From Parcubacteria group bacterium Athens0714_12 (GTDB taxonomy: Bacteria; Patescibacteriota; Patescibacteriia; UBA2591; VMGY01): DNA of 64,000 nucleotides. A model generated the notes under the pieces. That model ran no database searches, was not told the origin of the DNA, and saw only the letters and a list, made by a program, of their open reading frames with translations. Both the position numbers and the translations under genes were made by a program. Shown one piece after another: positions 1-64,000 of this stretch; positions within the stretch are counted from its first letter, which is position 1, and the number at the start of each line of letters is the position of its first letter. The stretch is taken from positions 8,644 to 72,643 of the forward strand of contig VMGY01000007.1 in NCBI GenBank assembly GCA_007378955.1, written 5' to 3'.

Positions 1-150
1 TTAAATACAATAAAAGAATTAAAGGAGATTAATGATAGAAATCTTTTTTTTGACATAATAGATAAAAACAAAAATATTATAAAAGAATGTAGCGGATTTA
101 ATAAAAGTATATATGAAATGAAGAAGAAACTTATTAATTTTTATAAGTCA

Positions 151-190
151 ATCCGACGGCAATGGTAAAATGAAAGATTTATTAGACGGA
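151..190 (+). repeat. 40-nt near-copy (37/40) of the ppdK 5' coding segment at 1048-1087 (encodes SDGNGKMKDLLDG*), not part of a long ORF
   Basis: Direct comparison of the two segments; upstream frame closed by a TGA at 119-121, no start codon. Confidence 0.6.
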
Positions 191-196
191 TAAATT

Positions 197-472
197 TTAT
201 TTTATTATTTTTATCGCCTTGCCGTTTATTAAAGCGTCAGAAATTTTTTTGTAAGCTGAAGATAAAATTCTTTGAAAAGTGCTTTGCGAGGTTTTCATTT
301 GTTCGGCGCATTCAATTTGCTCCAAATTTTTTATATTTTTCAACCTTAAAGCTTCCGCCTCTTCGGTAGTTAACTCAACCATTTCTAAAAACCTCATCGG
401 CACGCCTTGAGGTTTGAAATAAGTTATATTGGGGTTGAATCTAATTTTTCTGCAAAGTTTTGGCCTTGGCAT
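197..472 (-). CDS. DUF134/UPF0251 family predicted DNA-binding protein
   Basis: 91 aa; motif RFNPNITYFKPQGVP ... TTEEAEALRLKNIKNLEQIECAEQMKTSQSTFQRIL typical of DUF134 (sigma-70 region-4-like HTH). Confidence 0.6.
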   Translation of the reverse strand: MPRPKLCRKIRFNPNITYFKPQGVPMRFLEMVELTTEEAEALRLKNIKNLEQIECAEQMKTSQSTFQRILSSAYKKISDALINGKAIKIIK

Positions 473-557
473 AATTTTAAAATAATGTTATTCTTCTAAT
501 AAAAGAAGGTTCCTCAGCCCTTCCTTTTTAAGAAAGGGCCGAGTTCACAGCCTTCTT

Positions 558-779
558 TTATTTTTGCCCTTTTAGTTCGGATAAACGTTCTTTAATCGCC
601 TTTAATTCTTTTTCTAGAGTTTCAACTTCTTCGTTTAATATTTCAGACTCTTCTTTTTTAGTATAAAAATTTCTCCAACCGAATCCTCTGCCTCTGGCCA
701 TGCCGCTACCGCAGGGACCCATTCCCCAGCCAGTTCCCTGGTCGTATCCTAAAGGGCCTGTTCCATTGTATCTTGGCAT
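558..779 (-). CDS. DUF5320 family protein (Gly-rich N-terminus, coiled-coil C-terminus), usual partner of DUF134
   Basis: 73 aa; MPRYNGTGPLGYDQGTGWGMGPCGSGMARGRGFG followed by coiled coil; immediately upstream and co-directional with the DUF134 gene. Confidence 0.5.
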   Translation of the reverse strand: MPRYNGTGPLGYDQGTGWGMGPCGSGMARGRGFGWRNFYTKKEESEILNEEVETLEKELKAIKERLSELKGQK

Positions 780-978
780 AATTTTATCCTCCTGGTAATT
801 TATGATTATATTTAATAACTCGACCTTTATAATAATTATCTATTATGAGTATATACCCATAACTATATTTTGTCAAGTAAACTATTGAGCAAATTTTATT
901 TTTAGTGTAAAATTAAATAATTAAGTTTCTCTCCTTAATTTTTTATCTTAAACAGAAGGGATAAAAAAGGAATTTTTT

Positions 979-3660
979 ATGAAAAAAGGCAAAAAAATGA
1001 ACAAAGCCAAAACAGAGAAGTTCGTCTATTTTTTCGGCGCCGGCAAATCCGACGGCAATGGCAAGATGAAAGATTTATTAGGCGGCAAAGGAGCGAACTT
1101 GGCGGAAATGACCAATATCGGCGTGCCCGTGCCCCCCGGTTTTACGATTATCACAAAGGTTTGCAATTATTTTTCTGCTCAAGGAAAAGTTCCAACCGAG
1201 TTAAACGGCCAGATGAGAACAGCTTTAATAAAATTGGAAAAGATTGCTGAAAAGAAATTCGGCGATGTCGCGAATCCTTTATTGGTTTCTGTCCGTAGCG
1301 GCGCTAAATTTTCTATGCCCGGCATGATGGATACGATTTTAAACCTCGGCCTGAACGATAAAACAGTTGAAGGATTGGCTGAATTGACCAATAACGCCCG
1401 TTTCGCTTACGACGCTTACCGCCGTTTTATTCAGATGTTTGGCAATGTGGTTTTGGGAATTGAAAAAGAAGTTTTTGAAGAAATTTTAACTCACAAAAAA
1501 GAAATTTTAAAAATAAAATTAGACATAGAGATGAATGAAACCGCTTTGAAAGAATTGGTCAGAGAGTTTGAGGAAACGATTAAAGAAAAAACAAAAAAGA
1601 CTTTTCCTCAAGATGTTTATCGCCAGCTGGAAATGGCGCGGGACGCGGTTTTTAAATCATGGAATAATCCGCGGGCCGTCACTTACCGACGGCTTAATAA
1701 AATCGCCGATGATTTGGGCACAGCGGTTAATGTTCAGGCAATGGTTTTCGGCAATATGGGCAATGATTGCGCCACGGGCGTCGGCTTTACCAGAAATCCG
1801 GCCACTGGCGAAAAAGTTTTTTACGGCGAATATTTATTAAACGCGCAGGGCGAAGACGTGGTTGCCGGCATTCGCACTCCTCGCCAAATTGCTGACTTGA
1901 AAAAAGAAATGCCCAAAGTTTTCGAGCAATTAAAAAAGATTACCAATAGATTAGAGAAGGATTATAAAGACGTGCAGGATTTTGAATTTACGGTGGAAAA
2001 AAATAAATTGTATATGCTTCAGACCAGAAACGGAAAAAGAACCGCTCAAGCGGCGGTTAAAATCGCCGTTGATATGGTCAAGGAAAAATTAATCAAAAAA
2101 GAAGAGGCATTGACGCGGCTTGAGCCGGAACAAATAGACCAGTTGCTCCATCCGATTTTTGACCCAAAGATTAAAATTAACGCTATTGTCAAAGGCCTGC
2201 CGGCTTCACCGGGCGCGGCCGTGGGCAAGGTTGTTTTTACGGCTGATGAAGCGGCGGCAGTCGGCGATAAGGAAAAAGTTATTTTAGTCCGCACGGAAAC
2301 TTGCCCTGATGATATACATGGCATGGATGCCGCTCAAGGAATTTTAACTAGCCGCGGAGGAATGACTTCGCACGCCGCGGTTGTCGCCAGAGGTATGGGC
2401 AAATGCTGTGTCGTTGGCTGCGAAGAAGTAAAAGTTAATGAAAAAAAGAAAGAATTAAAAATTAAAGATAAGACAATTAAAGAAGGTGATTGGATTAGTT
2501 TAAATGGTTCAACCGGAGAAGTGATTTTAGGAAAAGTCGCCACGATTGAGCCGAAATTAAGTGGCGAGTTCGGCGAATTTATGAAATGGGCGGACCAAAT
2601 CCGCAAATTAAAAGTTCGGGCCAATGCCGACATCCCCCACGACGCTCAAGTGGCGCGCGGTTTCGGCGCTGAAGGAATCGGCTTATGCCGTACTGAACAT
2701 ATGTTTTTTGCCGAAGACAGGTTGCCGATGATGCAGGAAATGATTTTGGCGGATAATGAAAATGCTCGCCGTAAAGCTTTAAATAAATTATTAAATTTGC
2801 AGAAAAAAGATTTTAAAGGATTGTTTAAAGAAATGAAAGGTTATCCGGTGACGATTCGTTTATTAGACCCTCCTTTACATGAATTTTTGCCCAAAAGGGA
2901 AGAATTAATGAAGGAAGCGGCGGTAATGAAAGCGACGGGAGTTGATAAAAAAGAGCTTGAAAAGAAAGAAAAATTATTAATCAGAGTTGAAGAATTGCAC
3001 GAAGTAAATCCAATGTTAGGCCATCGAGGCTGCAGATTAGGCATTGTTTATCCGGAAATTACCGAGATGCAAGTTAAGGCGATTGTATCAGCCGCTTGCG
3101 AATTAGCCAAGGAAAAAGAAAAAATTATTCCGGAAATAATGGTGCCTTTGGTCGGGCATGTCAATGAATTAAAAAATCAAAAAGAGCTGATTAAAAAAGT
3201 CGCCCAAGAAACGATGAAGAGCTATGGGGTGAAAATAAAATATATGGTCGGCACGATGATTGAAGTTCCGAGAGCGGCGGTGACTGCCAATGAGATTGCT
3301 CAAGAGGCGGAATTTTTCTCTTTCGGCACTAATGATTTGACACAAATGGGTTTTGGTTTCAGCCGCGACGACGCCGGCAAATTCATAAAAATTTATATTA
3401 AAGATAAAATTTTAGAAGAAGACCCATTTCAGGTTTTAGACCAAAATGGCATCGGCCAGTTAGTCAAAATAGGTGTAGAAAAAGGCAGAAAAACCAAAAA
3501 AGATTTAAAGGTGGGAATTTGCGGCGAGCATGGCGGCGAACCAAGCTCGGTGATATTTTGTCACAATGTCGGCTTGAATTATGTAAGTTGTTCGCCTTAT
3601 CGCGTGCCCATTGCCCGCTTAGCGGCCGCTCAAGCGGTGATTTTTGGAAAAAAGAAATAA
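979..3660 (+). CDS. ppdK: pyruvate, phosphate dikinase
   Basis: 893 aa; N-terminal YFFGAGKSDGNGKMKDLLGGKGANLAEM, PEP-utilising and phosphohistidine regions (GGMTSHAAVVARGMGKCCVVG), C-terminal TIM-barrel motifs. Confidence 0.93.
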   Translation: MKKGKKMNKAKTEKFVYFFGAGKSDGNGKMKDLLGGKGANLAEMTNIGVPVPPGFTIITKVCNYFSAQGKVPTELNGQMRTALIKLEKIAEKKFGDVANPLLVSVRSGAKFSMPGMMDTILNLGLNDKTVEGLAELTNNARFAYDAYRRFIQMFGNVVLGIEKEVFEEILTHKKEILKIKLDIEMNETALKELVREFEETIKEKTKKTFPQDVYRQLEMARDAVFKSWNNPRAVTYRRLNKIADDLGTAVNVQAMVFGNMGNDCATGVGFTRNPATGEKVFYGEYLLNAQGEDVVAGIRTPRQIADLKKEMPKVFEQLKKITNRLEKDYKDVQDFEFTVEKNKLYMLQTRNGKRTAQAAVKIAVDMVKEKLIKKEEALTRLEPEQIDQLLHPIFDPKIKINAIVKGLPASPGAAVGKVVFTADEAAAVGDKEKVILVRTETCPDDIHGMDAAQGILTSRGGMTSHAAVVARGMGKCCVVGCEEVKVNEKKKELKIKDKTIKEGDWISLNGSTGEVILGKVATIEPKLSGEFGEFMKWADQIRKLKVRANADIPHDAQVARGFGAEGIGLCRTEHMFFAEDRLPMMQEMILADNENARRKALNKLLNLQKKDFKGLFKEMKGYPVTIRLLDPPLHEFLPKREELMKEAAVMKATGVDKKELEKKEKLLIRVEELHEVNPMLGHRGCRLGIVYPEITEMQVKAIVSAACELAKEKEKIIPEIMVPLVGHVNELKNQKELIKKVAQETMKSYGVKIKYMVGTMIEVPRAAVTANEIAQEAEFFSFGTNDLTQMGFGFSRDDAGKFIKIYIKDKILEEDPFQVLDQNGIGQLVKIGVEKGRKTKKDLKVGICGEHGGEPSSVIFCHNVGLNYVSCSPYRVPIARLAAAQAVIFGKKK

Positions 3661-3666
3661 TTTTAA

Positions 3667-3698
3667 GGCGACTAAAATTTTGCAAAATTTTAGTCGCC
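3667..3698 (+). terminator. perfect 15-bp stem hairpin (ggcgactaaaatttt gca aaaattttagtcgcc) directly after the ppdK stop; terminator or operator-like palindrome
   Basis: Perfect palindrome read from the sequence; no long T-run after it, so intrinsic-terminator assignment is tentative. Confidence 0.45.
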
Positions 3699-3715
3699 GG
3701 TTATAATAAAAATCT

Positions 3716-3913
3716 ATGCCTTACAAAATTGAACAAGATTATGAAAAATGCATTGGCTGCGGGAGTTGTACTTCTGTCTGCGCCGGCAATTGGGAAATGA
3801 AAGACGACGGCAAAGCGCATCCAGTCCAAGAAGAAGTTGAAGAAATTGGTTGCAATAAAGAAGCGGAAGAAATCTGCCCGGTCCAATGCATTAAAATTAG
3901 TCCGCAAAAGTAA
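3716..3913 (+). CDS. small 4Fe-4S ferredoxin
   Basis: 65 aa; CIGCGSCTSVC and C...CP cysteine motifs. Confidence 0.7.
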   Translation: MPYKIEQDYEKCIGCGSCTSVCAGNWEMKDDGKAHPVQEEVEEIGCNKEAEEICPVQCIKISPQK

Positions 3914-4158
3914 TTGAAAATAAAAAACCGGGTGATGTCTTTTTTAGGCCATCGCTCGATTTTTTATTTTATTATTTTTTTACATTTATTTGCCTAAAAG
4001 AATTTTTAGGGAAAACATAGTTAATCCAATAACCAAATGCGTATAAGTTTGCATCTTTTTCACCCTCATTTTTCATTCATTTTTTTAAAAAAGTAAAGAG
4101 CAAAAGATGGCTTTAAAAAATGTAATAATAGACTATGTTTTTGTAAAATTTTATTTTT

Positions 4159-4737
4159 ATGATATTATTTAATTATATGGATATGTTTGAAATAACTATT
4201 TGCGGGCGCGGCGGCCAAGGGTCAAAATTGGCAGCCCAAATTTTAGCCGAAGCGGCGCTGGAAGACGGAAAATACAGCCAGGCTTTTTCCCAATACGGGC
4301 CGGAAAGAACAGGCGCGCCGGTTACCAGCTACGCGAGAATTTCCAATCAGCCGATTTTGACGCATCAGCCGATTATAAAGCCCAACGCGGTTTTGATTTT
4401 AGATTCAAGTTTGTTGAAAGATTTGAATTTTAATAATGACGAAGTTTTGATTATTAATATTTGCCCTAATATAAAATTAGAAAAATTAAAAAATAAAACT
4501 TACAAGATAGACGCTTCTGACATTGCTTTAAAAATTTTAGGCAAGGACTTGCCGAATGTCGCCATGCTGGGAGCTTTGATAAAAATAACCGATTTATTGA
4601 AACTGCCTTCTTTGGAGAAAAGAATAAAAGAATATTTTGCCAAAAAATATAACGACAAAATGGCGGAACAAAATATTAAAGCGTTGCAAGAAGGTTATAA
4701 AACAATTTTATGCCCGGTAGTACAATTTCGAAAATAA
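4159..4737 (+). CDS. porG: pyruvate:ferredoxin oxidoreductase gamma subunit; the C-terminus is extended by 7 codons that read into the inserted element (native end predicted ...KTILC*)
   Basis: ICGRGGQG nucleotide-binding motif, PorG-like length; start uncertain (M at 4159, 4177 or 4183). Confidence 0.8.
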   Translation: MILFNYMDMFEITICGRGGQGSKLAAQILAEAALEDGKYSQAFSQYGPERTGAPVTSYARISNQPILTHQPIIKPNAVLILDSSLLKDLNFNNDEVLIINICPNIKLEKLKNKTYKIDASDIALKILGKDLPNVAMLGALIKITDLLKLPSLEKRIKEYFAKKYNDKMAEQNIKALQEGYKTILCPVVQFRK

Positions 4738-5061
4738 TTGTTAAACAAAAATTCGTCGCATATTACTGGGTTTACATTTTAGAAAGTGTAAACGATAAAA
4801 AAAGATATATAGGATTCGCTACTGATATCAAAAAAAGAATTAGAGAGCATAATAGCGGCATGGTTGTTTCCACAAATTATAGAAAACCGTTAAAATTGAT
4901 TTACGCCGAATTATGTTTAAACCAGAAAGATGCGAGAAGAAGAGAAAATTATTTTAAGAGAACTGGCGGTCGAAGATTTTTAGCCAAAAGACTAAAAGAG
5001 TATTATAAAATAAATAACAATTTTGAATAATAAATAATTCGAAGTTGTACTACCGGGTATG
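4709..5061 (+). mobile_element. small TIR-bounded element (4713-5057, 345 bp) carrying one GIY-YIG ORF, flanked by a duplicated TATG (4709-4712 and 5058-5061). It sits exactly at the porG stop / porD start overlap
   Basis: 20-bp terminal inverted repeats cccggtagtacaatttcgaa / ttcgaagttgtactaccggg (19/20). Removing the element restores an overlapping ...TTATGTTAAAA junction (porG TAA overlapping porD ATG). Confidence 0.75.
4710..5030 (+). CDS. stand-alone GIY-YIG nuclease domain protein (YhbQ/COG2827-like), encoded inside the TIR element; its start codon is the duplicated target ATG
   Basis: 106 aa; YYWVYILES...KRYIGFATDIKKRIREHN...R...N motif order typical of the GIY-YIG catalytic domain. 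Confidence 0.75.
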   Translation: MPGSTISKIIVKQKFVAYYWVYILESVNDKKRYIGFATDIKKRIREHNSGMVVSTNYRKPLKLIYAELCLNQKDARRRENYFKRTGGRRFLAKRLKEYYKINNNFE

Positions 5062-5340
5062 TTAAAATCGTCATCACAAATTCCATTGGGAGGCAATATT
5101 ATAAAGCCGGGTAATTCATCTGAATATAAAACCGGCAATTGGAAAACTTTTTCCCCGGTTTGGGACAAAGATAAATGCGCCCAATGTTTGATTTGTCCCG
5201 TGAATTGCCCGGAAAATTGCATTCCCGTGAAAGAGGGCAAGCGCCTTGAAACTAATTTTGATTTTTGCAAAGGTTGCGGAATATGCAGCCAAGTTTGTCC
5301 ATTCGGAGCGATACATATGAAAAAGTGCCAGACTTCTTAA
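5059..5340 (+). CDS. porD: pyruvate:ferredoxin oxidoreductase delta subunit (2x[4Fe-4S] ferredoxin)
   Basis: 93 aa; CAQCLICPVNCP and CKGCGICSQVCP motifs; start ATG supplied by the TATG at the element's right end. Confidence 0.85.
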   Translation: MLKSSSQIPLGGNIIKPGNSSEYKTGNWKTFSPVWDKDKCAQCLICPVNCPENCIPVKEGKRLETNFDFCKGCGICSQVCPFGAIHMKKCQTS

Positions 5341-5354
5341 ATTTTAAGTTATTT

Positions 5355-6527
5355 ATGAAAAATTTGAATAAAAATAAATATCAGGCGTTAATCGGCGGCC
5401 ACGCGGCGGCCGAAGCCATGCGGCAGATTAATCCGGAAGTAGTGGCCGCTTATCCGATTACGCCGCAAACGCCCATTATAGAAAAATTCGCCGAGTTTGC
5501 GGCTGATAAAAAAGTAGACACTGAATTTATTTGCGCGGAGTCCGAGCATTCGGCTTTAAGCGCCACGGTGGGCGCGTCAGCCGCCGGCGTGAGAGCGATG
5601 ACCGCCACTTCAAGCCAAGGGCTGGCTTTGATGAATGAAATTTTAAGCGTGGCGTCGGGCTTGCGTTTGCCGATTGTGATGCCAATGGTGAATCGCGCTC
5701 TTTCGGCGCCGATTAATATCCATTGCGACCATAGCGATTCAATGTCCGCCCGCGATTTGGGCTGGATTCAGATTTTTTGCGAGACAGCCCAAGAAGTTTA
5801 CGAATATACTTTTTTCGCTTTAAAGTTGGCGGAAAAAGTTTTATTGCCGGCCATGGTGATGCAGGATGGTTTTTCCACTTCTCACAATGTTGAGCCGGTT
5901 AAAATTTATCCTGATAAAATAATTAAAAAATTTATCGGCCAATACAAACCAAAATATTCTTTGCTTGATATAAAAAAACCCATTACTGTCGGGCCTTTGG
6001 TTTTACCTGATTATTATTTTGAAATTAAATATCAAGAAATAGAAGCGATGGAGGAAGCGCGAAAAGTTTATTTGGAAACAGGAAAAGAATTAAAAAAAAT
6101 TACCGGCAATAATTATCCTTATTTTGAGAAATATAAATTAGATGACGCCGAGGCGGCGATAGTAGTCAGCAGCTCTTCCGCCGGCACGGCCAAGGCAGTA
6201 ATAGATAAATTAAGAAAAGAAGGCAAAAAAGTCGGCTTGTTAAAACCAATTTTATTCAGGCCGTTTCCTCAAAAAGAAATAAGGGAAAGCTTAAAAAATT
6301 TAAAAATAATAGCGGTTTTGGACAGATCGGTTTCTTTCGGCGGCGAGGCGCCGCTTTTCAGCGAGATAAAAAATTCTCTTTATCCTTTGGATAAGAAGCC
6401 GTTGTTGCAAAGTTATGTTTTTGGCTTGGGAGGAAGAGATCTTTTTGAACAAGAAGTAGAAGAAGTTTTTGAAGAATTATTAAAAAATAAAACAGGGCAA
6501 GTTAAATATATCGGTCTAAGAAAATAA
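5355..6527 (+). CDS. porA: pyruvate:ferredoxin oxidoreductase alpha subunit
   Basis: N-terminal LIGGHAAAEAMRQINPEVVAAYPITPQT typical of PorA. I chose the ATG at 5355 because the track's 5265 start overlaps porD. Confidence 0.85.
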   Translation: MKNLNKNKYQALIGGHAAAEAMRQINPEVVAAYPITPQTPIIEKFAEFAADKKVDTEFICAESEHSALSATVGASAAGVRAMTATSSQGLALMNEILSVASGLRLPIVMPMVNRALSAPINIHCDHSDSMSARDLGWIQIFCETAQEVYEYTFFALKLAEKVLLPAMVMQDGFSTSHNVEPVKIYPDKIIKKFIGQYKPKYSLLDIKKPITVGPLVLPDYYFEIKYQEIEAMEEARKVYLETGKELKKITGNNYPYFEKYKLDDAEAAIVVSSSSAGTAKAVIDKLRKEGKKVGLLKPILFRPFPQKEIRESLKNLKIIAVLDRSVSFGGEAPLFSEIKNSLYPLDKKPLLQSYVFGLGGRDLFEQEVEEVFEELLKNKTGQVKYIGLRK

Positions 6528-6528
6528 A

Positions 6529-6679
6529 TATGCCCGGTAGGACAATTTTGACCAAGATTTTTCTTTTAGAAAAATCTAAAATTTACCAGGCTTAAAAATA
6601 ATTTATAATTTTATTAAAAGATAATTAATTTAAAAATTTTGACCAAAACAATAATGTCAAAATTGTACTACCGGGTATG
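6529..6679 (+). mobile_element. 143-bp non-coding miniature element (6533-6675) with the same TIRs as the 4713-5057 element, flanked by a duplicated TATG. It is inserted between the porA stop and the porB start
   Basis: TIRs cccggtaggacaattttgac / gtcaaaattgtactaccggg (19/20) share the core cccggtagtacaatt with the GIY-YIG element; contains an internal 9-bp stem hairpin; no ORF. Confidence 0.75.
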
Positions 6680-7585
6680 GATATCAAAACATTAGCTCAA
6701 AAAATAGATTCCGATAAAAAATTGGTTTCAGGCCACAGAACTTGTGCCGGTTGTGCCATTCCTATTATTGTCAGAACAATTTTATCTGCCACTGATAATT
6801 TTTTAGTAGCGGCTAATTCTACGGGTTGCATGGAAGTGACGACAACTATTTATCCTTATACTTCATGGAATATACCTTGGATTCATAATGCTTTTGAAAA
6901 TGTGGCGGCAACTCTTTCCGGAATAGAAGGCGCGTTTAAGGCTTTAAGAAAAAAAGGAAAAATAGACAAAGAAATTAAATTTGTGGCTTTTGGCGGCGAT
7001 GGCGGGCTTTATGATATAGGTTTGCAGTCATTGTCAGGCGCTTTGGAAAGAGGTCATAATTGCCTTTATGTTTGTTATAATAATGAAGCGTATCAGAATA
7101 CCGGCGGCCAACGTTCCTCGGGAACTTCAAAGGGTTCCATTACCACCACTACGCCAAAGGGTAAAAAAGAAGCCCGAAAAGATTTAATGCGGATTGTTTT
7201 GGCGCATCATATAGATTATGCCGCGCAGGCCGCGGTTCATAATATTTTAGACCTTTACCAAAAAGCGGAAAAAGCATTTAACGCAAAAGGCCCCAGTTTT
7301 TTAAATGTTTTATCGCCTTGCACTTTAAATTGGGGATTTATGCCAAATTCAACCATCAAGATTTCAAAATTGGCGGCTGACACTTGCTTTTGGCCGCTTT
7401 ATGAAGTAGAAAAAGGAAAATATAAATTAAATTATAATCCTTTTAAGAAATTGCCTCTTGAAGAATTTTTTAAGCTTCAAAAAAGATTTAGTTATCTTTT
7501 AAAGCCGGAAAATAAAAATTTTCTCAATGAAATTCAAAATGAAGTTGATGATAATTGGGAAGAGCTTCTAAAAAAATCCGGTTAA
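6677..7585 (+). CDS. porB: pyruvate:ferredoxin oxidoreductase beta subunit (TPP-binding)
   Basis: 302 aa; HRTCAGCA and GGDG TPP-binding motifs. Confidence 0.88.
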   Translation: MDIKTLAQKIDSDKKLVSGHRTCAGCAIPIIVRTILSATDNFLVAANSTGCMEVTTTIYPYTSWNIPWIHNAFENVAATLSGIEGAFKALRKKGKIDKEIKFVAFGGDGGLYDIGLQSLSGALERGHNCLYVCYNNEAYQNTGGQRSSGTSKGSITTTTPKGKKEARKDLMRIVLAHHIDYAAQAAVHNILDLYQKAEKAFNAKGPSFLNVLSPCTLNWGFMPNSTIKISKLAADTCFWPLYEVEKGKYKLNYNPFKKLPLEEFFKLQKRFSYLLKPENKNFLNEIQNEVDDNWEELLKKSG

Positions 7586-7665
7586 TTTTAATTTTTTTTA
7601 TTTACTGTTTATTAAAAAGTTGTAAATTGCCATCGCCATGCTGGTGAGTCATGAGTTCATAAATT

Positions 7666-7700
7666 TTTAGTTATAAGTTATTGGTTGTAAGTTGTAAGTT
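7666..7700 (+). repeat. GTTRTAAGTT short tandem motif (gttataagtt attg gttgtaagtt gtaagtt) adjacent to tRNA-Lys
   Basis: Copies of the same motif family at 7785-7820, 26061-26092, 29171-29203 (reverse) and 57511-57548 (reverse). Confidence 0.6.
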
Positions 7701-7705
7701 ATCCC

Positions 7706-7779
7706 TGGTGCCCCCACCAGGATTCGAACCTGGGTTTACTGCTTAAGAGGCAGCTACTCTACCATTGAGTTATGGGGGC
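7706..7779 (-). tRNA. tRNA-Lys (anticodon CTT)
   Basis: Manual fold: acceptor gccccca/tgggggc, anticodon stem ctgc/gcag with loop ctCTTaa, T-loop ttcgaat, encoded CCA. Confidence 0.85.
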
Positions 7780-7784
7780 TAAAA

Positions 7785-7820
7785 ATTTAGTTGTAGGTTG
7801 TTGGTTGTAAGTTGTAAGTT
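7785..7820 (+). repeat. GTTGTAAGTT short tandem motif adjacent to tRNA-Arg
   Basis: ttagttgtaggttgttggttgtaagttgtaagtt. Confidence 0.6.
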
Positions 7821-7826
7821 TATCTG

Positions 7827-7901
7827 TGGTGCCTTCGGAGGGATTCGAACCCCCAACAACTGCTCCGAAGGCAGTCGTGATATCCATTTCACTACGAAGG
7901 C
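7827..7901 (-). tRNA. tRNA-Arg (anticodon TCG)
   Basis: Manual fold: acceptor gccttcg/cgaaggc, anticodon stem actgc/gcagt with loop ctTCGga, T-loop ttcgaat, encoded CCA. Confidence 0.8.
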
Positions 7902-8088
7902 GTAAAATCATTTTTGTATTTTTTATCGCGTTTTGAAAAGTTTATCTCAATTCTACGGTGTTTTGGGCTTATTGTCAATAATTTTCGCGTGCGAAATTAA
8001 TTTTTATTAAATCAAAAAGAATAGTTAAAAAAGACCCTTAAGCGGGCCTTTTTTAGTTTTTAAAAACAAATTCGGCGTTATAATTACC

Positions 8089-8156
8089 TTGAATTACGAA
8101 ATAGAGTGACCCCGAAAGAGGAGGGGGTTTGTGAAAAAACGCGTTTCGTAATTCAA
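8089..8156. repeat. inverted repeat ttgaattacgaaa ... tttcgtaattcaa (13-bp arms, 42-nt spacer); member of a family with a second, larger copy at 48608-48740
   Basis: Read directly; lies between the tRNA cluster and the 3' end of pilT. Confidence 0.55.
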
Positions 8157-8186
8157 AATAATTAAGTTTCGTCGATTTATAAAAAT

Positions 8187-9236
8187 TTATTTCAATTCCT
8201 GCGGATTGAACATATAGGCTAAAGCAATTTGCTTGTCAATTAATTTTTCACTGACGAGCCTTTTTAAATCTTGGTCCATACTGACCATACCTTCCTTAGC
8301 GGAAGTTTGAATCACGGCTTTTATTTGGGAAATTTTATTTTCCCTGATTAAATTTCCTACGGCCGGAGTGTTGATTAAAATTTCCCGCGAGGCGATTCGG
8401 CCATTGTCAATTCTGGGCAATAATTGCTGGGAAATCACTCCTTGCAGGGAAATGGATAATTGCAATCTAACTTGAGTTTGCTGGTGAGGAGGAAAAACAT
8501 CAATAATTCTGTCTATGGTTTGGGAAGCGTTTTGAGTGTGCAGAGTGGCTAAAATCAAATGCCCTGTTTCCGCTAAAGTCAAAGCAGTGCCGATAGTTTC
8601 CAAATCGCGCATTTCGCCGACCATAATTACATTCGGGTCCTCTCTGACTACATGTTTTAAAGCATCTCCAAAAGAGAGTATATCACTTCCTAATTGGCGC
8701 TGGCTGATGATGCTTTTTTTAGGAAGAAAAACATATTCAATCGGGTCTTCCATAGTAACTATATGGCATGAGCGTTCTTCATTGATTAAATTTATCATTG
8801 CCGCCAGAGAAGTGGATTTTCCGCAGCCAGTCGGTCCGGTGATTAAAACCAGCCCTTGATTTAAGCGGGCTAATTTATAAGCGATTTTAGGCATTAAAAT
8901 TTCTTCCATATTAGGAAGAGAAGGAAGGATAACTCTCGCCGCTAAAGCCAAATTGCTTTTTTCCCAATAAACATTTATTCTGAATCTGGCTATCCCGTCT
9001 GATTGGTATGAAGTGTCTAATTCTCTCCGAGCTATTAATTTTTCTTTTTCTTGCGAGGTCAGGATGGAAAAAATTATTTCTTGAATCGTGTCTTTGGTCA
9101 GAATATTAATTTTGTCAATTTCTTTCAATTGCCCGTCAATTCTTAAAACAGGCGGCTTGCCGACTATTAAATGAACGTCAGAAGCTTTATTTTGAGCGGC
9201 AATTTTGAAAATCTCGTTGAGGTTTAAATTTTTCAT
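8187..9236 (-). CDS. pilT: type IV pilus retraction ATPase PilT
   Basis: 349 aa; Walker A GPTGCGKST, Asp box and His box; PilT-like N-terminus ASDVHL. Confidence 0.88.
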   Translation of the reverse strand: MKNLNLNEIFKIAAQNKASDVHLIVGKPPVLRIDGQLKEIDKINILTKDTIQEIIFSILTSQEKEKLIARRELDTSYQSDGIARFRINVYWEKSNLALAARVILPSLPNMEEILMPKIAYKLARLNQGLVLITGPTGCGKSTSLAAMINLINEERSCHIVTMEDPIEYVFLPKKSIISQRQLGSDILSFGDALKHVVREDPNVIMVGEMRDLETIGTALTLAETGHLILATLHTQNASQTIDRIIDVFPPHQQTQVRLQLSISLQGVISQQLLPRIDNGRIASREILINTPAVGNLIRENKISQIKAVIQTSAKEGMVSMDQDLKRLVSEKLIDKQIALAYMFNPQELK

Positions 9237-9443
9237 AAATTTTAATTGAAGTTAAATTTTAAATATAGCCTTATTTTAACATAATATAAAATAATGGTAA
9301 ACTATTTATTTAATTAAATACCGGAATTATGCACAAAAGTCCAAAAATCATATTTTGACAATTTTTAATTCTTATTGCCTACTTTCATTTGATATGTTAG
9401 AATAAAACCATTAAATTTTATTAATTATTTATGAGGCATATTT

Positions 9444-10967
9444 ATGACAATTTTAGAATTTTTGTTTATTTTAGTAATTTTTGCGTTAAGCGTTATTATT
9501 GGTTACAATTTGCGAAGATTAATTGCTTCTAAAAAAGCTCTCTCCGCTGAAATCAGGGCGGAAAAATTAGTTTCTGAAGCAAAAGAAAAGCAAAAGGAAA
9601 TTTTATTTCAAGCCAAGGAAAAAGCTCTTAAATTATTAGAAGAAGCGGAAAAAGAAGAACAAAAAAGGAGAAGAGAATTAAATTATCTCCAGCAAAGATT
9701 ATCAAAGAGAGAATCTCTTTTTGACCAGAAATTGTTGGATTTGGAAAACAAACAGCAGCAGCTTTACGACAAGGCTGATAAAATAGAAAAATTAAAACAG
9801 GAAATTCAGGAGATAAAAAATGAACAGTCTGATAAATTGGAAAAAATCGCTAATTTTTCTAAAGAAGAAGCCAAAAAAGTCTTATTGGAAAACGTGGAAA
9901 AGGAAATTAAAGAGGAAATTGCTCAGAGAATAAGAAAGTTAGAAAGCCAATCGCAGGAAGAACTTGAAAAAAAGGCAAAACATTTATTAAGTTTGGCAAT
10001 AGAAAGATGTTCCACTTCCCACGCGGCCGAAACTACGACCAGCTTGCTTAGCATTCCTTCTGATGAAATGAAAGGAAGGATTATCGGCCGGGAAGGGAGA
10101 AATATAAAAGCCATAGAACAGTTGACTGGCGTGGAAATTATCGTTGATGACACGCCCGAAGCGATTTTAATTTCCGCTTTTAATCCTATCCGCCGCCAAG
10201 TGGCTAAAAAAGCTTTAGAAAAATTAATTTTAGACGGCAGAATTCATCCCGGCAGAATTGAAGAAAAGGTGGAAGAAGCGAAAAAAGAATTAGCTTTGGA
10301 AATAAAAAAAGCCGGCGAGGAAGCGGCGTATGAATTAGGCATTGCCGGTTTAGACCCAAAACTCATTCAGATCGTCGGAAGATTAAAATATAGAACCAGC
10401 TATGGACAAAATGTTTTGCAGCATAGCATAGAAGTGGCTCATTTATCCGCTCTTTTGGCCGGAGAATTAGGCGCCAATGTCAGCATTGCCAAAAAGGCCG
10501 GATTTTTGCATGATATCGGCAAAGCAATAGACCAGGAGACAGAAGGGACCCATCCGGAATTGGGCGCGGAAATAGCAAAAAAATTCAATCTTTCAGAAGA
10601 AATTATCGCGCCGATTTTAACTCACCATCAGGATAATCCGCCAACTTTGGAAGCGATTATCGTCAAATCAGCTGACGCGGTTTCAGGCGCTCGTCCGGGA
10701 GCGAGAAGGGATTCGTACGAGCAATACATAAAACGTTTGGAGGAATTAGAAAATTTGGCTAAAACTTTTGATGGCGTGGAGAGAGTTTACGCCATCCAGG
10801 CAGGCAGAGAAGTAAGGGTTTTTGTGACTCCTTCTAAAATTGACGACGCGCAAGCTTTGAAATTATCCCGCCAAATAGCCAACAAAATAGAACAAGAGCT
10901 GAAATATCCGGGCGAAATAAAAGTCGCGGTTATCAGGGAAACAAGAGTAATTGAGTACGCAAGATAA
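9444..10967 (+). CDS. rny: ribonuclease Y
   Basis: N-terminal TM helix, coiled coil, KH domain (KGRIIGREGRNIKAIE), HD domain (HDIGKA). Confidence 0.9.
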   Translation: MTILEFLFILVIFALSVIIGYNLRRLIASKKALSAEIRAEKLVSEAKEKQKEILFQAKEKALKLLEEAEKEEQKRRRELNYLQQRLSKRESLFDQKLLDLENKQQQLYDKADKIEKLKQEIQEIKNEQSDKLEKIANFSKEEAKKVLLENVEKEIKEEIAQRIRKLESQSQEELEKKAKHLLSLAIERCSTSHAAETTTSLLSIPSDEMKGRIIGREGRNIKAIEQLTGVEIIVDDTPEAILISAFNPIRRQVAKKALEKLILDGRIHPGRIEEKVEEAKKELALEIKKAGEEAAYELGIAGLDPKLIQIVGRLKYRTSYGQNVLQHSIEVAHLSALLAGELGANVSIAKKAGFLHDIGKAIDQETEGTHPELGAEIAKKFNLSEEIIAPILTHHQDNPPTLEAIIVKSADAVSGARPGARRDSYEQYIKRLEELENLAKTFDGVERVYAIQAGREVRVFVTPSKIDDAQALKLSRQIANKIEQELKYPGEIKVAVIRETRVIEYAR

Positions 10968-10981
10968 TTATTTATAATTTT

Positions 10982-11782
10982 ATGAATTTAAGAGTTTTAA
11001 TCTTCGGCGATGTGATGGGAGGAATCGGCAGAAAAGCGATAGCCAAAATATTGCCTAAATTAAAAAAAGAGCTTAAGCCGGATTTAATCATCGCTAACGC
11101 GGAAAATATCGCTCATGGCAAAGGCATTACCCAAAAAACTTTGGAAGAATTGAAAAAAGCCGGAGTGGATTTTTTTACTTCCGGCGACCATGTCTTTGAT
11201 AAAAAAGAAATCATTCCGGTTTTGGAGGATAAAAATTCTCCTCTTATCAGGCCGGCGAATTATCCGCCGCTTGCTTCCGGCTTTGGCTATAAAATAGTTG
11301 AAATCGGCATAAGAAAAATTTTGATGATAAATTTAATTGGCCGGGTTTTTATGAAAGGCGACTATGACTGCCCTTTCAGAAAATTCGATCAGATTTTAGA
11401 AGAAACAAAAAATGAAAAATTGAACGCGGTGATTGTGGATTTTCATACCGAAGCGACTTCGGAAATAAGGGCTTTTAGTTTTTATGCTGATGGCAGAGCA
11501 AGTATAGTGTTTGGAACCCACACTCATGTTCCTACATCCGACAATCAGATTTTAGCGGAAGGAACCGGGTATGTTTCAGATGTGGGAATGGCGGGAGCGA
11601 AAGATTCTGTTTTGGGCGTGGACAAAGAGAATATTATCAAAAATTTTTTAACCCAAATGCCGTTTGAACATCAAATTCCTGAAACCGGCAAAGCGATTAT
11701 CAACGCGATTTTTTTAGAAATCAATCCTAAAAATAAAAAAGCGGAAAAAATCAAAAGGGTTGATAAAGAAGTGGAAATTTAA
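10982..11782 (+). CDS. ymdB: YmdB-like metallophosphoesterase (2',3'-cyclic-nucleotide phosphodiesterase family), conserved partner of RNase Y
   Basis: VLIFGDVMG...ANAEN...GHG motifs; synteny rny-ymdB as in Firmicutes. Confidence 0.8.
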   Translation: MNLRVLIFGDVMGGIGRKAIAKILPKLKKELKPDLIIANAENIAHGKGITQKTLEELKKAGVDFFTSGDHVFDKKEIIPVLEDKNSPLIRPANYPPLASGFGYKIVEIGIRKILMINLIGRVFMKGDYDCPFRKFDQILEETKNEKLNAVIVDFHTEATSEIRAFSFYADGRASIVFGTHTHVPTSDNQILAEGTGYVSDVGMAGAKDSVLGVDKENIIKNFLTQMPFEHQIPETGKAIINAIFLEINPKNKKAEKIKRVDKEVEI

Positions 11783-11805
11783 TAGAATTTAAAAAATAAT
11801 TTGTC

Positions 11806-11890
11806 AGATTAAAATTTTGGTTACAGCCCGCCTTCGTCCTTCGCTTTCAGTCCAGGTTTCGGCGGGCGCTCAATTTTGTAACCAAATTAA
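11806..11890 (+). promoter_or_regulatory. nested GC-rich hairpin (outer tttggttaca/tgtaaccaaa, inner gcccgcc/ggcgggc) between ymdB and hup; terminator and/or 5'-leader structure of hup
   Basis: Inverted repeats read from the sequence; strong RBS (aagggggtg) 8 nt before the hup ATG. Confidence 0.4.
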
Positions 11891-11927
11891 AAATTTGGAC
11901 AAAATTGGCGAAAGGGGGTGAAAATAA

Positions 11928-12200
11928 ATGAATAAAACTGAATTATGCGATAAAATTTCCGAGAAAGAGAATTTGCCTCGAGCCCAAGCTAATAGAGTGG
12001 TGGAATTAATTATTGAAACTATTATTTCCACTTTAAAATCAGGCGATGAAGTGGCTTTAACCGGTTTTGGCACTTTTTCCGCCAAAAATAGAGCCGCCCG
12101 CCAGGGCGTTAATCCTAAAACAGGAGAAAAACTTCAAATTCCGGCGATGACCGTGCCTAAATTCAAAGCAGGCAAATTTTTGAAAGACGCGTTGAAATAA
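11928..12200 (+). CDS. hup: DNA-binding protein HU
   Basis: 90 aa; GFGTF...R.GRNP.TGE beta-arm signature. Confidence 0.92.
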   Translation: MNKTELCDKISEKENLPRAQANRVVELIIETIISTLKSGDEVALTGFGTFSAKNRAARQGVNPKTGEKLQIPAMTVPKFKAGKFLKDALK

Positions 12201-12227
12201 AATAGATATTCATTTCAGATAAAAGCT

Positions 12228-12275
12228 AAAAATCCATACTTTAAAAATTTTAAATTTTTAAGTATGGATTTTTAT
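12228..12275 (+). terminator. rho-independent terminator after hup (stem aaaaatccatactt / aagtatggattttt followed by T-run)
   Basis: 14-bp perfect stem plus T-tract. Confidence 0.7.
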
Positions 12276-12355
12276 TAACAAAAAAATAAAATTTAATTTT
12301 TTAAAATTTATTCAACGATAAAAGTTATAAAATCATTTTATTTTATTAAAAAATT

Positions 12356-12931
12356 ATGATACATTTGAATTTAGACAAGATGATGGCATTAAAAATCAGT
12401 GATAAAAATATAGAAAAAGCGAGAAAGATAATCAAAAAAGGAGGCGTGATTATTTATCCCACGGACACGCTTTACGGCTTAGGAACGGATATTTTTAATT
12501 TGGAAGCAATTGGAAAAATTTTTAAAATTAAAAAAAGGGATTTTGGAAAACCGATTTCAGTAATGGTTTCTGATTTTGAAGAAATAAAAAAACTGGCCTT
12601 TGTGGGCAGGAAGCAGAAAGAAAAAATCAAAGAATTATTGCCCGGTCCTTATACAATTATTTTAAAAAAGAAAAAAATTGTTTCCGGCCTTCTGACCGCG
12701 GGGAGTAGTAAAGTGGGAATTAGGATTCCTGACAATGAATTTTGCCGGGCCTTAGCCAAAGATTTGCCGATCACCACCACCAGCGCCAATATTTCAGGCG
12801 AAAAAGATTTTAATTTTAAAAAATTAAAAGGCGTGGATTTGATTTTTACCGGCGGGAAAATCAGCGGCGAAGCTTCCACGATCATTGATTTAACTAAAAG
12901 GCCGTTTAAAATTTTAGAAAGAAAAAGATGA
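12356..12931 (+). CDS. tsaC: L-threonylcarbamoyladenylate synthase (TsaC/Sua5/YrdC family)
   Basis: 191 aa; IIYPTDTLYGLG and SANISG motifs. Confidence 0.8.
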   Translation: MIHLNLDKMMALKISDKNIEKARKIIKKGGVIIYPTDTLYGLGTDIFNLEAIGKIFKIKKRDFGKPISVMVSDFEEIKKLAFVGRKQKEKIKELLPGPYTIILKKKKIVSGLLTAGSSKVGIRIPDNEFCRALAKDLPITTTSANISGEKDFNFKKLKGVDLIFTGGKISGEASTIIDLTKRPFKILERKR

Positions 12932-13866
12932 TAAAAAAGAAAAAAATCAGAGCGATTGTTTTGTTTTCCGGCGGCCTGGATTCTATTTTGGCGATTAAAA
13001 TTTTGGAAAAACAAAAAATAGAAATTCTGGCTTTGATTTTTGAAAGTTATTTTTTTAACGGCGAGGAGGCGGAAAAAATCGCCAAAGAATTAAAATTTAA
13101 TTTTAGGATTTTTGATTTTTCCGAAGAACATTTGAAGATGGTAAAAAATCCAAAATACGGCTATGGCAGGGCAATGAATCCTTGCGTGGATTGCCACGCC
13201 TTAATGTTGAAAAAAGCCAAGGAAATAATGGAAAAAGAAAAATTTGATTTTGTCGCCACGGGCGAAGTTTTGGGCGAGCGGCCGATGAGCCAGAACGCCG
13301 GCGCGCTTAAATTAATAGAAAAACAATCCGCTTTGGATGGTTATTTGATCAGGCCTTTATCGGCGAAACTTTTAATTGAGTCAATTCCTGAAAAATCAGG
13401 CTGGATAAAAAGAAGCGAGCTTTTGGACATTTCCGGCCGGTCAAGAAAAAGGCAAATTGCTTTAGCTGAAGAATTCGCCATAAAAAATTATCCTTCTCCT
13501 GCCGGCGGCTGTCTTTTGACTGAATCGGCATTTGGGGAACGTTTAAAAAAACTTTTAATCAATTGCCCGAATTGCGGGGGCAATGACATAGAATTATTAA
13601 AATCAGGCAGGCATTTATGGGAAAATGGGGCGAAGATAATAATAGGCAGGAACAAAGATGAAAATGAAAAATTGGGGGAAAGCGCGAAAAAGGGCGATAT
13701 TTTAATTCAATTAAAAGATTATCCCGGGCCTTTGACGATTATTAGGAATTATCAAAAAGGAAAAATTAAAAAAGAAATTTTGGATAAAGCGAGAGAATTA
13801 ACTCAATATTATTCTCTTAAGGCAAGAAATAAAAAAGATTTAAAATTTAAAGAAAAGATTTTTTAA
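12928..13866 (+). CDS. PP-loop (adenine-nucleotide alpha-hydrolase) ATPase, probable tRNA thiolation/modification enzyme (ThiI/MnmA-like); exact family not resolved
   Basis: SGGLDS PP-loop motif, NPCVDCH and C-terminal CPNCG cysteines; sits beside tsaC. Confidence 0.5.
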   Translation: MIKKKKIRAIVLFSGGLDSILAIKILEKQKIEILALIFESYFFNGEEAEKIAKELKFNFRIFDFSEEHLKMVKNPKYGYGRAMNPCVDCHALMLKKAKEIMEKEKFDFVATGEVLGERPMSQNAGALKLIEKQSALDGYLIRPLSAKLLIESIPEKSGWIKRSELLDISGRSRKRQIALAEEFAIKNYPSPAGGCLLTESAFGERLKKLLINCPNCGGNDIELLKSGRHLWENGAKIIIGRNKDENEKLGESAKKGDILIQLKDYPGPLTIIRNYQKGKIKKEILDKARELTQYYSLKARNKKDLKFKEKIF

Positions 13867-14100
13867 AGCGCAATTAAATTTTATTATCAAGCGAGCGAGA
13901 GAAGTGATATGCCTTAAAGCATATCACTTCCGAGCGAGCGCGGATAATACAGGGTTAATACCCCGTCAGCTTGCTCCGGGGTTTAATACCCTTTATTTTG
14001 TGGTAGAATAAAGTCAAATGAATTTTATATGTTCGAATAAAAAAATTCATCCGCGAATATTGAAGCATTTAAAAAATATTTAAACGCGGAATTTTGAAGT

Positions 14101-15579
14101 ATGAAGAACTTGGTTATTTTACTAATTATTCTTGTTTTGATATTTTTAGCCTTATTTTTCATGCCTCATAAAGAAAATATGCCCAAAAAAGAATTATCCG
14201 TTAGAGAGTGCGTGGCGGCCGGAATGTTTTATCCCGCGGAAAAAGAAATTTTAGAAAAGCAAATTAAAGATTTTTTGGCGCGAGTGAAAAAAACGGAAAA
14301 TAACCCTAAAATTTTAATTGTTCCCCATGCCGGCTATGATTATTCCGGCCAAGTTGCCGCTTACGCTTTCAAACAATTGGAAGGGGAAAATTTTGAAAGA
14401 GTTGTTTTAATCGGGCCTTCTCATTACGATTATTTTGACGGCCTCGCGCTTTCCGAAGATGATTTTTGGCAGACGCCTTTGGGAAAAGCGGAAGTGGACC
14501 ATAATTTTTATCAAGAATTATTAAAAGAAAATAAAAATATTTTTTATCGCCAAATCAGCCATCAGCAAGAGCATAGCTTGGAAGTTGAACTGCCGTTTTT
14601 ACAAACTGTTTTAAAAGATTTTAAAATCGCGCCGATTATGATCAGCGGTTTAAACGCGGAAATTTTAGCTGAAGCGCTAAAGAATTTAATAGATGAAAAA
14701 ACTTTGGTTGTAATTTCTTCGGATTTATCGCATTACCCGCCCTATGAAATCGCCAATCAAACAGATAAAAAAACGATTGAAGCGATTTTAAGCGGCAAGG
14801 CGGAAAATTTTGAAAAAGCAATTCAAGAATCAATGAGCCAAAATTCAGAAAACTTGGATACTTGCGCCTGCGGCGGAGAGCCAATAAAAACAGCTTTGCT
14901 TTTAGCCAGAGATTTAGAGATTAAAGATATTAAACTTTTAAAATACGCTAATTCCGGCGATACAAGCAACGATTATTCAAAAGTTGTGGGATACGCGAGT
15001 ATTATTTTTTCAAAAAATGATGAAGATTTTTTGTCTGAAACGGAAAAACAAGAGCTTTTAAAAATCGCCCGCCAAAGCATTGAGAATTATTTTAAAGGAA
15101 ATAAAATGTTGGAATTTGAAGTTGCTTTTAAAAGATTGAAACAGCCGCAAGGGGCTTTTGTAACTTTAAGAAAAGGACAGCAATTAAGAGGATGCATCGG
15201 CATCATTGAAGAAAGGGAAATGCCTTTATATAAAGTGGTGTCGCAAATGGCGATTGCCGCGGCTTTTGAAGACCCGCGATTTATTCCGGTTAGCGCGCAA
15301 GAAATGGATGAGCTTAAAATCGAAATTTCCGTTTTATCGCCTTTGAAAAAAATCAGCGACCCGTTTAAGGAAATTGAAATCAACAAGCATGGCGTGATTA
15401 TAAAAAAAGGTTCTAATTCCGGCGTGTTTTTGCCGCAGGTTGCCGCGGAAAATAATTGGGATTTGGAAACTTTTATGAACGAGCTTTGCCAAAACAAAGC
15501 CGGTTTGCCGAAAACCATCTGGAAAACCGGCAAAGCGGATATTTATATTTTTAGCGCTGAAATTTTTGAGGAGAAATAA
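14101..15579 (+). CDS. fusion of AmmeMemoRadiSam system protein B (MEMO1-like) and protein A (AMMECR1 domain)
   Basis: N-half IVPHAGYDYSGQVAAYAF (MEMO1); C-half GAFVTLRKGQQLRGCIG (AMMECR1); N-terminal TM helix. Confidence 0.75.
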   Translation: MKNLVILLIILVLIFLALFFMPHKENMPKKELSVRECVAAGMFYPAEKEILEKQIKDFLARVKKTENNPKILIVPHAGYDYSGQVAAYAFKQLEGENFERVVLIGPSHYDYFDGLALSEDDFWQTPLGKAEVDHNFYQELLKENKNIFYRQISHQQEHSLEVELPFLQTVLKDFKIAPIMISGLNAEILAEALKNLIDEKTLVVISSDLSHYPPYEIANQTDKKTIEAILSGKAENFEKAIQESMSQNSENLDTCACGGEPIKTALLLARDLEIKDIKLLKYANSGDTSNDYSKVVGYASIIFSKNDEDFLSETEKQELLKIARQSIENYFKGNKMLEFEVAFKRLKQPQGAFVTLRKGQQLRGCIGIIEEREMPLYKVVSQMAIAAAFEDPRFIPVSAQEMDELKIEISVLSPLKKISDPFKEIEINKHGVIIKKGSNSGVFLPQVAAENNWDLETFMNELCQNKAGLPKTIWKTGKADIYIFSAEIFEEK

Positions 15580-17325
15580 ATGAAAGAATCAAAATTAAAA
15601 AAATATCAGCAGAAAAGAAAATTTGAAATCACGCCGGAGCCGGAAGGAAAGATAGAAAAAAGCGAATTAAAAAGGTTTGTCGTCCATAAACACCAAGCTC
15701 GGCATTTGCACTATGATTTTCGTCTGGAAATGGAGGGTGTCTTAAAATCTTGGGCCGTGCCCAAAGGAGTGCCGGAGAAGCCAAATGTAAAAAGACTTGC
15801 CATTGAAGTAGAAAATCATCCGGTTTGTTTGGCTCCTTTTACAAAAGTTAATGCCCCGGGAGGCGAAAAAAGTATTAGAAAAAATTTTTCTAAAATTTTT
15901 TCTTATAATTTTCAAAATAGGAAAGTAGAATCTAAAAAAATAACAGCTTTTTCTAAAAGAGAAATAAATAATGATGAAATTACTTTATATTTTCATCAGG
16001 GAAAACCATTAAAAAAATTGTGTTGTACCCTGAATCATGAAATATTTGCTCCTCAAGGTAAAAAACAAGCATTTCAACTTAAAAAAGATGATTTTATTTT
16101 TATTTTAAAAGAGACATTTCAAAAAAGGAAGAAGGAGTTACTTTTAGGTATGCTTTTGGGAGATGCGGGATTAGAAAGCAACGGTTCTTACAGTAACACA
16201 GCCATTGTTTCTTTTACCCACTCTATTTCTCAAAGAGATTATTTACTTACAAAATGCAGACTGCTTAATTTAAAATTTCATTTTCAGAATTATCCTTCAA
16301 AAATACAAAGAATTAAAAATTATACTGCCTACTTTAAACCATCAATCAGGGCGGTGAGTAAGACTTACCCTTTTCTTTATGATCTTTATCTACTTTGTTA
16401 TAAAAACGGAAGAAAAACTCTTACTAAAGAATGGCTAAATCAATTAAGTGAAGTTTCTCTGGCTTATTTTTATCTCGACGACGGCAGTTTATTAAAAGAT
16501 AAAAATAAAATGAACATTCATGCTATAGAGCTATCTACCCAAGGATTTACAAAGAAAGAACAGTTATTACTTAAAGAAGTGATAGAAAAAAAATTTGGTC
16601 TTAAGACTAATATATATCGAATAAATAGTGGAAGCGGTTGGAGGTTAAGAATTTCTAGCGTAAAAAAATTTTTTTCTTTAATTTCCCCATGGATTCCTTT
16701 AAAAATTATGGATTATAAGATAGGTAAGCATTGTCCTGTTTGTGGAAATTCAGTCCCTGGTTTTAAAAATCATTTTTGTTCTTATTGTTTGTTGAATTAT
16801 TTAAGAAAATTAAAATATCCTTCTTATGCCGATTATTGTAGGTTGAGGTATTATGAGAAAAGAGGTGGCGTTGCCCCAAAAACTTTTCAGAATTATTTTG
16901 GAAGTTGGGCTAACGCCATTAAATTAGCAAAAGAAAATAAATTAGTAGTTTCAGGCCAGAGGGGGAGTAAAGTAAAAGAAATTAAAAATGAAAGAATGAA
17001 AAAGGATATAGGAATAGCCAAAATCAGAGAGATTAGAAAAAAATGGAATCCCGAAAGAAAGTATGCACATGATATTCAAGTTAAGGATAATCATAATTTT
17101 TTTGCAAATGGAGTTTTGGTAGGAAATTCTTACATTGATTTTTTTGGCGTTATTCCCGAAGGTTCTTACGGCGCCGGCAACGTGGAAATTTGGGACAAGG
17201 GAGAATATGAATTATTGGAGAAAAGCAAAAAAACGATTAAATTCAGATTAAAGGGCGAAAAATTAAAAGGCGAATATATTTTGGTTTTAATGAAAGAAAA
17301 TAACTGGCTGATTTATAAATTGTAA
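15580..17325 (+). CDS. stand-alone LigD-type 3'-phosphoesterase (PE) domain protein interrupted by an intein (host exteins 82 + 65 aa)
   Basis: Extein N: RFVVHKHQARHLHYDFRLEMEGVLKSWAVPKG...VENHPV; extein C: SYIDFFGVIPEGSYGAGNVEIWDKGEY - LigD PE domain signatures. Confidence 0.75.
   Translation: MKESKLKKYQQKRKFEITPEPEGKIEKSELKRFVVHKHQARHLHYDFRLEMEGVLKSWAVPKGVPEKPNVKRLAIEVENHPVCLAPFTKVNAPGGEKSIRKNFSKIFSYNFQNRKVESKKITAFSKREINNDEITLYFHQGKPLKKLCCTLNHEIFAPQGKKQAFQLKKDDFIFILKETFQKRKKELLLGMLLGDAGLESNGSYSNTAIVSFTHSISQRDYLLTKCRLLNLKFHFQNYPSKIQRIKNYTAYFKPSIRAVSKTYPFLYDLYLLCYKNGRKTLTKEWLNQLSEVSLAYFYLDDGSLLKDKNKMNIHAIELSTQGFTKKEQLLLKEVIEKKFGLKTNIYRINSGSGWRLRISSVKKFFSLISPWIPLKIMDYKIGKHCPVCGNSVPGFKNHFCSYCLLNYLRKLKYPSYADYCRLRYYEKRGGVAPKTFQNYFGSWANAIKLAKENKLVVSGQRGSKVKEIKNERMKKDIGIAKIREIRKKWNPERKYAHDIQVKDNHNFFANGVLVGNSYIDFFGVIPEGSYGAGNVEIWDKGEYELLEKSKKTIKFRLKGEKLKGEYILVLMKENNWLIYKL
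15826..17127 (+). mobile_element. intein (434 aa) with LAGLIDADG homing endonuclease domain and a C-terminal Cys-rich zinc-finger-like segment
   Basis: Begins at Cys (CLAPF), ends ...DNHNFFANGVLVGN followed by +1 Ser; two LAGLIDADG motifs (LLGMLLGDAGLES, LAYFYLDDGSL); in-frame within the PE-domain gene. Confidence 0.8.
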
Positions 17326-17398
17326 AAAAGTTTGAGATTGATTTTTTTTAAATAATAATTTATTATGTTATTAATCAAATTTTTTATTGATTAAATTC

Positions 17399-17473
17399 GC
17401 GGGTATCGTATAGCGGCTATTATATCTCCTTGCCAAGGAGAAGATACGGGTTCGACTCCCGTTACCCGCTCCA
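17399..17473 (+). tRNA. tRNA-Gly (anticodon GCC)
   Basis: Manual fold: acceptor gcgggta/tacccgc, anticodon stem tctcc/ggaga with loop ttGCCaa, T-loop ttcgact, encoded CCA. Confidence 0.85.
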
Positions 17474-17600
17474 AGATTTGACCTATAAGTCAATTTTACT
17501 CTACTTGACTGTGGATAAGAATTTACTGACCTTTTGGTCTTTTTTTATTGCGTAATTATTTGCAAGAAAAAAGCTATTTGATAGAATTAAAAGAATAGCT

Positions 17601-18455
17601 ATGAAAAATATCATAATATCAAAACCAAAGAATGACTCAGTTATCGCTCAATTAAGTTCGCTTTATAACACCTTTAAAAACGTTAGTTTTGGCGACAATT
17701 TAGAATTTAATTTGTCATTATTGGATTGGGTTTGTCCTTCATTAATATTGCCGATAAGCGCCTATATAAATAGTACTCGGAGCAGTTATAAAACAGATAA
17801 TTGCGGCATTAAGTCTTATTTGGAAAAAATAAGCTTTCCGCGAGGCGTAAATTCTATTTCTTTATTTCAATATAGAACTCAGAAATATAAAAGCTATATC
17901 CCGATAAGTGTCTTAAAAAAAGAATCAGGAATTGAAAGGGAAAGATTAGAATCATTGTTTTCAGAAAAAATTTATGAAACACTTGGCAATGTGCCAGGAG
18001 CGCAAAGCGCCGTAGTTTACCCCATATCAGAATTAGCAACTAATATTTTTGAGCATAGCAAAAAAGATTCAGGTTTTATTTTTGGGCAATTTTATCCCAA
18101 GAAAAATTATCTTGATATCTGCATAGTAGATTGCGGAAGAGGATTTGCCGCGGCTTATAAAGAAGAAAAGAATTTAAATTTGACGGACGCGGAAGCTATT
18201 AACCAGGCAATATTAGGCAACTCGGTTAAAAAAGACAGAGAAAGAGGATATGGAATAAGAACTTCAAAAAATGTGGTGTGTCACGCGCTAAAAGGAGGGA
18301 GTTTTGTTTTAATTTCTGGTTCTTGCGCGTTGCTTTCCACGGGAAAAGCGGAAAAGTTAGTATCTTTACCTAAATTTTATTGGCAAGGAACTATTATTGC
18401 TTATAGGATACCTAAACCATTGGGACCTATTGATATTTCCGGATATTATGAGTAA
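17601..18455 (+). CDS. GHKL (histidine-kinase-like) ATPase domain protein, hypothetical
   Basis: 284 aa; N-box-like ELATNIFEHS and G1-box-like VDCGRGF; no transmitter/HisKA region. Confidence 0.45.
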   Translation: MKNIIISKPKNDSVIAQLSSLYNTFKNVSFGDNLEFNLSLLDWVCPSLILPISAYINSTRSSYKTDNCGIKSYLEKISFPRGVNSISLFQYRTQKYKSYIPISVLKKESGIERERLESLFSEKIYETLGNVPGAQSAVVYPISELATNIFEHSKKDSGFIFGQFYPKKNYLDICIVDCGRGFAAAYKEEKNLNLTDAEAINQAILGNSVKKDRERGYGIRTSKNVVCHALKGGSFVLISGSCALLSTGKAEKLVSLPKFYWQGTIIAYRIPKPLGPIDISGYYE

Positions 18456-18506
18456 TATTAATTAAAATCAATTTTGCGGCGTAAATACTATAATAACTAT
18501 AAATTT

Positions 18507-18881
18507 ATGAAAATCAAAAAAAGTCAAAATTTAACTAAAATCAATATAGCTAATCTAATAGCCCCGATTATAAGTTCCCGGAGCATAGCTGATATATTAG
18601 AAAAAGAAATTAAAGGAGTTGATGCTAAATCAATAAATTTAGATTTTAGCAAGGTTAAATTTATTTCTCGTTCAGCCGCTCACGCTCTGCTTTTATTGAA
18701 GGAAAAAATTGAAACTAAAACTTTTAATAAAAAAGAAGTAAATTTTGTAAATGCCAATAATGATATTGCCGAAATGCTTCGCATTGTAGCCGCGAATAGG
18801 GCATTTCCTAAAGATAAAAAATTCCAATTTAATCCAAAAAAAGTCAGTATAAATTCTTTGTTAAAAAAGGCAGTGATATAG
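18507..18881 (+). CDS. STAS-like (DUF4325-like) small protein, hypothetical; likely partner of the upstream GHKL protein
   Basis: about 124 aa from ATG 18507 (the track's 18474 start is a TTG); INLDFSKVKFISRSAAHALL resembles STAS-like DUF4325; 18-nt gap to the upstream gene. Confidence 0.4.
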   Translation: MKIKKSQNLTKINIANLIAPIISSRSIADILEKEIKGVDAKSINLDFSKVKFISRSAAHALLLLKEKIETKTFNKKEVNFVNANNDIAEMLRIVAANRAFPKDKKFQFNPKKVSINSLLKKAVI

Positions 18882-19039
18882 CTTTAAATTTTTTTAGCGG
18901 TTTTTTTTCATCTGATATTTAAAGCTAATCCAGTCATTTGAATTTCTTACCGCTTTCTGCCAATAGGTTCTAACATTGTCTACCACGGAGCTCCAGAATA
19001 TTAATAAATTTATAAATATGTGGCCAAGAGGAATGTAGC

Positions 19040-19066
19040 AAAAAATTCCGGATTATCCGGAATTTT
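19040..19066. terminator. bidirectional hairpin (aaaattccgga tta tccggaatttt) between convergent genes
   Basis: Perfect 11-bp palindrome flanked by A/T runs on both sides. Confidence 0.6.
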
Positions 19067-19286
19067 TGTTTTGATTTCCTTTAAAACAGTCACACCCCTC
19101 CCATTTTTTGTATTTCATTTTTTCTATGCAAGGATTTCCATTGTTGCAATACCAAGCTCTGGCGCTCTCTATATCCATTAGGCAAAAACTTTGGAAATAA
19201 TTGTTGCATTTCGATGGTTCTTTAGTAAGACTTTCCTCATAACTTTCCCTTTCAAACCTACCTAATTCATTAGGATTTTTATGCAT
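19053..19286 (-). CDS. small Cys-rich hypothetical protein (6 Cys in the C-terminal half)
   Basis: 77 aa ORF, no recognisable domain. Confidence 0.35.
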   Translation of the reverse strand: MHKNPNELGRFERESYEESLTKEPSKCNNYFQSFCLMDIESARAWYCNNGNPCIEKMKYKKWEGCDCFKGNQNKNSG

Positions 19287-19434
19287 TTTATCCTCCTTTT
19301 TCAGTTTTCCACACTCTTTAAAGATTATTATTTTAATTTTTCAAGGTGTAAAATTGTTTTTATATCTTAACACAAATCAAAAAAAAATGAAAGAGTTTTG
19401 ATATATGATTTTTTTAGTGATTTTAAACTATTTT

Positions 19435-20979
19435 TTAATACGCTTTTTTTATCTCAATGTCGGTATAATAATATTTTAAAATCTGGCCGAAGCTGTATTC
19501 TTTTCCCAGAAGCAAAGCGCCGCGGGAACTCATTCCCACGCCGTGGCCGAGCATTGTTTTGCCTTTCATGTAAGGGTCGGGCTTGCTGACTAACCATGGC
19601 TTGCTGCCCGACCAGACTTCGCTCCAGCTTCTTGTTCGTCCGTCGCTTTGGGAAAAATAAGGCGTAATCGCCAAAGTATTATTGTAAAAAACCATCATTC
19701 CTTTTGTTTCATCAACCGCTTTGGTAATATTCGGCGAACGTTTTTCCATCCCATAACCGCGGTAGACTTGGTCGCCTTCCGTGGCAGTGACGGTAAAAAT
19801 TCCATGTTTAAAGGGTTCAAGGACATGGTAGGTGGCGTAAGCGCGGGCGGCGACAACCAAAGATTTAAGAAATTCAAAAGGCGAAACATCAACCGCCTCC
19901 GCCAAACCTTTCAGATAATCTTCCATTTTCAATTCATTAATCACCCAAAGCCGGCCAGACCCGCCTTCCGCCGGGTCGGCATAATGAGTTTCTAAAACTC
20001 CTTTGAATTGATTATCGTTCAAATTTTGATTCCAGCTTGGCGAATTTTGATAACTTGAAATTTCCAAAATTGTGTTTTCGTCTTTAGGAGCAAATCTCAA
20101 AATAGAATCAGTGCTTAAAATTCTTTGACCGCTGATATTTAAAAATTGCCTTTCAAGGGAAAAATCAAAAACTATTTCAATTTCTTCGCCTTCGGTTTGA
20201 GTGACTAATAATTTATTATTTTCATCCCTGATTTCGTAAGGCCCGTTAGCTTTAATTTTTATCGGTTTTTCACTGTGGAGAAGCCCGACGCGCACGTTCG
20301 GCTCTTCCATGTTTAATAAATTGGAATCTTCTTTTATTTCAGACAAGTCAAAATCAGGCATATCATAGGTGCCGGCGGAAGAGCTGGTGATTTGGCTGTT
20401 ATTGTTTTCAGTTGGCGCGGGAGTTTCTGTTTTTTTAACAATAGTTGTCGGCGCTAAAACCCTGATTGGCACTTCTATTTCTCCGCCGCCAATTTTTTCT
20501 TCGCCTCTCATTAAGTCAAGTTTTACCCAATACAAGCCGCTGTCAGCAGGCGCGGTCAGGGCGAATTTAAAAGTTCCTTCCTGGCCCGGTTTAATCGAGC
20601 CTTCCGAAAGTTTGGCCGGCTCCCGGCCATTCAGCCAAAATTTATGATAAAAAGCGCTTTGGTTTATTATACTGCGGTGTCTGATGGTTACCATATTGTT
20701 GCCGGTATTGTACCAAGTGTTACTTCCGCTGTTTTTGAACTTGAACCAAAAGGTAAAGGATTTGCCCGGTTCAAGATTGATGATATAGGGATAGCTTTGG
20801 TTAGTTTTTTGCGCTTGATAGTTTTGCGCCTTAACTCCAACAGGCAAAAGCGTTAATAAAGCCAAAGATAAAATTAAATAATTTTTTAATTTCACCCCGT
20901 TAGAAACCTTTTTTAAGAAAGGCATTTTACGGAGTTTTTTGATATAATTATTTTTCATAAAATTTCTAACGGGGTTCAT
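19435..20979 (-). CDS. SpoIID/LytB domain protein (secreted, peptidoglycan-remodelling), N-terminal Ig-like domain
   Basis: Signal peptide; C-terminal SpoIID signature ...VYRGYGMEKRSPNITKAVDETKG. Confidence 0.75.
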   Translation of the reverse strand: MNPVRNFMKNNYIKKLRKMPFLKKVSNGVKLKNYLILSLALLTLLPVGVKAQNYQAQKTNQSYPYIINLEPGKSFTFWFKFKNSGSNTWYNTGNNMVTIRHRSIINQSAFYHKFWLNGREPAKLSEGSIKPGQEGTFKFALTAPADSGLYWVKLDLMRGEEKIGGGEIEVPIRVLAPTTIVKKTETPAPTENNNSQITSSSAGTYDMPDFDLSEIKEDSNLLNMEEPNVRVGLLHSEKPIKIKANGPYEIRDENNKLLVTQTEGEEIEIVFDFSLERQFLNISGQRILSTDSILRFAPKDENTILEISSYQNSPSWNQNLNDNQFKGVLETHYADPAEGGSGRLWVINELKMEDYLKGLAEAVDVSPFEFLKSLVVAARAYATYHVLEPFKHGIFTVTATEGDQVYRGYGMEKRSPNITKAVDETKGMMVFYNNTLAITPYFSQSDGRTRSWSEVWSGSKPWLVSKPDPYMKGKTMLGHGVGMSSRGALLLGKEYSFGQILKYYYTDIEIKKAY

Positions 20980-21113
20980 ATATTATTATTTTACCATAAG
21001 ATTAACCAAGGTCAAACATTGACAAAATAAAAAAAAATGTGATAGATTGAATTTCAATAATTGTTCCTTGAAATATTAACATTAACCCTAAAAATCAGGA
21101 GGTGAAAGATAGG

Positions 21114-21560
21114 ATGAATCATTCAAAAGGTTTAGTTATATGTGTATTAGTTTTATGGTTAATAGCAGTTTTAATGGTAGTAGTATTGCCTCTATTAGGG
21201 AATAAACGAATTATGCAAGGACTGCATGATTTGAAACGAATTAGAGTAGTTGGAGGTCCTGAAATAAGTGGTTCTTTTTTTCTGGGCTGTGGTTCAGTTT
21301 CAAGCGGTAATTTCAACAGTGTGCGGTTTTGGTGGCAAGATAATACTGCGCCAGAAATTTATTACTGCACCACGCTTGATTTTGATTCAGTGATTGTAGT
21401 GGAAGATGAGACGTTGGAATTTCCCAAAGTCGAATTTATTGATTACGAAAAATATTGCGGAATAAGATCCTTATATGGAAAGCTTCCTGAATCCGCAAAG
21501 ATTTACACCCCTTCAAAATATTGGGAGTTTCAAATTGAGGATTTAAAAACAAAGTTTTAA
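21114..21560 (+). CDS. hypothetical membrane-anchored protein
   Basis: N-terminal TM helix; RBS aggagg upstream; the track's GTG start at 21102 is also possible. Confidence 0.5.
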   Translation: MNHSKGLVICVLVLWLIAVLMVVVLPLLGNKRIMQGLHDLKRIRVVGGPEISGSFFLGCGSVSSGNFNSVRFWWQDNTAPEIYYCTTLDFDSVIVVEDETLEFPKVEFIDYEKYCGIRSLYGKLPESAKIYTPSKYWEFQIEDLKTKF

Positions 21561-21575
21561 CAGAATTTTTAACAC

Positions 21576-21609
21576 GCCCGCTTTGCAAAACAGCAAAGCG
21601 GGTTTTTTA
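21576..21609 (+). terminator. rho-independent terminator (gcccgctttgc aaaaca gcaaagcgggc + T-run)
   Basis: Stem plus T6 read directly. Confidence 0.75.
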
Positions 21610-21638
21610 TTATCAAAATTTAATGTTATGATAGAAAT

Positions 21639-22877
21639 ATGAATTTTGTGTTTTTAATTTTATTTTCGCTATTTTTTCTTTATTTATCATGGAAAAAGCC
21701 GATTGTGGCTTTGGCTTTTATTGTCGCTTTTCTACCGAGTTATTTAATCCGCTTTAAAATCGGATTTTTGCCGATGACTTTGTTGGAATTGATGATTTTG
21801 ATTTTATTTGTTATCTGGTTGATTAAAAAAAAAGAAAAATGGAATTTAAGCCATTTTAAATACCCGATTATTTTTTGGCTAGTTGCGGCGACAATCGCTG
21901 TTTTTGTTTCGCCTGATTGGTGGCCTGCTTTGGGAATCTGGAAAGCGTATTTTATTGAGCCGATTTTATTTTTTATTGTTTTTATTAATGTTGTGAAAAC
22001 AACGGGATCCTTCGCTGGCGCTCAGGATGACATAGGCTTGAATTTAATTTTCAGGGCTTTGGGATTTTCCGCGCTTTATATTTCCCTTTTCGCCATTTGG
22101 CAAAAAATTACCGGACAAGGAATTTTGAGTTTGCAGTCCTGGCAGGGCGAGAAAATTTTAAGAGCAACTTCCATCTTTGAATACCCGAATGCCGTCGGAT
22201 TATTTTTAGCCCCTTTGATTTTAATTTTTATCGGCCAGAAAAAGCAAAAAATTTTTTATTGGCTGGTGGCATTTTTATCCTTGATGGCGATTATTTTCGC
22301 CCAATCCGAAGGGGCTATTGCAGGAATTTTGGCGGGATTAATTTTTATCGGCTTAGCGATAAAATCCGCGAGAAAATTTACGCTTGCCGGATTGTTTATT
22401 TCCATGATTATAATTTTTTCTTTCGCGCCTTTGAAAAATTATCTTTGGCAGAAAGCGAGCTTGAATGATTTTTCCGGCCAAATCAGAAAAGAAATGTGGA
22501 GCGAAACTTGGCAGATGCTGAAAGAAAAACCGATTTTCGGCGCTGGTTTGGCTGGTTACCAAAAAGCAGTGGAGCCATACCATAAAAAAGATTACATAGA
22601 AATTTATCTCTATCCTCATAATATTTTTTTTAATTTTTGGAGCGAATTGGGAATTATCGGGTTATTCGTTTTCCTTTGGCTTGTTTTTAAATTTTTTCGC
22701 CTTGGCTTCAAATCAAAATCGTCATTTTTTATTATGGCCGCGATGATTGCCATACTCGTTCATGGCTTGGTTGATGTTCCTTATTTCAAAAATGATTTAT
22801 CAGTGTTATTTTGGCTGATTATTGGCTTGATGCAAATTAGCAGTAATCAAGAAGATAAAAAAATCCCTATTGTTTAA
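21639..22877 (+). CDS. O-antigen ligase (Wzy_C) family polytopic membrane protein
   Basis: 412 aa, about 10-12 TM helices, central periplasmic loop with conserved H/R pattern. Confidence 0.6.
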   Translation: MNFVFLILFSLFFLYLSWKKPIVALAFIVAFLPSYLIRFKIGFLPMTLLELMILILFVIWLIKKKEKWNLSHFKYPIIFWLVAATIAVFVSPDWWPALGIWKAYFIEPILFFIVFINVVKTTGSFAGAQDDIGLNLIFRALGFSALYISLFAIWQKITGQGILSLQSWQGEKILRATSIFEYPNAVGLFLAPLILIFIGQKKQKIFYWLVAFLSLMAIIFAQSEGAIAGILAGLIFIGLAIKSARKFTLAGLFISMIIIFSFAPLKNYLWQKASLNDFSGQIRKEMWSETWQMLKEKPIFGAGLAGYQKAVEPYHKKDYIEIYLYPHNIFFNFWSELGIIGLFVFLWLVFKFFRLGFKSKSSFFIMAAMIAILVHGLVDVPYFKNDLSVLFWLIIGLMQISSNQEDKKIPIV

Positions 22878-22930
22878 AACAAAAAAAATAACGCCAAAGG
22901 ATTATTCCTCTGGCGTTTTGATTTTAAATT

Positions 22931-23923
22931 TTAGTTAAATCTCCTCAACCTCCTTTGTTTTTTTGATTCTTTATATTTACTATATTCATTGATGCCAAAA
23001 TCTTTTAATCGCTCCCAATTATTTTTAGTTCGCAGTTTGGACAGCGCTTTTTTAATGTTTTGCTCGACCCGTTGCCAGCTGATGGAGAGGTCTTCGCTAA
23101 TTTTTTTTAAAGTTCGTTCCAAGTAAAAATACTCTCTAAGACAACATTGCTCCGTCTTAGACAACTTGCTTTCCAAAAAAATTTTTTCTAATCCTTTTTT
23201 TAGTTGGAATTGAAAAATATTTTTTTCTACAACCTTGTCTGTTTGGAAGATTGAAATTTCTCCGGTTAATGTTCCGTTGGGAATTTTTTCATAAAGCCGC
23301 ATCCCGTCATTATCTGGATATGTTTGGCTGTCCAAGGAAAATAATCGATTTTCAAAATTCATTACCTCGGTGATGTTTTCAAATCTTTTATTTGTCCAGC
23401 GCAGGCTTTTTTTTATTTCTTCCTCTGTCGGCTCTCTCATTAAAATGTTTTTTAGCCTATTTTTACTTTTTTTAAATTTAGCTATGCAATCGCAAGCATA
23501 GACAGGAATTCGTATCGCTTTGCCATTTTTTATTGAATATTCCATGCCCTGCTTGATTTCCCACCAAAGATAGGTGCTATATCGGCAACCCCTTAAATAA
23601 TTAAATTTTTTAGTACCACTTATTAACCCAATCATTCCTTCTTGAAATAAATCGTCCGCATCCATTGATGGATCATAGAGTTTATTCAGGCAGTGATTAG
23701 AAATATTTATGACTAATTTAAAATTCTTAGCCATAATTTGACCGAGTATTTTTTTCCTCTTTTTCTCATTTTTAGTTTTTTTAAAAGCTTTAAGCAAAGA
23801 AAACATAATTTCGCCCAAAATTTCTTTAGCTTTTTTTTCCGCTGGCGTGGCGGGATGCAAAATTTTTACTGAATTATTACTTGATTCATAAGCAATACTG
23901 TTTAAATTCAACATCTTCAACAC
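22931..23923 (-). CDS. RNA polymerase sigma factor, sigma-70 family
   Basis: Region 2 (DADDLFQEGMIGLISGTKKF) and region 4.2 HTH (SISWQRVEQNIKKALSKLR). Confidence 0.75.
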   Translation of the reverse strand: MLKMLNLNSIAYESSNNSVKILHPATPAEKKAKEILGEIMFSLLKAFKKTKNEKKRKKILGQIMAKNFKLVINISNHCLNKLYDPSMDADDLFQEGMIGLISGTKKFNYLRGCRYSTYLWWEIKQGMEYSIKNGKAIRIPVYACDCIAKFKKSKNRLKNILMREPTEEEIKKSLRWTNKRFENITEVMNFENRLFSLDSQTYPDNDGMRLYEKIPNGTLTGEISIFQTDKVVEKNIFQFQLKKGLEKIFLESKLSKTEQCCLREYFYLERTLKKISEDLSISWQRVEQNIKKALSKLRTKNNWERLKDFGINEYSKYKESKKQRRLRRFN

Positions 23924-24112
23924 CTCCTTTAAAGGTTAAATTTTTTGTTTTTTATTTATTTTTTTCAAAGGACTGTCATTTTTTAAATTTAAGAAGAGTA
24001 TATCATAAAATAATAATTTGTCAACTGCTGATACCTCCGCAGAAAGATTTTTTTTGATTCGCGACTAATGTTTTTATTTGATAAATTATGAAAAATTTAA
24101 TATCATAAAGAG

Positions 24113-25099
24113 ATGATGTTAAAAAATAAGGCAAAAAAATATTTAATCGCTTTTTTTATTGTTTTGGGAATAATTAGTTTTTCGTTTAAAAAAGTTAACG
24201 GGCAGGAATTAAGAATAATTCCTCGCGCTGAATGGGGAGCGAACGAGAGTTTGAGATTTAATGAAAAAGGAGAAGATAAATGGCCGGAAGAATACGCTCC
24301 GGTTCAGAAGTTTATCATTCACCATAGCGGCACGACTTTAAAAGACAATGATAAAAACGGCGCGGTTGACCAAGAAGATTATAAAGCCACCATCAGGGCG
24401 ATTTATAATTGGCACGCTCAAGTTTTAAATTGGGGCGATATCGGGTATAACTATTTAATTGACCCGCTGGGGAATATTTATCAAGGCAGATATGGCAGCG
24501 ATGGCGTGGTTGGCGGGCATGCTTTGGATGATGTTAAAAATATTGGCTATAACCGGGGCAGTGTCGGCATTGTAATTTTAGGCACTTACGGCGGTTGGGT
24601 TTATGAGCAGGAACAAGGAGAATATTTAAAAAAGCCGGAACAATTTCCGGAAATTGGCGGCATCCAAAAAATCGGCCAAGAAGAGCAACATAACGGCAGA
24701 TGGCGCGTTCGGGTCGAGGGCAATATTTCCCAAGCCGCGAAAGACAGCTTGTCTTCTTTAATTTCTTCAAAATCAAAAAAGTTTAATATCTCCCCGAATG
24801 GCTATAGTGATTTTGTTGATTTAATTAATATCCCAAATATAATAGGTCATCGCGACGTAGACAGGACGACTTGCCCGGGCGAAAATTTGTATGCTTCGTT
24901 GCCGGAAATCAGAAATTTAGCGCAAAGTAAATATGGCCAATCAGTTAAAGCAGCTAATATTAATCGTATTTTTGCCGCCAGTTTGCAGGGGCAAAGCGAT
25001 TCGGAAATTACTTTAAAGCCCAATGAAACAAAAGAGATTTATCTTGAGTATAAAAATGAGGGCAATACGGCGGCGATGAAGTTTATTTGGCCAGCATAG
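24113..25099 (+). CDS. N-acetylmuramoyl-L-alanine amidase (PGRP / Amidase_2 family), secreted; the C-terminal part probably continues in the next ORF
   Basis: IIHHSGT, NYLIDPLGNIYQGR, IGHRDVDRTTCPG motifs; signal peptide. Confidence 0.8.
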   Translation: MMLKNKAKKYLIAFFIVLGIISFSFKKVNGQELRIIPRAEWGANESLRFNEKGEDKWPEEYAPVQKFIIHHSGTTLKDNDKNGAVDQEDYKATIRAIYNWHAQVLNWGDIGYNYLIDPLGNIYQGRYGSDGVVGGHALDDVKNIGYNRGSVGIVILGTYGGWVYEQEQGEYLKKPEQFPEIGGIQKIGQEEQHNGRWRVRVEGNISQAAKDSLSSLISSKSKKFNISPNGYSDFVDLINIPNIIGHRDVDRTTCPGENLYASLPEIRNLAQSKYGQSVKAANINRIFAASLQGQSDSEITLKPNETKEIYLEYKNEGNTAAMKFIWPA

Positions 25100-26058
25100 A
25101 AAAAAAAGAACAAATGCTGGGGAATAAAATCGCCAGCGAACCGGAGATTATAAAACTGACTCATTCCGTCGCGCCGGGAGAAAAAATAAAATTTAATCTT
25201 ACTTTGAAACCGCCTGCCGCAGGAACAAAAATAGAAAAAATTTATTTACTTTTTTGGGGAAATAAAGCTTGGCTGCCGTCCACCGAAGGAAAAATTTTAA
25301 TGAATGTCAGAAGAGACAATTATGCCGCGGCAATGAGTTTTTCCAATTTGCCGGAAAAAATTTGGGCGAAGGACATTATTCCCGGACAAATTAAATTTAA
25401 AAATGTCGGCTTAAAGTCTTGGATTGTGGATAAATTAAAATTAAAGATTTTTGACAGCGGCTATAAGTCGTCTCTCTTTAAAAATTTCGATTGGCCGGAT
25501 AAAGACGGCAGTTTTAAAGCAATTTCTGATTTAAAAGAAATCAAGCCGGATGAAGAAATAACTTTTAATTTTAATTTAAAAGCGCCGACTTTGCCGTGGC
25601 TGTTTAAAAATATTTTTAAATTAGAGATAGAAGGAGTAGAAAAAATGGTGGACGCGGAGGCGGAAAATTTTATTCAAGTGGAACCGGATTTAAAAGCGGG
25701 ATTAACCACCCATTCCTTTCCACACGCGATGCTTAATGTTTGGCGGCCATCGGTGATGCTGAAATTCAAGAACACAGGCAGAAAAGCGTGGGATAAAAAT
25801 TTAATTTTGAAGTCTTTCAGCAGTGATAATAAAACCAGCCCTTTTTATCATTCTTCTTGGGAAAGTTCCATGATAATAGAGAAATTAGACGGAAAAGTGG
25901 AGCCCGGGCAAGAAGTCACTTTTATTTTTAAATTAAAAGCGCCCAGCAAGGCGAATCTTTATCAGCATAAATTCAGCTTATTCCAAGGCAATGAAAGAGT
26001 TTATATTAATGAAAAACCGGAATTGATATTTTCTACCCGCGTTGACTCGGCTCAATAG
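25087..26058 (+). pseudogene. repeat-domain region (about 100-aa Ig-like repeats with KFKNxG..W motif) in a different frame from the upstream amidase. It has no ATG (TTG only) and no signal peptide. It is probably one gene with 24113-25099 split by a frameshift (true or sequencing error)
   Basis: 13-nt overlap; the repeat motif already begins in the amidase ORF tail (LEYKNEGNTAAMKFIW); an A8 homopolymer sits at 25100-25107 just after the stop. Confidence 0.5.
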
Positions 26059-26060
26059 AA

Positions 26061-26092
26061 GTTATAAGTTATTAGTTGTAAGTTATGAGTTG
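26061..26092 (+). repeat. GTTATAAGTT-type short tandem motif immediately upstream of tRNA-Ser
   Basis: gaagttataagttattagttgtaagttatgagtt. Confidence 0.6.
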
Positions 26093-26097
26093 CCCCC

Positions 26098-26188
26098 GGT
26101 GGGGTGCGAGAGTGGTTTAATCGGGCGGTCTCGAAAACCGCTGTCGCCTCATCGGCGACCGCAGGTTCAAATCCTGCCCCCACCGCCA
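26098..26188 (+). tRNA. tRNA-Ser (anticodon CGA), long variable arm
   Basis: Manual fold: acceptor ggtgggg/ccccacc, anticodon stem gcggt/accgc with loop ctCGAaa, 18-nt variable arm, T-loop ttcaaat, encoded CCA. Confidence 0.8.
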
Positions 26189-26207
26189 ATTTTCAGAATT
26201 ATAATTT

Positions 26208-26240
26208 AAAAGCCAAAGCGATTAAGCTTTGGCTTTTTTG
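26208..26240. terminator. bidirectional terminator hairpin (aaagccaaagc gattaa gctttggcttttttg)
   Basis: 11-bp stem plus T-run; serves tRNA-Ser (+) and the convergent small gene (-). Confidence 0.7.
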
Positions 26241-26242
26241 AT

Positions 26243-26467
26243 TTATTTAACAATGGTCGGGCATAAGAAGCATGGTTTGCGCAGGTCGCGGTCGTAAACA
26301 GGATGATGGTCATTAACTCCCTTTCTACAATGTTTATTTTTCGCTTTTTTTCTTTTAAGAGCCTTTTTGATTTCTTTTTCAAGATTTTTTTCTTGAAAGG
26401 CAATAACCATTCCATGCGAGTTATCAACAAATTTTTTAACCATTTTGCCAATTTTTCTTCGGCTCAT
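26243..26467 (-). CDS. small basic hypothetical protein with a C-terminal C-x17-C-x2-C motif
   Basis: 74 aa; strong RBS aaggagg 8 nt upstream of the ATG; the overlapping 26206-26451 ORF was rejected. Confidence 0.5.
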   Translation of the reverse strand: MSRRKIGKMVKKFVDNSHGMVIAFQEKNLEKEIKKALKRKKAKNKHCRKGVNDHHPVYDRDLRKPCFLCPTIVK

Positions 26468-26622
26468 TATCTTCCTCCTTCTTAATATTTGTAAATGAAC
26501 ATTTTTGATATTTATTGCAATTGAATTTAATTACAGGTAATATTAATTTATTATCACAGTATTGTCAATGATTCGCGTTTCAGGCGAATTTAAAATAAAA
26601 TTTAGCATTTAATTAGTTAAAA

Positions 26623-27744
26623 ATGAAAAAAGATAAATTTAAAAAAATTTTAAAAGAAATATTGTCTTCGGCGGGAATAAAAATCAATGGTCGCAATCCT
26701 TGGGACATAAAAGTTCGTCACGAAAAATTTTATCAAAGAGTTTTAGTTCAGGGCTCTCTCGGCCTTGGCGAATCTTATATGGATAAATGGTGGGATTGCC
26801 AGAAAATTGACCAATTGTTTGAACGGATTTTTATTTTTCAATTGGAAGATAAAATTAAAAAAAATTGGGCGTTGATTTTTGAACTTTTAATAGCGAAGAT
26901 TTTTAACAGGCAATCAAAAAAGAGAGCGTTTCAAGTCGGGGAGAAGCATTATAATTTAGGCAACGAGCTCTATGAAAATATGCTTGATAAGCGGATGGTT
27001 TATACTTGCGCTTACTGGAAAGAGGCGCGTAATCTTGACCATGCCCAGGAAAATAAATTAGATTTAGTCTGCCGCAAATTAGGATTGCGAGAAGGAATGA
27101 AAATACTTGATATCGGCTGCGGTTGGGGGAGTTTTGCCAAATATGCCGCGGAAAAATACAAAGTTGAAGTAGTCGGGGTTACCGTCTCCGAGGAGCAAGT
27201 AAAACTCGGAAAAAAATTATGCCGAGGATTGCCGGTGGAAATCAGGCTACAAGATTACAGGGATATAAATGATAAGTTTGACCACGTTGTTTCTTTGGGC
27301 ATGTTTGAGCATGTTGGTTGTAAAAATTACCGGATATATATGGAAGTTGTCGAGCGATGCTTAAAGGACGAGGGATTGTTTTTATTGCATACCATTGGCG
27401 GGAACAAATCAAGAAATTTTGGCGAGGCATGGGTGGATAAATACATTTTTCCCAATTCAATGCTGCCTTCAATCAAGCAGATAGGATTATCAACCGAAGG
27501 ATTGTTTGTGATGGAAGATTGGCATAATTTTAGCGCTGATTACGACAAAACATTAATGGCTTGGTATGAAAATTTTGATAAAAATTGGCATAAGATAAAA
27601 TCAAATTACGACGAAAGATTTTGCAGGATGTGGAAATATTATTTATTGATAAGCGCCGGTGCGTTCCGTTCAAGGAATAATCAGTTATGGCAAATTGTTT
27701 TTTCCAAGAAAGGCGTTAGAGGAGGATATAAATCTATACGTTAA
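26623..27744 (+). CDS. cfa: cyclopropane-fatty-acyl-phospholipid synthase family SAM-dependent methyltransferase
   Basis: LDIGCGWGSFAKYAAEKY SAM motif, CFA-synthase-like length and C-terminal region. Confidence 0.8.
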   Translation: MKKDKFKKILKEILSSAGIKINGRNPWDIKVRHEKFYQRVLVQGSLGLGESYMDKWWDCQKIDQLFERIFIFQLEDKIKKNWALIFELLIAKIFNRQSKKRAFQVGEKHYNLGNELYENMLDKRMVYTCAYWKEARNLDHAQENKLDLVCRKLGLREGMKILDIGCGWGSFAKYAAEKYKVEVVGVTVSEEQVKLGKKLCRGLPVEIRLQDYRDINDKFDHVVSLGMFEHVGCKNYRIYMEVVERCLKDEGLFLLHTIGGNKSRNFGEAWVDKYIFPNSMLPSIKQIGLSTEGLFVMEDWHNFSADYDKTLMAWYENFDKNWHKIKSNYDERFCRMWKYYLLISAGAFRSRNNQLWQIVFSKKGVRGGYKSIR

Positions 27745-27802
27745 TTTAGAGCGGTTGTTTAAATTAAAAGTATTGTGTTATAATAAAAGAAAATATTTTT
27801 TT

Positions 27803-29170
27803 ATGAAAAGTATAAAATTCAAAATTATCTTTTTAGGTTTGGTAACGATAATGTTTTTAACTTCTGGTTTTGGCTGTAAATGGACCGAAAGCAGAATTAA
27901 GCAAACCTTGAAGCCGGTTAATTTGGTTATTTGGCGGGTTTGGGACGACGAGGATACTTTTAATGATATTCTGACCGCTTATAAACAAATTCACCCCAAT
28001 GTTACTTTTACTTATAAAAATCTTCGTTATGAAGAATATGAAAATGAGCTTTTAAAAGCCTGGGCTAAAGACGAGGGTCCTGATATTTTTTCTATTCCCA
28101 ATGCTTGGCTTAGAAAATATCAGGATTATATTGTTCCTTTGCCGGAAAAAATCACTCTTTCTTATAAAGAAACCTCTGGTTTTTTAAAAAAAGAAGTAAA
28201 GATTACGCAAAAAACTAAAAAAAGCCTATCTTTAAAAGATTTAAAAAGTAATTTTATAGACGTGGTTTATGATGACGCGGTTATTAGCGATAAAATTTAT
28301 GGTTTGCCGTTAAGCGTAGATACTTTGGCTTTATTTTATAATCGCGACCTTTTAAATCAAGCTCAAATTTCCGAAGCGCCGCAGAATTGGAATCAATTTA
28401 TTGAAGCGATAAAAAAATTAACCGTCCAAGATTATTTAGGCAATATAATTCAATCCGGCGCCGCTTTAGGAACAGCGAGCAATGTAAACAGAAACGTTGA
28501 TATTTTATCTTGCCTGATGTTGCAAACTGGAACAAAAATGGAAGACGGAAATAAAGTTGTTTTTGATAAGCATTCTGAAATATATAAAGATTATTTTCCC
28601 GGCGAAAGAGCTTTGGAATTTTATACCGATTTTGCCAATCCGAGCAAAGAAACATATACTTGGAATGAAAAAATGCCTGATTCTTTGCAAGCTTTTATTG
28701 AAGGGAAAACAGCTTTTTTCTTTGGCTATTCTTATCATCTTCTCCAAATCCAACAACAAGCGCCTAAGTTGAATTTTGACGTAACATTAATGCCTCAAAT
28801 TGAAAGCAGTGGCTACAAAGTAAATTATGCCAATTATTGGATAGAAACTGCCGCGAAAAAAACAAAATTTTCTAATGAGGCTTGGGATTTCATCCAGTTC
28901 GCGGCTTCGCAAGAGCAAGCGGACAAATTTCTTAGCCGCGCCAAAAAGCCGACCGCTTTAAGAAGTTTAATTGAAAAGCAATCAGAAGATTTTGATTTAA
29001 TGTCTTTTGCCAAACAGTTGCTTTCCGCTAAAAGCTGGTATCATGGCAAAGATTTTAACGCCGTGGAAGAAATTTTTAAAGAAATGATTAATCAAACTCT
29101 CAAGGGAGAATTATCCGTGAAAGATATAGTTAAATTGGGAGTGCAAAAGGTTAATCAAACATACAAATAA
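27803..29170 (+). CDS. ABC transporter solute-binding lipoprotein (family 1, sugar type); no permease or ATPase genes adjacent
   Basis: Lipobox LTSGFGC; SBP_bac_1-like sequence; start ATG at 27803 chosen over the track's 27659. Confidence 0.65.
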   Translation: MKSIKFKIIFLGLVTIMFLTSGFGCKWTESRIKQTLKPVNLVIWRVWDDEDTFNDILTAYKQIHPNVTFTYKNLRYEEYENELLKAWAKDEGPDIFSIPNAWLRKYQDYIVPLPEKITLSYKETSGFLKKEVKITQKTKKSLSLKDLKSNFIDVVYDDAVISDKIYGLPLSVDTLALFYNRDLLNQAQISEAPQNWNQFIEAIKKLTVQDYLGNIIQSGAALGTASNVNRNVDILSCLMLQTGTKMEDGNKVVFDKHSEIYKDYFPGERALEFYTDFANPSKETYTWNEKMPDSLQAFIEGKTAFFFGYSYHLLQIQQQAPKLNFDVTLMPQIESSGYKVNYANYWIETAAKKTKFSNEAWDFIQFAASQEQADKFLSRAKKPTALRSLIEKQSEDFDLMSFAKQLLSAKSWYHGKDFNAVEEIFKEMINQTLKGELSVKDIVKLGVQKVNQTYK

Positions 29171-29203
29171 CCCATAACTGACAACTTACAACTTACAACT
29201 AAA
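29171..29203 (-). repeat. GTTGTAAGTT short tandem motif (reverse orientation: cccataactgacaacttacaacttacaactaaa)
   Basis: Same motif family as at the tRNA genes. Confidence 0.6.
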
Positions 29204-29710
29204 ATGACAAAAAAACTAAAAAATAAAAAAATTAAAATTATTTACTTTACTTTAAGTTTCTTATTATTTACTTTTTTATTTTTTAGCGCCGCGCCTATTT
29301 TTGCCCAGGAGCCGCAAGGAATTTTTTCCGACGTGCCTTGTTTTAGGCCGGCCGGGGAGTGCGTTAGCGCGCCCGGCGAACCTTCGCCATGCGAATGCGG
29401 TTTATGCGATTTTCTTTACGTTCTCCTTAAAGTCGCTAATTGGGGTTTAAACGGCATTGGCGCCTTAGCTTTGCTTTTTTTTGTCTTCGGCGGCCTTGTC
29501 TGGCTCACTTCCGCCGGCGATAAAAATCGCGTGGCCGCCGGCAAGAAAATTTTGACAGGAACCGCGCTAGGGATTATAATAATTTTAAGCGCTTATCTGG
29601 TTATAAATTTTACTATTTCCACTTTGACCGGAAAACCGGGACAATTTTATATTAAAAGCGACCAATTAAAAGAATGGTATAATGTCTGTGAAATTAAACC
29701 AAATCAATAA
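29204..29710 (+). CDS. TrbC/VirB2-like small membrane (pilin-like) protein, paralog 1, with an extra Cys-rich insert
   Basis: Signal peptide, hydrophobic helix, conserved GGLVWLTSAGD motif, second TM helix. Confidence 0.5.
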   Translation: MTKKLKNKKIKIIYFTLSFLLFTFLFFSAAPIFAQEPQGIFSDVPCFRPAGECVSAPGEPSPCECGLCDFLYVLLKVANWGLNGIGALALLFFVFGGLVWLTSAGDKNRVAAGKKILTGTALGIIIILSAYLVINFTISTLTGKPGQFYIKSDQLKEWYNVCEIKPNQ

Positions 29711-30056
29711 AAATTTTCTAAAAAAAATTATTTCTTTAATTTTAATAATTATCTTTTTTAATTTGTTTCTTATTCAAATTGACGCCCAGGAAACCCTGCC
29801 AAATCCCATTGGCACGACGGATATTAAAGAATTAATTGCTAGAATTATTACTACTATTTTAGGATTGACCGGCGCGATTGCTTTGGTTTTGTTTGTTTAT
29901 GGCGGGTTGGTTTGGATGACTTCCGGCGGCAGTTCGGAAAAGATAAAAGAGGGAAAAAATATTTTAGTTTGGGCAATATTGGGATTAGTGGTGATTTTTA
30001 CCAGTTATATTATTCTTAATTTTGTTTTTGAAACTTTAGAAAAGGTGACAAAATAA
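29682..30056 (+). CDS. TrbC/VirB2-like small membrane protein, paralog 2
   Basis: GGLVWMTSGGSSEKIKEGKNIL motif followed by a TM helix. Confidence 0.5.
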   Translation: MSVKLNQINKNFLKKIISLILIIIFFNLFLIQIDAQETLPNPIGTTDIKELIARIITTILGLTGAIALVLFVYGGLVWMTSGGSSEKIKEGKNILVWAILGLVVIFTSYIILNFVFETLEKVTK

Positions 30057-30126
30057 ATAATAATTTGCGCGAATTCACATTGAATTTATAGAATGTTGCA
30101 ATTTTTATGAGAGGGGGTGAAAAAAA

Positions 30127-30495
30127 ATGACAAAAAAATATTTATTAGCTGGAATTTTAAGCTTAAGTTTAATGGTTGTGTTAGCTGTGCCCGTGTTAGT
30201 CGGAGCCCAGGATATCGTTGATTGGGATAAAGTGGACGTTGGCTTGAGTAGAAGAGATTTAATTGAGGTAGTTAACGCTGTGATTAGAATTGTTTTAAGC
30301 TTTTTGGGAATAATCGCGGTGGTGATTATTTTGATTGGCGGATTTAATTGGATGACTTCCGGCGGCAGTCAAGAGAAGATAGATGGGGCGAGAAAGGCAA
30401 TAAGCGCGGGCGCGATAGGCTTGGTAATCATATTTACGGCTTACGCGATTGCTTACTTTGTTATTGAACAATTGGCCAGTGTAACCGCTGAATAA
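30127..30495 (+). CDS. TrbC/VirB2-like small membrane protein, paralog 3
   Basis: GGFNWMTSGGSQEKIDGARKAI motif followed by a TM helix; RBS gagggggtg. Confidence 0.5.
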   Translation: MTKKYLLAGILSLSLMVVLAVPVLVGAQDIVDWDKVDVGLSRRDLIEVVNAVIRIVLSFLGIIAVVIILIGGFNWMTSGGSQEKIDGARKAISAGAIGLVIIFTAYAIAYFVIEQLASVTAE

Positions 30496-30504
30496 AATTA
30501 ATTT

Positions 30505-30921
30505 ATGAAGAAATTTTTATCTTTTTGGCTGTATAAAGTATTTTTAATTATACTTTTTACGGGTTTAATTTTGCCGGTTTTCGCGGCTGATGACCATGGT
30601 TTGACGGATATGGCGGAAAAAACAGGATTATATACTTCAAGGACTGATGTATATCTTTTGGTGAGCCAGATAATAAATTTGATTTTGAGTTTTTTGGGTT
30701 TAATAACTGTCATTATAATATTTGTGGCAGGTTTTCAGTGGCTCACTTCCGGCGGAAATTCCGAAACAATTCAAAAGGCCAAAGGGAATATTACCAATGC
30801 CGTAATAGGACTGATAATCATTTTATCCGCTTTAAGTATCAGTATTTTTATAACCGATCAGATAAAAATAGCCACCGGAGTGGAAGGTTCGCGAGGCGGC
30901 AGAGGAATATTGCAGCAATAA
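30505..30921 (+). CDS. TrbC/VirB2-like small membrane protein, paralog 4
   Basis: AGFQWLTSGGNSETIQKAKGNI motif followed by a TM helix. Confidence 0.5.
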   Translation: MKKFLSFWLYKVFLIILFTGLILPVFAADDHGLTDMAEKTGLYTSRTDVYLLVSQIINLILSFLGLITVIIIFVAGFQWLTSGGNSETIQKAKGNITNAVIGLIIILSALSISIFITDQIKIATGVEGSRGGRGILQQ

Positions 30922-30992
30922 ATAAAATTTGTTTTCATAAAAAAATACTCCAACTTTGTTAAGTCGGAGTATTTTATTTTTTTTATCTTCTC

Positions 30993-31487
30993 TTATAGAA
31001 TATATCTCCAGTCGCATATAATGCCGTTGTGAATAATGCCCCCCTTTTTATTTTTAATAATTTTTTTATCAATATATAGTTTTTTTCTATGGCCGTCGCC
31101 CCCATAATATTCAGAATAAAAGTATACTTCTACCTCAGAATTTTCTTTAGGTAAAAGTATTTTAGCGATTTGATACTTTCCCGCTTTAACTTTGTATTCC
31201 CCGCCGAAAGAAGTTCTGACTTTGATGGTATAATTCCACGGGTTAACGATTACACCAATCAGACAATCCACTTCTTTAGAGGCACTAGAGGCGCTGATTT
31301 CTCCATTTTTTGTCATCCTCATAATAGCGTCAGCCGAAGCCACGTCTATCGGGTCTTCAGTCCCAAGCCCTCTTCTTAAATATTCTGTTTCTATTGAGCC
31401 GTCCGGCGAGCTTTTCATTTTTAGCGTGCTGGAACAACCAGTAACAATCAATAAAAAAACCAAAAGAAAGACAATTTTACTTTTCAT
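30993..31487 (-). CDS. hypothetical lipoprotein
   Basis: Lipobox VTGCSS after a signal peptide. Confidence 0.5.
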   Translation of the reverse strand: MKSKIVFLLVFLLIVTGCSSTLKMKSSPDGSIETEYLRRGLGTEDPIDVASADAIMRMTKNGEISASSASKEVDCLIGVIVNPWNYTIKVRTSFGGEYKVKAGKYQIAKILLPKENSEVEVYFYSEYYGGDGHRKKLYIDKKIIKNKKGGIIHNGIICDWRYIL

Positions 31488-31567
31488 TTTTTCACCTCCT
31501 TAATTTTTGATTTTGAAGAACATTTTTTAATTAAAATAATAACAGAAATTTATATTTTTGTCAAATA

Positions 31568-32278
31568 TTATCCCTTGGCCAAGACCAAGCCCCAAACATT
31601 TTTAAAACCCGCTTTTTTAAGAATTTTAGCCGCTTCCCTTAAAGTGGAGCCAGTCGTGGTTACATCGTCAATTAAGATAATTTTTTTATAAAGCGTTTCT
31701 TGAGGAAGCGAGAATGAGATGGAAAAAATATTTTTTACATTTTTTTGCCGTTCTTTTCTTTTTAATTTGGTTTGCGGTTTAGTATTTTTTATTCGTTTCA
31801 AAATTCCGGCCGCCGTTTTTATTTTAAAAAAAGTTCCAATTTCTTCGGCTAAAAGTTCGCTTTGGTTAAAACCGCGCCAGCTAAAGCGTTTTTTATGCAA
31901 GGGAATCGGAACGATTAAAAAATCGTCTTTTTCGGATAAATCAAATTGTCGCAAAAAATTGATTAAAATTTTCCCCAATGGTCTTGATAGGTCAAAAGCA
32001 AAATTATATTTAAAAATTTTGATTGATTTGTTTAATAAAATATTTTCATAAGAAGAAGCGATTAAAATGCCGTCTAATTCACAGGATGAAGTTTTTGAAT
32101 TACTGAAAGAATTAAAAAAATCCCCAGCTTGAGGAAAGAAAAATTTTTGGTTGACAGGGATGTTATTCAAGCATTTTTCACACAACCAGACATCCGCCTT
32201 GCCGCATCCTATACAGGAAATGGGGAATAATAAGTCTAAAAAATATTTTTTTATATTTTGAAGTTTTTTTATTATCAA
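31568..32278 (-). CDS. comFC: ComF family protein (phosphoribosyltransferase domain with N-terminal zinc finger)
   Basis: CIGCG...CEKC zinc finger; PRTase motif IILIDDVTTTGSTL. Confidence 0.75.
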   Translation of the reverse strand: MIIKKLQNIKKYFLDLLFPISCIGCGKADVWLCEKCLNNIPVNQKFFFPQAGDFFNSFSNSKTSSCELDGILIASSYENILLNKSIKIFKYNFAFDLSRPLGKILINFLRQFDLSEKDDFLIVPIPLHKKRFSWRGFNQSELLAEEIGTFFKIKTAAGILKRIKNTKPQTKLKRKERQKNVKNIFSISFSLPQETLYKKIILIDDVTTTGSTLREAAKILKKAGFKNVWGLVLAKG

Positions 32279-32279
32279 A

Positions 32280-33173
32280 TTAATTTTTTATCATTTTTCT
32301 TAAAGCATTCACCCTTTCTTCAATCGGCGGGTGAGTGGAGAAAAGTTTTGTCAGCCATGACTTTTTTTTGCCGAAAGGACTGGCGATATATAAATGCGCG
32401 GTCGCGTTAGAAGCTTTTTGAACAGGAGGAGATTGGGAAATTTTTTCCAACGCTCTTGCCAATCCCTCGGGATAACGGGTTAAAAGGGCGGCGTCGGCGT
32501 CGGCTAAAAATTCTCTTTTGCGGGAAATAGTTAATTGGATAATTTGGGCGATTAAAGGGGAAAGAATCGCCAGAATTAAACCGATTATTAAGAAGATGGC
32601 CATAATTTGTCCGCCCTCCTTGCCGCGCCTTCTGTTTCCGCCCCAAAGAAAACTTCTCATCATCCAATCGGAAAGGAGTACGATAACGCCGGCTAAAACC
32701 GCCGTAATGGTCATTAATTTAATATCAAAATTTTTTATATGGGAAAGTTCGTGGCTGATTACGCCCTCCAATTCTTCATTTTCTAATTTTTCCACGATGC
32801 CGGTGGTTAAGGCGATTGAACTGCGCCGAGGGTCTCGGCCGCAGGCAAAAGCATTCATTGCTTGGTCGGGAATAAGATAAATTTTAGGCGCGGGTAAGCC
32901 GGCGGCAATGCATAAATTTTCTACTAAGCGATAAACATATGGATTTTCTTCTTTTTTTATTGGCTTGGCGCCGCTGACCGACAAAGCTATTTTATCCCCT
33001 TTATAATAGCTAACCAAAGCCATCATTAAAGAAATAACTATTGCCATTATCAAGCCGCCATAGCCATAACCGGTTATTTTGCCGAAAATCCATCCCAAGA
33101 GCAGGATAAAAAGAATAAAAAAGAAAATGAGGAAAAAAGATTTTCTTTTATTGGAAGTAATTTGGGAATACAT
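32280..33173 (-). CDS. htpX: M48 family zinc metalloprotease HtpX-like
   Basis: HELSHIKNFD (HExxH) plus TM helices. Confidence 0.8.
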   Translation of the reverse strand: MYSQITSNKRKSFFLIFFFILFILLLGWIFGKITGYGYGGLIMAIVISLMMALVSYYKGDKIALSVSGAKPIKKEENPYVYRLVENLCIAAGLPAPKIYLIPDQAMNAFACGRDPRRSSIALTTGIVEKLENEELEGVISHELSHIKNFDIKLMTITAVLAGVIVLLSDWMMRSFLWGGNRRRGKEGGQIMAIFLIIGLILAILSPLIAQIIQLTISRKREFLADADAALLTRYPEGLARALEKISQSPPVQKASNATAHLYIASPFGKKKSWLTKLFSTHPPIEERVNALRKMIKN

Positions 33174-33277
33174 AGGAGTAATTGCTTATTGCTAATTGAA
33201 TAAAATTAAAAAAATATAACTAACTATTAACAATTATCAATAATAATATATATTTATTTTAATTCTATTGTGGTATA

Positions 33278-33595
33278 ATGTTATTGTCAATCCCGCACCT
33301 TTTAAGCACTAAGCTATGCATTGGGTTTATTATCAAAAGTAAAAAGAATAATTTATTATATATTGGCAGCACTCTTAATTTAGAAAAAAGATTTAAAGAG
33401 TTTTGTAACCATCTCAAAGAACATAATGAAGGGAAATCATTGTCAACTAAAAAATATAAACCTTGGGTTTTAGTTTATGCCGAATGTTATTTTTTAAAAG
33501 AAGATGCTTTATCTCGTGAACGAAATCTAAAATATTTTGGAAAAATTTACGCCCAACTTAAAAGAAGAATAAAAAATAGCATTCAGGGTGCTTAA
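33278..33595 (+). CDS. stand-alone GIY-YIG nuclease domain protein (YhbQ/COG2827-like), second copy; start and stop codons lie within the element termini
   Basis: 105 aa; IGFIIKSKKNNLLYIGSTLNLEKRFKEH...R...N GIY-YIG motif pattern; about 25% identity to the 4710-5030 protein. Confidence 0.7.
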   Translation: MLLSIPHLLSTKLCIGFIIKSKKNNLLYIGSTLNLEKRFKEFCNHLKEHNEGKSLSTKKYKPWVLVYAECYFLKEDALSRERNLKYFGKIYAQLKRRIKNSIQGA

Positions 33596-33613
33596 GAGGT
33601 GCGGGATCAATAA
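33281..33613 (+). mobile_element. second small TIR-bounded GIY-YIG element (about 333 bp), different TIR sequence family, inserted about 22 bp upstream of the pilM start
   Basis: Imperfect about 27-bp inverted repeats ttattgtcaatcccgcaccttttaagcac / gtgcttaagaggtgcgggatcaataa; ATG-containing flanks (taATG / ctttATG). Confidence 0.6.
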
Positions 33614-33635
33614 CTTTATGCTATAATATTTATAT

Positions 33636-34697
33636 ATGAGTATTTTATCGTTTAAAGAAAAAAGTTATTTAGGAGTTGATTTAGGAAGGGGAAGTATTAA
33701 AGTAGTGGAAATGAAAAATGAAAAAGGCAAACCGCAGCTTGTAACTTATGGTTATATAGAAAAAGGAATTGATTTTATTAAAGACGACTCTGAAGATAAA
33801 ATAAAGCAAGCAGCTTTTTACTTGAAAGAAGTTTGCCAAAAATCTCGTGTCGCCACTTCGCAAGTTATCGCTTCTTTGCCGGGATTTTCTGTTTTTAGCG
33901 CCGTGATTAATTTGCCTGTTATGCCGCATAAAGAATTAGTTTCCGCCATTTATTGGGAGGCTAAAAAGTTTATTCCCTTGCCCATAGAAGAAGTGGTTTT
34001 GGATTGGAAAATATTAGAAAATTTAGATAGCCATGACGTTCAAAAAAATGGGAATAATAAAAAAAATTTTAAAATTTTATTAACCGCCGCTTCTCGGAAA
34101 TTAGTTAAAAAATATTTAGAATTATTTAAATTAGCTAATCTGGAATTAATGAGCTTGGAAACAGAGGTTTTTGCCTTGACCCGTTCTCTGATCGGGTACG
34201 ACCCTTCCACGATTATGATTTGCGATATCGGAGCCAAAGTTTCCGATGTGATTATAGTTGAAAATAGCATTCCTGTTTTAAATAGAAGTTTCAACATCGG
34301 CGGAGAATCCATCACAAAAACTATCGCTTCAAATTTAAATATTGATTTTAAAAGAGCGGAACAATTCAAGGTTGATATTGGATTAAACAGCCAGGGCGAC
34401 GGAGTAATTCCGAAAGTAATAGAAGATATTTTAACATCAATAATTAATGAGATTAATTATACGATAGAGCTTTATCAGAGCCAGGGCGCGAAAAAGATAG
34501 AAAAGATAATTTTAACCGGCGGTTCCGCTTTTTTGCCCAATTTATCTTCTTATTTTTCCGAAATTACTAATTTAAAAACATTAATAGGCGATCCTTGGTC
34601 AAGGGTGATTTATCCGTTAGAATTAAAACCGGTCTTAGAAGAATTAGGTCCAAGATTAGCGGTGGCTATTGGTTTAGCGATGAGGGAAGTAGTGTAA
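33636..34697 (+). CDS. pilM: type IV pilus assembly protein PilM
   Basis: Actin-like ATPase fold motifs (LGVDLGRGSIKVV ... ILTGGSA). Confidence 0.85.
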   Translation: MSILSFKEKSYLGVDLGRGSIKVVEMKNEKGKPQLVTYGYIEKGIDFIKDDSEDKIKQAAFYLKEVCQKSRVATSQVIASLPGFSVFSAVINLPVMPHKELVSAIYWEAKKFIPLPIEEVVLDWKILENLDSHDVQKNGNNKKNFKILLTAASRKLVKKYLELFKLANLELMSLETEVFALTRSLIGYDPSTIMICDIGAKVSDVIIVENSIPVLNRSFNIGGESITKTIASNLNIDFKRAEQFKVDIGLNSQGDGVIPKVIEDILTSIINEINYTIELYQSQGAKKIEKIILTGGSAFLPNLSSYFSEITNLKTLIGDPWSRVIYPLELKPVLEELGPRLAVAIGLAMREVV

Positions 34698-34739
34698 ATG
34701 TCTAATAATCATTAGGATTTAGGATTTAATATTATTTTT

Positions 34740-35756
34740 ATGTCCAAAAAAGACATTAATTTATTACCCGAAGATCTTCGGGGGAGAATAAAAATTAATA
34801 CACCCAAAATAAAAATTGAGAAAAGTTTTGAATTGAACGACCCTCAAAAGTCAGAAAAGTTTAAGAATGATAAAATTGAACTTAAAAAAACTTCTCCCAC
34901 CCCTATTTTTACTGAAATCAAAGAAGTTGAAGATATCGCCCCGCTGCCTGGAAAAGAGAGCAGTCGTGAAGAAAAAACAGAAAAGAAAAAAGAATTTTCT
35001 TCTGAAAATGATTTAAAATATCCGGAAGAGAAAACAGAAAATAAAGGCGAAAGCGGCAAAAAAGGAGTTTTAATTATTTCTAAAAAAAAGCCAAATATTT
35101 TTTCTAAATTAAGGCTCATTTTTTCTAAATTTGAAAAAGAAAATTTTTCTTTCAAGAAATTATTTGATTTAACAAAGAAAAAGGATAAGCGCCACTTCCA
35201 TTTAGATGTCAATTTAATTTTTAAAGAAAACGAGTTTTTAAAATCAAAAGAAAAAGAAATATTAGTCAAGATTTATTTAGAAATTATCGCAAGTTTATTT
35301 ATAGTTTTTATTTTTTATTTTTATTTAATTTTTTTAGAATGGAAAATAGGAGACGAAGGCAAAAAAACCGAAGGAGAAATATTAAAAATAGAAGCTCAGA
35401 TAAATAATTTTAAAAAAGAGGAAAAAGATTTGCTTAGCATCCAAGAAAAATTTTTATACGTTAAAGACTTATTTGAAAAACATATTTATTGGACGAAATT
35501 TTTTGATTTTTTAGAAAAATACACCCTTTCCGATGTTTATTACAGTAAATTTGAATATTCTTTAGACAATCCACTTGAATTATCCGGCATCGCCAAGAAC
35601 TCGGAAACTTTAGCGCGCCAAGTCATTTCTCTCCGCAACGCCTCTGATTTTATAGAAAAATTAGAAATAAAACAAATTGACATATTAAAAGAAAAAGAAG
35701 TTTCTTTTGTGTTAAATATAATTTTAGCGCCTGATATTTTTTTAATTAAAGATTAA
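34740..35756 (+). CDS. pilN: PilN-like protein (expanded, with a low-complexity Lys/Glu-rich insert)
   Basis: N-terminal INLLPEDL motif typical of PilN, single TM helix, position after pilM. Confidence 0.55.
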   Translation: MSKKDINLLPEDLRGRIKINTPKIKIEKSFELNDPQKSEKFKNDKIELKKTSPTPIFTEIKEVEDIAPLPGKESSREEKTEKKKEFSSENDLKYPEEKTENKGESGKKGVLIISKKKPNIFSKLRLIFSKFEKENFSFKKLFDLTKKKDKRHFHLDVNLIFKENEFLKSKEKEILVKIYLEIIASLFIVFIFYFYLIFLEWKIGDEGKKTEGEILKIEAQINNFKKEEKDLLSIQEKFLYVKDLFEKHIYWTKFFDFLEKYTLSDVYYSKFEYSLDNPLELSGIAKNSETLARQVISLRNASDFIEKLEIKQIDILKEKEVSFVLNIILAPDIFLIKD

Positions 35757-35757
35757 A

Positions 35758-36315
35758 ATGGAAATAAAAAATAAATTTAAAAATTTTTTAGTTGCTAATT
35801 TTGGCTTATTTAGTTTTATTATCCCTTTGGTTCTTTTATCTTTCAGCTATTTTTATTTATTAGCGCCAAAATATGCTTATTTAAAAGAGATAGGCGGTTT
35901 GACTTTGCAATCTTTAAAGGAAGCAGTTTTAACTAAAGGCGAATATTTATCAAATTTAAAAGAATTAAAAGAAGTTTATAATCGCTTGAGCGATGACGAA
36001 AAAGAGAGATTAAAACAAATTCTTCCTAAAAATAAAGATATTACGAATTTATTCATTCATTTTGAAAACTTGGTTGAGAAAAACGGGCTGGAGTTAGGCG
36101 GGATAAATTTTACTGACTTAAAGTCGGAGGGAAAGATCAAAATTTTAAATATTAAATTGTCTTTAAAAGGCGGCAATTATCAAATTTTTAAGAAATTTTT
36201 ACAAAATTTGGAAAAAGACGTGAAAATATTAGATGTCAATTCGGTTAATTTTTCTGTAGACGGCTATGATTTAAGCATCAATACTTATTATTTGGAAGAT
36301 TCTTCCGGGCAATAA
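35758..36315 (+). CDS. pilO: PilO-like protein
   Basis: Single N-terminal TM helix plus coiled coil; position in pilMNO order. Confidence 0.5.
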   Translation: MEIKNKFKNFLVANFGLFSFIIPLVLLSFSYFYLLAPKYAYLKEIGGLTLQSLKEAVLTKGEYLSNLKELKEVYNRLSDDEKERLKQILPKNKDITNLFIHFENLVEKNGLELGGINFTDLKSEGKIKILNIKLSLKGGNYQIFKKFLQNLEKDVKILDVNSVNFSVDGYDLSINTYYLEDSSGQ

Positions 36316-36342
36316 TTTGATTAATAAGATAAATAATTTAGA

Positions 36343-36645
36343 ATGTCTATTCAACAAGTAATTAATAAAAAGAGACAAAAGATGGAAATAACGGCTTTAG
36401 TCGTTCTTTTGGTTGTAATTATTTTTTTTGTTTATAAAAATTTTTTAGAAAAAAATTTTGTTTATGAAAAAGCGGAAAAAATAGGATTTATTGAATCGCC
36501 GCAAACAGAGCTCTATCCGCCTTTTTCAATCAAGATTTCAGATGTTTTGAACAACTCTAAATTTAATAGCCTAAAAGTTTTTAGCCGGCTGATAGAAGAT
36601 TCGGGTTTAGCCGGCAACCCGAACCCTTTCGTGCCTTTTAAATAG
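36343..36645 (+). CDS. small membrane-anchored hypothetical protein (possible PilP-like)
   Basis: 100 aa, one TM helix, position between pilO and pilB. Confidence 0.35.
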   Translation: MSIQQVINKKRQKMEITALVVLLVVIIFFVYKNFLEKNFVYEKAEKIGFIESPQTELYPPFSIKISDVLNNSKFNSLKVFSRLIEDSGLAGNPNPFVPFK

Positions 36646-36656
36646 CAATATTATTT

Positions 36657-38393
36657 ATGATTAAAAGAGATTATCAAAATAAATTACTCAGTATTTTTTT
36701 GGAAGAAGGATTGCTTTCACCAGATCAAATAAATGAATTAAAGAAAGAATCTTTAAAAACCAAACAAAGCATCGAGGATTTAATTAAAACTAAAAAATTA
36801 ATAAAAGAGGATGAATTATTAATGGCAAAAAGCAAATTTTTTAACCTTCCGACAGTGGATCTTTCTAGGGAAATTATTAAAAAAGATGTTTTGGAAATTA
36901 TTCCCAAAGAATTAGCTGAAAATTATCAGATGATCGCTTTTGGTAAAATAGGAAATAAATTAAAGGTGGCAATTGAAGACCCTGATAATTTAAAAGCCAA
37001 AGAGGCAATAGAGTTTTTAGCGCGCAGTAAGGATTTAAAGGTAGAATATTATTTAGCCAGTAAAGAAGTATTATCCAATATTTTACAACGGCACGAAGAG
37101 TCAAAAAAAGAAATAGAAGAAGCTTTGTCAGTGGCCGAAGGCAAGGCAAAAGTTGTTTCAAGAACATCATTAAAGGAGAAAGGTTTTGAGGAAATAATAA
37201 AAGGCGCTCCCATTTCCAAAATAATAAGCGTAATTTTAAGGGACGCGGTGGAGGGGGGAGCTTCTGATGTGCATATTGAGCCAGAGGGAGAGGTAAGTCG
37301 GGTGAGATACAGGGTTGACGGAGTTTTGCGCGTGGTTCTTACCTTGCCTAAATATATACACAGTTCCCTTATTTCAAGAATTAAAGTTTTAGCTAATTTA
37401 AAATTAGATGAAACAAGAATTCCTCAAGATGGAAGAATCAGAGAAATATTTGATAACAAAATAATTGATTTTAGAGTTTCTACCTTTCCTTTATTGGATA
37501 ATGAAAAAGCGGTAATGAGAATTTTAAAAACCGGGGAAGCTCTTACTTTGGAAGAGCTTGGTTTTTGGGGCAAGGGATTGCAAGTAATCGAAAGAAATAT
37601 TCAGAGGCCTTCGGGATTGTTTTTGGTTACCGGGCCGACGGGCAGCGGGAAAACTACCAGCCTTTATTCTGTTTTAAATATACTTAATAAAGAAAGCATT
37701 AATATTATTACCTTGGAAGATCCAATAGAATATTATTTAGAAGGTGTTAATCAGTCGCAGGTAAGGCCGGAAATAGGATTTAATTTTGCTTCCGGCTTAA
37801 GGGCAATTTTGAGGCAAGACCCGAATGTCGTCATGGTGGGAGAAATCAGGGATTTTGAAACAGCGGAATTGGCTATTCACGCGGGTTTAACCGGTCATAT
37901 CGTTCTTTCAACTTTGCACACCAATGATACTTTCGGGGCCGTTCCTCGTTTGATTGATATGAAAATAGAGCCATTTTTAATCGCTTCCACTTTAAATATA
38001 ATAATCGCGCAAAGATTAGTAAGAAAAATTTGTCCTGATTGCAAAGAAGAAGATGTTTTGCCAAAGGGGGTAATAAAAGAAATTTACGCGGAAATAGAAA
38101 ATATTCCTAATTTAGAAAAATATTTGCCTCAAAAAACAGAAAAAATGAAATTTTACAAAGGCAAGGGATGCTCTAATTGTCAAAATAGAGGGTATCAAGG
38201 AAGAATAGCGATTACCGAAGTATTGGATATAACAGACGAGATGAAAGAAATTATTACCAACGGCTGTAAAATAGATGAAGTAAAAAAAGAATTCAAAAAT
38301 CAAGAAATGCTTTCTATGAAGCAAGACGGGATTATAAAAGCAATTAAAGGATTTACTTCTTTGGAAGAAATAATAACCGCGACAAGGACATAG
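36657..38393 (+). CDS. pilB: type IV pilus assembly ATPase PilB (GspE family)
   Basis: Walker A GPTGSGKT, Asp/His boxes, tetracysteine C..C...C..C, N-terminal GspE_N domain. Confidence 0.9.
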   Translation: MIKRDYQNKLLSIFLEEGLLSPDQINELKKESLKTKQSIEDLIKTKKLIKEDELLMAKSKFFNLPTVDLSREIIKKDVLEIIPKELAENYQMIAFGKIGNKLKVAIEDPDNLKAKEAIEFLARSKDLKVEYYLASKEVLSNILQRHEESKKEIEEALSVAEGKAKVVSRTSLKEKGFEEIIKGAPISKIISVILRDAVEGGASDVHIEPEGEVSRVRYRVDGVLRVVLTLPKYIHSSLISRIKVLANLKLDETRIPQDGRIREIFDNKIIDFRVSTFPLLDNEKAVMRILKTGEALTLEELGFWGKGLQVIERNIQRPSGLFLVTGPTGSGKTTSLYSVLNILNKESINIITLEDPIEYYLEGVNQSQVRPEIGFNFASGLRAILRQDPNVVMVGEIRDFETAELAIHAGLTGHIVLSTLHTNDTFGAVPRLIDMKIEPFLIASTLNIIIAQRLVRKICPDCKEEDVLPKGVIKEIYAEIENIPNLEKYLPQKTEKMKFYKGKGCSNCQNRGYQGRIAITEVLDITDEMKEIITNGCKIDEVKKEFKNQEMLSMKQDGIIKAIKGFTSLEEIITATRT

Positions 38394-38461
38394 AATAAGA
38401 AATTTCTAATGTTAAATTTCTAATTTCTAATAGAAGATATTAAAATTTAGGATTTTTAATT

Positions 38462-39661
38462 ATGATATTCCAACATAGGTCTAAAAATAAAATAGGAGAA
38501 GATTTTGGCGGATTGGTAGAAGCCTCTTCCATAGATGAAGCAAGCGATCTTTTAAGAGACCGAGGTTTAGTGGTCATTTTTTTAAAAGAGCAAGAATCAG
38601 CGAAATTAGGGCAATTAAAAGTTTTTACCAAAATAAAAAGCAAAGATTTGGTGATTTTTTTTAGGCAATTGTCAGTAATGATTTCATCCGCTTTTCCTAT
38701 AGTCCAAGCCTTGAGAATAGTCGGCAAACAAGTTGAAAATTCTAATTTGAAAATAATAATTTCTGAAATTGCCGATGAGGTTGAAGGAGGAAACAAACTT
38801 TCATCTTCTTTGGCCAAATATTCAAAGATTTTCAGTAATTTTTTTGTTAATATGATAAAAATAGGCGAAAGTTCCGGCAAATTAGATGAAATTCTTAATT
38901 ATTTGGCTGACCAGCAGGAAAAAGATTATGAATTAATGAGTAAGGTAAAAGGAGCAATGACTTATCCAATTTTTGTTTTGTCGGCATCCGTAGTCTTGGG
39001 AATTTTTATGATGACTTTTATGATCCCAAGATTATCAGGCATTTTAGAGGAAACTGGCGCTACGCTTCCTTTGCCTACAAGGATGTTAATTGGGGTAAGT
39101 AATATATTTACTAATTATGGGATAATTCTTTTTATGCTCGTTTTATTTTTCTTTATTTTTTTCAGGCTTTATTTAAAAACCCCCCAAGGAAAATACCAAT
39201 GGGATTATTTTAAGCTGAAAATTCCTGTTTTCGGAATCTTTTTTCAAAAAATTTGCTTAATCCGCTTTACGAGAAGTTTAAATACTTTAATTATCGGGGG
39301 CGTTCCTTTGACAAATAGTTTGGAAATAGTCAGCGAGGTGGTGGATAATAGCGTTTACAGAGATTTAATTAAAAAAACTATCAAAGAAGTGGAAGACGGC
39401 AATCCAATAGCCACTGTTTTTTTGCAAAACAAAACTATCCCCACGATGCTTTCGCAAATGTTGGACGCCGGGGAGCAAACAGGAAAATTAGATGTTGTCC
39501 TAAGCAAATTATCCAGTTTTTATGGGAGGGAAATAGATATTATGATTGATAATTTAATGACTCTTATTGAGCCGATTATTCTTATCGTGATGGGTATAGG
39601 CGTGGGCTTGATGGTGGCGGCGTTTATTTTGCCAATGTATAATTTAGCCGGCAGTTTTTGA
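38462..39661 (+). CDS. pilC: type IV pilus platform protein PilC (GspF family)
   Basis: 399 aa, two GspF-type repeats, 3 TM helices. Confidence 0.85.
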   Translation: MIFQHRSKNKIGEDFGGLVEASSIDEASDLLRDRGLVVIFLKEQESAKLGQLKVFTKIKSKDLVIFFRQLSVMISSAFPIVQALRIVGKQVENSNLKIIISEIADEVEGGNKLSSSLAKYSKIFSNFFVNMIKIGESSGKLDEILNYLADQQEKDYELMSKVKGAMTYPIFVLSASVVLGIFMMTFMIPRLSGILEETGATLPLPTRMLIGVSNIFTNYGIILFMLVLFFFIFFRLYLKTPQGKYQWDYFKLKIPVFGIFFQKICLIRFTRSLNTLIIGGVPLTNSLEIVSEVVDNSVYRDLIKKTIKEVEDGNPIATVFLQNKTIPTMLSQMLDAGEQTGKLDVVLSKLSSFYGREIDIMIDNLMTLIEPIILIVMGIGVGLMVAAFILPMYNLAGSF

Positions 39662-39803
39662 TTCATTTATTTTATTTTTTAGCTGTGGATAACTAAAAGG
39701 TTTTAAAATAATGTTTTTTATTGTATAATAAAGATAATAATTAATATTCGCGATAATAAGAATACATTAATTCGCGATCAAGGAGAGGGGGTGAAAAAAA
39801 TAA

Positions 39804-40259
39804 ATGAAAAGAAAAGGTTTTACGTTAATTGAGTTATTGGTGGTTATCGCTATCATTGGCTTGCTTTCCACTTTAGCAGTCACTGCTTTAGGCGGAGCAA
39901 GAAAGAAAGCGAGAGACGCCAGAAGATTGTCTGATATTAAGCAGATTCAAACAGCCTTGGAAATGTACGCGTCAGATTCAGGAACTTATCCGATCACGGC
40001 TGGCGGCATCACTTACACAGACATAGGTGTAACTGGAGGAAGTCTTGTCTGTTTGAGCAGCGGCGGTTTCGGAGCAACGGGTTGCGCGAATGCTTATATG
40101 GCAAAAATCCCCGCGGGTCCCAATACCAGTGAATATTATAAATATTCAGCAGCGGCAGCCAGCACTACTTATAATATCCGCTACACCTTAGAGCAAGCCG
40201 TAGGAGACATCACGGAAGGCATGCATTATGCCAATCCCGGAGGCGTTGCTAATCCATAA
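39804..40259 (+). CDS. pilA: type IV major pilin (prepilin with class III signal peptide)
   Basis: MKRKGFTLIELLVVIAIIG prepilin cleavage/methylation motif; strong RBS gagagggggtg. Confidence 0.88.
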   Translation: MKRKGFTLIELLVVIAIIGLLSTLAVTALGGARKKARDARRLSDIKQIQTALEMYASDSGTYPITAGGITYTDIGVTGGSLVCLSSGGFGATGCANAYMAKIPAGPNTSEYYKYSAAAASTTYNIRYTLEQAVGDITEGMHYANPGGVANP

Positions 40260-40358
40260 TAACATTTAAGTCCTAGGCCTTAGGTGTTTTAATCCCCATT
40301 GTTCTCTATAAGCAATGGGGATTTGCTTTGTTTTTCCAAGATAGCATATAATTAAAAT

Positions 40359-42551
40359 ATGCGGGAAAGAATAGAAAAATATATTGAAATAATTTTAGAA
40401 GTTTTTTGGCTTCTAATTATTTTTTTGATTCCCATTTATTTTAACTGGTATCATAGTTATTCTGTTTTTGAGCTGGGCAAAATCGTTGTTTTCAGGGTCT
40501 TGGTTGAAATAATGCTTTTGTTTTTTTTGCTTAAAATTTTGTTTTTTAAATTAAAAACAAAGGTATATTTCAAAAAACTTTTACCATTTTTTGCCTTTTT
40601 TTTAGTTGTTTCTTTGGCTACTTTTTTCTCTTCGCATTTTTATATCAGCTTCTGGGGCTCTTTTTTTAGATATTTGGGGCTTTTTAGCTTATTCCATTAT
40701 TTTATTTTTTTCTTAATTTTAGTTTTTTGTTTAAAAACAGAAGCGCAGATAAAAAGAATTATTTTAGCTGTTTTATTTTCTTCTTTGGTTGTTTGTTTAT
40801 ACGCTTGTTTGCAAATATTCGGATTAGACCTTTTTTCTTGGTCAGAAGAAGGTTTGCGCGCGACTTCTACTTTCGGCCAGCCGAATTTTTTAGGAAGTTT
40901 TTTAATTTTAGTTTTTCCTTTAACGATTGCCGGCTTTAAGTTTTGGCAATCTTCCCTAATGAGGCTTTTTTTGATTGTCAGCGGCTTGCTGCAAATTTTT
41001 GTTTTGATTTTTACTTTCAGCCGAAGTTCTTGGCTGGGTTTTCTGGGTGCTATTTTTTTTCTCCTCGCCTTTTATTTTTATTTGGCGGGAAAAAGAAAAT
41101 CGCGCCTTTTAATTTATTTAATAATATTTTTAAGTTTATTGGCGTCAATTTTTTTAATTTCCAATAATTATTTAGTTAATTCAGACAATCTTTTTTTTAG
41201 CAGGATTGCCTCTGTTGTTGATTTTAACGCCCCGACGGCGAAAATAAGGTTATTGTATTGGAAAGCGGCCCCGCAAATTATAAAGGAATGGCCGGTTTTG
41301 GGATATGGGCCAGACACTCAAATTTTTCCTTTTGTTGAGCATTATTCGCCAGAAGCTTCTATTTATGAAGCGATAAATTCCCATCCGGACAGGGCGCATA
41401 ATGAAATTTTGGATATTTTGATCACCACCGGCATTTTAGGTTTAATAAGCTATCTTTTTTTGATTGGCGGTATTTTTTATCAAGGCTTGAAGAAAAAATC
41501 GTTTTTTGCCGCGATTCTGCTTTCTGCTCTTTTTGGACATTTTATCGCCAACCAATTTGGCTTTTTTACCATCGCGGATTTGCTTTATTTCTGGTTGATT
41601 TTAGCTTTGATTACGATTATAGTTAATAAAGATAATCAAGAGAAAGAATACCGATTGAATTTTAGTTTAATTTCCAAATTATTGATTTTATCCGCTTTTT
41701 TGGGCGCTTCTTTTATTTTAATTAAGTATAAAAATATAAATTTACTGATTGCGGATTATCATTTTTATCAAAGCAGAAAAGAGGTTAGAGACAAGGAATT
41801 AGTAAAACTTTTAGACCGATATGAAGAAATATATAAATATAATTTTTACGAATCTTATTATTACCGCCAGGAAGCGGAAGATGTTTTAAATTTAACGGCT
41901 AAATTTAAAGACAAGAATTTAAAAAAAGACATTTTAGAAATTGTTTTTAAAAATTTTAATGATATACCCGAAGATACGCAAGCAATTGAGTTTTTGCTTT
42001 TAAAAGGGCAATTATTATCTGCCTATGGAGAAATAGAGCCGGCTAAATTTGAGGAAGCGGAAGAAGTGTTTTTAAAGCTTTCGCAAACAGCGCCGCGAAT
42101 GGCGGTCATTTACAATGATTGGGGAAGGATGTATTTATTGAAAAAAGATTATGAAAAAGCGATAGAAAAGCTGGAAAAAGCATTAATTTTATACCCGATA
42201 AATCATCCTGACATAGATTGCTGCAACCGCAGGTCGCAGATTGAAAAAGAAATGAGCGTGGTTTATCATAATTTAGGCGATGTTTATTTTTTTCAGAAAG
42301 ATTACCAAAAAGCGATAGAAAATTATGAATCAGGGCTTAAATTACAACCTCTTGAACCTTTATTTCATAAAAAACTGGCCGACGTTTATTATTTGGAAGG
42401 AAATTTAGAGCAAGCAATCAAAGAAAATTTGAACGGTTTGAGATTGGAGCCGAAAAATAAAGATTGGTATGAAAATTTGATTTTGCTTTATCAAGAAAAA
42501 AAAGATTTAAAGAAAGTTAAAGAATACCAAGATAAAATTTCAAAGTTATGA
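40359..42551 (+). CDS. O-antigen ligase (Wzy_C) family membrane protein with C-terminal TPR repeats; candidate pilin O-oligosaccharyltransferase (TfpO/PglL-like) by position
   Basis: 12 or more TM helices, Wzy_C-type loop, TPR region after residue 480; immediately downstream of pilA. Confidence 0.55.
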   Translation: MRERIEKYIEIILEVFWLLIIFLIPIYFNWYHSYSVFELGKIVVFRVLVEIMLLFFLLKILFFKLKTKVYFKKLLPFFAFFLVVSLATFFSSHFYISFWGSFFRYLGLFSLFHYFIFFLILVFCLKTEAQIKRIILAVLFSSLVVCLYACLQIFGLDLFSWSEEGLRATSTFGQPNFLGSFLILVFPLTIAGFKFWQSSLMRLFLIVSGLLQIFVLIFTFSRSSWLGFLGAIFFLLAFYFYLAGKRKSRLLIYLIIFLSLLASIFLISNNYLVNSDNLFFSRIASVVDFNAPTAKIRLLYWKAAPQIIKEWPVLGYGPDTQIFPFVEHYSPEASIYEAINSHPDRAHNEILDILITTGILGLISYLFLIGGIFYQGLKKKSFFAAILLSALFGHFIANQFGFFTIADLLYFWLILALITIIVNKDNQEKEYRLNFSLISKLLILSAFLGASFILIKYKNINLLIADYHFYQSRKEVRDKELVKLLDRYEEIYKYNFYESYYYRQEAEDVLNLTAKFKDKNLKKDILEIVFKNFNDIPEDTQAIEFLLLKGQLLSAYGEIEPAKFEEAEEVFLKLSQTAPRMAVIYNDWGRMYLLKKDYEKAIEKLEKALILYPINHPDIDCCNRRSQIEKEMSVVYHNLGDVYFFQKDYQKAIENYESGLKLQPLEPLFHKKLADVYYLEGNLEQAIKENLNGLRLEPKNKDWYENLILLYQEKKDLKKVKEYQDKISKL

Positions 42552-43426
42552 TTAGTTATCTTATAAATTTTTTAAAAGTAAAATTGCATAAATTAAAAAG
42601 GATGCTTTCTTTGCCGAGGGAATGGCTTGTTTTAGATATTGGGAGCGGCAATGGTCCTTTTCCGAGAGCGGACGTTTTGTGCGATAAATACATTGAAGAT
42701 ACGCAAAGGGTTGATAAATTAGTTATTGACCGGCCGTTTGTCATTGGGGACATAAACGCTTTGCCTTTTTTGGATAATAGTTTTGATTTTATATTTTGTT
42801 CGCATATATTGGAGCATACGGATAATCCGGAAATAGCCATAAAAGAACTTATGAGAGTGGGGAAAAGAGGATATATTGAAGCACCGACCGAATTCCAGGA
42901 AAAAATGCAAAGCACTTTTTCGCATAAATGGCTTATCAAAAAAGAGGGAGAAGCTCTCATTTTTTGGGAAAAAGAAAAAGAGATCTTTGATGAATGCCTT
43001 CAGAAAAATATTAGAAATTTAATAGATAAAAACGACAAAGCGTATTTAACTTTTTTTTATAGACATCATAATTTATTTAACATAGAGCATTATTGGGAAA
43101 AAGAAATAAAATTTAAAGTTTTGAGGCGAAATATTGACACAAAAGATGATATAAAAGAATCTGTATTTTCTCGCCAACAACTTCTGGCGCAGATAGATAA
43201 AAATAGCTCTAAAATTCCTTTTGGTTTTAGGCGTTTTTTAAAATTTATGATAAAAATTATTTTTACTAAAGGGAAAAATATTGATTTATTACAACTTTTA
43301 GCTTGCCCAAAGTGTAAAAATAAAATGAGTCTTTTAGAAAAAGACGTATTAGCATGCAGCTCTTGTGATAGTAAATTTTTAATTCATAAAAATATACCAA
43401 TTATGCTAAAAGAATATATTTTATGA
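42548..43426 (+). CDS. class I SAM-dependent methyltransferase with C-terminal Trm112-like zinc ribbon
   Basis: LDIGSGNGPF motif; C-terminal CPKC...CSSC. Confidence 0.6.
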   Translation: MISYLINFLKVKLHKLKRMLSLPREWLVLDIGSGNGPFPRADVLCDKYIEDTQRVDKLVIDRPFVIGDINALPFLDNSFDFIFCSHILEHTDNPEIAIKELMRVGKRGYIEAPTEFQEKMQSTFSHKWLIKKEGEALIFWEKEKEIFDECLQKNIRNLIDKNDKAYLTFFYRHHNLFNIEHYWEKEIKFKVLRRNIDTKDDIKESVFSRQQLLAQIDKNSSKIPFGFRRFLKFMIKIIFTKGKNIDLLQLLACPKCKNKMSLLEKDVLACSSCDSKFLIHKNIPIMLKEYIL

Positions 43427-44316
43427 CCGGTATCAGACTTTCTATAATAATCGTAAATTATAATACAGACACGCTTTTGAAAGATTGCTTGAATTCTATT
43501 TTTCAATATCCGCCGAAAAAGCAGTTTGAAATAATAGTTATAGACAATGGTTCCACGGATGATAGTGTTATAATGCTCGAAAAAGATTTCTCTAATATTC
43601 AATTGATAAAAAATAATTCTAATCTTGGGTTTGCCAAAGCAAATAATATAGGAATAAAATTAAGCCAAGGCGACTATGTTCTTCTTTTAAATAGCGATAC
43701 CTTAATTTTGCCTGAATCCCTTAATAAAATAATAAATTATATGGACTCTCATTTGTCGGTGGGAATATTGGGTCCAAGATTGACAGGGTTGAATGGAGAA
43801 ACTTTGCAGATGTCTTGGTGCGGAGCGCCCATTTCTTTAAGCGGGGAGATTGTTATAAAACTTTTTTCGCCAAAATATATTTCTAAATACAGGTTCGCGC
43901 GTTTTATAGTAGATTATATCCAAAGACGAGAAAGGAAAGTCATGCATATTGCGGGAGCTAGTATGATAATCAGAAAAAAAGTTTTTAAAGATATTGGCTT
44001 GCTTGATGAGAATTTTTTTCTTTTTTTCGAGGAACCTGATTTTTGTTGGCGAGCGCGAAAAAAATGTTGGGATGTAGTTTTTAATCCAGACATTAAAGTT
44101 ATTCATAAATTAGGTTCATCAACGAAAAAATTGGGCAGTTCAGTTATGATACATTATAGAAAGAGTCAACTTTATTTTTACAAAAAACACCATTCAAAAT
44201 ATCAACAAAATTGCTTAAGATTATATTTACTGATTAAGTTTCACGCCTTAAAAATTTTACATCAAAAAAACGCGGAAATTTATAATCAACTAATTAAATT
44301 AGTGAAAGAGTCATAA
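43423..44316 (+). CDS. family 2 glycosyltransferase
   Basis: LSIIIVNYNT...DNGSTDDS, DxD, GT2 fold motifs. Confidence 0.8.
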   Translation: MTGIRLSIIIVNYNTDTLLKDCLNSIFQYPPKKQFEIIVIDNGSTDDSVIMLEKDFSNIQLIKNNSNLGFAKANNIGIKLSQGDYVLLLNSDTLILPESLNKIINYMDSHLSVGILGPRLTGLNGETLQMSWCGAPISLSGEIVIKLFSPKYISKYRFARFIVDYIQRRERKVMHIAGASMIIRKKVFKDIGLLDENFFLFFEEPDFCWRARKKCWDVVFNPDIKVIHKLGSSTKKLGSSVMIHYRKSQLYFYKKHHSKYQQNCLRLYLLIKFHALKILHQKNAEIYNQLIKLVKES

Positions 44317-44498
44317 AATAAAGCCAATTTATTTTTTTAAAGGAATTCAGCATCCAATGAGGTTTTGATAATAATATTATTTTTGGCGGAACGAGGCGCG
44401 TCAAAAAATGTATGAAAATTTTTGTAATAAGTTTATAATTAATAATAAAAAGAGCGGTTGTCAGATGTTGGCGACTGCGCGGGATATTTTAAAAAGCA

Positions 44499-45293
44499 AT
44501 GAAAATAACAAGCGAGCAAATAAAAAAAATTAGAAAAATTAGTTTTGGAAAGAAATTGCCGTTAAATAGCAAGCTGTTGGAAATAGCGGATAATGTTGAT
44601 AGCCATTTTTTTTTAAAAAATCCGGCGGGACAAAATATTTTTATATATTTAATTGAGTACGTGAAAAATTTTTCTGAATACTGGTTTGATAAAAATTTAG
44701 GCCAGCTAAAAATATTGGATTGGGGATGCGGCAAGGGACAAGTTTCATTTCTCCTTAAAGAAAATGGCGCCAAGGCGGTTAGCTGCGACATAAAAATAGA
44801 GACAGATGATTCATCGTTTGGGCAAGAAACGCCAATTATAAAGAAAGCCGGCATTGAAGTAATTCCATTAAAACATGAATATGTTCTGCCTTTTCAGCGC
44901 GAGGAATTTGATGTCGTATTAAGTTTCGGGGTTTTGGAACATACTTCCAATGATCTCGAGTCATTGAAAGAAATTAATAGAATTTTGAAGCCCTCGGGAT
45001 TGTTTTTCTGTTTCAATCTCCCTTATTTTTTATCATGGACGCAAAGATTATCGCATCTTTTGGGTAATTTTTATCATCATAGATTATATAGTAAAAAATT
45101 AACCAAAAATCTTCTTAATAAAAGCGGTTTTAATTTAATTGATATATGGCGCAGGCAGCTTTTTCCTAAAAACACGGTAAAATATCCCGAATATCATCTA
45201 TTTGAGAGTTTAGATCAATTTTTAACCAATTATACTTTCTTAAAATATTTTGCCACGAATATAGAATTTGTGGCTGAAAAAAGATATTTTTAA
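44499..45293 (+). CDS. class I SAM-dependent methyltransferase
   Basis: ILDWGCGKGQVS SAM-binding motif. Confidence 0.65.
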   Translation: MKITSEQIKKIRKISFGKKLPLNSKLLEIADNVDSHFFLKNPAGQNIFIYLIEYVKNFSEYWFDKNLGQLKILDWGCGKGQVSFLLKENGAKAVSCDIKIETDDSSFGQETPIIKKAGIEVIPLKHEYVLPFQREEFDVVLSFGVLEHTSNDLESLKEINRILKPSGLFFCFNLPYFLSWTQRLSHLLGNFYHHRLYSKKLTKNLLNKSGFNLIDIWRRQLFPKNTVKYPEYHLFESLDQFLTNYTFLKYFATNIEFVAEKRYF

Positions 45294-45296
45294 AAA

Positions 45297-46130
45297 ATGA
45301 TTTTTATAATTTTTATTTTTGGTTTAATGGCGGGCAGTTTTATCAACTGTATCCTTTATCGCCTTGAACAGAACCAGTCTTTTATTAAAGGCCGTTCTTA
45401 TTGCCCTCATTGCAAGCATCAATTGGGTTTTTGGGATTTGATTCCGATTTTCAGCTTTATTTTTTTAAAAGCCAAATGCCGCTATTGCCAGAAAAAAATT
45501 TCCTGGCAATATCCCTTAATAGAAATTATTACCGGCATAATTTTTATTTTTGTTTATTTAGAGACTAAAGTCTCTATTCCTTTTATAGGCGAGATGATTA
45601 TATCCAAGGGAATAGAGGCTTTAGCCTCTTTTAATTATTTAATTTTATTCCGGAATTTATTTTTTAGCGCGGTTTTGATTATAATTTTTGTTTATGACCT
45701 AAAACATCAGCTTGTTTCTGAGAAAATTGTTATTCCGGCAATAATTATTGCCTTGACATTTAATTTTTTTATGAAAATCAGCCCCATAGGAATCCCTGCG
45801 GGATCTTACGGGGTGAACTGGCTTGATTTGCTTTTAGGAGTTATAATAGGAAGTAGTTTCTTTTTATCGCAATATTTAATTTCCAAAGGCAGATGGATCG
45901 GTTTTGGCGATGTTTATCTCGGTTTTATGATGGGCGCGATGCTTGGCTGGCAAAAAGTGATTTTGGCGATTATTTTAGCTTATTTTATTGGCGCGATGAT
46001 CGCTGTAATTTTAATTATTCTTAAAAAAGAATCTTGGAAAAGCAAAATTGCCCTAGGCCCATTTCTGATGATAGGAACATTTATCGCCTTGCTGTATGGA
46101 AATAAAATTTTAGAATGGTATTTGGGATAA
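45297..46130 (+). CDS. pilD: prepilin peptidase PilD (A24 family)
   Basis: N-terminal zinc motif CPHC...C..C, 8 TM helices, catalytic Asp motifs. Confidence 0.85.
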   Translation: MIFIIFIFGLMAGSFINCILYRLEQNQSFIKGRSYCPHCKHQLGFWDLIPIFSFIFLKAKCRYCQKKISWQYPLIEIITGIIFIFVYLETKVSIPFIGEMIISKGIEALASFNYLILFRNLFFSAVLIIIFVYDLKHQLVSEKIVIPAIIIALTFNFFMKISPIGIPAGSYGVNWLDLLLGVIIGSSFFLSQYLISKGRWIGFGDVYLGFMMGAMLGWQKVILAIILAYFIGAMIAVILIILKKESWKSKIALGPFLMIGTFIALLYGNKILEWYLG

Positions 46131-46201
46131 AATTTAAATTTTATTTATCATTTGTTTTTAATAATTAAACATAGTCTTAAATTTGAAAATAGAAAAATAA
46201 C

Positions 46202-46714
46202 ATGGAGCAAGATATCAACATCGCAATAAAAAAAGGCTTCACTTTGATTGAATTAATAGTAACAATATCTATTATGACCCTTTTGATTACTTTGTCGATG
46301 GCTAATTATAAAGAAGAGGGAGTTAAAAATGATGTAAATTTTCAAGCTCAAAAATTTTCCGGCGTCTTGAAAGAAGCGCAAATAATGGCTTTAACGGGAG
46401 AAAAAGTGGATGGTTCGCGTCCCGCAAGTTATGGGGTTTATATTTTAGATTTTAATACATATATACTTTTCGCCGATAAAGACGGCAGTTATAGCAGAAA
46501 TGTTGGCGATAAAGACATTAAATCATTTGATTTGCCAAGAGGCGTCAATATTGATTCCATTGGAGAGGACGCGGTTTTTATACCGCCAAGCGCGGATATT
46601 TATATCGGCCCGGCATTAACAACCCATACTTTTAAATTTAATTTTAATGCTCGATGCCGAATGGTTTATATTAATTCTATAAGCGGAAGAATTGACATAG
46701 AAAATTGCCCATAA
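46202..46714 (+). CDS. minor pilin / pseudopilin (prepilin-type N-terminus)
   Basis: KKGFTLIELIVTISIMTLL. Confidence 0.7.
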   Translation: MEQDINIAIKKGFTLIELIVTISIMTLLITLSMANYKEEGVKNDVNFQAQKFSGVLKEAQIMALTGEKVDGSRPASYGVYILDFNTYILFADKDGSYSRNVGDKDIKSFDLPRGVNIDSIGEDAVFIPPSADIYIGPALTTHTFKFNFNARCRMVYINSISGRIDIENCP

Positions 46715-46761
46715 ATAATTGGTTTATAATTTTTAAATATTGTGTTAAAATTTATAAAGAT

Positions 46762-47259
46762 ATGTTTGCTTTTAAAAAAGCTCAAACCTTAATAGAAGTT
46801 ATCACAGTTTTGGGAATTATTACTATGGCCTTAGTGGCTATTTTATCATTAGGCGCGGCGAGTATTAATTTCAGCGGGCAAAGCAAAGAAGAGGTAATCG
46901 CCAGTAATTTAGCAAGAGAAGGGATAGAAATATTAAGAAGTTTTAGGGACGATAATTGGCTTATTAATGAAGATGCTTTTAAAAATTTGGATGATGGGTA
47001 TTGGGTAATTAATTATAATGATCCAGGGTTGGAAGATTTAGCGGATTCAAACGATATAAGCGCTTGTGCTAACTGCCAGCTTTATTTTAAAGAAGGTTTT
47101 TATAATCATGATTCCGAGGGTGTGATTACTCCTTATAAGCGCCTTATTAATATTATTACTAACGGAGATGGCAAAAAAGTGATTTCTCGAGTTTCATGGA
47201 TCGCGAAAAATCAAACCAAAAATTTTAGCTTGGAGACTTATTTAACTGATTGGCGATGA
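46762..47259 (+). CDS. minor pilin (prepilin-type N-terminus)
   Basis: MFAFKKAQTLIEVITVLGII; start moved to the internal ATG at 46762. Confidence 0.6.
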   Translation: MFAFKKAQTLIEVITVLGIITMALVAILSLGAASINFSGQSKEEVIASNLAREGIEILRSFRDDNWLINEDAFKNLDDGYWVINYNDPGLEDLADSNDISACANCQLYFKEGFYNHDSEGVITPYKRLINIITNGDGKKVISRVSWIAKNQTKNFSLETYLTDWR

Positions 47260-47819
47260 ATAAAAAAATGGGAAATCATAATTCAAAAGGTTTTACTTTG
47301 GTTGAAATGTTAATTTCAGCCGCTATTTTAGCAATCATCATTGTTAGCGCTTGCGGCATTTATTTGTCTACCGTTGGTTCGCAAAAGAAAGTAGGGCGAA
47401 TGATTAATATTTTGCAAGACGCGCAATTTGTAATGGAAAGCATGGTAAAAAGAATAAGGTCGCTGGAAATTGATTACAGCTATACTTATAATTTTGACGG
47501 AGATACGGGGATTAACGGCGATGAAGCGGAATTGGCCCTTAAAGACATGTCCAACCCTTTATTTCATTTATATTACAGGTTAAATGGGACAAAGCTGGAA
47601 CAAAATAATGGCAGCGGCTGGCTACCGGTCACGATGTCAACTATAGAAATTAATTCTTTAAAGTTTTATATTAATCCCGTAACTGATCCTTTTCGGCACA
47701 GCAGTCCGGGCAGCAAACAGCCAAGAGTTACTATTGTGATAACGATGAAGCCATTACAGGGCGAAGATTGGCTGGTTTTACAGCAGACTATTCCGCAGAG
47801 ATTCACCCAAAAAAAATAA
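47250..47819 (+). CDS. minor pilin (prepilin-type N-terminus)
   Basis: NSKGFTLVEMLISAAILAIIIV; start may be one of the downstream ATGs (47256 or 47268). Confidence 0.65.
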   Translation: MAMNKKMGNHNSKGFTLVEMLISAAILAIIIVSACGIYLSTVGSQKKVGRMINILQDAQFVMESMVKRIRSLEIDYSYTYNFDGDTGINGDEAELALKDMSNPLFHLYYRLNGTKLEQNNGSGWLPVTMSTIEINSLKFYINPVTDPFRHSSPGSKQPRVTIVITMKPLQGEDWLVLQQTIPQRFTQKK

Positions 47820-47829
47820 TAATTTAAAA

Positions 47830-48582
47830 ATGGAATTTAATAATTTAAAAATTCAACAAAAAGCATTTTCTTTATTAATGGCGATTTTGATATTAAGCAT
47901 CATGCTAACAGCTGTTTTGATAGTCAGCGATATGATGCTTCGCCAAGGGAAAATAATGAAAAATATTACTACTTCGGAAAGAGCGTATCTTGCCGCCGAA
48001 GCAGGCGCGGAAAGAACTTTATATGAAATAAATAAAGCAAGGCAGAAGAATATAAACACCGAGCTTTCAGGATGCTGGTGCGGAGTTGATTGTAATAATT
48101 GTCAGATAAATTATTCTGATAGCAATGCCCTGTGGCAGGTTATAAGCATAGTAGAGGACAAAAAAACCGTCAGCGATCCTTTAGAAGTTAGCTTGGCCGA
48201 AGGAGAATCTTTTCAGTTAAATTTAGATATGGCGGGAGCGACTTATCCTGATAAGTCTGGAGATGATTTGGTTTTTGAAAGAATATCGGGGAGCGCGGGC
48301 GGGTTGATTGTTTTTAAAGAGAATAAAAGCACCGGGGAAGTTATCCAATATGGCCCTGATAATAGCACTCCTACGAGTACGGATTTAGACATTGCTAATT
48401 ATTATTATATATTTAAAATTCGCAATCCTTTAGGTAGCGGCGAATTAATAAATTATCAAGTTAAGCCATTAGGCACTGAAAATTTAGCTGTCGGTGTAAC
48501 CGCGATTATTTCTTCTGTTTATAAGGGAGTTGAGCGGAGAATTGAAACTAATAATTCAAAATGGCAGATTTACGGGCAATAG
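47830..48582 (+). CDS. pilin-like / PilX-like protein
   Basis: Hydrophobic N-terminal helix QQKAFSLLMAILILSIML (degenerate prepilin motif), position in the minor-pilin cluster. Confidence 0.45.
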   Translation: MEFNNLKIQQKAFSLLMAILILSIMLTAVLIVSDMMLRQGKIMKNITTSERAYLAAEAGAERTLYEINKARQKNINTELSGCWCGVDCNNCQINYSDSNALWQVISIVEDKKTVSDPLEVSLAEGESFQLNLDMAGATYPDKSGDDLVFERISGSAGGLIVFKENKSTGEVIQYGPDNSTPTSTDLDIANYYYIFKIRNPLGSGELINYQVKPLGTENLAVGVTAIISSVYKGVERRIETNNSKWQIYGQ

Positions 48583-48607
48583 TTGGCCGCCTTTAAAATT
48601 TATTACT

Positions 48608-48740
48608 TTGAATTACGAAACACTTAAAACTAAACCGTCATTGCGAGCGAGCCAGCAAGTATGCGAAGCAGGAATTTCGTCAAAAGCGAAATTATTTAAT
48701 AGGGCGAGCAATGACACCTTTGGAGCGTTTCGTAATTCAA
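48608..48740. repeat. about 130-bp composite palindromic element: outer arms ttgaattacgaaacac / gcgtttcgtaattcaa, inner arms ccgtcattgcgagcgagcc / gggcgagcaatgacacc, central hairpin gaatttcg...cgaaatt
   Basis: Nested inverted repeats read directly; shares outer arms with 8089-8156 and the GTCATTGCGAG motif with the 58102/62037/63937 repeats. Confidence 0.6.
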
Positions 48741-48777
48741 GGTTATTAAGAAATTAAAATTAATTAATTTTATCAAT

Positions 48778-50211
48778 ATGCGCAAAAAAATTGTATTTTT
48801 GGCTGGCATCTTTCTTTTTACAGCCGTGATTTTAGGTTTGTTTTATTACTATGGTTTTTTAAATTTTTCCGGAAATGAAGCGCGGGCGGTTTCCACGGAT
48901 AATACCATCGGCTGGGCCTGGAGCGAAAATATCGGCTGGATTTCTATGAATTGCTATAATGATTTTGATGGCAATGGTACTTTAGAAACTCATGCGAGCA
49001 ATCCTAACTGTAGTAATTCTATCTATGGAGTAAATATTGATTTAATAAATGGACCGGTTACTGGTTATGCTTGGAGTAAAAATATCGGCTGGATTAGTTT
49101 TAATTCATTAGATTTAACTGGTTGTCCGGTTGGTACTTGCGAGGCAAGAGTTAATTTAGGAACTAAAGCGCTTTCCGGCTGGGCAAAAATTTTAAATTTA
49201 GGAGAAAATGGCTGGTTGAGGTTACAGGGGCCTGTGGTTGCGGCGCCTGCTAGTTATGCTTTGTGTCGGAATTGTATGGGAGGCAATTGCGATTTTTGTT
49301 ATGAGTTAAGCGCTAATAGTGGAAGCGGAAAAATAGGAACCGCGTGTAGTTCTTGCGCTGGCACGCCTCCATCTTGTGGTAGTTGTAGTAATATTTATCA
49401 ATACGGGGTTTCTGCTTTACCTTACTCAATTAAAGATTTGGGAAATAGATATGTTTTAGAGGGCTGGGCTTGGAACGGGGAAAAGGACGCGGCAGTTTCT
49501 GAAAAACCTATTGGCTGGATTCATTTTAATTATGCTTACGCGAATGAAAATCTTCCTTTTAGTTTTAATAGTTTTACTGCCACGCCTTCCCAAGTTCCCC
49601 CTCCCAGCGCTTGCATCAGCGCGGATTTAAGTTGGGAGCTCGCTTCCTGGTCTACTGGCTATGAAATAAAGAAAGCGGATAATAGCGGTTTAGGTTATAA
49701 TGTTTCGCAAAATTGCGGCGCCTTGCCAGCCGGCGATTACTCCACGATTATTCCGGTTAATCTTTCAAATTGCAGCGCTATTAGCTGTTTATACCAAGAT
49801 TCTACTTTAAGAGAAAATAGATATTATTGTTATAAAGTTTTTGCCCTTAATGACAGTGGTTTAATAGAAAATACCGATGGTCCTAAACAAGTGAAAACGC
49901 CTCTTTGCGCGCCTTCTAATTTAACTGCTATTGAGACAATTTGCGGCGAGATTACTTTAAACTGGAGTGATAAAGCCGAAGAGACTGGTTATAAAGTTTA
50001 TCATAGTCTCGCGGATACGGATTCTACTTCCACGGCTACTTTAATTGCCACTTTAGGAGCGAATATTATCTCCTATAAAGATGAAGATATAATTCCGCGT
50101 AAGACTTATTATTATTTACTTACAGCTTTGACTAACACTGATGAATCCCCGCCTTCAAAAATTTCCGCCGAAACTCTTTGTTACAAAGGCGCGGAATGGG
50201 AAGAAAAATAA
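48778..50211 (+). CDS. secreted Cys-rich protein with internal NIGWIS(M/F)N repeats and a C-terminal FN3-like region; candidate pilus-associated adhesin
   Basis: N-terminal TM/signal; repeats ENIGWISMNCYN, KNIGWISFNSLD, KPIGWIHFNYAY; location after the minor pilins. Confidence 0.4.
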   Translation: MRKKIVFLAGIFLFTAVILGLFYYYGFLNFSGNEARAVSTDNTIGWAWSENIGWISMNCYNDFDGNGTLETHASNPNCSNSIYGVNIDLINGPVTGYAWSKNIGWISFNSLDLTGCPVGTCEARVNLGTKALSGWAKILNLGENGWLRLQGPVVAAPASYALCRNCMGGNCDFCYELSANSGSGKIGTACSSCAGTPPSCGSCSNIYQYGVSALPYSIKDLGNRYVLEGWAWNGEKDAAVSEKPIGWIHFNYAYANENLPFSFNSFTATPSQVPPPSACISADLSWELASWSTGYEIKKADNSGLGYNVSQNCGALPAGDYSTIIPVNLSNCSAISCLYQDSTLRENRYYCYKVFALNDSGLIENTDGPKQVKTPLCAPSNLTAIETICGEITLNWSDKAEETGYKVYHSLADTDSTSTATLIATLGANIISYKDEDIIPRKTYYYLLTALTNTDESPPSKISAETLCYKGAEWEEK

Positions 50212-50276
50212 TAAATATAATTATTTTTAAAAAACCTCCTCAAAAAGGAGGTTTTTTGTTATAATAAAAGAAAAAT

Positions 50277-52286
50277 ATGTTAAAGCAAGAAGCAAAACAA
50301 CGAATAGAAAAATTAAAAAAAGAAATTAATCACCATCGCTATTTATATCATGTTTTAGACAAACAGGAGATCAGCGAGGCGGCTTTGGATTCTCTAAAAC
50401 ATGAACTTTATAAATTAGAGCAACAATACCCGGAATTTATCACTCCTGATTCACCAACTCAAAGAGTGGGCGGCCAGCCGTTAAAGGAATTTAAAAAAGT
50501 AGAGCATAAAATCAGGATGCTTTCTTTGCAGGATGTTTTTGACGAGCAAGAAATTGAAGATTGGCAAAAGAGAATTAAAAAATTAATTCCTAATGAAAAA
50601 TTGGATTATTACGCGGAGGTAAAAATGGACGGCTTGGCCGTAAGCTTGATTTACAAAAAAGGAATTTTTTTTCAAGGCTCAACCAGAGGCAATGGAATTA
50701 TCGGCGAAGATATCACTCAAAATCTTAAAGTGATTGAAGCCATACCCTTGAAATTAGAAACAGAAAATTTTTTTAAAGAAATGAAAAAAAACCTTCCGGA
50801 AGAAATAGAAATCAGGGGCGAAGTTTTTATGAGTAAAAAAAGTTTTGGAGAATTGAATAAAATTCAGAAAAAAAATAATCAGCCGCTTTTTGCCAATCCA
50901 AGAAATGCCGCCGCCGGCTCTTTAAGGCAATTGGATTCCAAAATTGTTCTTTCCCGTAAATTGGATTTTTACGCTTATGATTTGGTTGCTGATTTAAGCC
51001 AAAAGACGCATCAAGAAAGCCATCAATTGGCAAAGTTGCTCGGCGTTAAGGTAAATCCTGAAAGCAGATATTGCCGCGACTTAACGGATGTCGCGGAGTA
51101 TTATCGTTATATCGGAAAAATAAGGCAAAATTTGCCATATTTGACAGATGGCATCGTGGTTAATGTTAATAATATTTTTCTCTTTAAAAAATTAGGCATC
51201 GTGGGAAAGGCGCCAAGAGCCGCTGTTGCCTTTAAATATCCCGCCGAGCAAGCAACCACCATCGTGGAGGATATTATCATTCAAATAGGCCGGACCGGCG
51301 CTTTGACTCCGGTGGCTATTTTAGAGCCGGTGAAAGTGGCCGGTTCCACGGTTTCCCGCGCCACTTTACATAATGAAGATGAAATTAATCGTTTGGGAAT
51401 AAAAATAGGCGATAGCGTCATTGTCCAAAAAGCAGGCGACGTTATTCCTGATATCGTCAAAGTCTTGCTTAATTTAAGAACAGGCAAAGAAAAAAAATTC
51501 AAATTTCCCAGCCAATGTCCGGTTTGCGGCAGCGCGGTCATCAGAAAAAAAGGCGAAGTCGCCCATTATTGCGCTAATAAAAATTGTTTCGCCCAAAATA
51601 AAGAAAATCTTTATCATTTTGTTTCAAAAAGCGCTTTTGATATCAAACATTTGGGCCCGAAAATCATAGACAAACTTTTAGAAAATGGATTAATTGAAGA
51701 CGCGGCGGATATTTTTAAATTAAAACGAGGCGACCTTGAGCCGATAGAAAGGTTCGCGGAAAAATCGGCTGTTAATTTGATAGAAGCGATTAATCAAAGC
51801 GGAAAAATTTCTTTGGCGCGTTTAATTTACGCTTTGGGTATCAGGCACATAGGCGAGGAAACAGCTATTGATTTGGCCGATTATTTCGGTTCTTTGGAAA
51901 AAATAAAAAACGCGGGCGAGGAAGAATTGAAATCAGTTCAAAGTGTCGGCGAGGTGATGGCGAAAAGCATTTATGAATGGTTTAGGGATAAAAAGAATTC
52001 GCGATTATTGGATAAATTATCAAGAGAGATAGAAATAGAAAATATAAAAGTTAAAAAATTAAAATTAAAAGGAAAAATTTTTGTTTTAACCGGCAACTTG
52101 CAAAGCATGACCCGCGAAGAAGCAAAAAATAAAATCAGAGATTTGGGCGGCGAGATTTCTTCTTCGGCGGGCAAAAACACTGATTTTGCGGTGGCAGGCG
52201 CGGAACCGGGTTCCAAATACGAGAAAGCGGAACGGCTTGGCGTAAAAATAATTGGCGAAAAAGAGTTTCTTGATATATTAAAGTAA
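50277..52286 (+). CDS. ligA: NAD-dependent DNA ligase
   Basis: KxDG adenylation motif (EVKMDGLAVSL), Zn finger CPVCGS...C, HhH and BRCT regions. Confidence 0.92.
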   Translation: MLKQEAKQRIEKLKKEINHHRYLYHVLDKQEISEAALDSLKHELYKLEQQYPEFITPDSPTQRVGGQPLKEFKKVEHKIRMLSLQDVFDEQEIEDWQKRIKKLIPNEKLDYYAEVKMDGLAVSLIYKKGIFFQGSTRGNGIIGEDITQNLKVIEAIPLKLETENFFKEMKKNLPEEIEIRGEVFMSKKSFGELNKIQKKNNQPLFANPRNAAAGSLRQLDSKIVLSRKLDFYAYDLVADLSQKTHQESHQLAKLLGVKVNPESRYCRDLTDVAEYYRYIGKIRQNLPYLTDGIVVNVNNIFLFKKLGIVGKAPRAAVAFKYPAEQATTIVEDIIIQIGRTGALTPVAILEPVKVAGSTVSRATLHNEDEINRLGIKIGDSVIVQKAGDVIPDIVKVLLNLRTGKEKKFKFPSQCPVCGSAVIRKKGEVAHYCANKNCFAQNKENLYHFVSKSAFDIKHLGPKIIDKLLENGLIEDAADIFKLKRGDLEPIERFAEKSAVNLIEAINQSGKISLARLIYALGIRHIGEETAIDLADYFGSLEKIKNAGEEELKSVQSVGEVMAKSIYEWFRDKKNSRLLDKLSREIEIENIKVKKLKLKGKIFVLTGNLQSMTREEAKNKIRDLGGEISSSAGKNTDFAVAGAEPGSKYEKAERLGVKIIGEKEFLDILK

Positions 52287-52377
52287 AAAATACAGGATTT
52301 ATTTATAGTAAGACAGACGAAATTTATCGCCAGAACTTCGATTTGGCTACGGACAAAATTAAGAATAAAAATAATAA

Positions 52378-52405
52378 AAATGCCGGTTTTTAACGGCATT
52401 TTTTG
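52378..52405 (+). terminator. putative rho-independent terminator after ligA (aatgccg gtttttaa cggcatt + T-run)
   Basis: 7-bp stem plus T5. Confidence 0.5.
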
Positions 52406-52536
52406 GGGAGTGGGAATTTTTTTAAGCAAAGGTCTTTTGCTGCGTTCCCACTCCCTTTTTACTAAGGAGGTATATTTAAAAATACTTTATTACGGGGGAT
52501 TTGTCAAGACTTATTTTTTATATTATACTTTAATTT

Positions 52537-52818
52537 ATGCTTACGATTCAAATAGTTGAATATATCGCTAAATTAGCCCGTTTGGGCCTGAATAAAAAAG
52601 AAAAAGAAAAATTCGGGGAACAGCTTTCCAAAATTTTGGATTTTGTCGAGCAATTGCAAAAAGTAGAAGTTAAAAATATAGAGCCAATCGCCCAAATTAC
52701 AGGTTTGGAAAATAGAGAAAGAATTGATGAAGTGGAGCAATTTGCCGGTGAAAAAAAATTATTAGATTTAGCTCCTGATACGGATAACGGTTATTTTAAA
52801 ATTAAAACCGTTTTTTGA
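52537..52818 (+). CDS. gatC: Asp-tRNA(Asn)/Glu-tRNA(Gln) amidotransferase subunit C
   Basis: 93 aa GatC-like sequence (VEYIAKLARLGL...). Confidence 0.85.
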   Translation: MLTIQIVEYIAKLARLGLNKKEKEKFGEQLSKILDFVEQLQKVEVKNIEPIAQITGLENRERIDEVEQFAGEKKLLDLAPDTDNGYFKIKTVF

Positions 52819-52874
52819 TTTATTTGTCTAAATTTTTAAAATTGTTTTAGTGGCTAAAAAATAGTAATAAATTC

Positions 52875-54305
52875 ATGATGTTAAATAAATTGACAATTAA
52901 ACAAGCCCATCAAGGCCTGATTGATAAAAAATTTTCCAGTTTAGAATTGACCGAAGATTGTTTATCGGAAATTAAAAAAAGAAATAAAAAAATTAATGCT
53001 TTTATCTCTATTGATTCGGATTTAGCTTTGGAAAAAGCAAAAGAAGCGGATAAAAAAATCGGGCAAGGAGTTGAAATTGGTGTCTTGGAAGGCATTCCTT
53101 TGGCGATTAAAGATAATATTTTAATAGAAGGAATAAAAACGACGGCTGGTTCCAAGATTTTGGAAAATTATATCGCTCCTTATGACGCGACCGTGATAAA
53201 AAAGTTGAAAAACGCCGGCGCTATTTTTTTAGGAAAAACAAATATGGACGAATTCGCCATGGGGTCAAGCACGGAAAACTCTTATTTCGGTCCGACAAAA
53301 AATCCCAGGGATTTGGAGCGCGTGCCCGGAGGCAGTTCAGGCGGCAGCGCGGCCGCGGTCGCGGCGAATTTTTGTTTGGGCGCTTTGGGGTCTGACACAG
53401 GCGGCAGTATCAGACAGCCGGCTTCTTTTTGCGGCATAGTCGGCTTTAAGCCCACTTACGGCTGTGTTTCAAGATATGGCTTGATGGCAATGGCGTCTTC
53501 TTTGGACCAAATCGGGCCTTTAACAAAAAATGTGGAAGACGCGGAAATTTTATTTCATGAAATTAAAGGGAGAGACGGCAAAGATTCAACAAGCATTGAA
53601 TTAAATTCAAAACTTGAAATTAAAAACAAATTCAAAGTCCAAGGCATTAAAATCGGAATTCCTAAAGAATATTTTATAAAGGGAATGGATAAAGAAGTTG
53701 AAGAAACATTAAAAAAAGCGATTAAAAAATTTGAAAATTTGGGGGCGAAAATAGAAAAAGTCAGTTTGCCTCATACTGATTACGCTTTGGCTTGTTATTA
53801 TATTATTATGCCTTCCGAGGTGAGTTCTAATTTAGCCCGTTATGACGGTATAAAATACGGCTATTCGGCGAAAGAAAAAATAAAAGATTTGCTTGATGTC
53901 TATTTGCGGTCAAGAGAAAAGGGCTTTGGCGATGAAGCGAGAAGAAGAATAATGCTGGGAACTTATTCTTTGTCTTCGGGATATTATGAAGCGTATTACT
54001 TGCAAGCGCAGAAAATTCGTGCTTTAATTAAAAAAGATTTTGTTCAGGTTTTTAATAAAGTTGATTGTTTAATCGCGCCCACTTCTCCCACTATTGCCTT
54101 TAAAATAGGAGAAAAAATTGACGACCCTTTAAAAATGTATCTTTCGGATATTTTTACGATTTCCGCCAATTTAGCCGGTTTGCCGGCAATATCTCTGCCG
54201 TGCGGCTTGGTTAATAATTTGCCGGCGGGATTGCAAATAATCGGAAATCAATTTGAAGATGAAAAAGTTTTGGCAATCGCCGATATTTATGAACGGTCTG
54301 AATAA
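52875..54305 (+). CDS. gatA: Asp-tRNA(Asn)/Glu-tRNA(Gln) amidotransferase subunit A
   Basis: Amidase signature GGSSGGSAAAVAA, 476 aa. Confidence 0.92.
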   Translation: MMLNKLTIKQAHQGLIDKKFSSLELTEDCLSEIKKRNKKINAFISIDSDLALEKAKEADKKIGQGVEIGVLEGIPLAIKDNILIEGIKTTAGSKILENYIAPYDATVIKKLKNAGAIFLGKTNMDEFAMGSSTENSYFGPTKNPRDLERVPGGSSGGSAAAVAANFCLGALGSDTGGSIRQPASFCGIVGFKPTYGCVSRYGLMAMASSLDQIGPLTKNVEDAEILFHEIKGRDGKDSTSIELNSKLEIKNKFKVQGIKIGIPKEYFIKGMDKEVEETLKKAIKKFENLGAKIEKVSLPHTDYALACYYIIMPSEVSSNLARYDGIKYGYSAKEKIKDLLDVYLRSREKGFGDEARRRIMLGTYSLSSGYYEAYYLQAQKIRALIKKDFVQVFNKVDCLIAPTSPTIAFKIGEKIDDPLKMYLSDIFTISANLAGLPAISLPCGLVNNLPAGLQIIGNQFEDEKVLAIADIYERSE

Positions 54306-54332
54306 TTTAATAATTTTAATAAAATAAATTTT

Positions 54333-54938
54333 ATGACAGAAAACAACCAGACAAAATTTTCCTCAAAATCAAATTTCTTTTTTGGTTTTTTCGCGGGCTT
54401 AGCCATTTTCAGTTTAATTGGTTTTCTAAGCCTGTCTTTTGCCTTTAAGAAAGCCAATAACCAATCAACAATTGGTAAAGAAAATCAAGAAACCAATCAA
54501 GATAATAGCCAGCAAGAAGTAAGTCAAGGACCTAAAATTATCAGCAGTATAGGCACATTTGGCGAGGTTGAAAGCGAAATTTGCAAAGACGGAGACAAAC
54601 CAATAATCAGATTATTTTCTTCCACTACCTGTCCCCATTGCGTTTGGATAAAGAAAACTTTTGACAAAGTCGCCAAAGAATATGTTGGCACAGGCAAGAT
54701 TAAAGCTTACCATTGGGAGCTTGACCAGCAAGACAATACCTTGACTGAAGAAAAAGAAACGCAAATTCCCGATTCAGAAATTAAAATTCTTACGGATTTT
54801 AATCCCGAAGGATATGTCCCGGTTTTTATTTTTGGCTGCAAATATTTCAGAATTGGCACTGGCTATGAAAGAGAAAATGATTTAGCCAAGGAAGAAGCGG
54901 AATTTAAAGAAATAATTGACGAACTTTTAAAATCATAA
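54333..54938 (+). CDS. membrane-anchored thioredoxin-fold protein
   Basis: N-terminal TM helix; TCPHC active-site motif. Confidence 0.55.
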   Translation: MTENNQTKFSSKSNFFFGFFAGLAIFSLIGFLSLSFAFKKANNQSTIGKENQETNQDNSQQEVSQGPKIISSIGTFGEVESEICKDGDKPIIRLFSSTTCPHCVWIKKTFDKVAKEYVGTGKIKAYHWELDQQDNTLTEEKETQIPDSEIKILTDFNPEGYVPVFIFGCKYFRIGTGYERENDLAKEEAEFKEIIDELLKS

Positions 54939-54948
54939 TCAAGCATAT

Positions 54949-55794
54949 TTGTTTATGCTGAATTTTTTTCATACCTATAATCCATCGCCGATAATCTTTC
55001 AAATCAGCAGAATAGCTTTTTATTGGTATGGCTTATTTATGATTTTGGGAATGCTATTCGGTTTATTTGTAATTTTAAAATTAGCCAAACTATATAAAAT
55101 TGAAAAAGAGAGAGTTTTAGACCTCTCTTTTTTGTTGATTATTTTTGGCATTATCGGCGCCAGATTATTCGCCATTTTTTATTATTGGGATTATTTTTGT
55201 AAATATCCTTTGGACGCGTTTAAAATTTGGCAAGGCGGATTGAGTATTCATGGCGCCATCATCGCCGGCATAATAGTTTTATTTTTTCATTTTAAGCGCC
55301 ACAAAGATTCTTTTTGGCTTTTGGCCGATCTGATTGTCCCAGGCTTAATTTTAGGTCAGGCGATAGGCAGATGGGGTAATTACTTTAATCAAGAATTATA
55401 CGGAAAGCCAACCTCTTTATTTTTTGGAATACCCATTAGTTTGGCGAATAGAGTTTTTGGTTATGAAAGTTTTAATTATTTTCATCCCGCGTTTTTGTAT
55501 GAATCAGCTTTAAATTTAATCATTTTCGCCGTTCTAATTTATTTACACAAAAGAAGGCTGAAAAATAATAAAAAAACAGGAGAAAATATTTATGGCGGCA
55601 TTTTTTTGGCTTATTTGATTTTATATTCCGTTAATAGATTTTTCCTTGAATTTTTAAGAATTGATATCCAGCCGGCATTTTTGAGCCTGCGTTTCGCGCA
55701 GTGGATAAGTTTATTGATTGTCGCGATTAGTTCTGTTATAATTATTAATAGGTGCCCCATGCTTTTTGTCTCTAAAAAAGGTCACAAATCCTAA
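54949..55794 (+). CDS. lgt: prolipoprotein diacylglyceryl transferase
   Basis: GRWGNYFNQELYG signature, polytopic membrane protein. Confidence 0.85.
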   Translation: MFMLNFFHTYNPSPIIFQISRIAFYWYGLFMILGMLFGLFVILKLAKLYKIEKERVLDLSFLLIIFGIIGARLFAIFYYWDYFCKYPLDAFKIWQGGLSIHGAIIAGIIVLFFHFKRHKDSFWLLADLIVPGLILGQAIGRWGNYFNQELYGKPTSLFFGIPISLANRVFGYESFNYFHPAFLYESALNLIIFAVLIYLHKRRLKNNKKTGENIYGGIFLAYLILYSVNRFFLEFLRIDIQPAFLSLRFAQWISLLIVAISSVIIINRCPMLFVSKKGHKS

Positions 55795-55863
55795 GCCATA
55801 ATGGCTGGATAAAAAGATCGAATTAGTATTGCAAAAAGAATCTAAGAAAAGACTTAAAAAAAC

Positions 55864-55896
55864 AAAAACCAGTCGTTAAAACGACTGGTTTTTTTG
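55864..55896 (+). terminator. rho-independent terminator after lgt (aaaaaccagtcgt taaa acgactggttttttt)
   Basis: Stem plus T7. Confidence 0.75.
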
Positions 55897-55938
55897 TTGC
55901 GCGTTTATCGTATACTAATTCGTATAATTAAATATTAA

Positions 55939-56016
55939 TGGCGCAGCGGACGGGATTCGAACCCGCGATCTCCGCCGTGACAGGGCGGCGCTTTAAGCCA
56001 GCTAAGCTACCGCTGC
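55939..56016 (-). tRNA. tRNA-Asp (anticodon GTC)
   Basis: Manual fold: acceptor gcagcgg/ccgctgc, anticodon stem ccgcc/ggcgg with loop ctGTCac, T-loop ttcgaat, encoded CCA. Confidence 0.85.
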
Positions 56017-56018
56017 TT

Positions 56019-56381
56019 TTAGGTTTTTAAATAATCTTGTTTGGCAAATTCAATAATTTTATTGAAAACAACAGGATTATTTTCAGCTAAGTCGGCTAAT
56101 ATTTTTCTGTCCAATTTAATTTTAGCTTTTTTTATTCCACCGATTAATTTGCTGTAACTTAATCCTTGTTCTCGGCCGGCGGCATTGATTTTAATCAGCC
56201 ATAAGTTCCTTGATTCTCTTTTTTTATTTTTTCTATCGCGATAGGCGTAGACACCCGCCTTTAAAACAGCTATTCTTGCTAATTTAATTTTATTTTTTCT
56301 TCCGCTGCGATAGCCTTTAGCCGCTTTTAGGAGCTTATTTCTTTTTTTAAGATGAATTTTACCTCTTTTTACTCTTGGCAT
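56019..56381 (-). CDS. rplT: 50S ribosomal protein L20
   Basis: MPRVKRG... typical L20 N-terminus. Confidence 0.9.
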   Translation of the reverse strand: MPRVKRGKIHLKKRNKLLKAAKGYRSGRKNKIKLARIAVLKAGVYAYRDRKNKKRESRNLWLIKINAAGREQGLSYSKLIGGIKKAKIKLDRKILADLAENNPVVFNKIIEFAKQDYLKT

Positions 56382-56401
56382 AATATTATATTAATTTGAG
56401 T

Positions 56402-56584
56402 CTATTTGATATAAGTTTTAACGGTTTTTTCAAAAGATTTTGATAATTTTTGGGGCTGGCGTTTTTTAAGAATAATTTTTCCCGCTTTTCTGGACCTAAA
56501 ATGATCCTGTCCGCAAAAGCGATGGATGACTTTTTTATTTTTGGTTATCCTAAATCTTTTTTTGATTGTTTTTGAACTTTTCAT
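56402..56584 (-). CDS. rpmI: 50S ribosomal protein L35
   Basis: 60 aa basic protein; KKRFRITKNKKVIHR pattern; infC-rpmI-rplT synteny. Confidence 0.85.
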   Translation of the reverse strand: MKSSKTIKKRFRITKNKKVIHRFCGQDHFRSRKAGKIILKKRQPQKLSKSFEKTVKTYIK

Positions 56585-56586
56585 AA

Positions 56587-57135
56587 TTATTTTTTTCCAA
56601 TTAAGGCGATTAGCTTGTTTCCCTGCTTGCTTATCGGCTGTTCAATATTTATTTCTCCCAATTCTTTGATAAAATTTTCAACGATTACTCTCGCTATGTC
56701 AAAGCGGCTTTTCTCTCTTCCTCTTAAAATCATTTCTATTTTTACCTTATTGCCTTGCCCCAAAAATTTTTTTGATTGATTTAATTTTAATTGTATATCT
56801 CCTTTTCCGATTTTAAAACTCAGTCTGATTCCTTTTATTTTTATTTTTTCCTGTTTTGTTTTTTGTTTCTGCTCTTTTTTCTTTATTTCGTATTTAAATT
56901 GTCCAAAATTTAAAAGTTTTGCTACCGGAGGCGCGGCTTTGGGCGAGATTTCCACTAAGTCAAATCCTTTTTCTTTCGCCATATTTAAAGCTTCGGAGAT
57001 GGAGACAATGCCAAGATAGCTTCCTTTTTCGTCTATTAGGCGGACTTGAGGAACTCTAATTTGATTGTTAATTCGATAACGTTGTTGAATATTTTTTAAA
57101 TTAAAAATAAGATGGCTTGCCGTCCGAAGCCCCAA
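56587..57135 (-). CDS. infC: translation initiation factor IF-3; true start probably an atypical codon downstream of the track's ATG
   Basis: IRVPQVRLIDEKGSYLGIVSISEALNMAKEKGFDLVEISP typical of IF-3. Confidence 0.85.
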   Translation of the reverse strand: MGLRTASHLIFNLKNIQQRYRINNQIRVPQVRLIDEKGSYLGIVSISEALNMAKEKGFDLVEISPKAAPPVAKLLNFGQFKYEIKKKEQKQKTKQEKIKIKGIRLSFKIGKGDIQLKLNQSKKFLGQGNKVKIEMILRGREKSRFDIARVIVENFIKELGEINIEQPISKQGNKLIALIGKK

Positions 57136-57157
57136 GTGATAGCTTAGGGGCGAAGGA

Positions 57158-57503
57158 TGGTGGAGATGATGGGAATTTAACCCATATCCAAAAAAGAGAG
57201 AGAAAAACTTCTACCAACGTAGTTTGATTTAAGTTTTCGGATTAGAAGTAGAAATCAAACAAAAATTCTTTCCAATCCAAACCTATTTTATTTCAGCAGC
57301 TTAAATTAGGTTTTTTAAGTTGCCTAATCCTATAAATATAATATCTAATTTCTTAATAGGAATAGGAAATTAAACAGCGACTTGCTTTACGCAGTCGCGT
57401 ATGCATAAGCGTTGTTTTTGGCACTTATGTTTTTAGCGGCTTTACGAACCGCCCAACGATTGGCCATTTTTGCCTCTGTTTTTTGTCGATTTAGATCATC
57501 CCC
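57158..57503 (-). ncRNA. ssrA: tmRNA (SsrA); predicted tag peptide (A)KNNAYAYATA* (tentative)
   Basis: 5' end GGGGATGATCTAAATCGAC, tRNA-like 3' end ...GGGTTAAATTCCCATCATCTCCACCA pairing with the 5' end, internal ORF GCC AAA AAC AAC GCT TAT GCA TAC GCG ACT GCG TAA; adjacent to smpB. Confidence 0.75.
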
Positions 57504-57510
57504 GCGTAAA

Positions 57511-57548
57511 TAACTTATAACTAATAACCTATAACTAACAATTTATAC
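57511..57548 (-). repeat. GTTATAAGTT-type short tandem motif (reverse orientation) between smpB and tmRNA
   Basis: taacttataactaataacctataactaacaatt. Confidence 0.55.
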
Positions 57549-57998
57549 TTAAAATTGTTTCATTTTTTGTTTTATTTTTTTGTCTAAATCTCGTTTTTTA
57601 ATGAACTCTTTTTTATTCCACTTTTTTCTGCCCTTGGCTAAGCCGATTTCAATCTTTATCAGTCCGTTTTTAGTATATACTTTTAAAGGCAGGGCTGTCA
57701 AGCCTTTCTGTTGCAGACTGCCGATTAAAGAAGCGATTTCCCGTTTATGAAGCAGGAGCTTTTTGTTTTTTAGCGGATTGTAATTTTTTTGAGCCGTAAA
57801 AGCCGGCGGGTAAGGCGCGATATGGCACTTAATGAGCCAAGCTTCGCGCCCAATAAGTTCAACATAACTGCCTTGAAGGTTTATTCCGCTCATTTTGGCG
57901 GATTTAACCTCTGGTCCGGAAAGAACCAGCCCGGCCTCATATTTTTTTAAGATTTCGTAATCAAAATAAGCTCGCTTGTTTTCAGCTAAAATAGGCAT
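57549..57998 (-). CDS. smpB: SsrA-binding protein SmpB
   Basis: MPILAENKRAYFDYEILKKYEAGLVLSGPEVKS typical SmpB N-terminus; start set at ATG 57998 (the track's ORF extends to 58106 through repeat DNA). Confidence 0.88.
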   Translation of the reverse strand: MPILAENKRAYFDYEILKKYEAGLVLSGPEVKSAKMSGINLQGSYVELIGREAWLIKCHIAPYPPAFTAQKNYNPLKNKKLLLHKREIASLIGSLQQKGLTALPLKVYTKNGLIKIEIGLAKGRKKWNKKEFIKKRDLDKKIKQKMKQF

Positions 57999-58101
57999 AA
58001 TTTTTATAAATTTTTTGAATCGCGAAACATTTAAAATCAATCTGTCATCGCGAGGAGCTTCCGGATTGCTTCCTGCCTCACCCCAGCGCAGGCGTTTCGT
58101 T

Positions 58102-58195
58102 CGCAATGACAGGGTAAAAGATTGTCATTGCGAGGAGCCCAGCAGGGCGACGCGGCAATCCCGTTCGTTAAGCCGCGGGATTGCTTCGGCTGACG
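58102..58195. repeat. left copy of a perfect 94-bp inverted repeat (partner 62037-62130), itself built of two hairpins (cgcaatgaca...tgtcattgcg and gcaatcccg...cgggattgc)
   Basis: 94/94 identity with the reverse complement of 62037-62130, verified base by base; related partial units at 58021-58101, 48637-48717 and 63937-64000. Confidence 0.9.
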
Positions 58196-58307
58196 GTATT
58201 TAGTATTTCGGATTTATTCCCATTATACCATCTTGCTTTGATTTTTAAAATTAGTTATTATAAAGGTATAGCATGATTCGTTTTAATTCATAATAATTCG
58301 CGAATTT

Positions 58308-59450
58308 ATGAAAATAGGAATTGATTGTCGGACAATTTTAAACCCTGAAAAAGGAGAAAGAGGCGGAGTGGGGCATTATACATATCAATTAGTCAGACAT
58401 TTGCTTAAAATTGATAAAGAAAATCAATACGTTCTTTTTTTTGACCGAAAAATAAGAGAACATAAAATGGCCAAGTTCCTCCAGCCCAATTCGCGGGTTA
58501 AATTTTTTCCCTTTATTCAATACGCTAAATTCTTGCCTCTCAAATATAATAATTATTTAATCAGCGCTGTTTTAGAGAGCGAGAAATTGGATATATTTCA
58601 TTCCCCGATTTTGTCGCTTCCTTCAAGTTATAAAGGCAATTGCGTGATTACCGCCCATGGCTTCGCCAGATACAGGGGTTTGAAATATTTTCCCAAAGAA
58701 GAATTTTCCAAAGCTAAAAAAATAAAGCCCTTGGCGATAAATCAAGCAAAGAAAATAATCGCTCCTTCTAAATTCGTCCAAAAAGAATTGCTTGAATTAT
58801 TTGATTTTAAAAAATCCGATATCTCAGTGATTCATCATGGCTTGGATGAAAGATTTCTCGTAAGGGGATCTGAAGCGGAAAGAAAAAAAATATTGGATAA
58901 GTATAAAATTAGTAAAAAATATATATTTTTTCTGGGCACTTTAGAGGCTCGCAAAAATATCGCTGGTTTGATTGAAACTTTTGAATTTTTAAGAGAAGAG
59001 TTGAAATTGGACTGGCAATTGGTTTTGGCCGGCCACCGAGGATTTGGGTTTAAAAATATTGATAACAGGATTAAAAAAAGCAAGCATAAAAAGAATATTA
59101 TTTTAACCGGTTATGTTTCCGGCGATGATTTAGACGCTTTATTCGGTGAGGCAGAGGTTTACATTTTCCCTTCTTTTTATGAAGGTTTTGGTTTGAGCGT
59201 TATTGAAGCGATGGCAAAGGGAGCGCCAATAATTACTTCCAATACCACCGCTTTTCCGGAGATTGCCCATAATGCCGCTTTATTAGTCAGTCCCGATAAT
59301 TCCAAGGAAATGAAAGAAGCGTTAAAAAGAATTTTATTTGATGAAGATTTAAAACAAAATTTAAAAAATAAAGGGATAAAGAGGGCTAAGGAATTTTCTT
59401 GGGATAAATGCGCTAAGCAGACTTTACAAGTTTATAAAGAATCTTTATAA
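58308..59450 (+). CDS. glycosyltransferase family 4 (GT-B fold, group 1)
   Basis: C-terminal EGFGLSVIEAMAKGAPII motif. Confidence 0.8.
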   Translation: MKIGIDCRTILNPEKGERGGVGHYTYQLVRHLLKIDKENQYVLFFDRKIREHKMAKFLQPNSRVKFFPFIQYAKFLPLKYNNYLISAVLESEKLDIFHSPILSLPSSYKGNCVITAHGFARYRGLKYFPKEEFSKAKKIKPLAINQAKKIIAPSKFVQKELLELFDFKKSDISVIHHGLDERFLVRGSEAERKKILDKYKISKKYIFFLGTLEARKNIAGLIETFEFLREELKLDWQLVLAGHRGFGFKNIDNRIKKSKHKKNIILTGYVSGDDLDALFGEAEVYIFPSFYEGFGLSVIEAMAKGAPIITSNTTAFPEIAHNAALLVSPDNSKEMKEALKRILFDEDLKQNLKNKGIKRAKEFSWDKCAKQTLQVYKESL

Positions 59451-59550
59451 TAATTTTAAGCAGCATTCGCGCTCAGTAAAAATTTTATTAATTTAATTTA
59501 TAATTTATTTACGCGAAATTAAAATCTCGCGTAAAACAAAGGAGATAATT

Positions 59551-60093
59551 ATGCCGATTAGAAAATCTTCCGTGGATGAAAGAGAAAAAATATTAAATCT
59601 CGTTCATCGGGCGGAAAAAGAAGAAGCGAGTGTTCCCTTTATGCCCGCGGCTAAAAAAAGGTCGAATGGTTTTTTAAAAACATTGGCAATTGTCGCGATG
59701 TTGATATTGGTTGTTTTTATTATTATTTATGGCGTTTCAAAATATACCAAAACAGACTTTTTAAAATTAGGAAACTTAGGAAAGCAGACAGGCGAAACAT
59801 GGCAAGCTGTTTTTTTAAGCAACGGGCAAGTCTATTTTGGGCACATAACCAAACGAACCAAAGAAGAAATAACTTTGAAGGATATTTATTATTTGCAGGT
59901 TAACAAGCAAATTCAACCCAGTGAAGAAAACCAAGATATCCAGCCAGAGTTGAGTTTAGTGAAATTGGGAAATGAATTGCACGGCCCGGTGGATGAAATG
60001 AAAATTAATCGTTTCCATATTTTATTTACCGAAGGATTAAAAGATGATTCGCGAGTGGTCGGCGCTATTAAAGATTATAACACGAAAAAATAA
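59551..60093 (+). CDS. hypothetical bitopic membrane protein
   Basis: 180 aa, single TM helix (residues about 42-62). Confidence 0.45.
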   Translation: MPIRKSSVDEREKILNLVHRAEKEEASVPFMPAAKKRSNGFLKTLAIVAMLILVVFIIIYGVSKYTKTDFLKLGNLGKQTGETWQAVFLSNGQVYFGHITKRTKEEITLKDIYYLQVNKQIQPSEENQDIQPELSLVKLGNELHGPVDEMKINRFHILFTEGLKDDSRVVGAIKDYNTKK

Positions 60094-60249
60094 AAGCCTG
60101 CTTTTTCAGTAAAAATTATCCCATCATTTAATAAAAAAATGATGGGATTTTGTTTTGAAAATTTATTCACGTAAAAAATAAATCACCATTATTTTTTGAA
60201 ATTAATTTTTTGCTGTGGATAACTCAATTTATTTTTTTAAAGCAATATT

Positions 60250-60278
60250 CCCGTATCGCTCAGCCGATACGGTTTTTT
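60250..60278 (+). terminator. rho-independent terminator (ccgtatcg ctcagc cgatacgg + T6)
   Basis: 8-bp stem plus T-run. Confidence 0.65.
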
Positions 60279-60446
60279 CGCTTAAAATAAGGGTTTTTTA
60301 CTCTTTTATTTTTTTTTAGATGATTTTTTCATTTCTCGTTTTTTTATTCTTTTTCCATATGGTAAAAGAACATTTTTTGTTTTATAATAAAGATAAGGAA
60401 AATAATAGAATAAAAGATTAAAAAATAACAATATCGCTTATCCGAT

Positions 60447-62018
60447 ATGGAAGAAAATAAAAGAAAAAACAATTCAAAAAATTTTTATTTTAAAACCTTG
60501 AAAGAAGAGGAAATTTTAACATTGAGAGATTTCCAAGGTGATAGAAATAAGCGTATTTTATTGTCCGAAATTTACCGATACACCCCTTACTCCCAAGAGT
60601 ACCTTTCTTTGAGGGCGAGGCAGGGAAAATTGAAAGCGGTTAAACTGGGAAGGGATTGGATGACCACGGTTAATTGGATGAGGGATTATTTGGACGGAGT
60701 TGATAATAATAAAAATATTGATAGCAAAACGCGGAGCGATAAAAAAATAGTTTTTCCATCTTTCAATAAAGTTTTTTTAGGGTATGGCGTTTTGGCGTTA
60801 ATCGTTTTTTGCCTCGTCTCTTACTCGGCGTTTTATTGGCGAAATTGGGCGCCGCAAGTAAAAAATAATTTTTTATCTTTGAGTTCGGCGGCGGAAAGAA
60901 ATTTTACGGACATATCAAAAATTTTTAAATCCGATTATCGCGATAAAACTGAAAAAATAGGAATGATGATTGTTGGCTCTTTAAAGCCAATGAAAAAATT
61001 TCCAAAAGTTTTATCAGAGGAAAGCGATTTGGCGAAAAATAAAATAATAACATTTAAAAAAAATATATTTTCTTTTTCCCAAAAATTAACAAAAGGAATT
61101 AAAGAAGAAATTAAAAAATCAATCGTAAAAGTAAAAGAAGAAAATTTAAAAGCTCGCTGCGCGGTTTTGCGAGCCGTAAATTTTAACTATAGAAAAATAA
61201 AGCAAATTATGGTTTCCAGCCAAAGAACCATTCGGCAAGTTGGCAATTTTGCGGACAATAGCCGATTAGCGGTTAGGGACAATTTTTTTAAAGCCGCGGC
61301 AAGATTATTTTTTTCTTTGGACAAGAGTTCAGAAATTTTAATTCTTGCCGGTAAAAATGCAAATCAATTTTTGGGAAATGGGACGGCAAATTTAATCTTC
61401 GCGGGCGAAAGAGGAACAAAAAATTTATTTTCCGCGTTAGATAATGGAGCAGAGGTTTTAATTTTTACTGTTGAAAAAGGAAAACAAAGTTTAGATAAAG
61501 GATTGGCAATTTTAGTTTCAATTAGCAGAAGCGGAACAAAAAGTTTGTTTTTCGCTTTAGACAGGGGGTCGGAAAGTTTAATTTCTTTTGGCGGGAATAT
61601 TCGTTGTTCCGTGAATGATAAAGGATATATGATTCAAGGTTCGGTAAAAAAAGGATGGTCAATTTCTAATAGTTTTCTGAGTAGAGCATGGAATAAATTC
61701 AGCGATAAGTTAAGCGATGGCTATTTAACCCTTTTGAATTATTTAATTCCGGAAAGAACTTTATACGGCTATCCTTCGCTGATTGCGAAATCGGAAAATG
61801 GCGGCGCGGCTGAAAACGGTATGGTTATTTTTCCTTTAATGGGGCAGGAGGGCATTTCGCGGAATAAATATCTTTTAGCCAAGATAGAAAAAGCTTTCAG
61901 CGACGAGGTGATATTAAAACCGTCAGAACAAAAAGGAGTGGGAATTGTGGAGCCGACCGAGCCGGCTGTTCCAGGCGAAAAATATCTTTATATGATGGTG
62001 CCGATTAATGAAAAATAA
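60447..62018 (+). CDS. membrane protein with N-terminal excisionase-family (HTH_17-like) DNA-binding domain, one TM helix and a C-terminal region of short tandem peptide repeats
   Basis: YSQEYLSLRARQGKLKAVKLGRDWMTTVNWMRDYL resembles the Xis/AlpA-type HTH; repeats ...GTKNLFSALDNGAEVLIF / GTKSLFFALDRGSESLISF. Confidence 0.45.
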   Translation: MEENKRKNNSKNFYFKTLKEEEILTLRDFQGDRNKRILLSEIYRYTPYSQEYLSLRARQGKLKAVKLGRDWMTTVNWMRDYLDGVDNNKNIDSKTRSDKKIVFPSFNKVFLGYGVLALIVFCLVSYSAFYWRNWAPQVKNNFLSLSSAAERNFTDISKIFKSDYRDKTEKIGMMIVGSLKPMKKFPKVLSEESDLAKNKIITFKKNIFSFSQKLTKGIKEEIKKSIVKVKEENLKARCAVLRAVNFNYRKIKQIMVSSQRTIRQVGNFADNSRLAVRDNFFKAAARLFFSLDKSSEILILAGKNANQFLGNGTANLIFAGERGTKNLFSALDNGAEVLIFTVEKGKQSLDKGLAILVSISRSGTKSLFFALDRGSESLISFGGNIRCSVNDKGYMIQGSVKKGWSISNSFLSRAWNKFSDKLSDGYLTLLNYLIPERTLYGYPSLIAKSENGGAAENGMVIFPLMGQEGISRNKYLLAKIEKAFSDEVILKPSEQKGVGIVEPTEPAVPGEKYLYMMVPINEK

Positions 62019-62036
62019 AATAGTGTCATCGCGAGG

Positions 62037-62130
62037 CGTCAGCCGAAGCAATCCCGCGGCTTAACGAACGGGATTGCCGCGTCGCCCTGCTGGGCTCCTC
62101 GCAATGACAATCTTTTACCCTGTCATTGCG
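62037..62130. repeat. right copy of the perfect 94-bp inverted repeat (partner 58102-58195)
   Basis: See the left copy. Confidence 0.9.
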
Positions 62131-62169
62131 GCAAGAAGCAATCCCGAAGATAAATAATTTATAAAAATA

Positions 62170-63918
62170 ATGAGACAGAAAATATTAGTAATAGTATTAA
62201 TAATTTACCTGCTCTTTCCAATTCATTTAATTTTGGCCGAAATGACCAGCAGTAATTATAAAATAGAAGTTGATTCCCTGAATTTCAGCGGCGCCGAGCT
62301 TGACGCGGGCGATATTTATAAAATGAGTTCTACTTTGGGAGAAGTGGCAGTAGGTTATGGAAGTTCTGGTTACGCGATTTTTTCCGGCTACAGATATATG
62401 GTCAATGTATATTCTAATCCGGTTGAAGAAGCGGGAGCCGTTCCATCGGTTCCCGGGTCGGGACCGTTATCTCCGGAAACCATCCCCCCGCTTATTTCAG
62501 AAATTAAATATTCCAGCCCTGATAGCGAAACTATTATTATTGAATGGGAAACTAACGAGCCGACTACCTCGGAATTGGATTTCGGCCTGACACCGGAATA
62601 TGAATTGGGGAGATTGAAATCAAGGCCGGAAGATTTAACAAAAAAGCATAAAATTATTATTAAAGATTTAAAACCGGACACAAAATATTATTTCCGGCCG
62701 CGGGCGAAAGATTTGCAGGGCAACGAAACTCTAAGTAAAGGATTTATTTACGATACGCCGGATAATATCGCGCCAGCCAATGTAAGCTCTTTAAAAGCAA
62801 GATCAAATGATAAACAAATAACTTTGCGATGGATTAATCCTTTTGATGAAGATTTCGCGGGCGTAAAAATCCAGAGAAGTTTGGAATATTTTCCCTTGTC
62901 CGTTGACGAAGGCGAAACGGTTTATCAGGGCGAGGCAATGAGTTTTATAGATAAATATTTGGAGAACAACAGAAAATATTATTACACGATTTTTAGCTAT
63001 GACGGCAATAATAATTTTTCATCAGGCGCGATTATCAGCGCCGCGCCGCAAAGCCGGTATGTCCCGCCTGTCGCTCCGCCTGAAATTCCGCCAGGAGTCA
63101 TTCCTTCTGAAGTGGTCCCATTTTTACCGCCAGAATTTGCTCCGCCTATTCCGGAAGAAAATATAGAAATTTTGGATTTTAGCGATATTATATCTTTTGA
63201 AATGGCAAAAGGGACATTAAAGATTGAGCCGGATGAAAAAAATAAAATAAAAATTTTGCCTAATGTCGCCTTAAATCTTTTCATCGCCAAAGAAAAATTA
63301 TCGCCTTTTTTGAAAAGCATTATTGCGACTGTCGGGGAATCTTCTTATTTATTAAAAATTAATCAAGAAAAAAGCGTTTATGAAGTTTCCTTTATTACGC
63401 CCGGAAATGTCGGCAAATACGCTTTAAACGCTTTGGTTTTAATTTATAAAGACGGAAAAATTCAAGTGGCAAAAGGCGAGTTGGAAGTGGAAGAACCGGG
63501 TTATGTCTGCCGGCAATCAACGGCCAAAAGACTTCCCGGCGCCGAAGTAACGCTTTATCATTTTAATCAAGAAAAAAACGTTTGGGAAAAATGGCCAGCC
63601 AGCCAATATTTTCAAGTTAATCCGGAAATCACTGACAATAAAGGAGAATATATTTTTATGGTTAACCCCGGTGAATATTATTTAACAGTTTCAAAAGAAG
63701 GATATGATTTTAAAAAAACAGAAATTTTTGAAGCGAAAAATATAATCAATCAAAAAGTCGGTTTAGAGCCAATTCCGTTTTTTTCCAAAATTAAATCATA
63801 TTTTGACTGGCAGCCCATTATTGATTTTTTCGGCAACAGCGCAAGAGTCCTAATCGCGATAATAGTTTTTATAATAATTTTTTTGCTATTTAAATTAATC
63901 CCGTCGTGGAAATCATAA
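62170..63918 (+). CDS. large surface protein: signal peptide, two FN3-like domains, Pro-rich linker, C-terminal Ig/CarboxypepD_reg-like domain and C-terminal TM anchor
   Basis: Domain-like motifs (TIIIEWETNEPTTSELDFGLT...YYFRPRAKD; ITLRWINPFDEDFAGVKIQR...YYYTIFSYDGNNN), PPVAPPEIPP linker, C-terminal hydrophobic helix. Confidence 0.5.
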   Translation: MRQKILVIVLIIYLLFPIHLILAEMTSSNYKIEVDSLNFSGAELDAGDIYKMSSTLGEVAVGYGSSGYAIFSGYRYMVNVYSNPVEEAGAVPSVPGSGPLSPETIPPLISEIKYSSPDSETIIIEWETNEPTTSELDFGLTPEYELGRLKSRPEDLTKKHKIIIKDLKPDTKYYFRPRAKDLQGNETLSKGFIYDTPDNIAPANVSSLKARSNDKQITLRWINPFDEDFAGVKIQRSLEYFPLSVDEGETVYQGEAMSFIDKYLENNRKYYYTIFSYDGNNNFSSGAIISAAPQSRYVPPVAPPEIPPGVIPSEVVPFLPPEFAPPIPEENIEILDFSDIISFEMAKGTLKIEPDEKNKIKILPNVALNLFIAKEKLSPFLKSIIATVGESSYLLKINQEKSVYEVSFITPGNVGKYALNALVLIYKDGKIQVAKGELEVEEPGYVCRQSTAKRLPGAEVTLYHFNQEKNVWEKWPASQYFQVNPEITDNKGEYIFMVNPGEYYLTVSKEGYDFKKTEIFEAKNIINQKVGLEPIPFFSKIKSYFDWQPIIDFFGNSARVLIAIIVFIIIFLLFKLIPSWKS

Positions 63919-63936
63919 AAAAGTTCATTTCCCTGT

Positions 63937-64000
63937 CATTGCGAGCGAGGTCGCCAGTAGGCGGCCGACGAAGCAATCCCGTTGTCTATCGCGTCCCCGC
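63937..64000. repeat. another unit of the GTCATTGCGAG ... GAAGCAATCCC repeat family (runs to the window end)
   Basis: cctgtcattgcgagcgaggtcgccagtaggcggccgacgaagcaatcccg. Confidence 0.6.

Follow-up and report, generated by a model that had tools for sequence, protein, structure and literature searches.

The 64,000-nucleotide stretch of DNA analysed here (the window), from the Parcubacteria group bacterium Athens0714_12 of class ABY1 (assembly GCA_007378955.1), carries four consecutive small ORFs on the + strand at 29204-30921, whose products belong by sequence to the TrbC/VirB2 pilin superfamily, within its Patescibacteria branch (T4SS_pilin in Pfam). Divergent arrays of VirB2-like pilins in Patescibacteria have already been published (Wang 2023; Quinonero-Coronel 2025); the new element of this study is the near-invariant pairing of such arrays with a solute-binding protein (SBP) lipoprotein. 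I lean towards the view that a T4SS encoded elsewhere in the genome assembles the four proteins into a surface filament, that the SBP acts with them, and that they serve host contact or uptake and not plasmid conjugation. The features of the locus are the following.

27803..29170, + strand: SBP_bac_1-family lipoprotein, 455 aa; lipobox LTSGFGC; Pfam match
29204..29710, + strand: pilin paralog 1, 168 aa; PF18895 29.5 bits; "first-pilin" class
29682..30056, + strand: pilin paralog 2, 124 aa; PF18895 46.5 bits; the most canonical, TrbC-like
30127..30495, + strand: pilin paralog 3, 122 aa; PF18895 30.6 bits; GAGGGGGTG, a ribosome-binding-like sequence, lies 5' of it
30505..30921, + strand: pilin paralog 4, 138 aa; PF18895 39.8 bits; Gly/Arg-rich C-terminal tail
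30942..30975, strand not assigned: terminator-like hairpin from RNA fold; A-run and U-run on its flanks

The SBP gene ends 33 nt before the start of pilin 1, and paralogs 1 and 2 overlap by 29 nt. The hairpin sits between the array and a convergent lipoprotein gene, folds at -14.9 kcal/mol (z = -6.2 against shuffles), and was recovered by repeat search as inverted repeat I21. The SBP gene, pilins 1-4 and the terminator appear, as far as sequence can tell, to form one conserved transcription unit in that order. A promoter scan of this AT-rich region gave 21 sites against 14 expected and was given no weight, apart from one perfect consensus site. At the DNA level the paralogs share a single element, a box of 17 nt that codes for W(L/M)TS(A/G)G, at 29501, 29913, 30349 and 30739, and the repeat search found neither silent cassettes nor long repeats or invertible elements around the array.

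The initial annotation had described four tandem genes of 122-168 aa, each encoding a signal peptide, a helix, a conserved box, a Lys-rich turn and a second helix. The ORFs, which lie where it had placed them, agree with this, as do the alignment and the hydropathy profiles, the turn being more exactly K/R-containing. In each paralog a Sec signal peptide precedes two helices with a W(L/M)TS(G/A)G loop between them; the three hydrophobic segments per protein correspond to this leader and the two helices. In the alignment the box reads GGLVWLTSAGD, GGLVWMTSGGS, GGFNWMTSGGS and AGFQWLTSGGN in paralogs 1-4, and A-x-A-type leader sites can be read from the sequences as FA/QE, DA/QE, GA/QD and FA/AD (the slash marking the cut). 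AF2 models of the array proteins are helical hairpins; mature paralog 2 is a two-helix hairpin with a pLDDT of 87.7 and helices at 13-44 and 50-88. The paralogs are as divergent as had been claimed, at 27-36% identity within the array (the figure is identity to paralog 1), and by alignment and hydropathy the variation lies in the N- and C-termini, which are predicted to be exposed. Paralog 1 has a Cys-rich N-terminal ectodomain and one further Cys in its C-terminal tail, and the Cys-rich insert already remarked on, VPCFRPAGECVSAPGEPSPCECGLCDF, occurs in it only, among the four.

All four proteins score independently above the Pfam gathering cutoff of PF18895 T4SS_pilin (26.6 bits; E 8e-7 to 4e-12), and the array is therefore judged to be no chance pattern; PF18895 is also matched by 63/63 relatives. 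Kinship to PF04956 TrbC/VirB2 holds at the superfamily level only. None of the four window proteins reaches the cutoff of that family (27.9 bits), the best being paralog 3 with 14.4 bits and E 0.044, while 24 of the 63 relatives match it at E <= 0.01 (best E 2.9e-8), and orthologs of paralog 2, for example P0015, match it too. When the family was compared by hhalign with the verified Agrobacterium VirB2, P was 4e-4 with 34% identity over 41 columns, and the register holds across the whole segment between the mature N-terminus and the W-M motif. The likeness to VirB2/TrbC first proposed, and the profile-HMM comparison recommended as its check, are thus borne out by PF18895 in all four proteins, by PF04956 among relatives and by hhalign, but not by PF04956 in the window proteins themselves. 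Paralogs 2-4 match NCBIfam NF045849 at E ~1e-7 with 30-32 bits, below its curated 40-bit cutoff. Searching PDB sequences with a profile brought VirB2 to the surface at E ~4 only, and fold searches were non-discriminating (best E 0.3-0.4), with an archaeal conjugation pilus at rank 3-4 beside the ATP-synthase c subunit. Four consecutive pilin genes in a Patescibacteria genome, at 27-36% identity, make an array as defined in PMC12102498 (at least two PF18895/PF04956 genes in tandem or one non-pilin gene apart in a Patescibacteria genome), where array members average ~25% identity and reach 54% at most.

The SBP gene upstream, a partner of the array at nearly every homologous locus, had been overlooked in the initial annotation. 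Its product matches Pfam SBP_bac_1 at 1.9e-25, its lipobox Cys is invariant in 8 orthologs, and its PDB relatives are sugar/oligosaccharide ABC binding proteins (best 57 bits); the family counts at least 3913 members (E <= 1e-20). A pilin ORF lies no more than 200 nt downstream of the SBP gene in 74 of 75 evaluable homologous loci, with a median gap of 14.5 nt, and the pair stays while its flanks vary between loci (ComM, SMC, GalU, CMAS and others). ComM is directly upstream of the SBP gene in 30 loci, and in 14 loci RecA follows two genes after the first pilin. At the 86 SBP-pilin loci surveyed no ABC permease or ATPase recurs beside the SBP gene, no large Walker-A ORF occurs within 8-10 kb, and VirB4 is never near. 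Large ORFs near arrays were considered as VirB4 and identified instead as SMC, ClpB, H+-PPase, DUF2079 and LTD/PKD proteins. A literature search for Patescibacteria, solute-binding protein and VirB2 jointly found no paper, and neither array paper (Wang 2023; Quinonero-Coronel 2025) mentions an SBP partner of the arrays.

Pfam surveys and the gene tables of matching contigs, which together cover nearly all of the window, contain no VirB4, VirB6, VirD4 or relaxase, in agreement with the initial annotation. Furthermore, no T4SS core genes were found within ~38 kb upstream of the array (including the flank of a near-identical strain) or ~35 kb downstream; VirB3 is missing from window and flanks as well, and the flanks also lack coupling-protein and relaxase genes. 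None of the ten window ORFs that lack a Pfam family shows more than one hydrophobic region, whereas a VirB6 would be polytopic. The absence of nearby core genes counts against a filament built by a T4SS. VirB4 is listed as present in GCA_007378955.1 (Table S1 of PMC12102498), and homology and this published table are the only two ties between the array and a T4SS; VirB4 occurs in five of the six genomes checked, which is the same as the background rate of 80% and carries no information. With VirB4 listed in its genome and with 441 pilin arrays of 2-11 pilins each recorded in 383 assemblies (Quinonero-Coronel et al. 2025 Microb Genom), the array is no isolated curiosity. Of 1948 assemblies in that survey, only 1135 have the pilin close to virB4. 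The setting of the array is chromosomal housekeeping DNA, with ComFC two genes downstream and a type IV pilus cluster, able to serve competence, 2.7 kb downstream.

The array shows positional orthology. The window paralogs are 40-56% identical to same-position paralogs of other genomes against 27-36% for array neighbours, and because they are closer to same-position orthologs than to their own neighbours, the duplications are old and their order is kept. In other loci, each of the nine best matches of paralog 1 is the pilin that comes first behind the SBP gene. Paralog 2 finds second-position pilins and single-copy Falkowbacteria pilins at 46-56% identity, paralog 3 finds pilins at positions 2-4 of other arrays at 43-50%, and the best matches of paralog 4 are later array members at 35-48%. 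First pilins are longer and richer in Cys than other array members (at least four Cys in 44% against 7%), and paralog 1 belongs to this Cys-rich "first pilin" class. In a locus search seeded with a trimmed core alignment, pilin copy number among relatives, which the initial annotation had proposed examining, does vary, from 1 to 12. Some relatives encode covalent concatemers of 2-17 hairpin units, and some natural concatemers have one signal peptide followed by 6-8 hairpins with short linkers between them.

Against a near-identical strain, 19 of 21 differences over 9.9 kb lie in three genes, those for the SBP and the first two pilins, a hot spot of strain variation, although the comparison draws on a few metagenome-assembled contigs and the differences cluster as in recombination tracts. 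Paralog 1 differs from its counterpart in this 99.8%-identical strain by 10 nt changes that give 5 aa changes, all in the ectodomain, with the Cys kept. Differences in these three genes fit surface-exposed parts.

What, then, do the four proteins do? The leader of each paralog would be cut off by signal peptidase, leaving a hairpin that spans the cytoplasmic membrane, its two termini on the outer side and its basic W(L/M)TSGG-K loop on the inner side. A T4SS encoded elsewhere in the genome may then extract the subunits and polymerise them to form a short filament or conduit at the surface, on whose outer face the variable N- and C-terminal segments would be shown. The four paralogs would be old specialised subunit types and not interchangeable variants, with paralog 2 as the core TrbC-like type and paralog 1, whose ectodomain is predicted to be disulfide-rich, perhaps as an adhesive or initiating subunit. 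The SBP lipoprotein, which would be anchored on the same face of the membrane, may act with the pilins as a chaperone, a docking factor or a binder of host glycan. The likely role would be contact with, or uptake from, a host cell by an episymbiont. That this role is something other than conjugation had been suggested at the start and matches the published view (PMC10633639, PMC12102498, PMC12857230).

The pairing with the SBP could instead reflect a module that works without a T4SS, in which the SBP and the ordered hairpins would form a hetero-oligomeric membrane ring or channel that imports or senses a host-derived sugar or nutrient. I regard this as rather unlikely, despite coupling in 74 of 75 loci, a position beside VirB4 in 0 of 86, and an SBP that comes with no ABC permease or ATPase. 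Ancient paralogs that keep their positions are what fixed subunit roles predict. The natural concatemers in which 6-8 linked hairpins share one signal peptide also fit, concatemers of 2-17 units are awkward for a model of single subunits that are extracted and polymerised, and the ATP-synthase c subunit ranks similarly to pilins in the fold searches. However, no SBP-hairpin transporter of such a kind is known, and the sequence family is clearly that of the VirB2/TrbC superfamily. Family members in Saccharibacteria, moreover, lie inside a T4SS cluster and are co-essential with it (PMC10633639), and VirB4 occurs in five of six genomes checked, though this is the background rate. In a more specific form, which I advance only tentatively and think no likelier, the SBP and the ancient ordered VirB2-like hairpins would be a dedicated ABY1 envelope machine, genetically uncoupled from the T4SS cluster: a filament or ring of fixed composition that captures host glycan or nutrient, with the Cys-rich first pilin and the SBP facing the host, and with the poly-pilins of relatives (2-17 hairpins, one signal peptide) as fused versions.

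The initial annotation had raised a variable antigen repertoire as one possibility, and the 2025 paper (Quinonero-Coronel et al.) suggests a similar variable or host-range repertoire, in which the paralogs would be fast-diversifying alternative surface subunits that evade or match host strains. Low identity within the array, variable parts at the predicted exposed termini, five ectodomain changes in paralog 1 with the Cys conserved, copy numbers of 1 to 12 and the precedent of Bartonella/Anaplasma VirB2 paralogs, as cited in that paper, all fit the idea. It is weakened by the closer likeness of same-position orthologs (40-56% against 27-36%), by four intact genes in one operon, by the absence of silent cassettes, long repeats and invertible elements from the surroundings of the array, and by the recombination-tract-like nature of differences seen in few metagenome-assembled contigs, and I find it improbable. 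As a variant of the T4SS-built filament, the pilins might be a ComB2-like conduit that feeds DNA to the competence machinery, an idea raised in PMC11665869. ComFC lies near the window array and also near that of S. epibionticum (SEML1_0021, K02242), ComM and RecA recur at 30 and 14 SBP-pilin loci, comF, recG and radA occur in ABY1 T4SS loci, and most patescibacterial T4SS are without a relaxase (Quinonero-Coronel et al. 2025). Such neighbours, however, are common housekeeping genes of tiny genomes, the type IV pilus cluster 2.7 kb downstream could itself serve competence, and deletion of comEC in S. epibionticum ends competence but not viability whereas the pilins are essential; a DNA-uptake conduit is quite improbable. 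A classical conjugative-element pilus, or an unrelated holin, bacteriocin or type IV pilin, is scarcely credible. A generic small architecture with two TM helices is its sole support, and genomic context (chromosomal housekeeping surroundings, and a window that lacks a relaxase, a coupling protein, an integrase and VirB4), PHROGs, Pfam/NCBIfam and viral contigs effectively refute it. None of the four proteins has an N_methyl (PF07963) match or a class III leader, as a type IV pilin or T2SS pseudopilin would, and the window encodes genuine type IV pilins elsewhere, at 39804, 46202 and 47250. The different domain that the initial annotation had named as a refutation (holin, bacteriocin) does not appear in Pfam or NCBIfam, PHROGs gave no match, and no relatives lie on viral contigs.

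To the existence of pilin arrays this window adds nothing fundamental. The array does bear on how ultra-small episymbiotic bacteria acquire host resources, and it offers three testable handles: a near-invariant lipoprotein partner with a sugar-binding fold, whose ligand can be determined; a conserved division of labour in which the first pilin is Cys-rich and the second canonical; and strain-level change concentrated in predicted exposed parts. If an SBP-pilin module does work without a T4SS, the "pilin" label for a family of at least 90,000 clusters will need rethinking.

Among known systems, Helicobacter pylori ComB2 is likewise VirB2-like and part of a relaxase-less T4SS for import, and competence genes lie near the array here; however, there is no ComB-type operon at this locus, and essentiality in Saccharibacteria opposes a competence-dependent role. 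Agrobacterium VirB2 and RP4 TrbC resemble the window proteins in a Sec leader predicted to be cut at Ala/Gln, two helices and a W-M at the end of helix 1, whereas the window proteins fall below the PF04956 cutoff and belong to a monoderm host with no adjacent virB operon. The Mbov_0395 family (Mycoplasma ICEs, NF045849) is likewise pilin-like, with two helices, and comes from a monoderm system of the MPF-FATA type, but this Mycoplasma protein is encoded on a mobile ICE and not in arrays. Bartonella/Anaplasma VirB2 paralogs share tandem amplification and divergence of a pilin gene, and they have been suggested to serve host-surface or immune variation (cited in Quinonero-Coronel et al. 2025); those are diderm animal pathogens with arrays within virB loci, whereas the paralogs here are ancient and position-keeping. 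In Patescibacteria itself no pilus has ever been observed on a T4SS (PMC12857230), and the T4SS with its pilin array is essential in the one genetically tested species, its function being termed completely unknown (PMC11665869). The homologous PF18895 array of S. epibionticum (SEML1_0014-0019, Wang et al. 2023 Cell) lies inside an essential T4SS cluster (PMC10633639), whereas tens of kb separate the array here from any T4SS gene, and its partner is an SBP_bac_1 lipoprotein gene. In other respects the Patescibacteria arrays and this one are alike: PF18895 with or without PF04956, genes in tandem, low identity (~25% published and 27-36% here), and a chromosomal position in relaxase-poor genomes with comF nearby.

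The initial annotation described four tandem genes for small membrane proteins, and ORF calling, alignment and hydropathy bear out that observation as a whole, with coordinates matching exactly and all four genes on the plus strand. The array and the other features discussed here are as follows.

Features of the array and its surroundings (window positions)
27803-29170, +, SBP_bac_1 lipoprotein (SBP; Pfam), immediately upstream of the array
29204-29710, +, paralog 1, ORF of 168 aa
29682-30056, +, paralog 2, ORF of 124 aa
30127-30495, +, paralog 3, ORF of 122 aa
30505-30921, +, paralog 4, ORF of 138 aa
30993-31487, -, predicted lipoprotein of 164 aa (LIVTGCSS), convergent with the array
31568-32278, -, ComFC-like gene (double zinc ribbon plus phosphoribosyltransferase), two genes downstream of the array
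8187-9236, -, PilT, encoded away from the type IV pilus cluster
15580-17325, +, LigD_N (3'-phosphoesterase)-like gene, split by an intein that carries a LAGLIDADG homing endonuclease
4710-5030 and 33278-33595, two small GIY-YIG ORFs
54333-54938, +, membrane-anchored DsbA-like thioredoxin (Thioredoxin_4, 26 bits), adjoining Lgt

By alignment, the four proteins are 27-36% identical to one another and have in common the box (G/A)G(L/F)xW(L/M)TS(G/A)G with a turn containing K/R after it; the only DNA they share in a repeat search is a 17-nt box encoding the W-x-T-S-x-G motif. Each has three hydrophobic segments, an N-terminal leader and two long helices, with A-x-A-type leader ends (FA/QE, DA/QE, GA/QD and FA/AD in gene order, the slash marking the end). 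The AF2 model of paralog 2 is a confident helical hairpin (pLDDT 80.5 at full length, 87.7 for the mature form). The Cys-rich insert noticed earlier is present in paralog 1 only, which has five Cys there and a sixth near the C-terminus. There is an overlap of 29 nt between paralogs 1 and 2, a gap of 70 nt before paralog 3 and one of 9 nt before paralog 4. Downstream of paralog 4, RNA folding gives a strong hairpin that ends in a U-run (-14.9 kcal/mol, z = -6.2). A perfect sigma-70 consensus (TTGACA, 17 nt, TATAAT) at 29552-29580 (+) falls in the 3' portion of paralog 1, with the start of paralog 2 ~100 nt further on; this may represent an internal promoter or a chance match in AT-rich DNA.

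The proposed kinship with TrbC/VirB2 is supported at superfamily level. All four paralogs exceed the Pfam gathering score of PF18895 (T4SS_pilin), but none reaches the threshold of PF04956 (TrbC/VirB2), the top score being 14.4 bits. An in-register alignment of the family profile to Agrobacterium VirB2 (sequence confirmed against PDB 8cue) spans the stretch between the mature N-terminus and the W-M motif (41 columns, 34% identity, P = 4e-4). Of 63 family members, all match PF18895 and 24 also match PF04956 at E <= 0.01 (best 2.9e-8). Matches of the window proteins to the NCBIfam Mycoplasma ICE pilin-like protein family are sub-threshold, and structure searches are compatible with a pilin without being diagnostic. 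The family comprises 90,315 representative clusters at E <= 1e-3. Holin and bacteriocin identities, which the initial annotation had named as examples of a domain that would contradict it, were rejected together with a type IV pilin identity, as searches of Pfam, NCBIfam, PHROGs and viral contigs found nothing in the paralogs that points to a phage protein, a holin, a bacteriocin or a type IV pilin.

Paralog 2 is 100% identical to Athens071412_412 on a 74-kb contig of Parcubacteria group bacterium Athens0714_12, which GTDB places in class ABY1. Pfam surveys and gene tables of matching contigs, covering nearly the whole window plus 8.6 kb upstream and ~1.2 kb downstream from near-identical strains, put the array among housekeeping genes, with HtpX and ComFC just downstream. 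VirB4, VirB6, VirD4 and relaxase are absent from this region, and the ten window ORFs lacking a Pfam family, with no more than one hydrophobic region apiece, do not resemble a polytopic VirB6; the earlier remark that T4SS genes are missing nearby is thus upheld. The assembly, GCA_007378955.1, is listed as VirB4-positive in a published table (Quinonero-Coronel et al., 2025, PMC12102498). The 164-aa lipoprotein matches neither a Pfam nor a PHROGs family, and arrays at other loci do not have it as a conserved neighbour. The window also holds a complete type IV pilus cluster at 33.6-48.6 kb (33636-48582; PilM, a PilN-like ORF, PilO, PilB, PilC, three N_methyl pilins and PilD), with PilT apart at 8.2 kb; embedded in it, at 40359-45293, are an O-antigen-ligase/TPR protein, a GT2 glycosyltransferase and two methyltransferases. 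Homologs of the GIY-YIG ORF at 33278-33595 sit between pilin genes in two other arrays (loci L073 and L121), which suggests mobile homing-endonuclease-like genes. The DsbA-like thioredoxin may act as the oxidase of the Cys-rich pilin ectodomain and in lipoprotein maturation.

A genome scan for the pilin placed an SBP directly before the first pilin at 8 of 42 related loci, window counted; no array locus for which upstream sequence exists departs from this, and the gaps range from -44 to +138 nt. In the reverse test, a metagenome scan seeded with SBP gave 80 loci. Taking all loci together, downstream DNA was sufficient at 75; a pilin ORF followed within 200 nt in 74 of the 75 (median gap 14.5 nt), and after 425 nt in the remaining one. 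The lipobox Cys of the SBP is invariant. Genes upstream of the pair vary (among them ComM, SMC, GalU; CMAS in the window), and on the downstream side the loci have an HTH_25 protein, RecA or glycosyltransferases, or share nothing. Because the pairing is kept while the outer flanks differ, the pair is a unit and more than simple synteny. Neither an ABC permease nor an ATPase is a recurrent neighbour of the pair, and at none of 86 loci is there a large Walker-A ORF (VirB4-like) within 8-10 kb. At least 3,913 proteins belong to the SBP subfamily; those with a named source are from Kuenenbacteria, Falkowbacteria and other Patescibacteria.

Copy number does vary among relatives, as the initial annotation had envisaged, from 1 to 12 pilins per locus, most frequently seven. 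First pilins behind an SBP account for all nine best matches of paralog 1; the counterparts of paralog 2 are pilins in second position and the single-copy Falkowbacteria pilin (46-56%), and those of paralogs 3 and 4 are later array members. All these identities across genomes exceed the identity within the array; judged by sequence, the paralogs are old and ordered. First pilins have a median length of 156 aa (136 for other array members), contain at least four Cys in 44% of cases (7% of others) and carry, as does paralog 1, a motif ahead of helix 1 that reads C..C(T)L(N)DF or NYxLDDF. Furthermore, some relatives are single polypeptides of 2-17 pilin hairpin units. Examples are P0182, P0188, P0199 and L036:48-1925; the first two have one N-terminal signal peptide and then TM1-loop-TM2 units with linkers of ~25-35 aa, and the last has three near-identical units (Cys-rich domain plus hairpin) in one ORF in the standard code.

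Compared over 9.9 kb, a strain of 99.8% identity has 21 differing positions, 19 of them in SBP (6 nucleotide changes, 3 amino-acid changes), paralog 1 (10 and 5) and paralog 2 (3 and 2, in the loop), leaving 2 in the other 7.6 kb. The changes in paralog 1 all fall within the Cys-rich ectodomain and spare its Cys residues. Such clustering, seen in metagenome assemblies, suggests recombination or selection on exposed parts but falls short of proof. In a second near-identical strain (L001), an indel of 4 nt sits at the stop codon of paralog 2, and the 70-nt spacer that precedes paralog 3 carries five substitutions; by this comparison, the stop/spacer region (30051-30097) is another local hot spot.

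The analysis itself establishes only family membership and gene anatomy. From VirB2 biology and the Saccharibacteria essentiality data, the best-supported reading, which I consider slightly better than an even bet, is a T4SS-built surface filament or conduit of Sec-inserted hairpins. Sec would insert the hairpins so that both termini lie outside and the basic loop faces the cell interior, a distal T4SS would polymerise them, and the variable termini would make up the exterior. Paralog 2 would represent the core subunit type, paralog 1 a specialised one and the SBP a co-factor, e.g. chaperone, docking factor or host-glycan binder. A classical conjugation pilus is rejected.

The strict SBP-pilin coupling, the consistent absence of VirB4 nearby, the ancient, ordered paralogs and the covalent concatemers with 2-17 hairpins behind a single signal peptide all favour the main rival, an SBP-hairpin membrane assembly independent of T4SS, which I regard as rather improbable. 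The initial interpretation is supported in part: the VirB2-like family and the lack of T4SS genes nearby hold, but its variable-antigen idea, in the form of a pure antigenic-variation repertoire, is less likely, since the paralogs show positional orthology and a repeat search found no switching apparatus. A ComB-like role in DNA uptake is hinted at by ComFC, ComM and RecA, which recur as neighbours of SBP-pilin modules or arrays, but published genetics count against it.

A screen of 3,035 Patescibacteria genomes found VirB4 in 2,417, VirB2-like pilins in 1,948 of these and pilins near virB4 in only 1,135, together with 441 arrays of 2-11 divergent pilin genes each (mean identity ~25%), for which host-range or antigenic versatility was proposed (Quinonero-Coronel et al., 2025). 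An array distant from virB4 is common. Since arrays of divergent pilins are already published, the window array is a further example, and its four genes are an ordinary, already described Patescibacteria feature. That study does not mention the SBP partner, the cited T4SS papers do not mention single-chain multi-hairpin relatives, and a literature search found no paper joining Patescibacteria, solute-binding protein and VirB2. New leads on an open question, all of them modest, come from the invariant SBP partner, the first-pilin class and the concatemers. According to a 2025 review, no monoderm T4SS other than the patescibacterial one has potential pili; it also raises, as speculation, an uptake conduit (PMC12857230). 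Finally, Southlakia epibionticum has six essential PF18895 pilins within its T4SS cluster (Wang et al., 2023, PMC10633639), and its comFC (SEML1_0021) likewise lies two genes after the pilin array.

Follow-up and report, generated by a model that had tools for sequence, protein, structure and literature searches.

A 316-bp GIY-YIG element between htpX and pilM of a Parcubacteria genome, probably a mobile element related to the Ssn nucleases

Ssn nucleases and the element between htpX and pilM

Ssn proteins (SsnA = NMB0047/NMV_0044; CDD cd10448) are single-domain GIY-YIG nucleases acting on ssDNA, and their genes are flanked by hairpin targets (Chenal 2025, Nat Commun, PMC11893778). Described in 2025, they were the first site-specific endonucleases restricted to ssDNA, and such site-specific cleavage is known for SsnA from four species (PMC11893778). 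SsnA cuts only ssDNA, adjoining its hairpin and just 5' of it, cleavage also works when the hairpin halves reside on separate oligonucleotides, and the protein does not bind RNA (PMC11893778). The architecture of a gene between inverted repeats was published in 2025 for these nucleases, the arrangement NTS-ssnA-NTS of Neisseria was likened to an IS, domestication was suggested, an analogy to IS200/IS605 and RAYT/REP was drawn and a host-level role of Ssn in transformation was shown (PMC11893778). Empty sites, target duplications, targeting of tRNA genes or promoters, and Patescibacteria do not form part of that report (PMC11893778).

The element described here has a length of 316 bp (33291-33606) and lies in a Parcubacteria genome, with the htpX promoter on one side and the pilM promoter on the other, within the whole stretch of 64,000 nucleotides that was analysed (the window). 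The longest open frame (33278-33595, plus strand; 105 aa) contains a GIY-YIG domain and matched Pfam GIY-YIG PF01541 with E=1.2e-13 and 51.6 bits (cutoff 22.6). A repeat search returned inverted arms of 20 nt (33290-33309 and 33588-33607) that are 95% complementary. The element's own arms comprise 19 nt each, with 18/19 positions complementary, and both are given for the plus strand. The left arm TCCCGCACCTTTTAAGCAC (33291-33309) has CCCGCACCT as its conserved core, its inner part being variable and co-varying, while the right arm GTGCTTAAGAGGTGCGGGA (33588-33606) codes for the C-terminus and holds the stop codon. The observed inverted-repeat score was 17; when both flanks were shuffled 300 times by mononucleotides, the best score was 12. 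The Pfam match, together with arms that exceed all shuffles, confirms the original prediction of a GIY-YIG ORF between inverted repeats. The length of about 27 bp proposed for these repeats has to be reduced to 19 nt since the outer bases are host DNA, and the outer 'ttattg...caataa' was rejected as part of the terminal repeats because it represents host target sequence plus the duplicated TCAA.

When the element was folded as ssDNA, the terminal stem was kept on both strands, in the MFE as well as in the centroid structures. No DDE, HUH or recombinase domain was found in the 316 bp, and the sole ORF is the GIY-YIG nuclease. Rfam searches with the whole window (gathering thresholds) and with the element (E up to 5) returned only tRNAs, tmRNA and noise. 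An arm-core search and a regex search detected no second copy of the element arms within the 64-kb window beyond chance.

With the family (A2) profile of the nuclease, three alphaproteobacterial GIY-YIG proteins scored 45-56 bits. Hairpins that conform to the published SRM pattern, HGTCWYN(0-2)YYVSBRHN(0-5)WNVSBRGN(0-2)RNCYNB, lie on both sides of the genes from Azospirillum and Rhizobium; the S. meliloti gene has a single upstream match to the SRM regex and is bordered on its two sides by hairpins that nearly match. With the SRM regex, two of the alphaproteobacterial control loci yielded 4 to 5 matches each and the remaining one a single match. Neither the window element nor any CPR-type element gave a match, and one canonical SRM was located about 400 nt from the element of locus L043. 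When the A2 profile was run against PDB, UPF0213 scored 35 (1zg2) and 28 bits and SLX1 27 bits; these were the nearest structures, and no Ssn structure was retrieved in this sequence search. The gene had initially been labelled YhbQ-like. YhbQ, a member of UPF0213, belongs to the lower-scoring group, and the label gives way to that of the SRM-flanked Ssn-like proteins. As judged by this profile proxy for SsnA, in which SRM-flanked proteins score above UPF0213 and SLX1, the family nuclease appears to be related to Ssn.

Among known systems, Ssn/SRM comes closest. In common with it, the family has a single-domain GIY-YIG protein of about 90 aa, a gene bracketed by CCCGC/GCGGG-rich inverted repeats, and gene-less hairpin copies. 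The window ends TGTCAA-TCCCGCAC... and ...GTGCGGGA-TCAAT (TCCCGC / GCGGGA) resemble the NTS halves CGTCAT-TCCCGCG and GCGGGAA-TCYRG. However, canonical Ssn flanks are complete, self-folding hairpins of 28-31 nt, often present as inverted pairs, whereas here each flank supplies only one half of a hairpin, the gene occupying the loop; also, there is no large cloud of dispersed repeats within the window. In appearance, the arms correspond to the halves of one Ssn-related hairpin motif whose loop holds the gene.

Insertion at TCAA, decay of the gene and host promoters

In a relative obtained by protein search (L068), the synteny comF-htpX-pilM is the same as in the window, PilM is 75% identical and the element is absent. 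The sequence of L068 reads ...TATAATGTTATTG-TCAA-CTTTTTATGCTATAAT..., and that of the window corresponds to TCAA + 316 bp + TCAA, with the left copy at 33287-33290 and the right copy at 33607-33610 (both plus strand). L066 is empty as well, with one TCAA at the aligned junction. The htpX/pilM arrangement is conserved in these empty-site relatives, whose PilM proteins are 75-77% identical; a PilM scan of metagenomes yielded relatives at 47-54% identity only, too distant for a base-level empty site. Reconstruction of the empty site gave GTTATTG-T-CAATAAC, a 7+1+7 palindrome. The comparison of regions upstream of pilM that the original prediction had proposed thus demonstrates that the segment is not syntenic among relatives, since L068 and L066 are empty at the exact junction. 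On this sequence comparison, the element is best described as an insertion with a 4-bp TCAA target duplication. With PilM only 75-77% identical in these relatives, the case for an insertion, as opposed to a precise loss, depends on the duplication and the family data.

The absence from syntenic relatives and the 4-bp duplication at the junction also bear on a different reading, according to which the locus would be a domesticated, immobile Ssn-type system, that is, a host gene with its own recognition repeats, used for example to restrict incoming ssDNA during transformation, with the repeats as regulatory or target sites. Such a role would fit the transformation function and the domestication suggested for Ssn (PMC11893778), the position of the element next to comF and type IV pilus genes (comF and pilM being competence-related), and the single arm copy in the window. 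It would fit less well with the empty relatives and the duplication, with the unrelated contexts in which homologues occur, with the frameshift in the window copy and with the lack of a cloud of dispersed target repeats in the window, and we consider domestication unlikely.

The native start codon of the nuclease gene was placed at 33316-33318 (plus strand) by protein alignment, by DNA alignment with 7 homologous elements and by translation, and the family N-terminus is M-Y/H-W-V-Y-I-I-K-S. In the window copy, a 2-nt deletion after position 33327 puts the native ATG out of frame (MHWVYYQK*), and due to this deletion IGFII is read where the family has WVYII, changing the GIY tyrosine to phenylalanine; the homologues are intact. 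A 21-nt in-frame insertion (33392-33412, plus strand; FKEFCNH), which separates the conserved Arg from the (E)HN motif, has no counterpart in any of the homologues. The ATG at 33278, with which the 105-aa frame begins, belongs to host DNA and sits within TATAATG of a host -10 box, while the stop codon TAA (33593-33595) is inside the right arm, as is the case in many homologues. The ORF had been predicted to start at the left junction and to stop inside the right repeat; the stop codon was located correctly, but the start is host DNA and a by-product of the frameshift. The alignments suggest that the gene copy in the window is probably decayed, and with its reading frame and its GIY tyrosine lost, the window copy is probably a non-autonomous relic.

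Host promoter motifs are found on both sides of the insertion. The extended -10 box TGgTATAAT (33271-33279, plus strand) upstream of the insertion is conserved in L068, L066, L067 and L069. As it is present in empty sites, this box is ancestral and, if active, would now read into the element. A second extended -10 box, TGcTATAAT (33619-33627, plus strand), is intact, lies downstream of the insertion and ends 8 nt before the pilM ATG, which is located at 33636, 25 nt from the end of the right duplication. The distance between this proximal TGnTATAAT and the ATG is the same in the empty sites, and the arrangement is of the leaderless type. On the opposite strand, a promoter scan detected a promoter-like TTGACA-17-TAGAAT facing htpX (33262-33290, minus strand; 11/12 matches). 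When read on the minus strand, the left TCAA copy is the TTGA of this TTGACA -35 box, and the duplication keeps the box of the htpX-facing promoter intact; in L068 this site corresponds to TTGACA-17-TAAAAT, which lies 6 nt ahead of the htpX ATG. It had been suggested that the insertion may supply or disrupt the pilM promoter. An element-supplied promoter is not supported because the proximal TGnTATAAT box is ancestral, and since this box is downstream of the insertion, pilM probably keeps its core promoter undisrupted. Apparently, neither the htpX nor the pilM core promoter has been destroyed by the decayed copy, and the effect on the genome would be modest.

Co-varying arms and target sites across the family

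Homologous loci were found in Patescibacteria, Omnitrophota, Planctomycetota and WOR-3, and all distinct ones (41/41) have the same bracket X-CCCCGCACCT…AGGTGCGGGG-X. In these 41 loci, an inverted repeat of 13-30 nt surrounds a gene for about 86 aa, and the bracket spans about 290-330 bp in most cases and 193-411 bp overall. The homologous proteins (86-97 aa) have PF01541 alone, with at most a faint overlapping T5orf172 match, and their contexts are unrelated, including ribosomal protein operons, tRNA genes, toxin-antitoxin loci and T4SS genes. Arm conservation and co-variation extend over 39-41 loci. Within the 20-bp helix formed by the arms, pairing holds for 92.9% of cells, and compensatory changes occur in 15 of the 20 pairs; none of 500 shuffles reached the observed arm pairing, and slid controls amounted to 37-50%. 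The refuting outcome named with the original prediction, repeats that flank no other GIY-YIG gene, did not arise, as the bracket flanks a homologous GIY-YIG gene in every locus, and the conserved bracket and protein indicate that the window element is a member of a large GIY-YIG family.

Gene-less hairpin units that have these arms were located close to the gene in L001, L008, L024, L026 and L031; in the clearest cases, L001 and L008, they have TTGA on both sides. Two diverged copies at different sites were present in three MAGs (L015/L018, L020/L021 and L030/L031). A near-identical copy pair in one genome was not found among the loci examined, and the window contains one copy per subfamily. 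The 58 contigs of P0030 were considered as a possible multi-copy element; this was rejected as they represent one locus sampled many times.

Strong co-variation would also be obtained if the arms acted as RNA, as a closing stem between the 5' and 3' portions of the mRNA that controls stability, translation or processing, with movement occurring by unrelated means. The right arm is within the transcript, and on the sense strand exceptions of the G-T/T-G type outnumber those of the A-C/C-A type (about 22 versus about 8 cells). This wobble bias is weak and not phylogeny-corrected, and it was discarded as a means to decide between RNA and DNA. In contrast to what a function as RNA would require, gene-less hairpin copies retain the arms, no Rfam match was obtained and SsnA lacks RNA binding (PMC11893778). 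Furthermore, the left TTGACC of TTGA-type loci, spaced by the 16-17-nt arm from a hexamer rich in A/T, resembles the gene's own promoter, and therefore the left arm would be untranscribed. Taken together, an RNA stem seems rather improbable.

An identical 4-mer hugs both arms in 21/39 loci (TTGA 11, TGAA 5, TCAA 2). TTGA and TCAA are reverse complements of each other and both are found in one MAG (L020, L021). The X of the bracket is usually TTGA/TCAA, often within the -35 box of a promoter, and in 7/12 loci a -10-like hexamer lies 16-18 nt beyond the outward-facing TTGAC copy, versus a background of 9-11%. In a tRNA subgroup, involving five different tRNA genes, nucleotides 1-11 of the tRNA are repeated in the left flank. 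That X might be part of the element instead of a target duplication was rejected for the htpX-pilM locus, given that the empty site has one TCAA, and for the tRNA subgroup, given that X there follows the sequence of each tRNA. The length of the duplication varies by clade (3, 4, and 7 or 11 nt); within a single enzyme family such variation is unusual, and it counts against a mobile element as the explanation.

A second GIY-YIG element of the window, of the por-type, is located at 4710-5060 (plus strand), with the arms ATGCCCGGTAGTACAATTTCGAA / TTCGAAGTTGTACTACCGGGTAT and an ATG at both ends, the right-hand copy being the start codon of porD. The ATG repeat was present in 3/3 por-type loci examined, and in this type the start codon at the left junction is genuine and conserved. 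Two homologues of the por-operon element carry por-type arms with compensatory changes. The por-type arms are unrelated to those of the htpX-pilM element, and the view that the architecture has diversified into subfamilies is thereby borne out. A MAFFT alignment gave 32% identity between the window's two GIY-YIG proteins, instead of the approximately 25% given before.

GIY-YIG homing endonucleases are a well-known, established class, and the locus might be a free-standing homing endonuclease gene that spreads by cleavage and repair of empty alleles, the inverted repeat being incidental and derived from a palindromic target. Indeed, the reconstructed window target is palindromic, and NCBIfam gave sub-threshold matches only, one to a group I intron endonuclease (27.6 bits, cutoff 56) and others to UvrC models, which are uninformative as such. 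However, the proteins consist of the catalytic domain alone (about 86 aa), without the DNA-binding domain that homing enzymes usually carry. Given that conservation and co-variation of the arms hold over 41 loci whose flanks are unrelated, the arms are part of the element, not of the targets. Also, the insertion sites differ, comprising -35 boxes, five tRNA genes and start codons. Homing in this sense is highly improbable.

Proposed mobility and comparison with known systems

We propose that the window element is probably an IS-like mobile element of 316 bp, belonging to an Ssn-related family and inserted at TTGA/TCAA in the divergent htpX-pilM promoter region. The hexamer that it entered would be TTGACA, the -35 box of the promoter facing htpX, with duplication of TCAA. 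Once the region becomes single-stranded, the arms could pair into a long-range hairpin; the nuclease would bind this arm hairpin and cut beside it at the TTGA/TCAA junction, as SsnA does at its own hairpin. By inserting at TTGA(C) with a 4-nt duplication, the element would spare the host -35 box, and in other loci the 5' end of a tRNA or a start codon, and gene-less hairpin copies might be mobilised in trans. That the nuclease moves the element, that it uses an ssDNA hairpin as substrate and that promoters are affected in this way is what we infer from these data. We know of no transposition chemistry for a hydrolytic single-domain GIY-YIG nuclease, and strand joining would need host factors. 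The target duplication implies a staggered double-strand event, a poor fit with a purely ssDNA peel-and-paste route. A bolder version can be offered tentatively, with doubts prevailing: the family would be a new class of autonomous transposable elements, the smallest known (about 300 bp), in which a GIY-YIG protein of about 86 aa acts on the hairpin formed by the ends of the element, which inserts, duplicating a short target, at host-sparing sites (TTGA of -35 boxes, tRNA nucleotide 11, start codons), and the dispersed Ssn hairpin repeats (NTS/SRM, dRS3-like) found in many bacteria would be its gene-less MITE derivatives.

For the Ssn authors, repeat-gene-repeat as a domesticated IS was speculation only (PMC11893778), and to this the present locus and its relatives add an empty site, a target duplication, gene-less derivatives and several precise target types. 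What is new here is in-silico evidence for the mobility of an Ssn-related element, from which we infer the mechanism of transposition. Whether a bare GIY-YIG domain can drive DNA transposition is directly testable with a 300-bp element. Mobility would also suggest how the hairpin repeats that abound in Neisseria, Rickettsia, Wolbachia and others arose, and the co-varying arm pairs constitute a natural catalogue of nuclease/hairpin specificities that could serve as ssDNA tools.

With IS and MITEs, the family shares terminal inverted repeats, a 4-bp direct duplication, presence or absence among relatives and short gene-less derivatives with the same ends. In contrast to IS, its sole protein is a GIY-YIG nuclease of about 86 aa, outside the known transposase classes (DDE, HUH, serine/tyrosine recombinase), and the arms co-vary as a helix instead of being conserved as protein-binding sites. 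The smallest known autonomous IS have about 700 bp, and the 316-bp element is less than half that size. IS200/IS605 and RAYT/REP are similar in that DNA hairpins are the likely substrates, insertion occurs beside a specific tetranucleotide and palindromic repeats accompany a single small nuclease gene. However, IS200/IS605 employ an HUH/Y1 enzyme in place of GIY-YIG, and the covalent intermediate is not expected here; their hairpins are subterminal and local, without terminal inverted repeats or target duplication, whereas the GIY-YIG family shows end-to-end pairing and a duplication. Finally, free-standing GIY-YIG homing endonuclease genes (T4 Seg, I-TevI family) have the GIY-YIG fold in common with the family and are likewise small, selfish and intergenic, leaving host genes undisrupted, but the family differs from them by the lack of a DNA-binding domain and by its co-varying arms, target duplication and many target contexts.

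The htpX-pilM insertion and its empty site

In the window, comF (31568-32278) and htpX (32280-33173), both on the minus strand, are separated from pilM (33636-34697, plus strand), beyond which more pilus genes lie, by a 462-nt intergenic region that harbors the element. Its ORF (33278-33595) matches the Pfam GIY-YIG family (E = 1.2e-13), and the product is 100% identical to Athens101410_471 from Parcubacteria group bacterium Athens1014_10 (CPR/Patescibacteria). A repeat search returned arms at 33290-33309 and 33588-33607 (20 nt, 95% complementary) with an inverted-repeat score of 17, while shuffled flanks reached at most 12 (0/300). When the element was folded as ssDNA, the terminal stem was present in the minimum free energy and centroid structures of both strands (z about -2.4). 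The arm core did not recur beyond chance elsewhere in the 64-kb window, and an Rfam search matched no family. A GIY-YIG ORF between inverted repeats, as described in the original prediction, is therefore real, and its main interpretation as a mini-element is right.

As had also been proposed, the region upstream of pilM was compared in relatives, using contigs that encode PilM homologues with 75-77% identity. Contig L068 shares the comF-htpX(-)/pilM(+) synteny, with an intergenic region of only 59 nt that reads ...ATTGTGCTATAATGTTATTG-TCAA-CTTTTTATGCTATAATAGATTTAT-ATG, whereas the window reads ...ATTGTGGTATAATGTTATTG-TCAA-(TCCCGCACC...316 bp...GGTGCGGGA)-TCAA-TAACTTTATGCTATAATATTTATAT-ATG. L066 likewise lacks the element, and the more distant relatives L052 and L053 also lack the gene. 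This comparison identifies the window element as an insertion. Since TCAA is single in L068 and flanks 316 bp in the window, the element body is assigned to 33291-33606 and the TCAA copies at 33287-33290 and 33607-33610 to a 4-bp target-site duplication. The outer 'ttattg...caataa', previously counted as part of the terminal repeat, is host DNA according to the empty site, and the target, reconstructed as GTTATTG-T-CAATAAC, forms a 7+1+7 palindrome. Upstream of pilM, between the two TGnTATAAT boxes, L067 (about 190-388) and L069 (about 450-549) carry different, unrelated inserts, about 200 and 95 nt long respectively, each directly 3' of the same TGTCAAT, which points to a hot spot for insertion. 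The L067 insert contains the hairpins GAGACTGTTTATTTAACAGTCTC and TTGAATATTATTCAA.

According to the empty-site comparison, both TGnTATAAT boxes are ancestral. The proximal box TGcTATAAT (33619-33627), which precedes the pilM ATG by 8 nt, is intact and lies downstream of the insertion, and a disruption of the pilM core promoter, which had been considered possible, is therefore unlikely. With the insertion in place, the distal box (33271-33279) points into the element, and read-through from it is possible. Toward htpX, a promoter scan found TTGACA (33290-33285, minus strand), a 17-nt spacer and TAGAAT; the -35 box was preserved through the duplication. In the empty L068 (1770-1832) the corresponding TTGACA-17-TAAAAT lies 6 nt ahead of the htpX ATG, and the short distances at pilM and at L068 htpX suggest leaderless mRNAs. 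Compared to L068, the window has about 80 additional A/T-rich nt between htpX and its promoter.

Twelve homologues of the window ORF (57-75% identity) are mostly 86-97 aa long and share the N-terminus M-Y/H-W-V-Y-I-I-K-S. The family-equivalent ATG in the window is at 33316, where translation yields MHWVYYQK*. With respect to seven aligned homologous elements, the gene is short of 2 nt after 33327, and a 21-nt insertion (33392-33412, FKEFCNH) splits the conserved R...EHN region. The ORF stays open solely by way of the upstream ATG at 33278, within the host box TGgTATAATg. As this ATG lies outside the element and the native one is frameshifted, a start codon at the left junction, earlier taken for a feature of the element, is fortuitous here; the stop codon within the right arm is genuine and frequent in the family. 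The tyrosine of the GIY motif is replaced by phenylalanine, and in the nuclease SsnA changing the equivalent tyrosines abolishes cleavage and spares binding (Chenal et al., 2025; PMC11893778). We regard the gene in the window copy as damaged.

Arms and target sites across the family

Comparison loci were gathered by exact-protein look-ups (L001-L008) and by a family-alignment scan of 185,579 species genomes (L009-L048). Hosts were Patescibacteria of many classes, Omnitrophota, Planctomycetota and WOR-3, and the family amounts to 15,910 cluster representatives at E ≤ 1e-3 or 2,251 at 1e-10. In many representatives (e.g., P0264, P0272, P0274, P0291, P0338, P0390) the GIY-YIG domain takes up residues 1-80 of a protein of 220-610 aa; these could be genuine two-domain proteins, or read-through could have fused them to the host gene 3' of an insertion. 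In all 41 distinct loci an inverted repeat of 13-30 nt brackets the gene, with a span of mostly about 290-330 bp (193-411 bp overall) and the layout X-CCCCGCACCT-(8-10 variable nt)...gene...(complement)-AGGTGCGGGG-X. In an anchored alignment of 39 loci the 20-bp arm helix was 92.9% paired, with both-sided changes in 15 of 20 helix pairs; none of 500 shuffles matched these values, and shifting the arm partners by 1-3 columns reduced pairing to 37-50%. Left and right arms therefore co-evolve.

Identical 4-mers directly flank the arms in 21/39 loci (TTGA 11, TGAA 5, TCAA 2, others 1 each). As TTGA is the reverse complement of TCAA and both occur in one MAG (L020, L021), the pattern fits a single target entered in either orientation. 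The outward-facing flank copy is TTGAC[A/T/C] in 12/13 cases. Of the 12 cases that could be evaluated, 7 have a -10-like hexamer 16-18 nt beyond this copy, a perfect TATAAT in three (background 9-11%). These ends lie on -35 boxes of the sigma-70 type, and the box stays joined to its -10 through the duplication.

A subgroup with the arms CCCCTCACC/GGTGAGGGG (L027, L028, L032, L034, L035, L038) is associated with tRNA genes. In five of these loci the element (about 2470-2780 in each) lies directly 5' of a tRNA gene, which begins in the last Gs of the right arm according to ARAGORN; in L032, which has an additional insert, the tRNA is about 90 nt away. The left flank equals nucleotides 1-11 of the adjoining tRNA for five tRNA genes (Met, Ala-GGC twice, Ala-TGC, Val), and as the repeat tracks each target's own sequence, it is a true duplication. 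At the Rfam gathering threshold, the tmRNA and five tRNA genes of the window (57158-57503 and 7709-7901, both minus strand; 17399-17470; 26098-26185; 55942-56016) are not adjacent to either of its GIY-YIG elements.

Gene-less units with the family arms occur in L001 (twice), L008, L024, L026 and L031, in the clearest cases (L001, L008) bordered on both sides by TTGA, and are MITE-like derivatives. The two in L001 (520-640 and 2240-2360) are identical, TTGA-CCCCGCACCCTTTTGGGAAT...ATTCCCAAAAGGTGCGGGG-TTGA, and adjoin two copies of a HicA-toxin gene pair, less than 2.5 kb from the GIY-YIG element.

The other GIY-YIG element of the window, in the por operon (4710-5060, plus strand), has unrelated arms, ATGCCCGGTAGTACAA.../...TTGTACTACCGGGTAT, and its protein has 142 homologues. 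L055 (1501-1845) and L065 (1501-1851) carry these arms as well, with changes in one arm compensated in the other (CCCAG/CTGGG, GCAC/GTGC). In each of the three loci, the left end opens with the ATG that starts the nuclease ORF. At the right end, ...GGGTAT|G yields the start codon of the host gene that follows: porD in the window, and in the other two a PrgI-like gene and one of 461 aa. This subfamily therefore inserts exactly at a host ATG and duplicates the start codon. These loci support the earlier view that the architecture has diversified into subfamilies.

Relation to Ssn nucleases and a possible mechanism

The N. meningitidis nuclease SsnA (94 aa, cd10448) consists of a single GIY-YIG domain. 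Both its binding and its cleavage are restricted to ssDNA; it cuts immediately 5' of the NTS hairpin repeat CGTCATTCCCGCGMAVGCGGGAATCYRG, and does so even when the hairpin halves are on two separate oligonucleotides. Of its homologues, 42% have related hairpins (SRM) on both flanks (Chenal et al., 2025; PMC11893778). A tblastn search of plasmids with the homologous protein P0004 led to GIY-YIG genes in Azospirillum, Rhizobium and Sinorhizobium (41-45% identity). Complete SRM-pattern hairpins flank the Azospirillum and Rhizobium genes on both sides in inverted orientation, and the S. meliloti locus has a single match to the SRM regex, with hairpins close to the pattern on each side. The CPR family profile gave 45-56 bits for these alphaproteobacterial proteins, 35 and 28 bits for UPF0213 structures and 27 bits for SLX1. 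On Azospirillum plasmid AZO_p3 (L049, 1379-1887), a canonical Ssn-like gene with paired SRM hairpins on either flank is inserted between sufB and sufC of a suf operon, thus inside an operon as in the por case.

Relatives of the window element are found at many unrelated, very precise sites, and the protein is a homologue of nucleases whose relatives cut ssDNA beside hairpins. We propose that the arms would pair in single-stranded DNA, that the nuclease would recognise the resulting split hairpin and cut at the TTGA/TCAA junction, and that host functions would complete excision and integration; gene-less copies would be mobilised in trans. Several observations contradict each of the alternatives, a domesticated host Ssn system, an end-pairing stem in the mRNA or a plain homing endonuclease, which are less likely for the mechanism step. 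The proposed mechanism has weak points: GIY-YIG enzymes are not known to join strands, the target duplication suggests a staggered double-strand step, clades differ in the length of the duplication, and the loci examined gave no sign of a recent multi-copy burst.

The window ends, TGTCAA-TCCCGCAC.../...GTGCGGGA-TCAAT, look like the 5' half and the 3' half of an NTS/SRM. However, CPR-type ends do not fit the published SRM pattern. The gene occupies the loop, so that only one half of a hairpin lies on each flank, and, unlike in Ssn systems, the 64-kb window shows no cloud of scattered repeats. The Doudnabacteria contig L043 (3156-3184, minus strand) contains a canonical SRM hairpin, TGTCATCCCCGACTTGTTCGGGGATCCAG, which fits the published pattern, about 400 nt downstream of the GIY-YIG element, so classic SRM repeats exist in CPR genomes too. 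The Ssn paper mentions neither Patescibacteria nor tRNA, and the sections consulted describe no empty sites or target duplications (PMC11893778). Literature searches found no other paper in which prokaryotic GIY-YIG elements have terminal repeats and duplications. As small GIY-YIG genes within inverted hairpin repeats were already described in the Ssn work, our finding is not categorically new. New, as far as the searchable literature shows, are the split-hairpin layout, an empty site together with the target duplication, and the targeting of -35 boxes, tRNA genes and start codons. The authors of the Ssn paper hypothesised that the NTS-ssnA-NTS layout is "identical" to that of an IS and likened it to RAYT/REP (PMC11893778); the present observations make this speculation a testable claim.

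Follow-up and report, generated by a model that had tools for sequence, protein, structure and literature searches.

Palindromic repeats in a Parcubacteria genome as probable nested mobile DNA: CGTC-type REP units and a MITE that carries them

Results

The window, by which we mean the whole 64-kb stretch of Parcubacteria group bacterium Athens0714_12 DNA that was analysed, holds about 60 open reading frames, including smpB and a 582-aa gene at 62170, each preceded by palindromic repeats. The presence of dispersed palindromic repeats at four sites, always intergenic, had been proposed in a preceding sequence-only reading, and the proposal proved real: the pattern GTCATTGCGAG, with at most one mismatch, was counted seven times in the window against 0.41 expected, a number reached in 0 of 100 shuffles, with sites at 48637, 58044, 58100 (minus strand), 58124, 62025, 62098 (minus strand) and 63935, and all four repeat sites (4/4) are intergenic. 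These sites are confined to the last 16 kb of the 64 kb. The features, of which the terminal repeats, target-site duplications and partner head were read directly from the sequence and the innermost hairpin from sequence and fold, are as follows.

8081..8164 (no strand): second MITE copy, without REP cargo; 40-nt unrelated core, fold z = -4.06; TAATTA at 8081-8086 and 8159-8164, inverted repeats at 8087-8102 and 8143-8158
48600..48605 (no strand): left target-site duplication TTATTA, the same hexamer standing after the right end
48606..48621 (plus): left terminal inverted repeat CTTTGAATTACGAAAC, 16 nt
48636..48717 (plus): decayed REP doublet forming the MITE core; covariance-model match E = 0.61; middle stem of the fold
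48636-48671 (plus): forward unit of the decayed doublet, reading cGTCATTGCGAG…GAAGCA
48672..48693 (no strand): innermost small hairpin, GAATTTCG-tcaaaag-CGAAATT, in the spacer of the decayed doublet
48705-48717 (minus): head of the inverted partner of the decayed doublet, GTCATTGC
48727..48742 (plus): right terminal inverted repeat GTTTCGTAATTCAAGG, 16 nt
48743..48748 (no strand): right target-site duplication TTATTA
58013..58028 (plus): degenerate left inverted repeat TTTTGAATCGCGAAAC of a third MITE
58044..58111 (minus): REP doublet D1, rearranged; covariance-model match E = 0.012; complete unit 58063-58111 on the minus strand, partner reduced to its head at 58044-58058
58102..58195 (no strand): left arm of a 94-nt perfect inverted repeat; 17-nt AT-rich leader to the ATG of smpB
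58123..58195 (plus): REP doublet D2; forward unit 58123-58163; covariance-model match E = 4.4e-7
62024..62109 (no strand): complete REP doublet; units 62024-62056 (plus) and 62069-62109 (minus), E = 3.2e-5 and 4.4e-7
62037..62130 (no strand): right arm of the 94-nt perfect inverted repeat; homologous leader to the ATG of the 582-aa gene at 62170
62121..62146 (plus): REP unit homologous to D1; covariance-model match E = 1.1e-4
63934..64000 (plus): REP unit 63934-63981 and the spacer to the next unit; covariance-model match E = 2.6e-7

Folded as single-stranded DNA, 48608-48740 forms the three-level nested palindrome that had been described for it (-24 kcal/mol, z = -4.35; none of 200 shuffles folded as well). 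The outer motif TTGAATTACGAAA occurs four times, as the two inverted pairs 8089/8156 and 48608/48740, and the claim that this second pair also stands alone at 8089-8156 was confirmed, the copy there being a MITE without REP cargo. A degenerate third left arm, TTGAATCGCGAAAC, lies at 58015, and its right arm, ATTTCGTAATTCAAGG, falls within 38 nt that are absent after 58195 in the window but were found in two further assemblies of this sequence, L001 and L123, so that the nesting claimed at 58 kb is complete in those assemblies and lacks its right outer arm here. A clean target-site duplication was looked for around this degenerate 58-kb composite and was not demonstrable. MITE length in the window is 72-137 nt. 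The inner repeats had been called frequently nested in the second pair; the nesting is real but concerns just two of the four REP sites, and because the MITE frame is absent at the other two, hitch-hiking on a MITE is not the sole route by which REP units are placed.

The inner unit has the pattern (C/T)GTC-ATTGC-GA-(variable stem-loop)-GAA-GCAAT-CC, which may also be written GTCATTGCGAG…GAAGCAATCC. Its (C/T)GTC tag is unpaired, the ATTGC/GCAAT stem is 5 bp long, the GA/GAA internal loop is asymmetric and conserved, a further stem-loop varies in sequence but remains paired, and the tail is CC(A/C)G. According to the covariance-model alignments, the tag of the window units is TGTC six times and CGTC once, and their tail is CCCG. 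In the units of other genomes the base before GTC is C in 120/167 and T in 42/167, and the tail reads CCAG in 102/167, while the ATTGC…GCAAT stem is invariant throughout all pattern matches and the window units. The variable segment forms 3.19 Watson-Crick pairs against 0.69 ± 0.10 in shuffles and takes many different stems, of 1-16 pairs, with a G-C closing pair in 81 of 86 and mostly a GNA triloop; the apex GCGNAGC, an extraordinarily stable DNA mini-hairpin (PMC13037366), was seen in 91/167 units. Neighbouring units in other genomes form inverted doublets with outward tags in 91 of 97 pairs, with spacers mostly of 20-30 nt. The inner units are accordingly classed, from their sequence, as REP-type palindromic elements of the CGTC/TGTC-tagged kind, fitting most of the published description.

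The doublets of the window differ in completeness. The inverted partner of D2 is truncated here and its head, CCTCGCAATGAC, is present in L001, and alignment and fold identify the doublet at 62024..62109 as an inverted copy of D2. Compared with L001 and L002, the unit at 62121..62146 lacks 25 internal nt, and the 63935 element runs beyond the window end as two direct tandem units, the second of which is L001 11834-11880.

It had been suggested that a covariance model be built and that the idea be given up if the copies were confined to the window or fell inside coding regions elsewhere. A model made solely from units of other phyla recovered the window units at E = 2.6e-7 to 0.012, with the decayed 48636 unit at E = 0.61, and found nothing else significant over the 64 kb; the motif occurs widely outside the window, and elements related to it are strongly intergenic elsewhere. 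In an exact-pattern scan of one genome per species, the hosts of the REP core among the matches listed were Proteobacteria, Bacteroidota, Chloroflexi, Cyanobacteria and other phyla, with host loci of 30-72% GC, and viral contigs too carry the motif pair near letter for letter. The REP units are not lineage-specific, contrary to what had been supposed for the repeats as a whole, and the outer MITE is itself spread over several Parcubacteria lineages. As the outer letters of the unit are near-invariant across phyla and base compositions, a sequence-specific protein acting on a DNA hairpin, together with horizontal spread, may be inferred.

Paired arms of the outer palindrome were found at more than 120 loci in groundwater contigs, with several copies per locus in some Campbellbacteria contigs, and a span between arm cores of 82-132 nt. 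The hairpin centre, 40-125 nt long, is highly variable. Over 126 metagenome copies the end consensus reads C-(T/C)-(T/G)-T-GAATTACGAAA-(C/T), and conservation is limited to these ends. Among 127 copies, exact flanking direct repeats of 7 nt were present in 33, of 6 nt in 22 and of 8 nt in 4, and a further 12 have a 7-nt repeat with one mismatch, against a mean of 0.45 and a maximum of 3 in a permuted-flank control; the target-site duplication is 6-7 bp long with a T…A preference and differs between copies, and about 43% of copies are without a clean one. An insertion polymorphism was also found, in that L366 has both target copies with a 10-nt remnant, TAATTCATAG, at a site where the homologous site of L289 holds the element. 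Open reading frames of at least 120 aa cover 6% of the copies versus 70% of random placements, and the genes beside the copies are housekeeping genes. In the five contigs with a phylum-level protein source name the hosts were all Parcubacteria/Patescibacteria, namely Ryan-, Campbell- and Wildermuthbacteria and a Patescibacteria group bacterium. A metagenome scan with the left arm plus its inner flank gave no matches, nor did a scan of viral contigs for the arm pair. Judged by its ends and target-site duplications, the outer palindrome CTTTGAATTACGAAAC…GTTTCGTAATTCAAGG is a MITE present in several, at least four, Parcubacteria lineages. The sequence-only reading was therefore right in calling the repeats REP/MITE-like structured elements, but the one family that it described merges two different ones.

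GTCAT…ATGAC doublets, of at least four subfamilies, were found in 31 of 123 distinct MITE copies, where the REP cargo is centred with a linker of about 11 nt on each side. In pairs of composites the linkers and cargo are 85-96% identical and the flanks unrelated, and since whole composites, linkers included, thus recur at unrelated sites, the whole frame must have moved, at least afterwards. When REP sites were picked without selection, the majority lay within the same MITE frame and one (L359) within a different palindrome. The outer pair has target-site duplications and occurs also without REP units or with other cargos in many organisms, which marks it as a transposable frame and not a mere target.

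In relatives the spacer between smpB and GT is 77-89 nt long and holds no repeat or composite, and a REP search over 82 kb from five related Parcubacteria, covering syntenic loci, gave no matches, in keeping with a gain in this lineage; SmpB served as the synteny anchor, the neighbouring 523-aa protein having given no close relatives that could be used. GC-rich islands in these related loci were considered as REPs and proved to be tRNAs and ordinary hairpins. The window is identical to L001 over 11.7 kb except for the 38- and 25-nt indels, both of which lie within repeats and could be assembly artefacts at hairpins instead of population variants. The 94-nt perfect inverted repeat belongs to a larger segmental inverted duplication, at least 150 nt long, which also takes in the 17-nt leader. 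The suggestion that the repeats act as recombination substrates thereby gains indirect support, from this duplication and from the fact that assemblies otherwise identical differ at the repeats.

A mobilising enzyme was sought in several places. No transposase of any kind, Y1_Tnp included, was found among the approximately 60 open reading frames of the window, and no integrase; no transposase, Y1 or HUH gene was found in the open reading frames between REP clusters of other genomes; and about 750 kb of MITE-bearing loci yielded no autonomous partner sharing the inverted repeats of the MITE, the open reading frames beside orphan MITE arms being housekeeping genes. An IS630-like transposase fragment in L340 was considered as a partner and set aside, as it adjoins only a chance one-mismatch arm.

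Discussion

Taken as a whole, these results favour a model in which two nested classes of non-coding mobile DNA are present, REP units and a MITE carrying them, with the composite most likely moved as a unit, a reading to which we assign a probability of roughly 65%. In this model the MITE inserts into AT-rich intergenic DNA and generates a 6-7-bp target-site duplication, its core consisting of interchangeable hairpin DNA that in about one quarter of copies is a centred REP doublet. The element at 48606-48742 is a MITE of this kind whose cargo is a decayed REP doublet, and the 58-kb composite is one MITE with two doublets inside, part of which is present at the 62-kb site as an inverted segmental copy. 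The composite of MITE and REP was most likely mobilised in trans as a single unit, by a transposase recognising the inverted repeats; as no autonomous partner was found, trans mobilisation is deduced from the inverted repeats, the target-site duplications and the copy pattern. The long hairpins would then cause local deletions and duplications, as the indels and the segmental duplication partly show, and possibly inversion. Effects at the RNA level, for example on the stability of polycistronic transcripts around the elements, would be secondary.

A different route to the same arrangement is that REP doublets reach MITE frames independently, inserted at the apex of a long hairpin by a hairpin- or single-strand-specific enzyme of the HUH/Y1 type, as for REPINs, such that nesting would reflect target choice and not hitch-hiking. 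This is compatible with movement of the frame, and we consider it a credible contender with the odds somewhat against it. Doublets of at least four REP subfamilies are found at one and the same central place within the frame, a REP doublet sits within the unrelated palindrome of L359, and apex motifs typical of DNA, the GNA triloops, would suit a single-strand DNA mechanism; moreover, within the families described in the published survey, CGTC-1 dimers of H. neapolitanus always lie in a 41-bp palindrome and GTAG-15 dimers of A. variabilis in another (PMC3733652). However, the recurrence of composites with their linkers at unrelated sites, at 85-96% identity, calls for movement of the entire frame at least at a later stage, and neither the window nor the regions between REP clusters elsewhere hold a Y1/HUH gene, nor did the CGTC survey find one (PMC3733652). 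Of the two accounts, we retain movement of the MITE-plus-REP composite as a unit.

Two further explanations were considered. The elements might be primarily functional RNA structures kept by host selection, which would protect or stabilise the 3' ends of polycistronic mRNAs or serve as their processing sites, attenuators or terminators. At three of the four sites the neighbouring genes are co-directional, and the repeats sit 6-26 nt past a stop codon with 24-66 nt left to the following start, which makes their transcription probable; the hairpins are strong, and REPs of E. coli are known to affect mRNA stability (cited in PMC3733652). However, the units are not followed by T-runs, not one of the 29 terminator-like sites between 47500 and 64000 falls on a repeat unit and these local sites differ from the repeats in kind, and one composite lies between divergent gene starts, so that the terminator role suggested by the sequence-only reading was not upheld. 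The doublets are in addition symmetric and found in either orientation, the syntenic spacers of relatives are wholly without elements, and insertion is shown by target-site duplications. Nor is there an Rfam family match: over the window only tmRNA and tRNAs reached the gathering threshold, nothing appeared at relaxed thresholds, and the best sub-threshold match on the composite scored 24 bits against a cut-off of 70. Host-selected RNA function is accordingly an improbable primary explanation. Even further from the data is the view that the outer palindrome is an attC- or cassette-type site-specific recombination site instead of a transposon, which we hold to be very improbable. Its conserved ends around a highly variable centre, and the fact that some Campbellbacteria contigs hold several copies between the genes of one locus, would fit such a site. 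However, the 6-8-nt flanking direct repeats vary from copy to copy, the ends …ACGAAAC / GTTTCGT… do not fit the RYYYAAC/GTTRRRY core sites, the window has no integrase, and the neighbours are housekeeping genes.

The nested-mobility model invites comparison with known systems. Correia/NEMIS elements of Neisseria are bacterial MITEs, short, non-coding, with inverted repeats, a target-site duplication and many intergenic copies, and are presumably mobilised in trans; in the MITE described here, by contrast, conservation across several Parcubacteria lineages is limited to about 16 nt at each end, the core is freely exchangeable hairpin DNA, and the target-site duplication measures 6-7 bp with a T…A preference. 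With REPINs the inner doublets share two inverted REPs with a short spacer that form one long hairpin, the replicating unit of REPINs, and a dispersed, intergenic distribution (Bertels & Rainey 2011, PMC3116915), but the tag here is (C/T)GTC and not GTAG, and no RAYT/Y1 gene was seen either in the window or between REP clusters of other genomes. For REPIN/RAYT systems, mainly vertical inheritance is described (10.1101/2022.05.22.493013), whereas the ATTGC-type core is common to distant phyla. The closest likeness is to the CGTC-tagged REPs (Di Nocera, De Gregorio & Rocco 2013), which are presented as having no known transposase and include dRS3 of Neisseria and RPE-4/RPE-6 of Rickettsia (PMC3733652). 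As far as that survey describes them, they have in common with the units here an unpaired CGTC/TGTC tag at one end, the A-T, T-A stem opening, a short CC(A) tail, mostly inverted dimers, a multi-phylum distribution, occasional nesting in other palindromes and no associated transposase; the published tag may vary to TGTC or CCTC, and the tail consensus is CCA (PMC3733652). The differences, within the same descriptions, are that the core here, ATTGCGAG…GAAGCAAT, yields a VIASEAKQS-like peptide, whereas the types listed for intragenic copies are VIPAKAGI, VIPGLDPGIH and VIPWLDHGI, and that a 5-bp stem with a GA/GAA loop and a free second stem replaces, in a comparison with CGTC-1 to CGTC-4 by description, a stem of 8-9 bp with a loop of 4-5 nt, the loop length differing in CGTC-1 of Bradyrhizobium (PMC3733652). 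The hosts here add Patescibacteria and phyla that the lists of that survey do not name (PMC3733652). The nested dimers of H. neapolitanus (CGTC-1, in the 41-bp palindrome) and A. variabilis (GTAG-15) likewise have a REP doublet centred in an unrelated inverted-repeat pair; in the account given of them they differ in that the outer pair here has target-site duplications, other cargos and many host organisms (PMC3733652). The arrangement as a whole is ordinary in kind, but the MITE family itself appears to be undescribed. No paper linking MITEs with CPR/Patescibacteria was found in the literature searched, and searches there with sequence strings from either motif yielded nothing but unrelated primer or siRNA matches.

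Genomes of CPR/Patescibacteria are tiny and usually regarded as poor in repeats. A single window of such a genome nevertheless holds two mobile repeat families, a MITE chassis and a REP core common to distant phyla. Since the hairpins are the sites at which otherwise identical assemblies differ, they are likely sources of breakpoints and mis-assemblies in MAGs. The conserved ends and free cargo of the MITE offer a simple marker of strain-level variation in Parcubacteria and a lead to its transposase. It is tempting to go further and propose that the orphan CGTC-type REP doublets of Parcubacteria are exchangeable cargo of the MITE chassis and that the MITE transposase is the missing mobiliser of the REPs, a proposal that we regard as speculative and rather unlikely; in a genome of about 1 Mb with few candidate mobilising enzymes, the long-standing question of what moves CGTC-type REPs becomes directly testable. 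The chassis could also be a vehicle that takes hairpin repeats between lineages. The arrangement of REP as cargo thus provides a testable route of REP mobility and suggests how orphan repeats may spread.

Distribution of the Repeats in the Window

The window has a GC content of ~35%, and within it GTCATTGCGAG, allowing at most one mismatch, occurs 7 times against an expectation of 0.41, a frequency that is real and far above chance. Inverted pairs of TTGAATTACGAAA are found twice, at 8089/8156 and 48608/48740, with a degenerate third left arm at 58015. The inner, REP-type palindromic unit is found at the following sites.

48636-48717, decayed doublet, intergenic
58044-58195, two doublets, the first one rearranged, intergenic
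62024-62146, includes the doublet 62024-62109, intergenic
63934 to the window end, two direct tandem units, intergenic

The sequence-only reading had described the units as always intergenic and the copy at 48608-48740 as a three-level nested hairpin; indeed, all four unit sites lie in intergenic spacers, and a single-stranded DNA fold bears out the nested hairpin (z = -4.35). Its proposal that the repeats may act as transcription terminators finds no such backing, as a terminator-like signature coincides with none of the units.

Genes of the window include type IV pilus genes, ligA, gatCA, lgt, infC, rplT, smpB and tmRNA. In NCBI, proteins identical to window proteins bear the name Parcubacteria group bacterium Athens1014_10. 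Four T4SS_pilin-like paralogues stand in tandem at 29204-30921, with their 5' segments repeated, and short-period repeats of the GTTGTAAGTTGTAAGTT type adjoin tRNA genes (7660-7700, 7780-7820, 26051-26091 and, in reverse complement, 29169-29203), similar runs of AATTACAAATTAC following a tRNA in a relative (L126, 12100-12300). Two small free-standing GIY-YIG nuclease ORFs are present (4710-5030 and 33278-33595), the former wedged in a pyruvate:ferredoxin oxidoreductase operon, with the gamma-subunit gene (4159-4737) on one side and the ferredoxin-type delta-subunit gene (5059-5340) on the other; such an ORF also occurs in another relative (L128, 572-826). At 15580-17325, an intein with a LAGLIDADG homing-endonuclease domain splits a LigD_N-type 3'-phosphoesterase gene.

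The Inner Unit Is a REP Found in Many Phyla

Comparison of the copies in the window with those in L001, an ENA assembly of the same organism, gives the order of the unit as (C/T)GTC, ATTGC, GA, a variable segment beginning with G and ending with C, GAA, GCAAT and CCCG. Two opposed units with their GTC ends outermost form one long hairpin, for example at 62024-62109 and at 5900-5976 of L001. When one genome per species was scanned for exact GTCATTGCGAG-N(4-34)-GAAGCAATCC, at least 120 loci matched. The hosts among the matches listed include many Bradyrhizobium, sphingomonads and other Alpha-, Gamma- and Deltaproteobacteria (Legionellales and Rickettsiales are also listed, as is Helicobacter rodentium), Bacteroidota (Pedobacter, Chryseobacterium, Hymenobacter, Prevotellaceae, Tannerella, Rikenella), Chloroflexi, Nostoc, Melainabacteria, Zixibacteria, Armatimonadetes, Ignavibacteriota and Spirochaetaceae. 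Viral contigs scanned with this pattern matched as well, their number again being a lower bound. The GC content of the host loci ranges from 30 to 72%, and the GC-rich core letters are unchanged throughout. With the exact core in so many phyla and in viral contigs, the inner unit is not the lineage-specific repeat that it had been taken for. A covariance model built from 17 units of 33 nt, Parcubacteria units left out, recovered the units of the window, with E values from 2.6e-7 to 0.012 for most and of 0.61 for the decayed one at 48636; with filters off, it gave no match at E < 0.5 in the 64 kb besides REP units. In the 82 kb covered from five Parcubacteria relatives, it recovered no unit.

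Among 167 units from the exact-pattern genome scan, GTC is preceded by C in 120 and by T in 42, a CCAG tail is present in 102, and a 27-mer, GTCATTGCGAGCGAAGCGAAGCAATCC, and a 33-mer, GTCATTGCGAGGAGCGAAGCGACGAAGCAATCC, are the commonest forms. Of 97 neighboring pairs, 91 form inverted doublets that carry their tags outward, separated for the most part by 20-30 nt. The variable segment forms a stem-loop that keeps its pairing while its sequence changes freely: counted from the ends inward, it holds 3.19 Watson-Crick pairs compared with 0.69 ± 0.10 in shuffles (maximum 0.93), and a G-C pair closes it in 81 of 86 distinct segments. The stems are diverse and unrelated (CCGC/GCGG, CCCC/GGGG, ACCAT/ATGGT and others), mostly capped by GNA triloops, and a GCGNAGC apex occurs in 91 of the 167 units; this "mini-hairpin" is extraordinarily stable when made of DNA, more so than in its RNA form (PMC13037366). 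Because the asymmetric GA/GAA loop is invariant, the outer letters are invariant at any composition, the inner stem covaries and the apex is typical of DNA, the simplest reading of the unit is that of a DNA hairpin that would be recognized by a sequence-specific protein.

Di Nocera et al. (2013; PMC3733652) define "CGTC-tagged REPs" by a terminal CGTC, often TGTC, tag, A-T pairs that open the stem and a short CCA tail; they are mostly inverted dimers, lack transposase association, are nested now and then within other palindromes (H. neapolitanus, A. variabilis) and are reported there from Proteobacteria (mainly the alpha division), Chlorobi, Bacteroidetes, Spirochaetes and Thermotogae. The present units share the tag, the A-T-first stem, the tail and the dimeric arrangement so described, but they depart from the stem and loop sizes stated there, and the peptides given there for intragenic copies of four CGTC families represent other sequence types. 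On this comparison by description and peptides, the units are filed as the same kind as the CGTC/TGTC-tagged REP superfamily, with no named family claimed. A full-text literature search with the unit sequence returned nothing relevant, and no Rfam family matched.

The Outer Palindrome Is a MITE

Metagenome contigs scanned for GAATTACGAAA…TTTCGTAATTC, the arms 51-111 nt apart, gave at least 120 loci with paired arms, many from 0.1-0.2 µm groundwater fractions. The ends of the element run four bases further on either side, as C-(T/C)-(T/G)-T, and the direct repeats found immediately beyond them change from one copy to the next. For 127 copies, these are exact 7-mers in 33, 6-mers in 22 and 8-mers in 4, with a 7-mer bearing one mismatch at 12 more, whereas permuted partners gave 0.45 exact 7-mers on average and at most 3. 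T-N5-A is favored in the duplicated target. Two MITE copies of the window have target-site duplications.

8081/8159, TAATTA, target-site duplication
48600/48743, TTATTA, target-site duplication

Only 6% of MITE copies fall under an ORF of 120 aa or more, compared with 70% of random placements. Exact-sequence neighbor proteins place the element in Candidatus Ryanbacteria, Campbellbacteria (twice), Wildermuthbacteria and a Patescibacteria group bacterium, so that lineage specificity fails for the outer palindrome too, its frame being present in several Parcubacteria lineages. At homologous sites, L289 (8976-9085) carries a full element and L366 (3592-3724) only TAATTCATAG between both target copies; this remnant is what deletion across a 6-nt TAATTC microhomology would leave, a footprint of MITE loss.

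REP Doublets as Cargo of the MITE Frame

Conservation of the MITE is limited to its ends, and what lies between them varies.

Core classes of 123 distinct MITE copies
GTCAT…ATGAC REP doublet, 31 copies
102-nt subfamily, many copies per locus, Campbellbacteria, 31 copies
Other cores, mostly palindromic, 57 copies
Single GTCAT or ATGAC only, 4 copies

REP doublets of at least four subfamilies occur in frames (ATTGC, the window type, 10; others ATTCC, ATCCC and ATTCT/ATCCT), centered with a linker of ~11 nt on either side. Composites are 85-96% identical over linkers and cargo in unrelated flanks, and therefore at least some composites moved as whole units. Among unselected ATTGC-type REP sites (model matches in MITE loci), four are located in the frame or cut within it, one lies in another palindrome and two are free. 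The 102-nt subfamily, GAATTACGAAACGCAAAAATTTAGGTCC…TAAATTTTTGCGTTTCGTAATTC, seen in the Campbellbacteria contigs L267, L289, L305 and L306, has an asymmetric conserved core and is found in either orientation, at up to five copies per ~10 kb. At 10170-10330 of L359, an ATTGC-type doublet sits within another inverted-repeat pair, AGACTGTAGAAAAA / TTTTTCTACAGTCT, a case suggesting a general tendency to nest in palindromes.

Variation and Duplication near smpB

The arrangement of smpB and a divergent glycosyltransferase gene is kept in relatives at 60-69% SmpB identity. In the two relatives read (69 and 64% identity), the spacer between these genes is AT-rich promoter DNA of 89 and 77 nt with no repeat; in the organism of the window it is 310-348 nt, a difference that points to gain of the repeats in this lineage. 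Compared base by base over 11.7 kb, the window and L001 are 100% identical save for two indels, both within repeat units: the window lacks 38 nt at 58195/58196, among them the right outer arm and the second doublet's head, and 25 nt at 62130/62131. A second ENA assembly of the organism, L123, has the longer spacing of L001, and a Logan contig of the organism, L002, supports the 25 nt. These indels are either true variation or hairpin-induced mis-assembly.

The perfect inverted repeat of 94 nt is the part left undeleted in a longer segmental duplication of the composite in inverted orientation. An AT-rich leader of 17 nt, AAA(A/T)AATTTATAAAAAT(T/A)ATG, is common to smpB (minus strand) and a 582-aa gene (plus strand), at 57976-58016 and 62147-62172; the duplication takes in this leader up to the ATG of either gene, and a promoter or leader may have been brought along by the repeat block. 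Between the inverted repeats sits a gene for a 523-aa protein (60447-62018), of which only the N-terminal ~60 residues (HTH_17-like) are shared. A search of 5.8 billion clusters found no full-length homolog besides itself, and the gene is absent at the corresponding position in relatives.

Discussion

Taken together, the repeats are best explained as nested selfish DNA, in which REP doublets of cross-phylum distribution are carried in, or inserted into, a Parcubacteria MITE frame. The initial description of a REP/MITE-like family was thus right as to kind, REP plus MITE, which is ordinary, and wrong in treating two nested families as a single lineage-specific one. This model proposes that the REP hairpins may have a protein partner acting at the DNA level, that the MITE frame may be mobilized in trans, and that REPs would hitch-hike with it. 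Transposase genes were found neither among the ORFs of the 64-kb window, nor between REP clusters of other genomes, nor adjoining orphan MITE arms. The literature searched contains no paper tying MITEs to CPR/Patescibacteria, nor the MITE arm sequence. Neither this MITE family nor the carriage of REPs as its cargo in ultra-small genomes appears to have been described, and together they provide a concrete handle on the mobilizer of orphan REPs.
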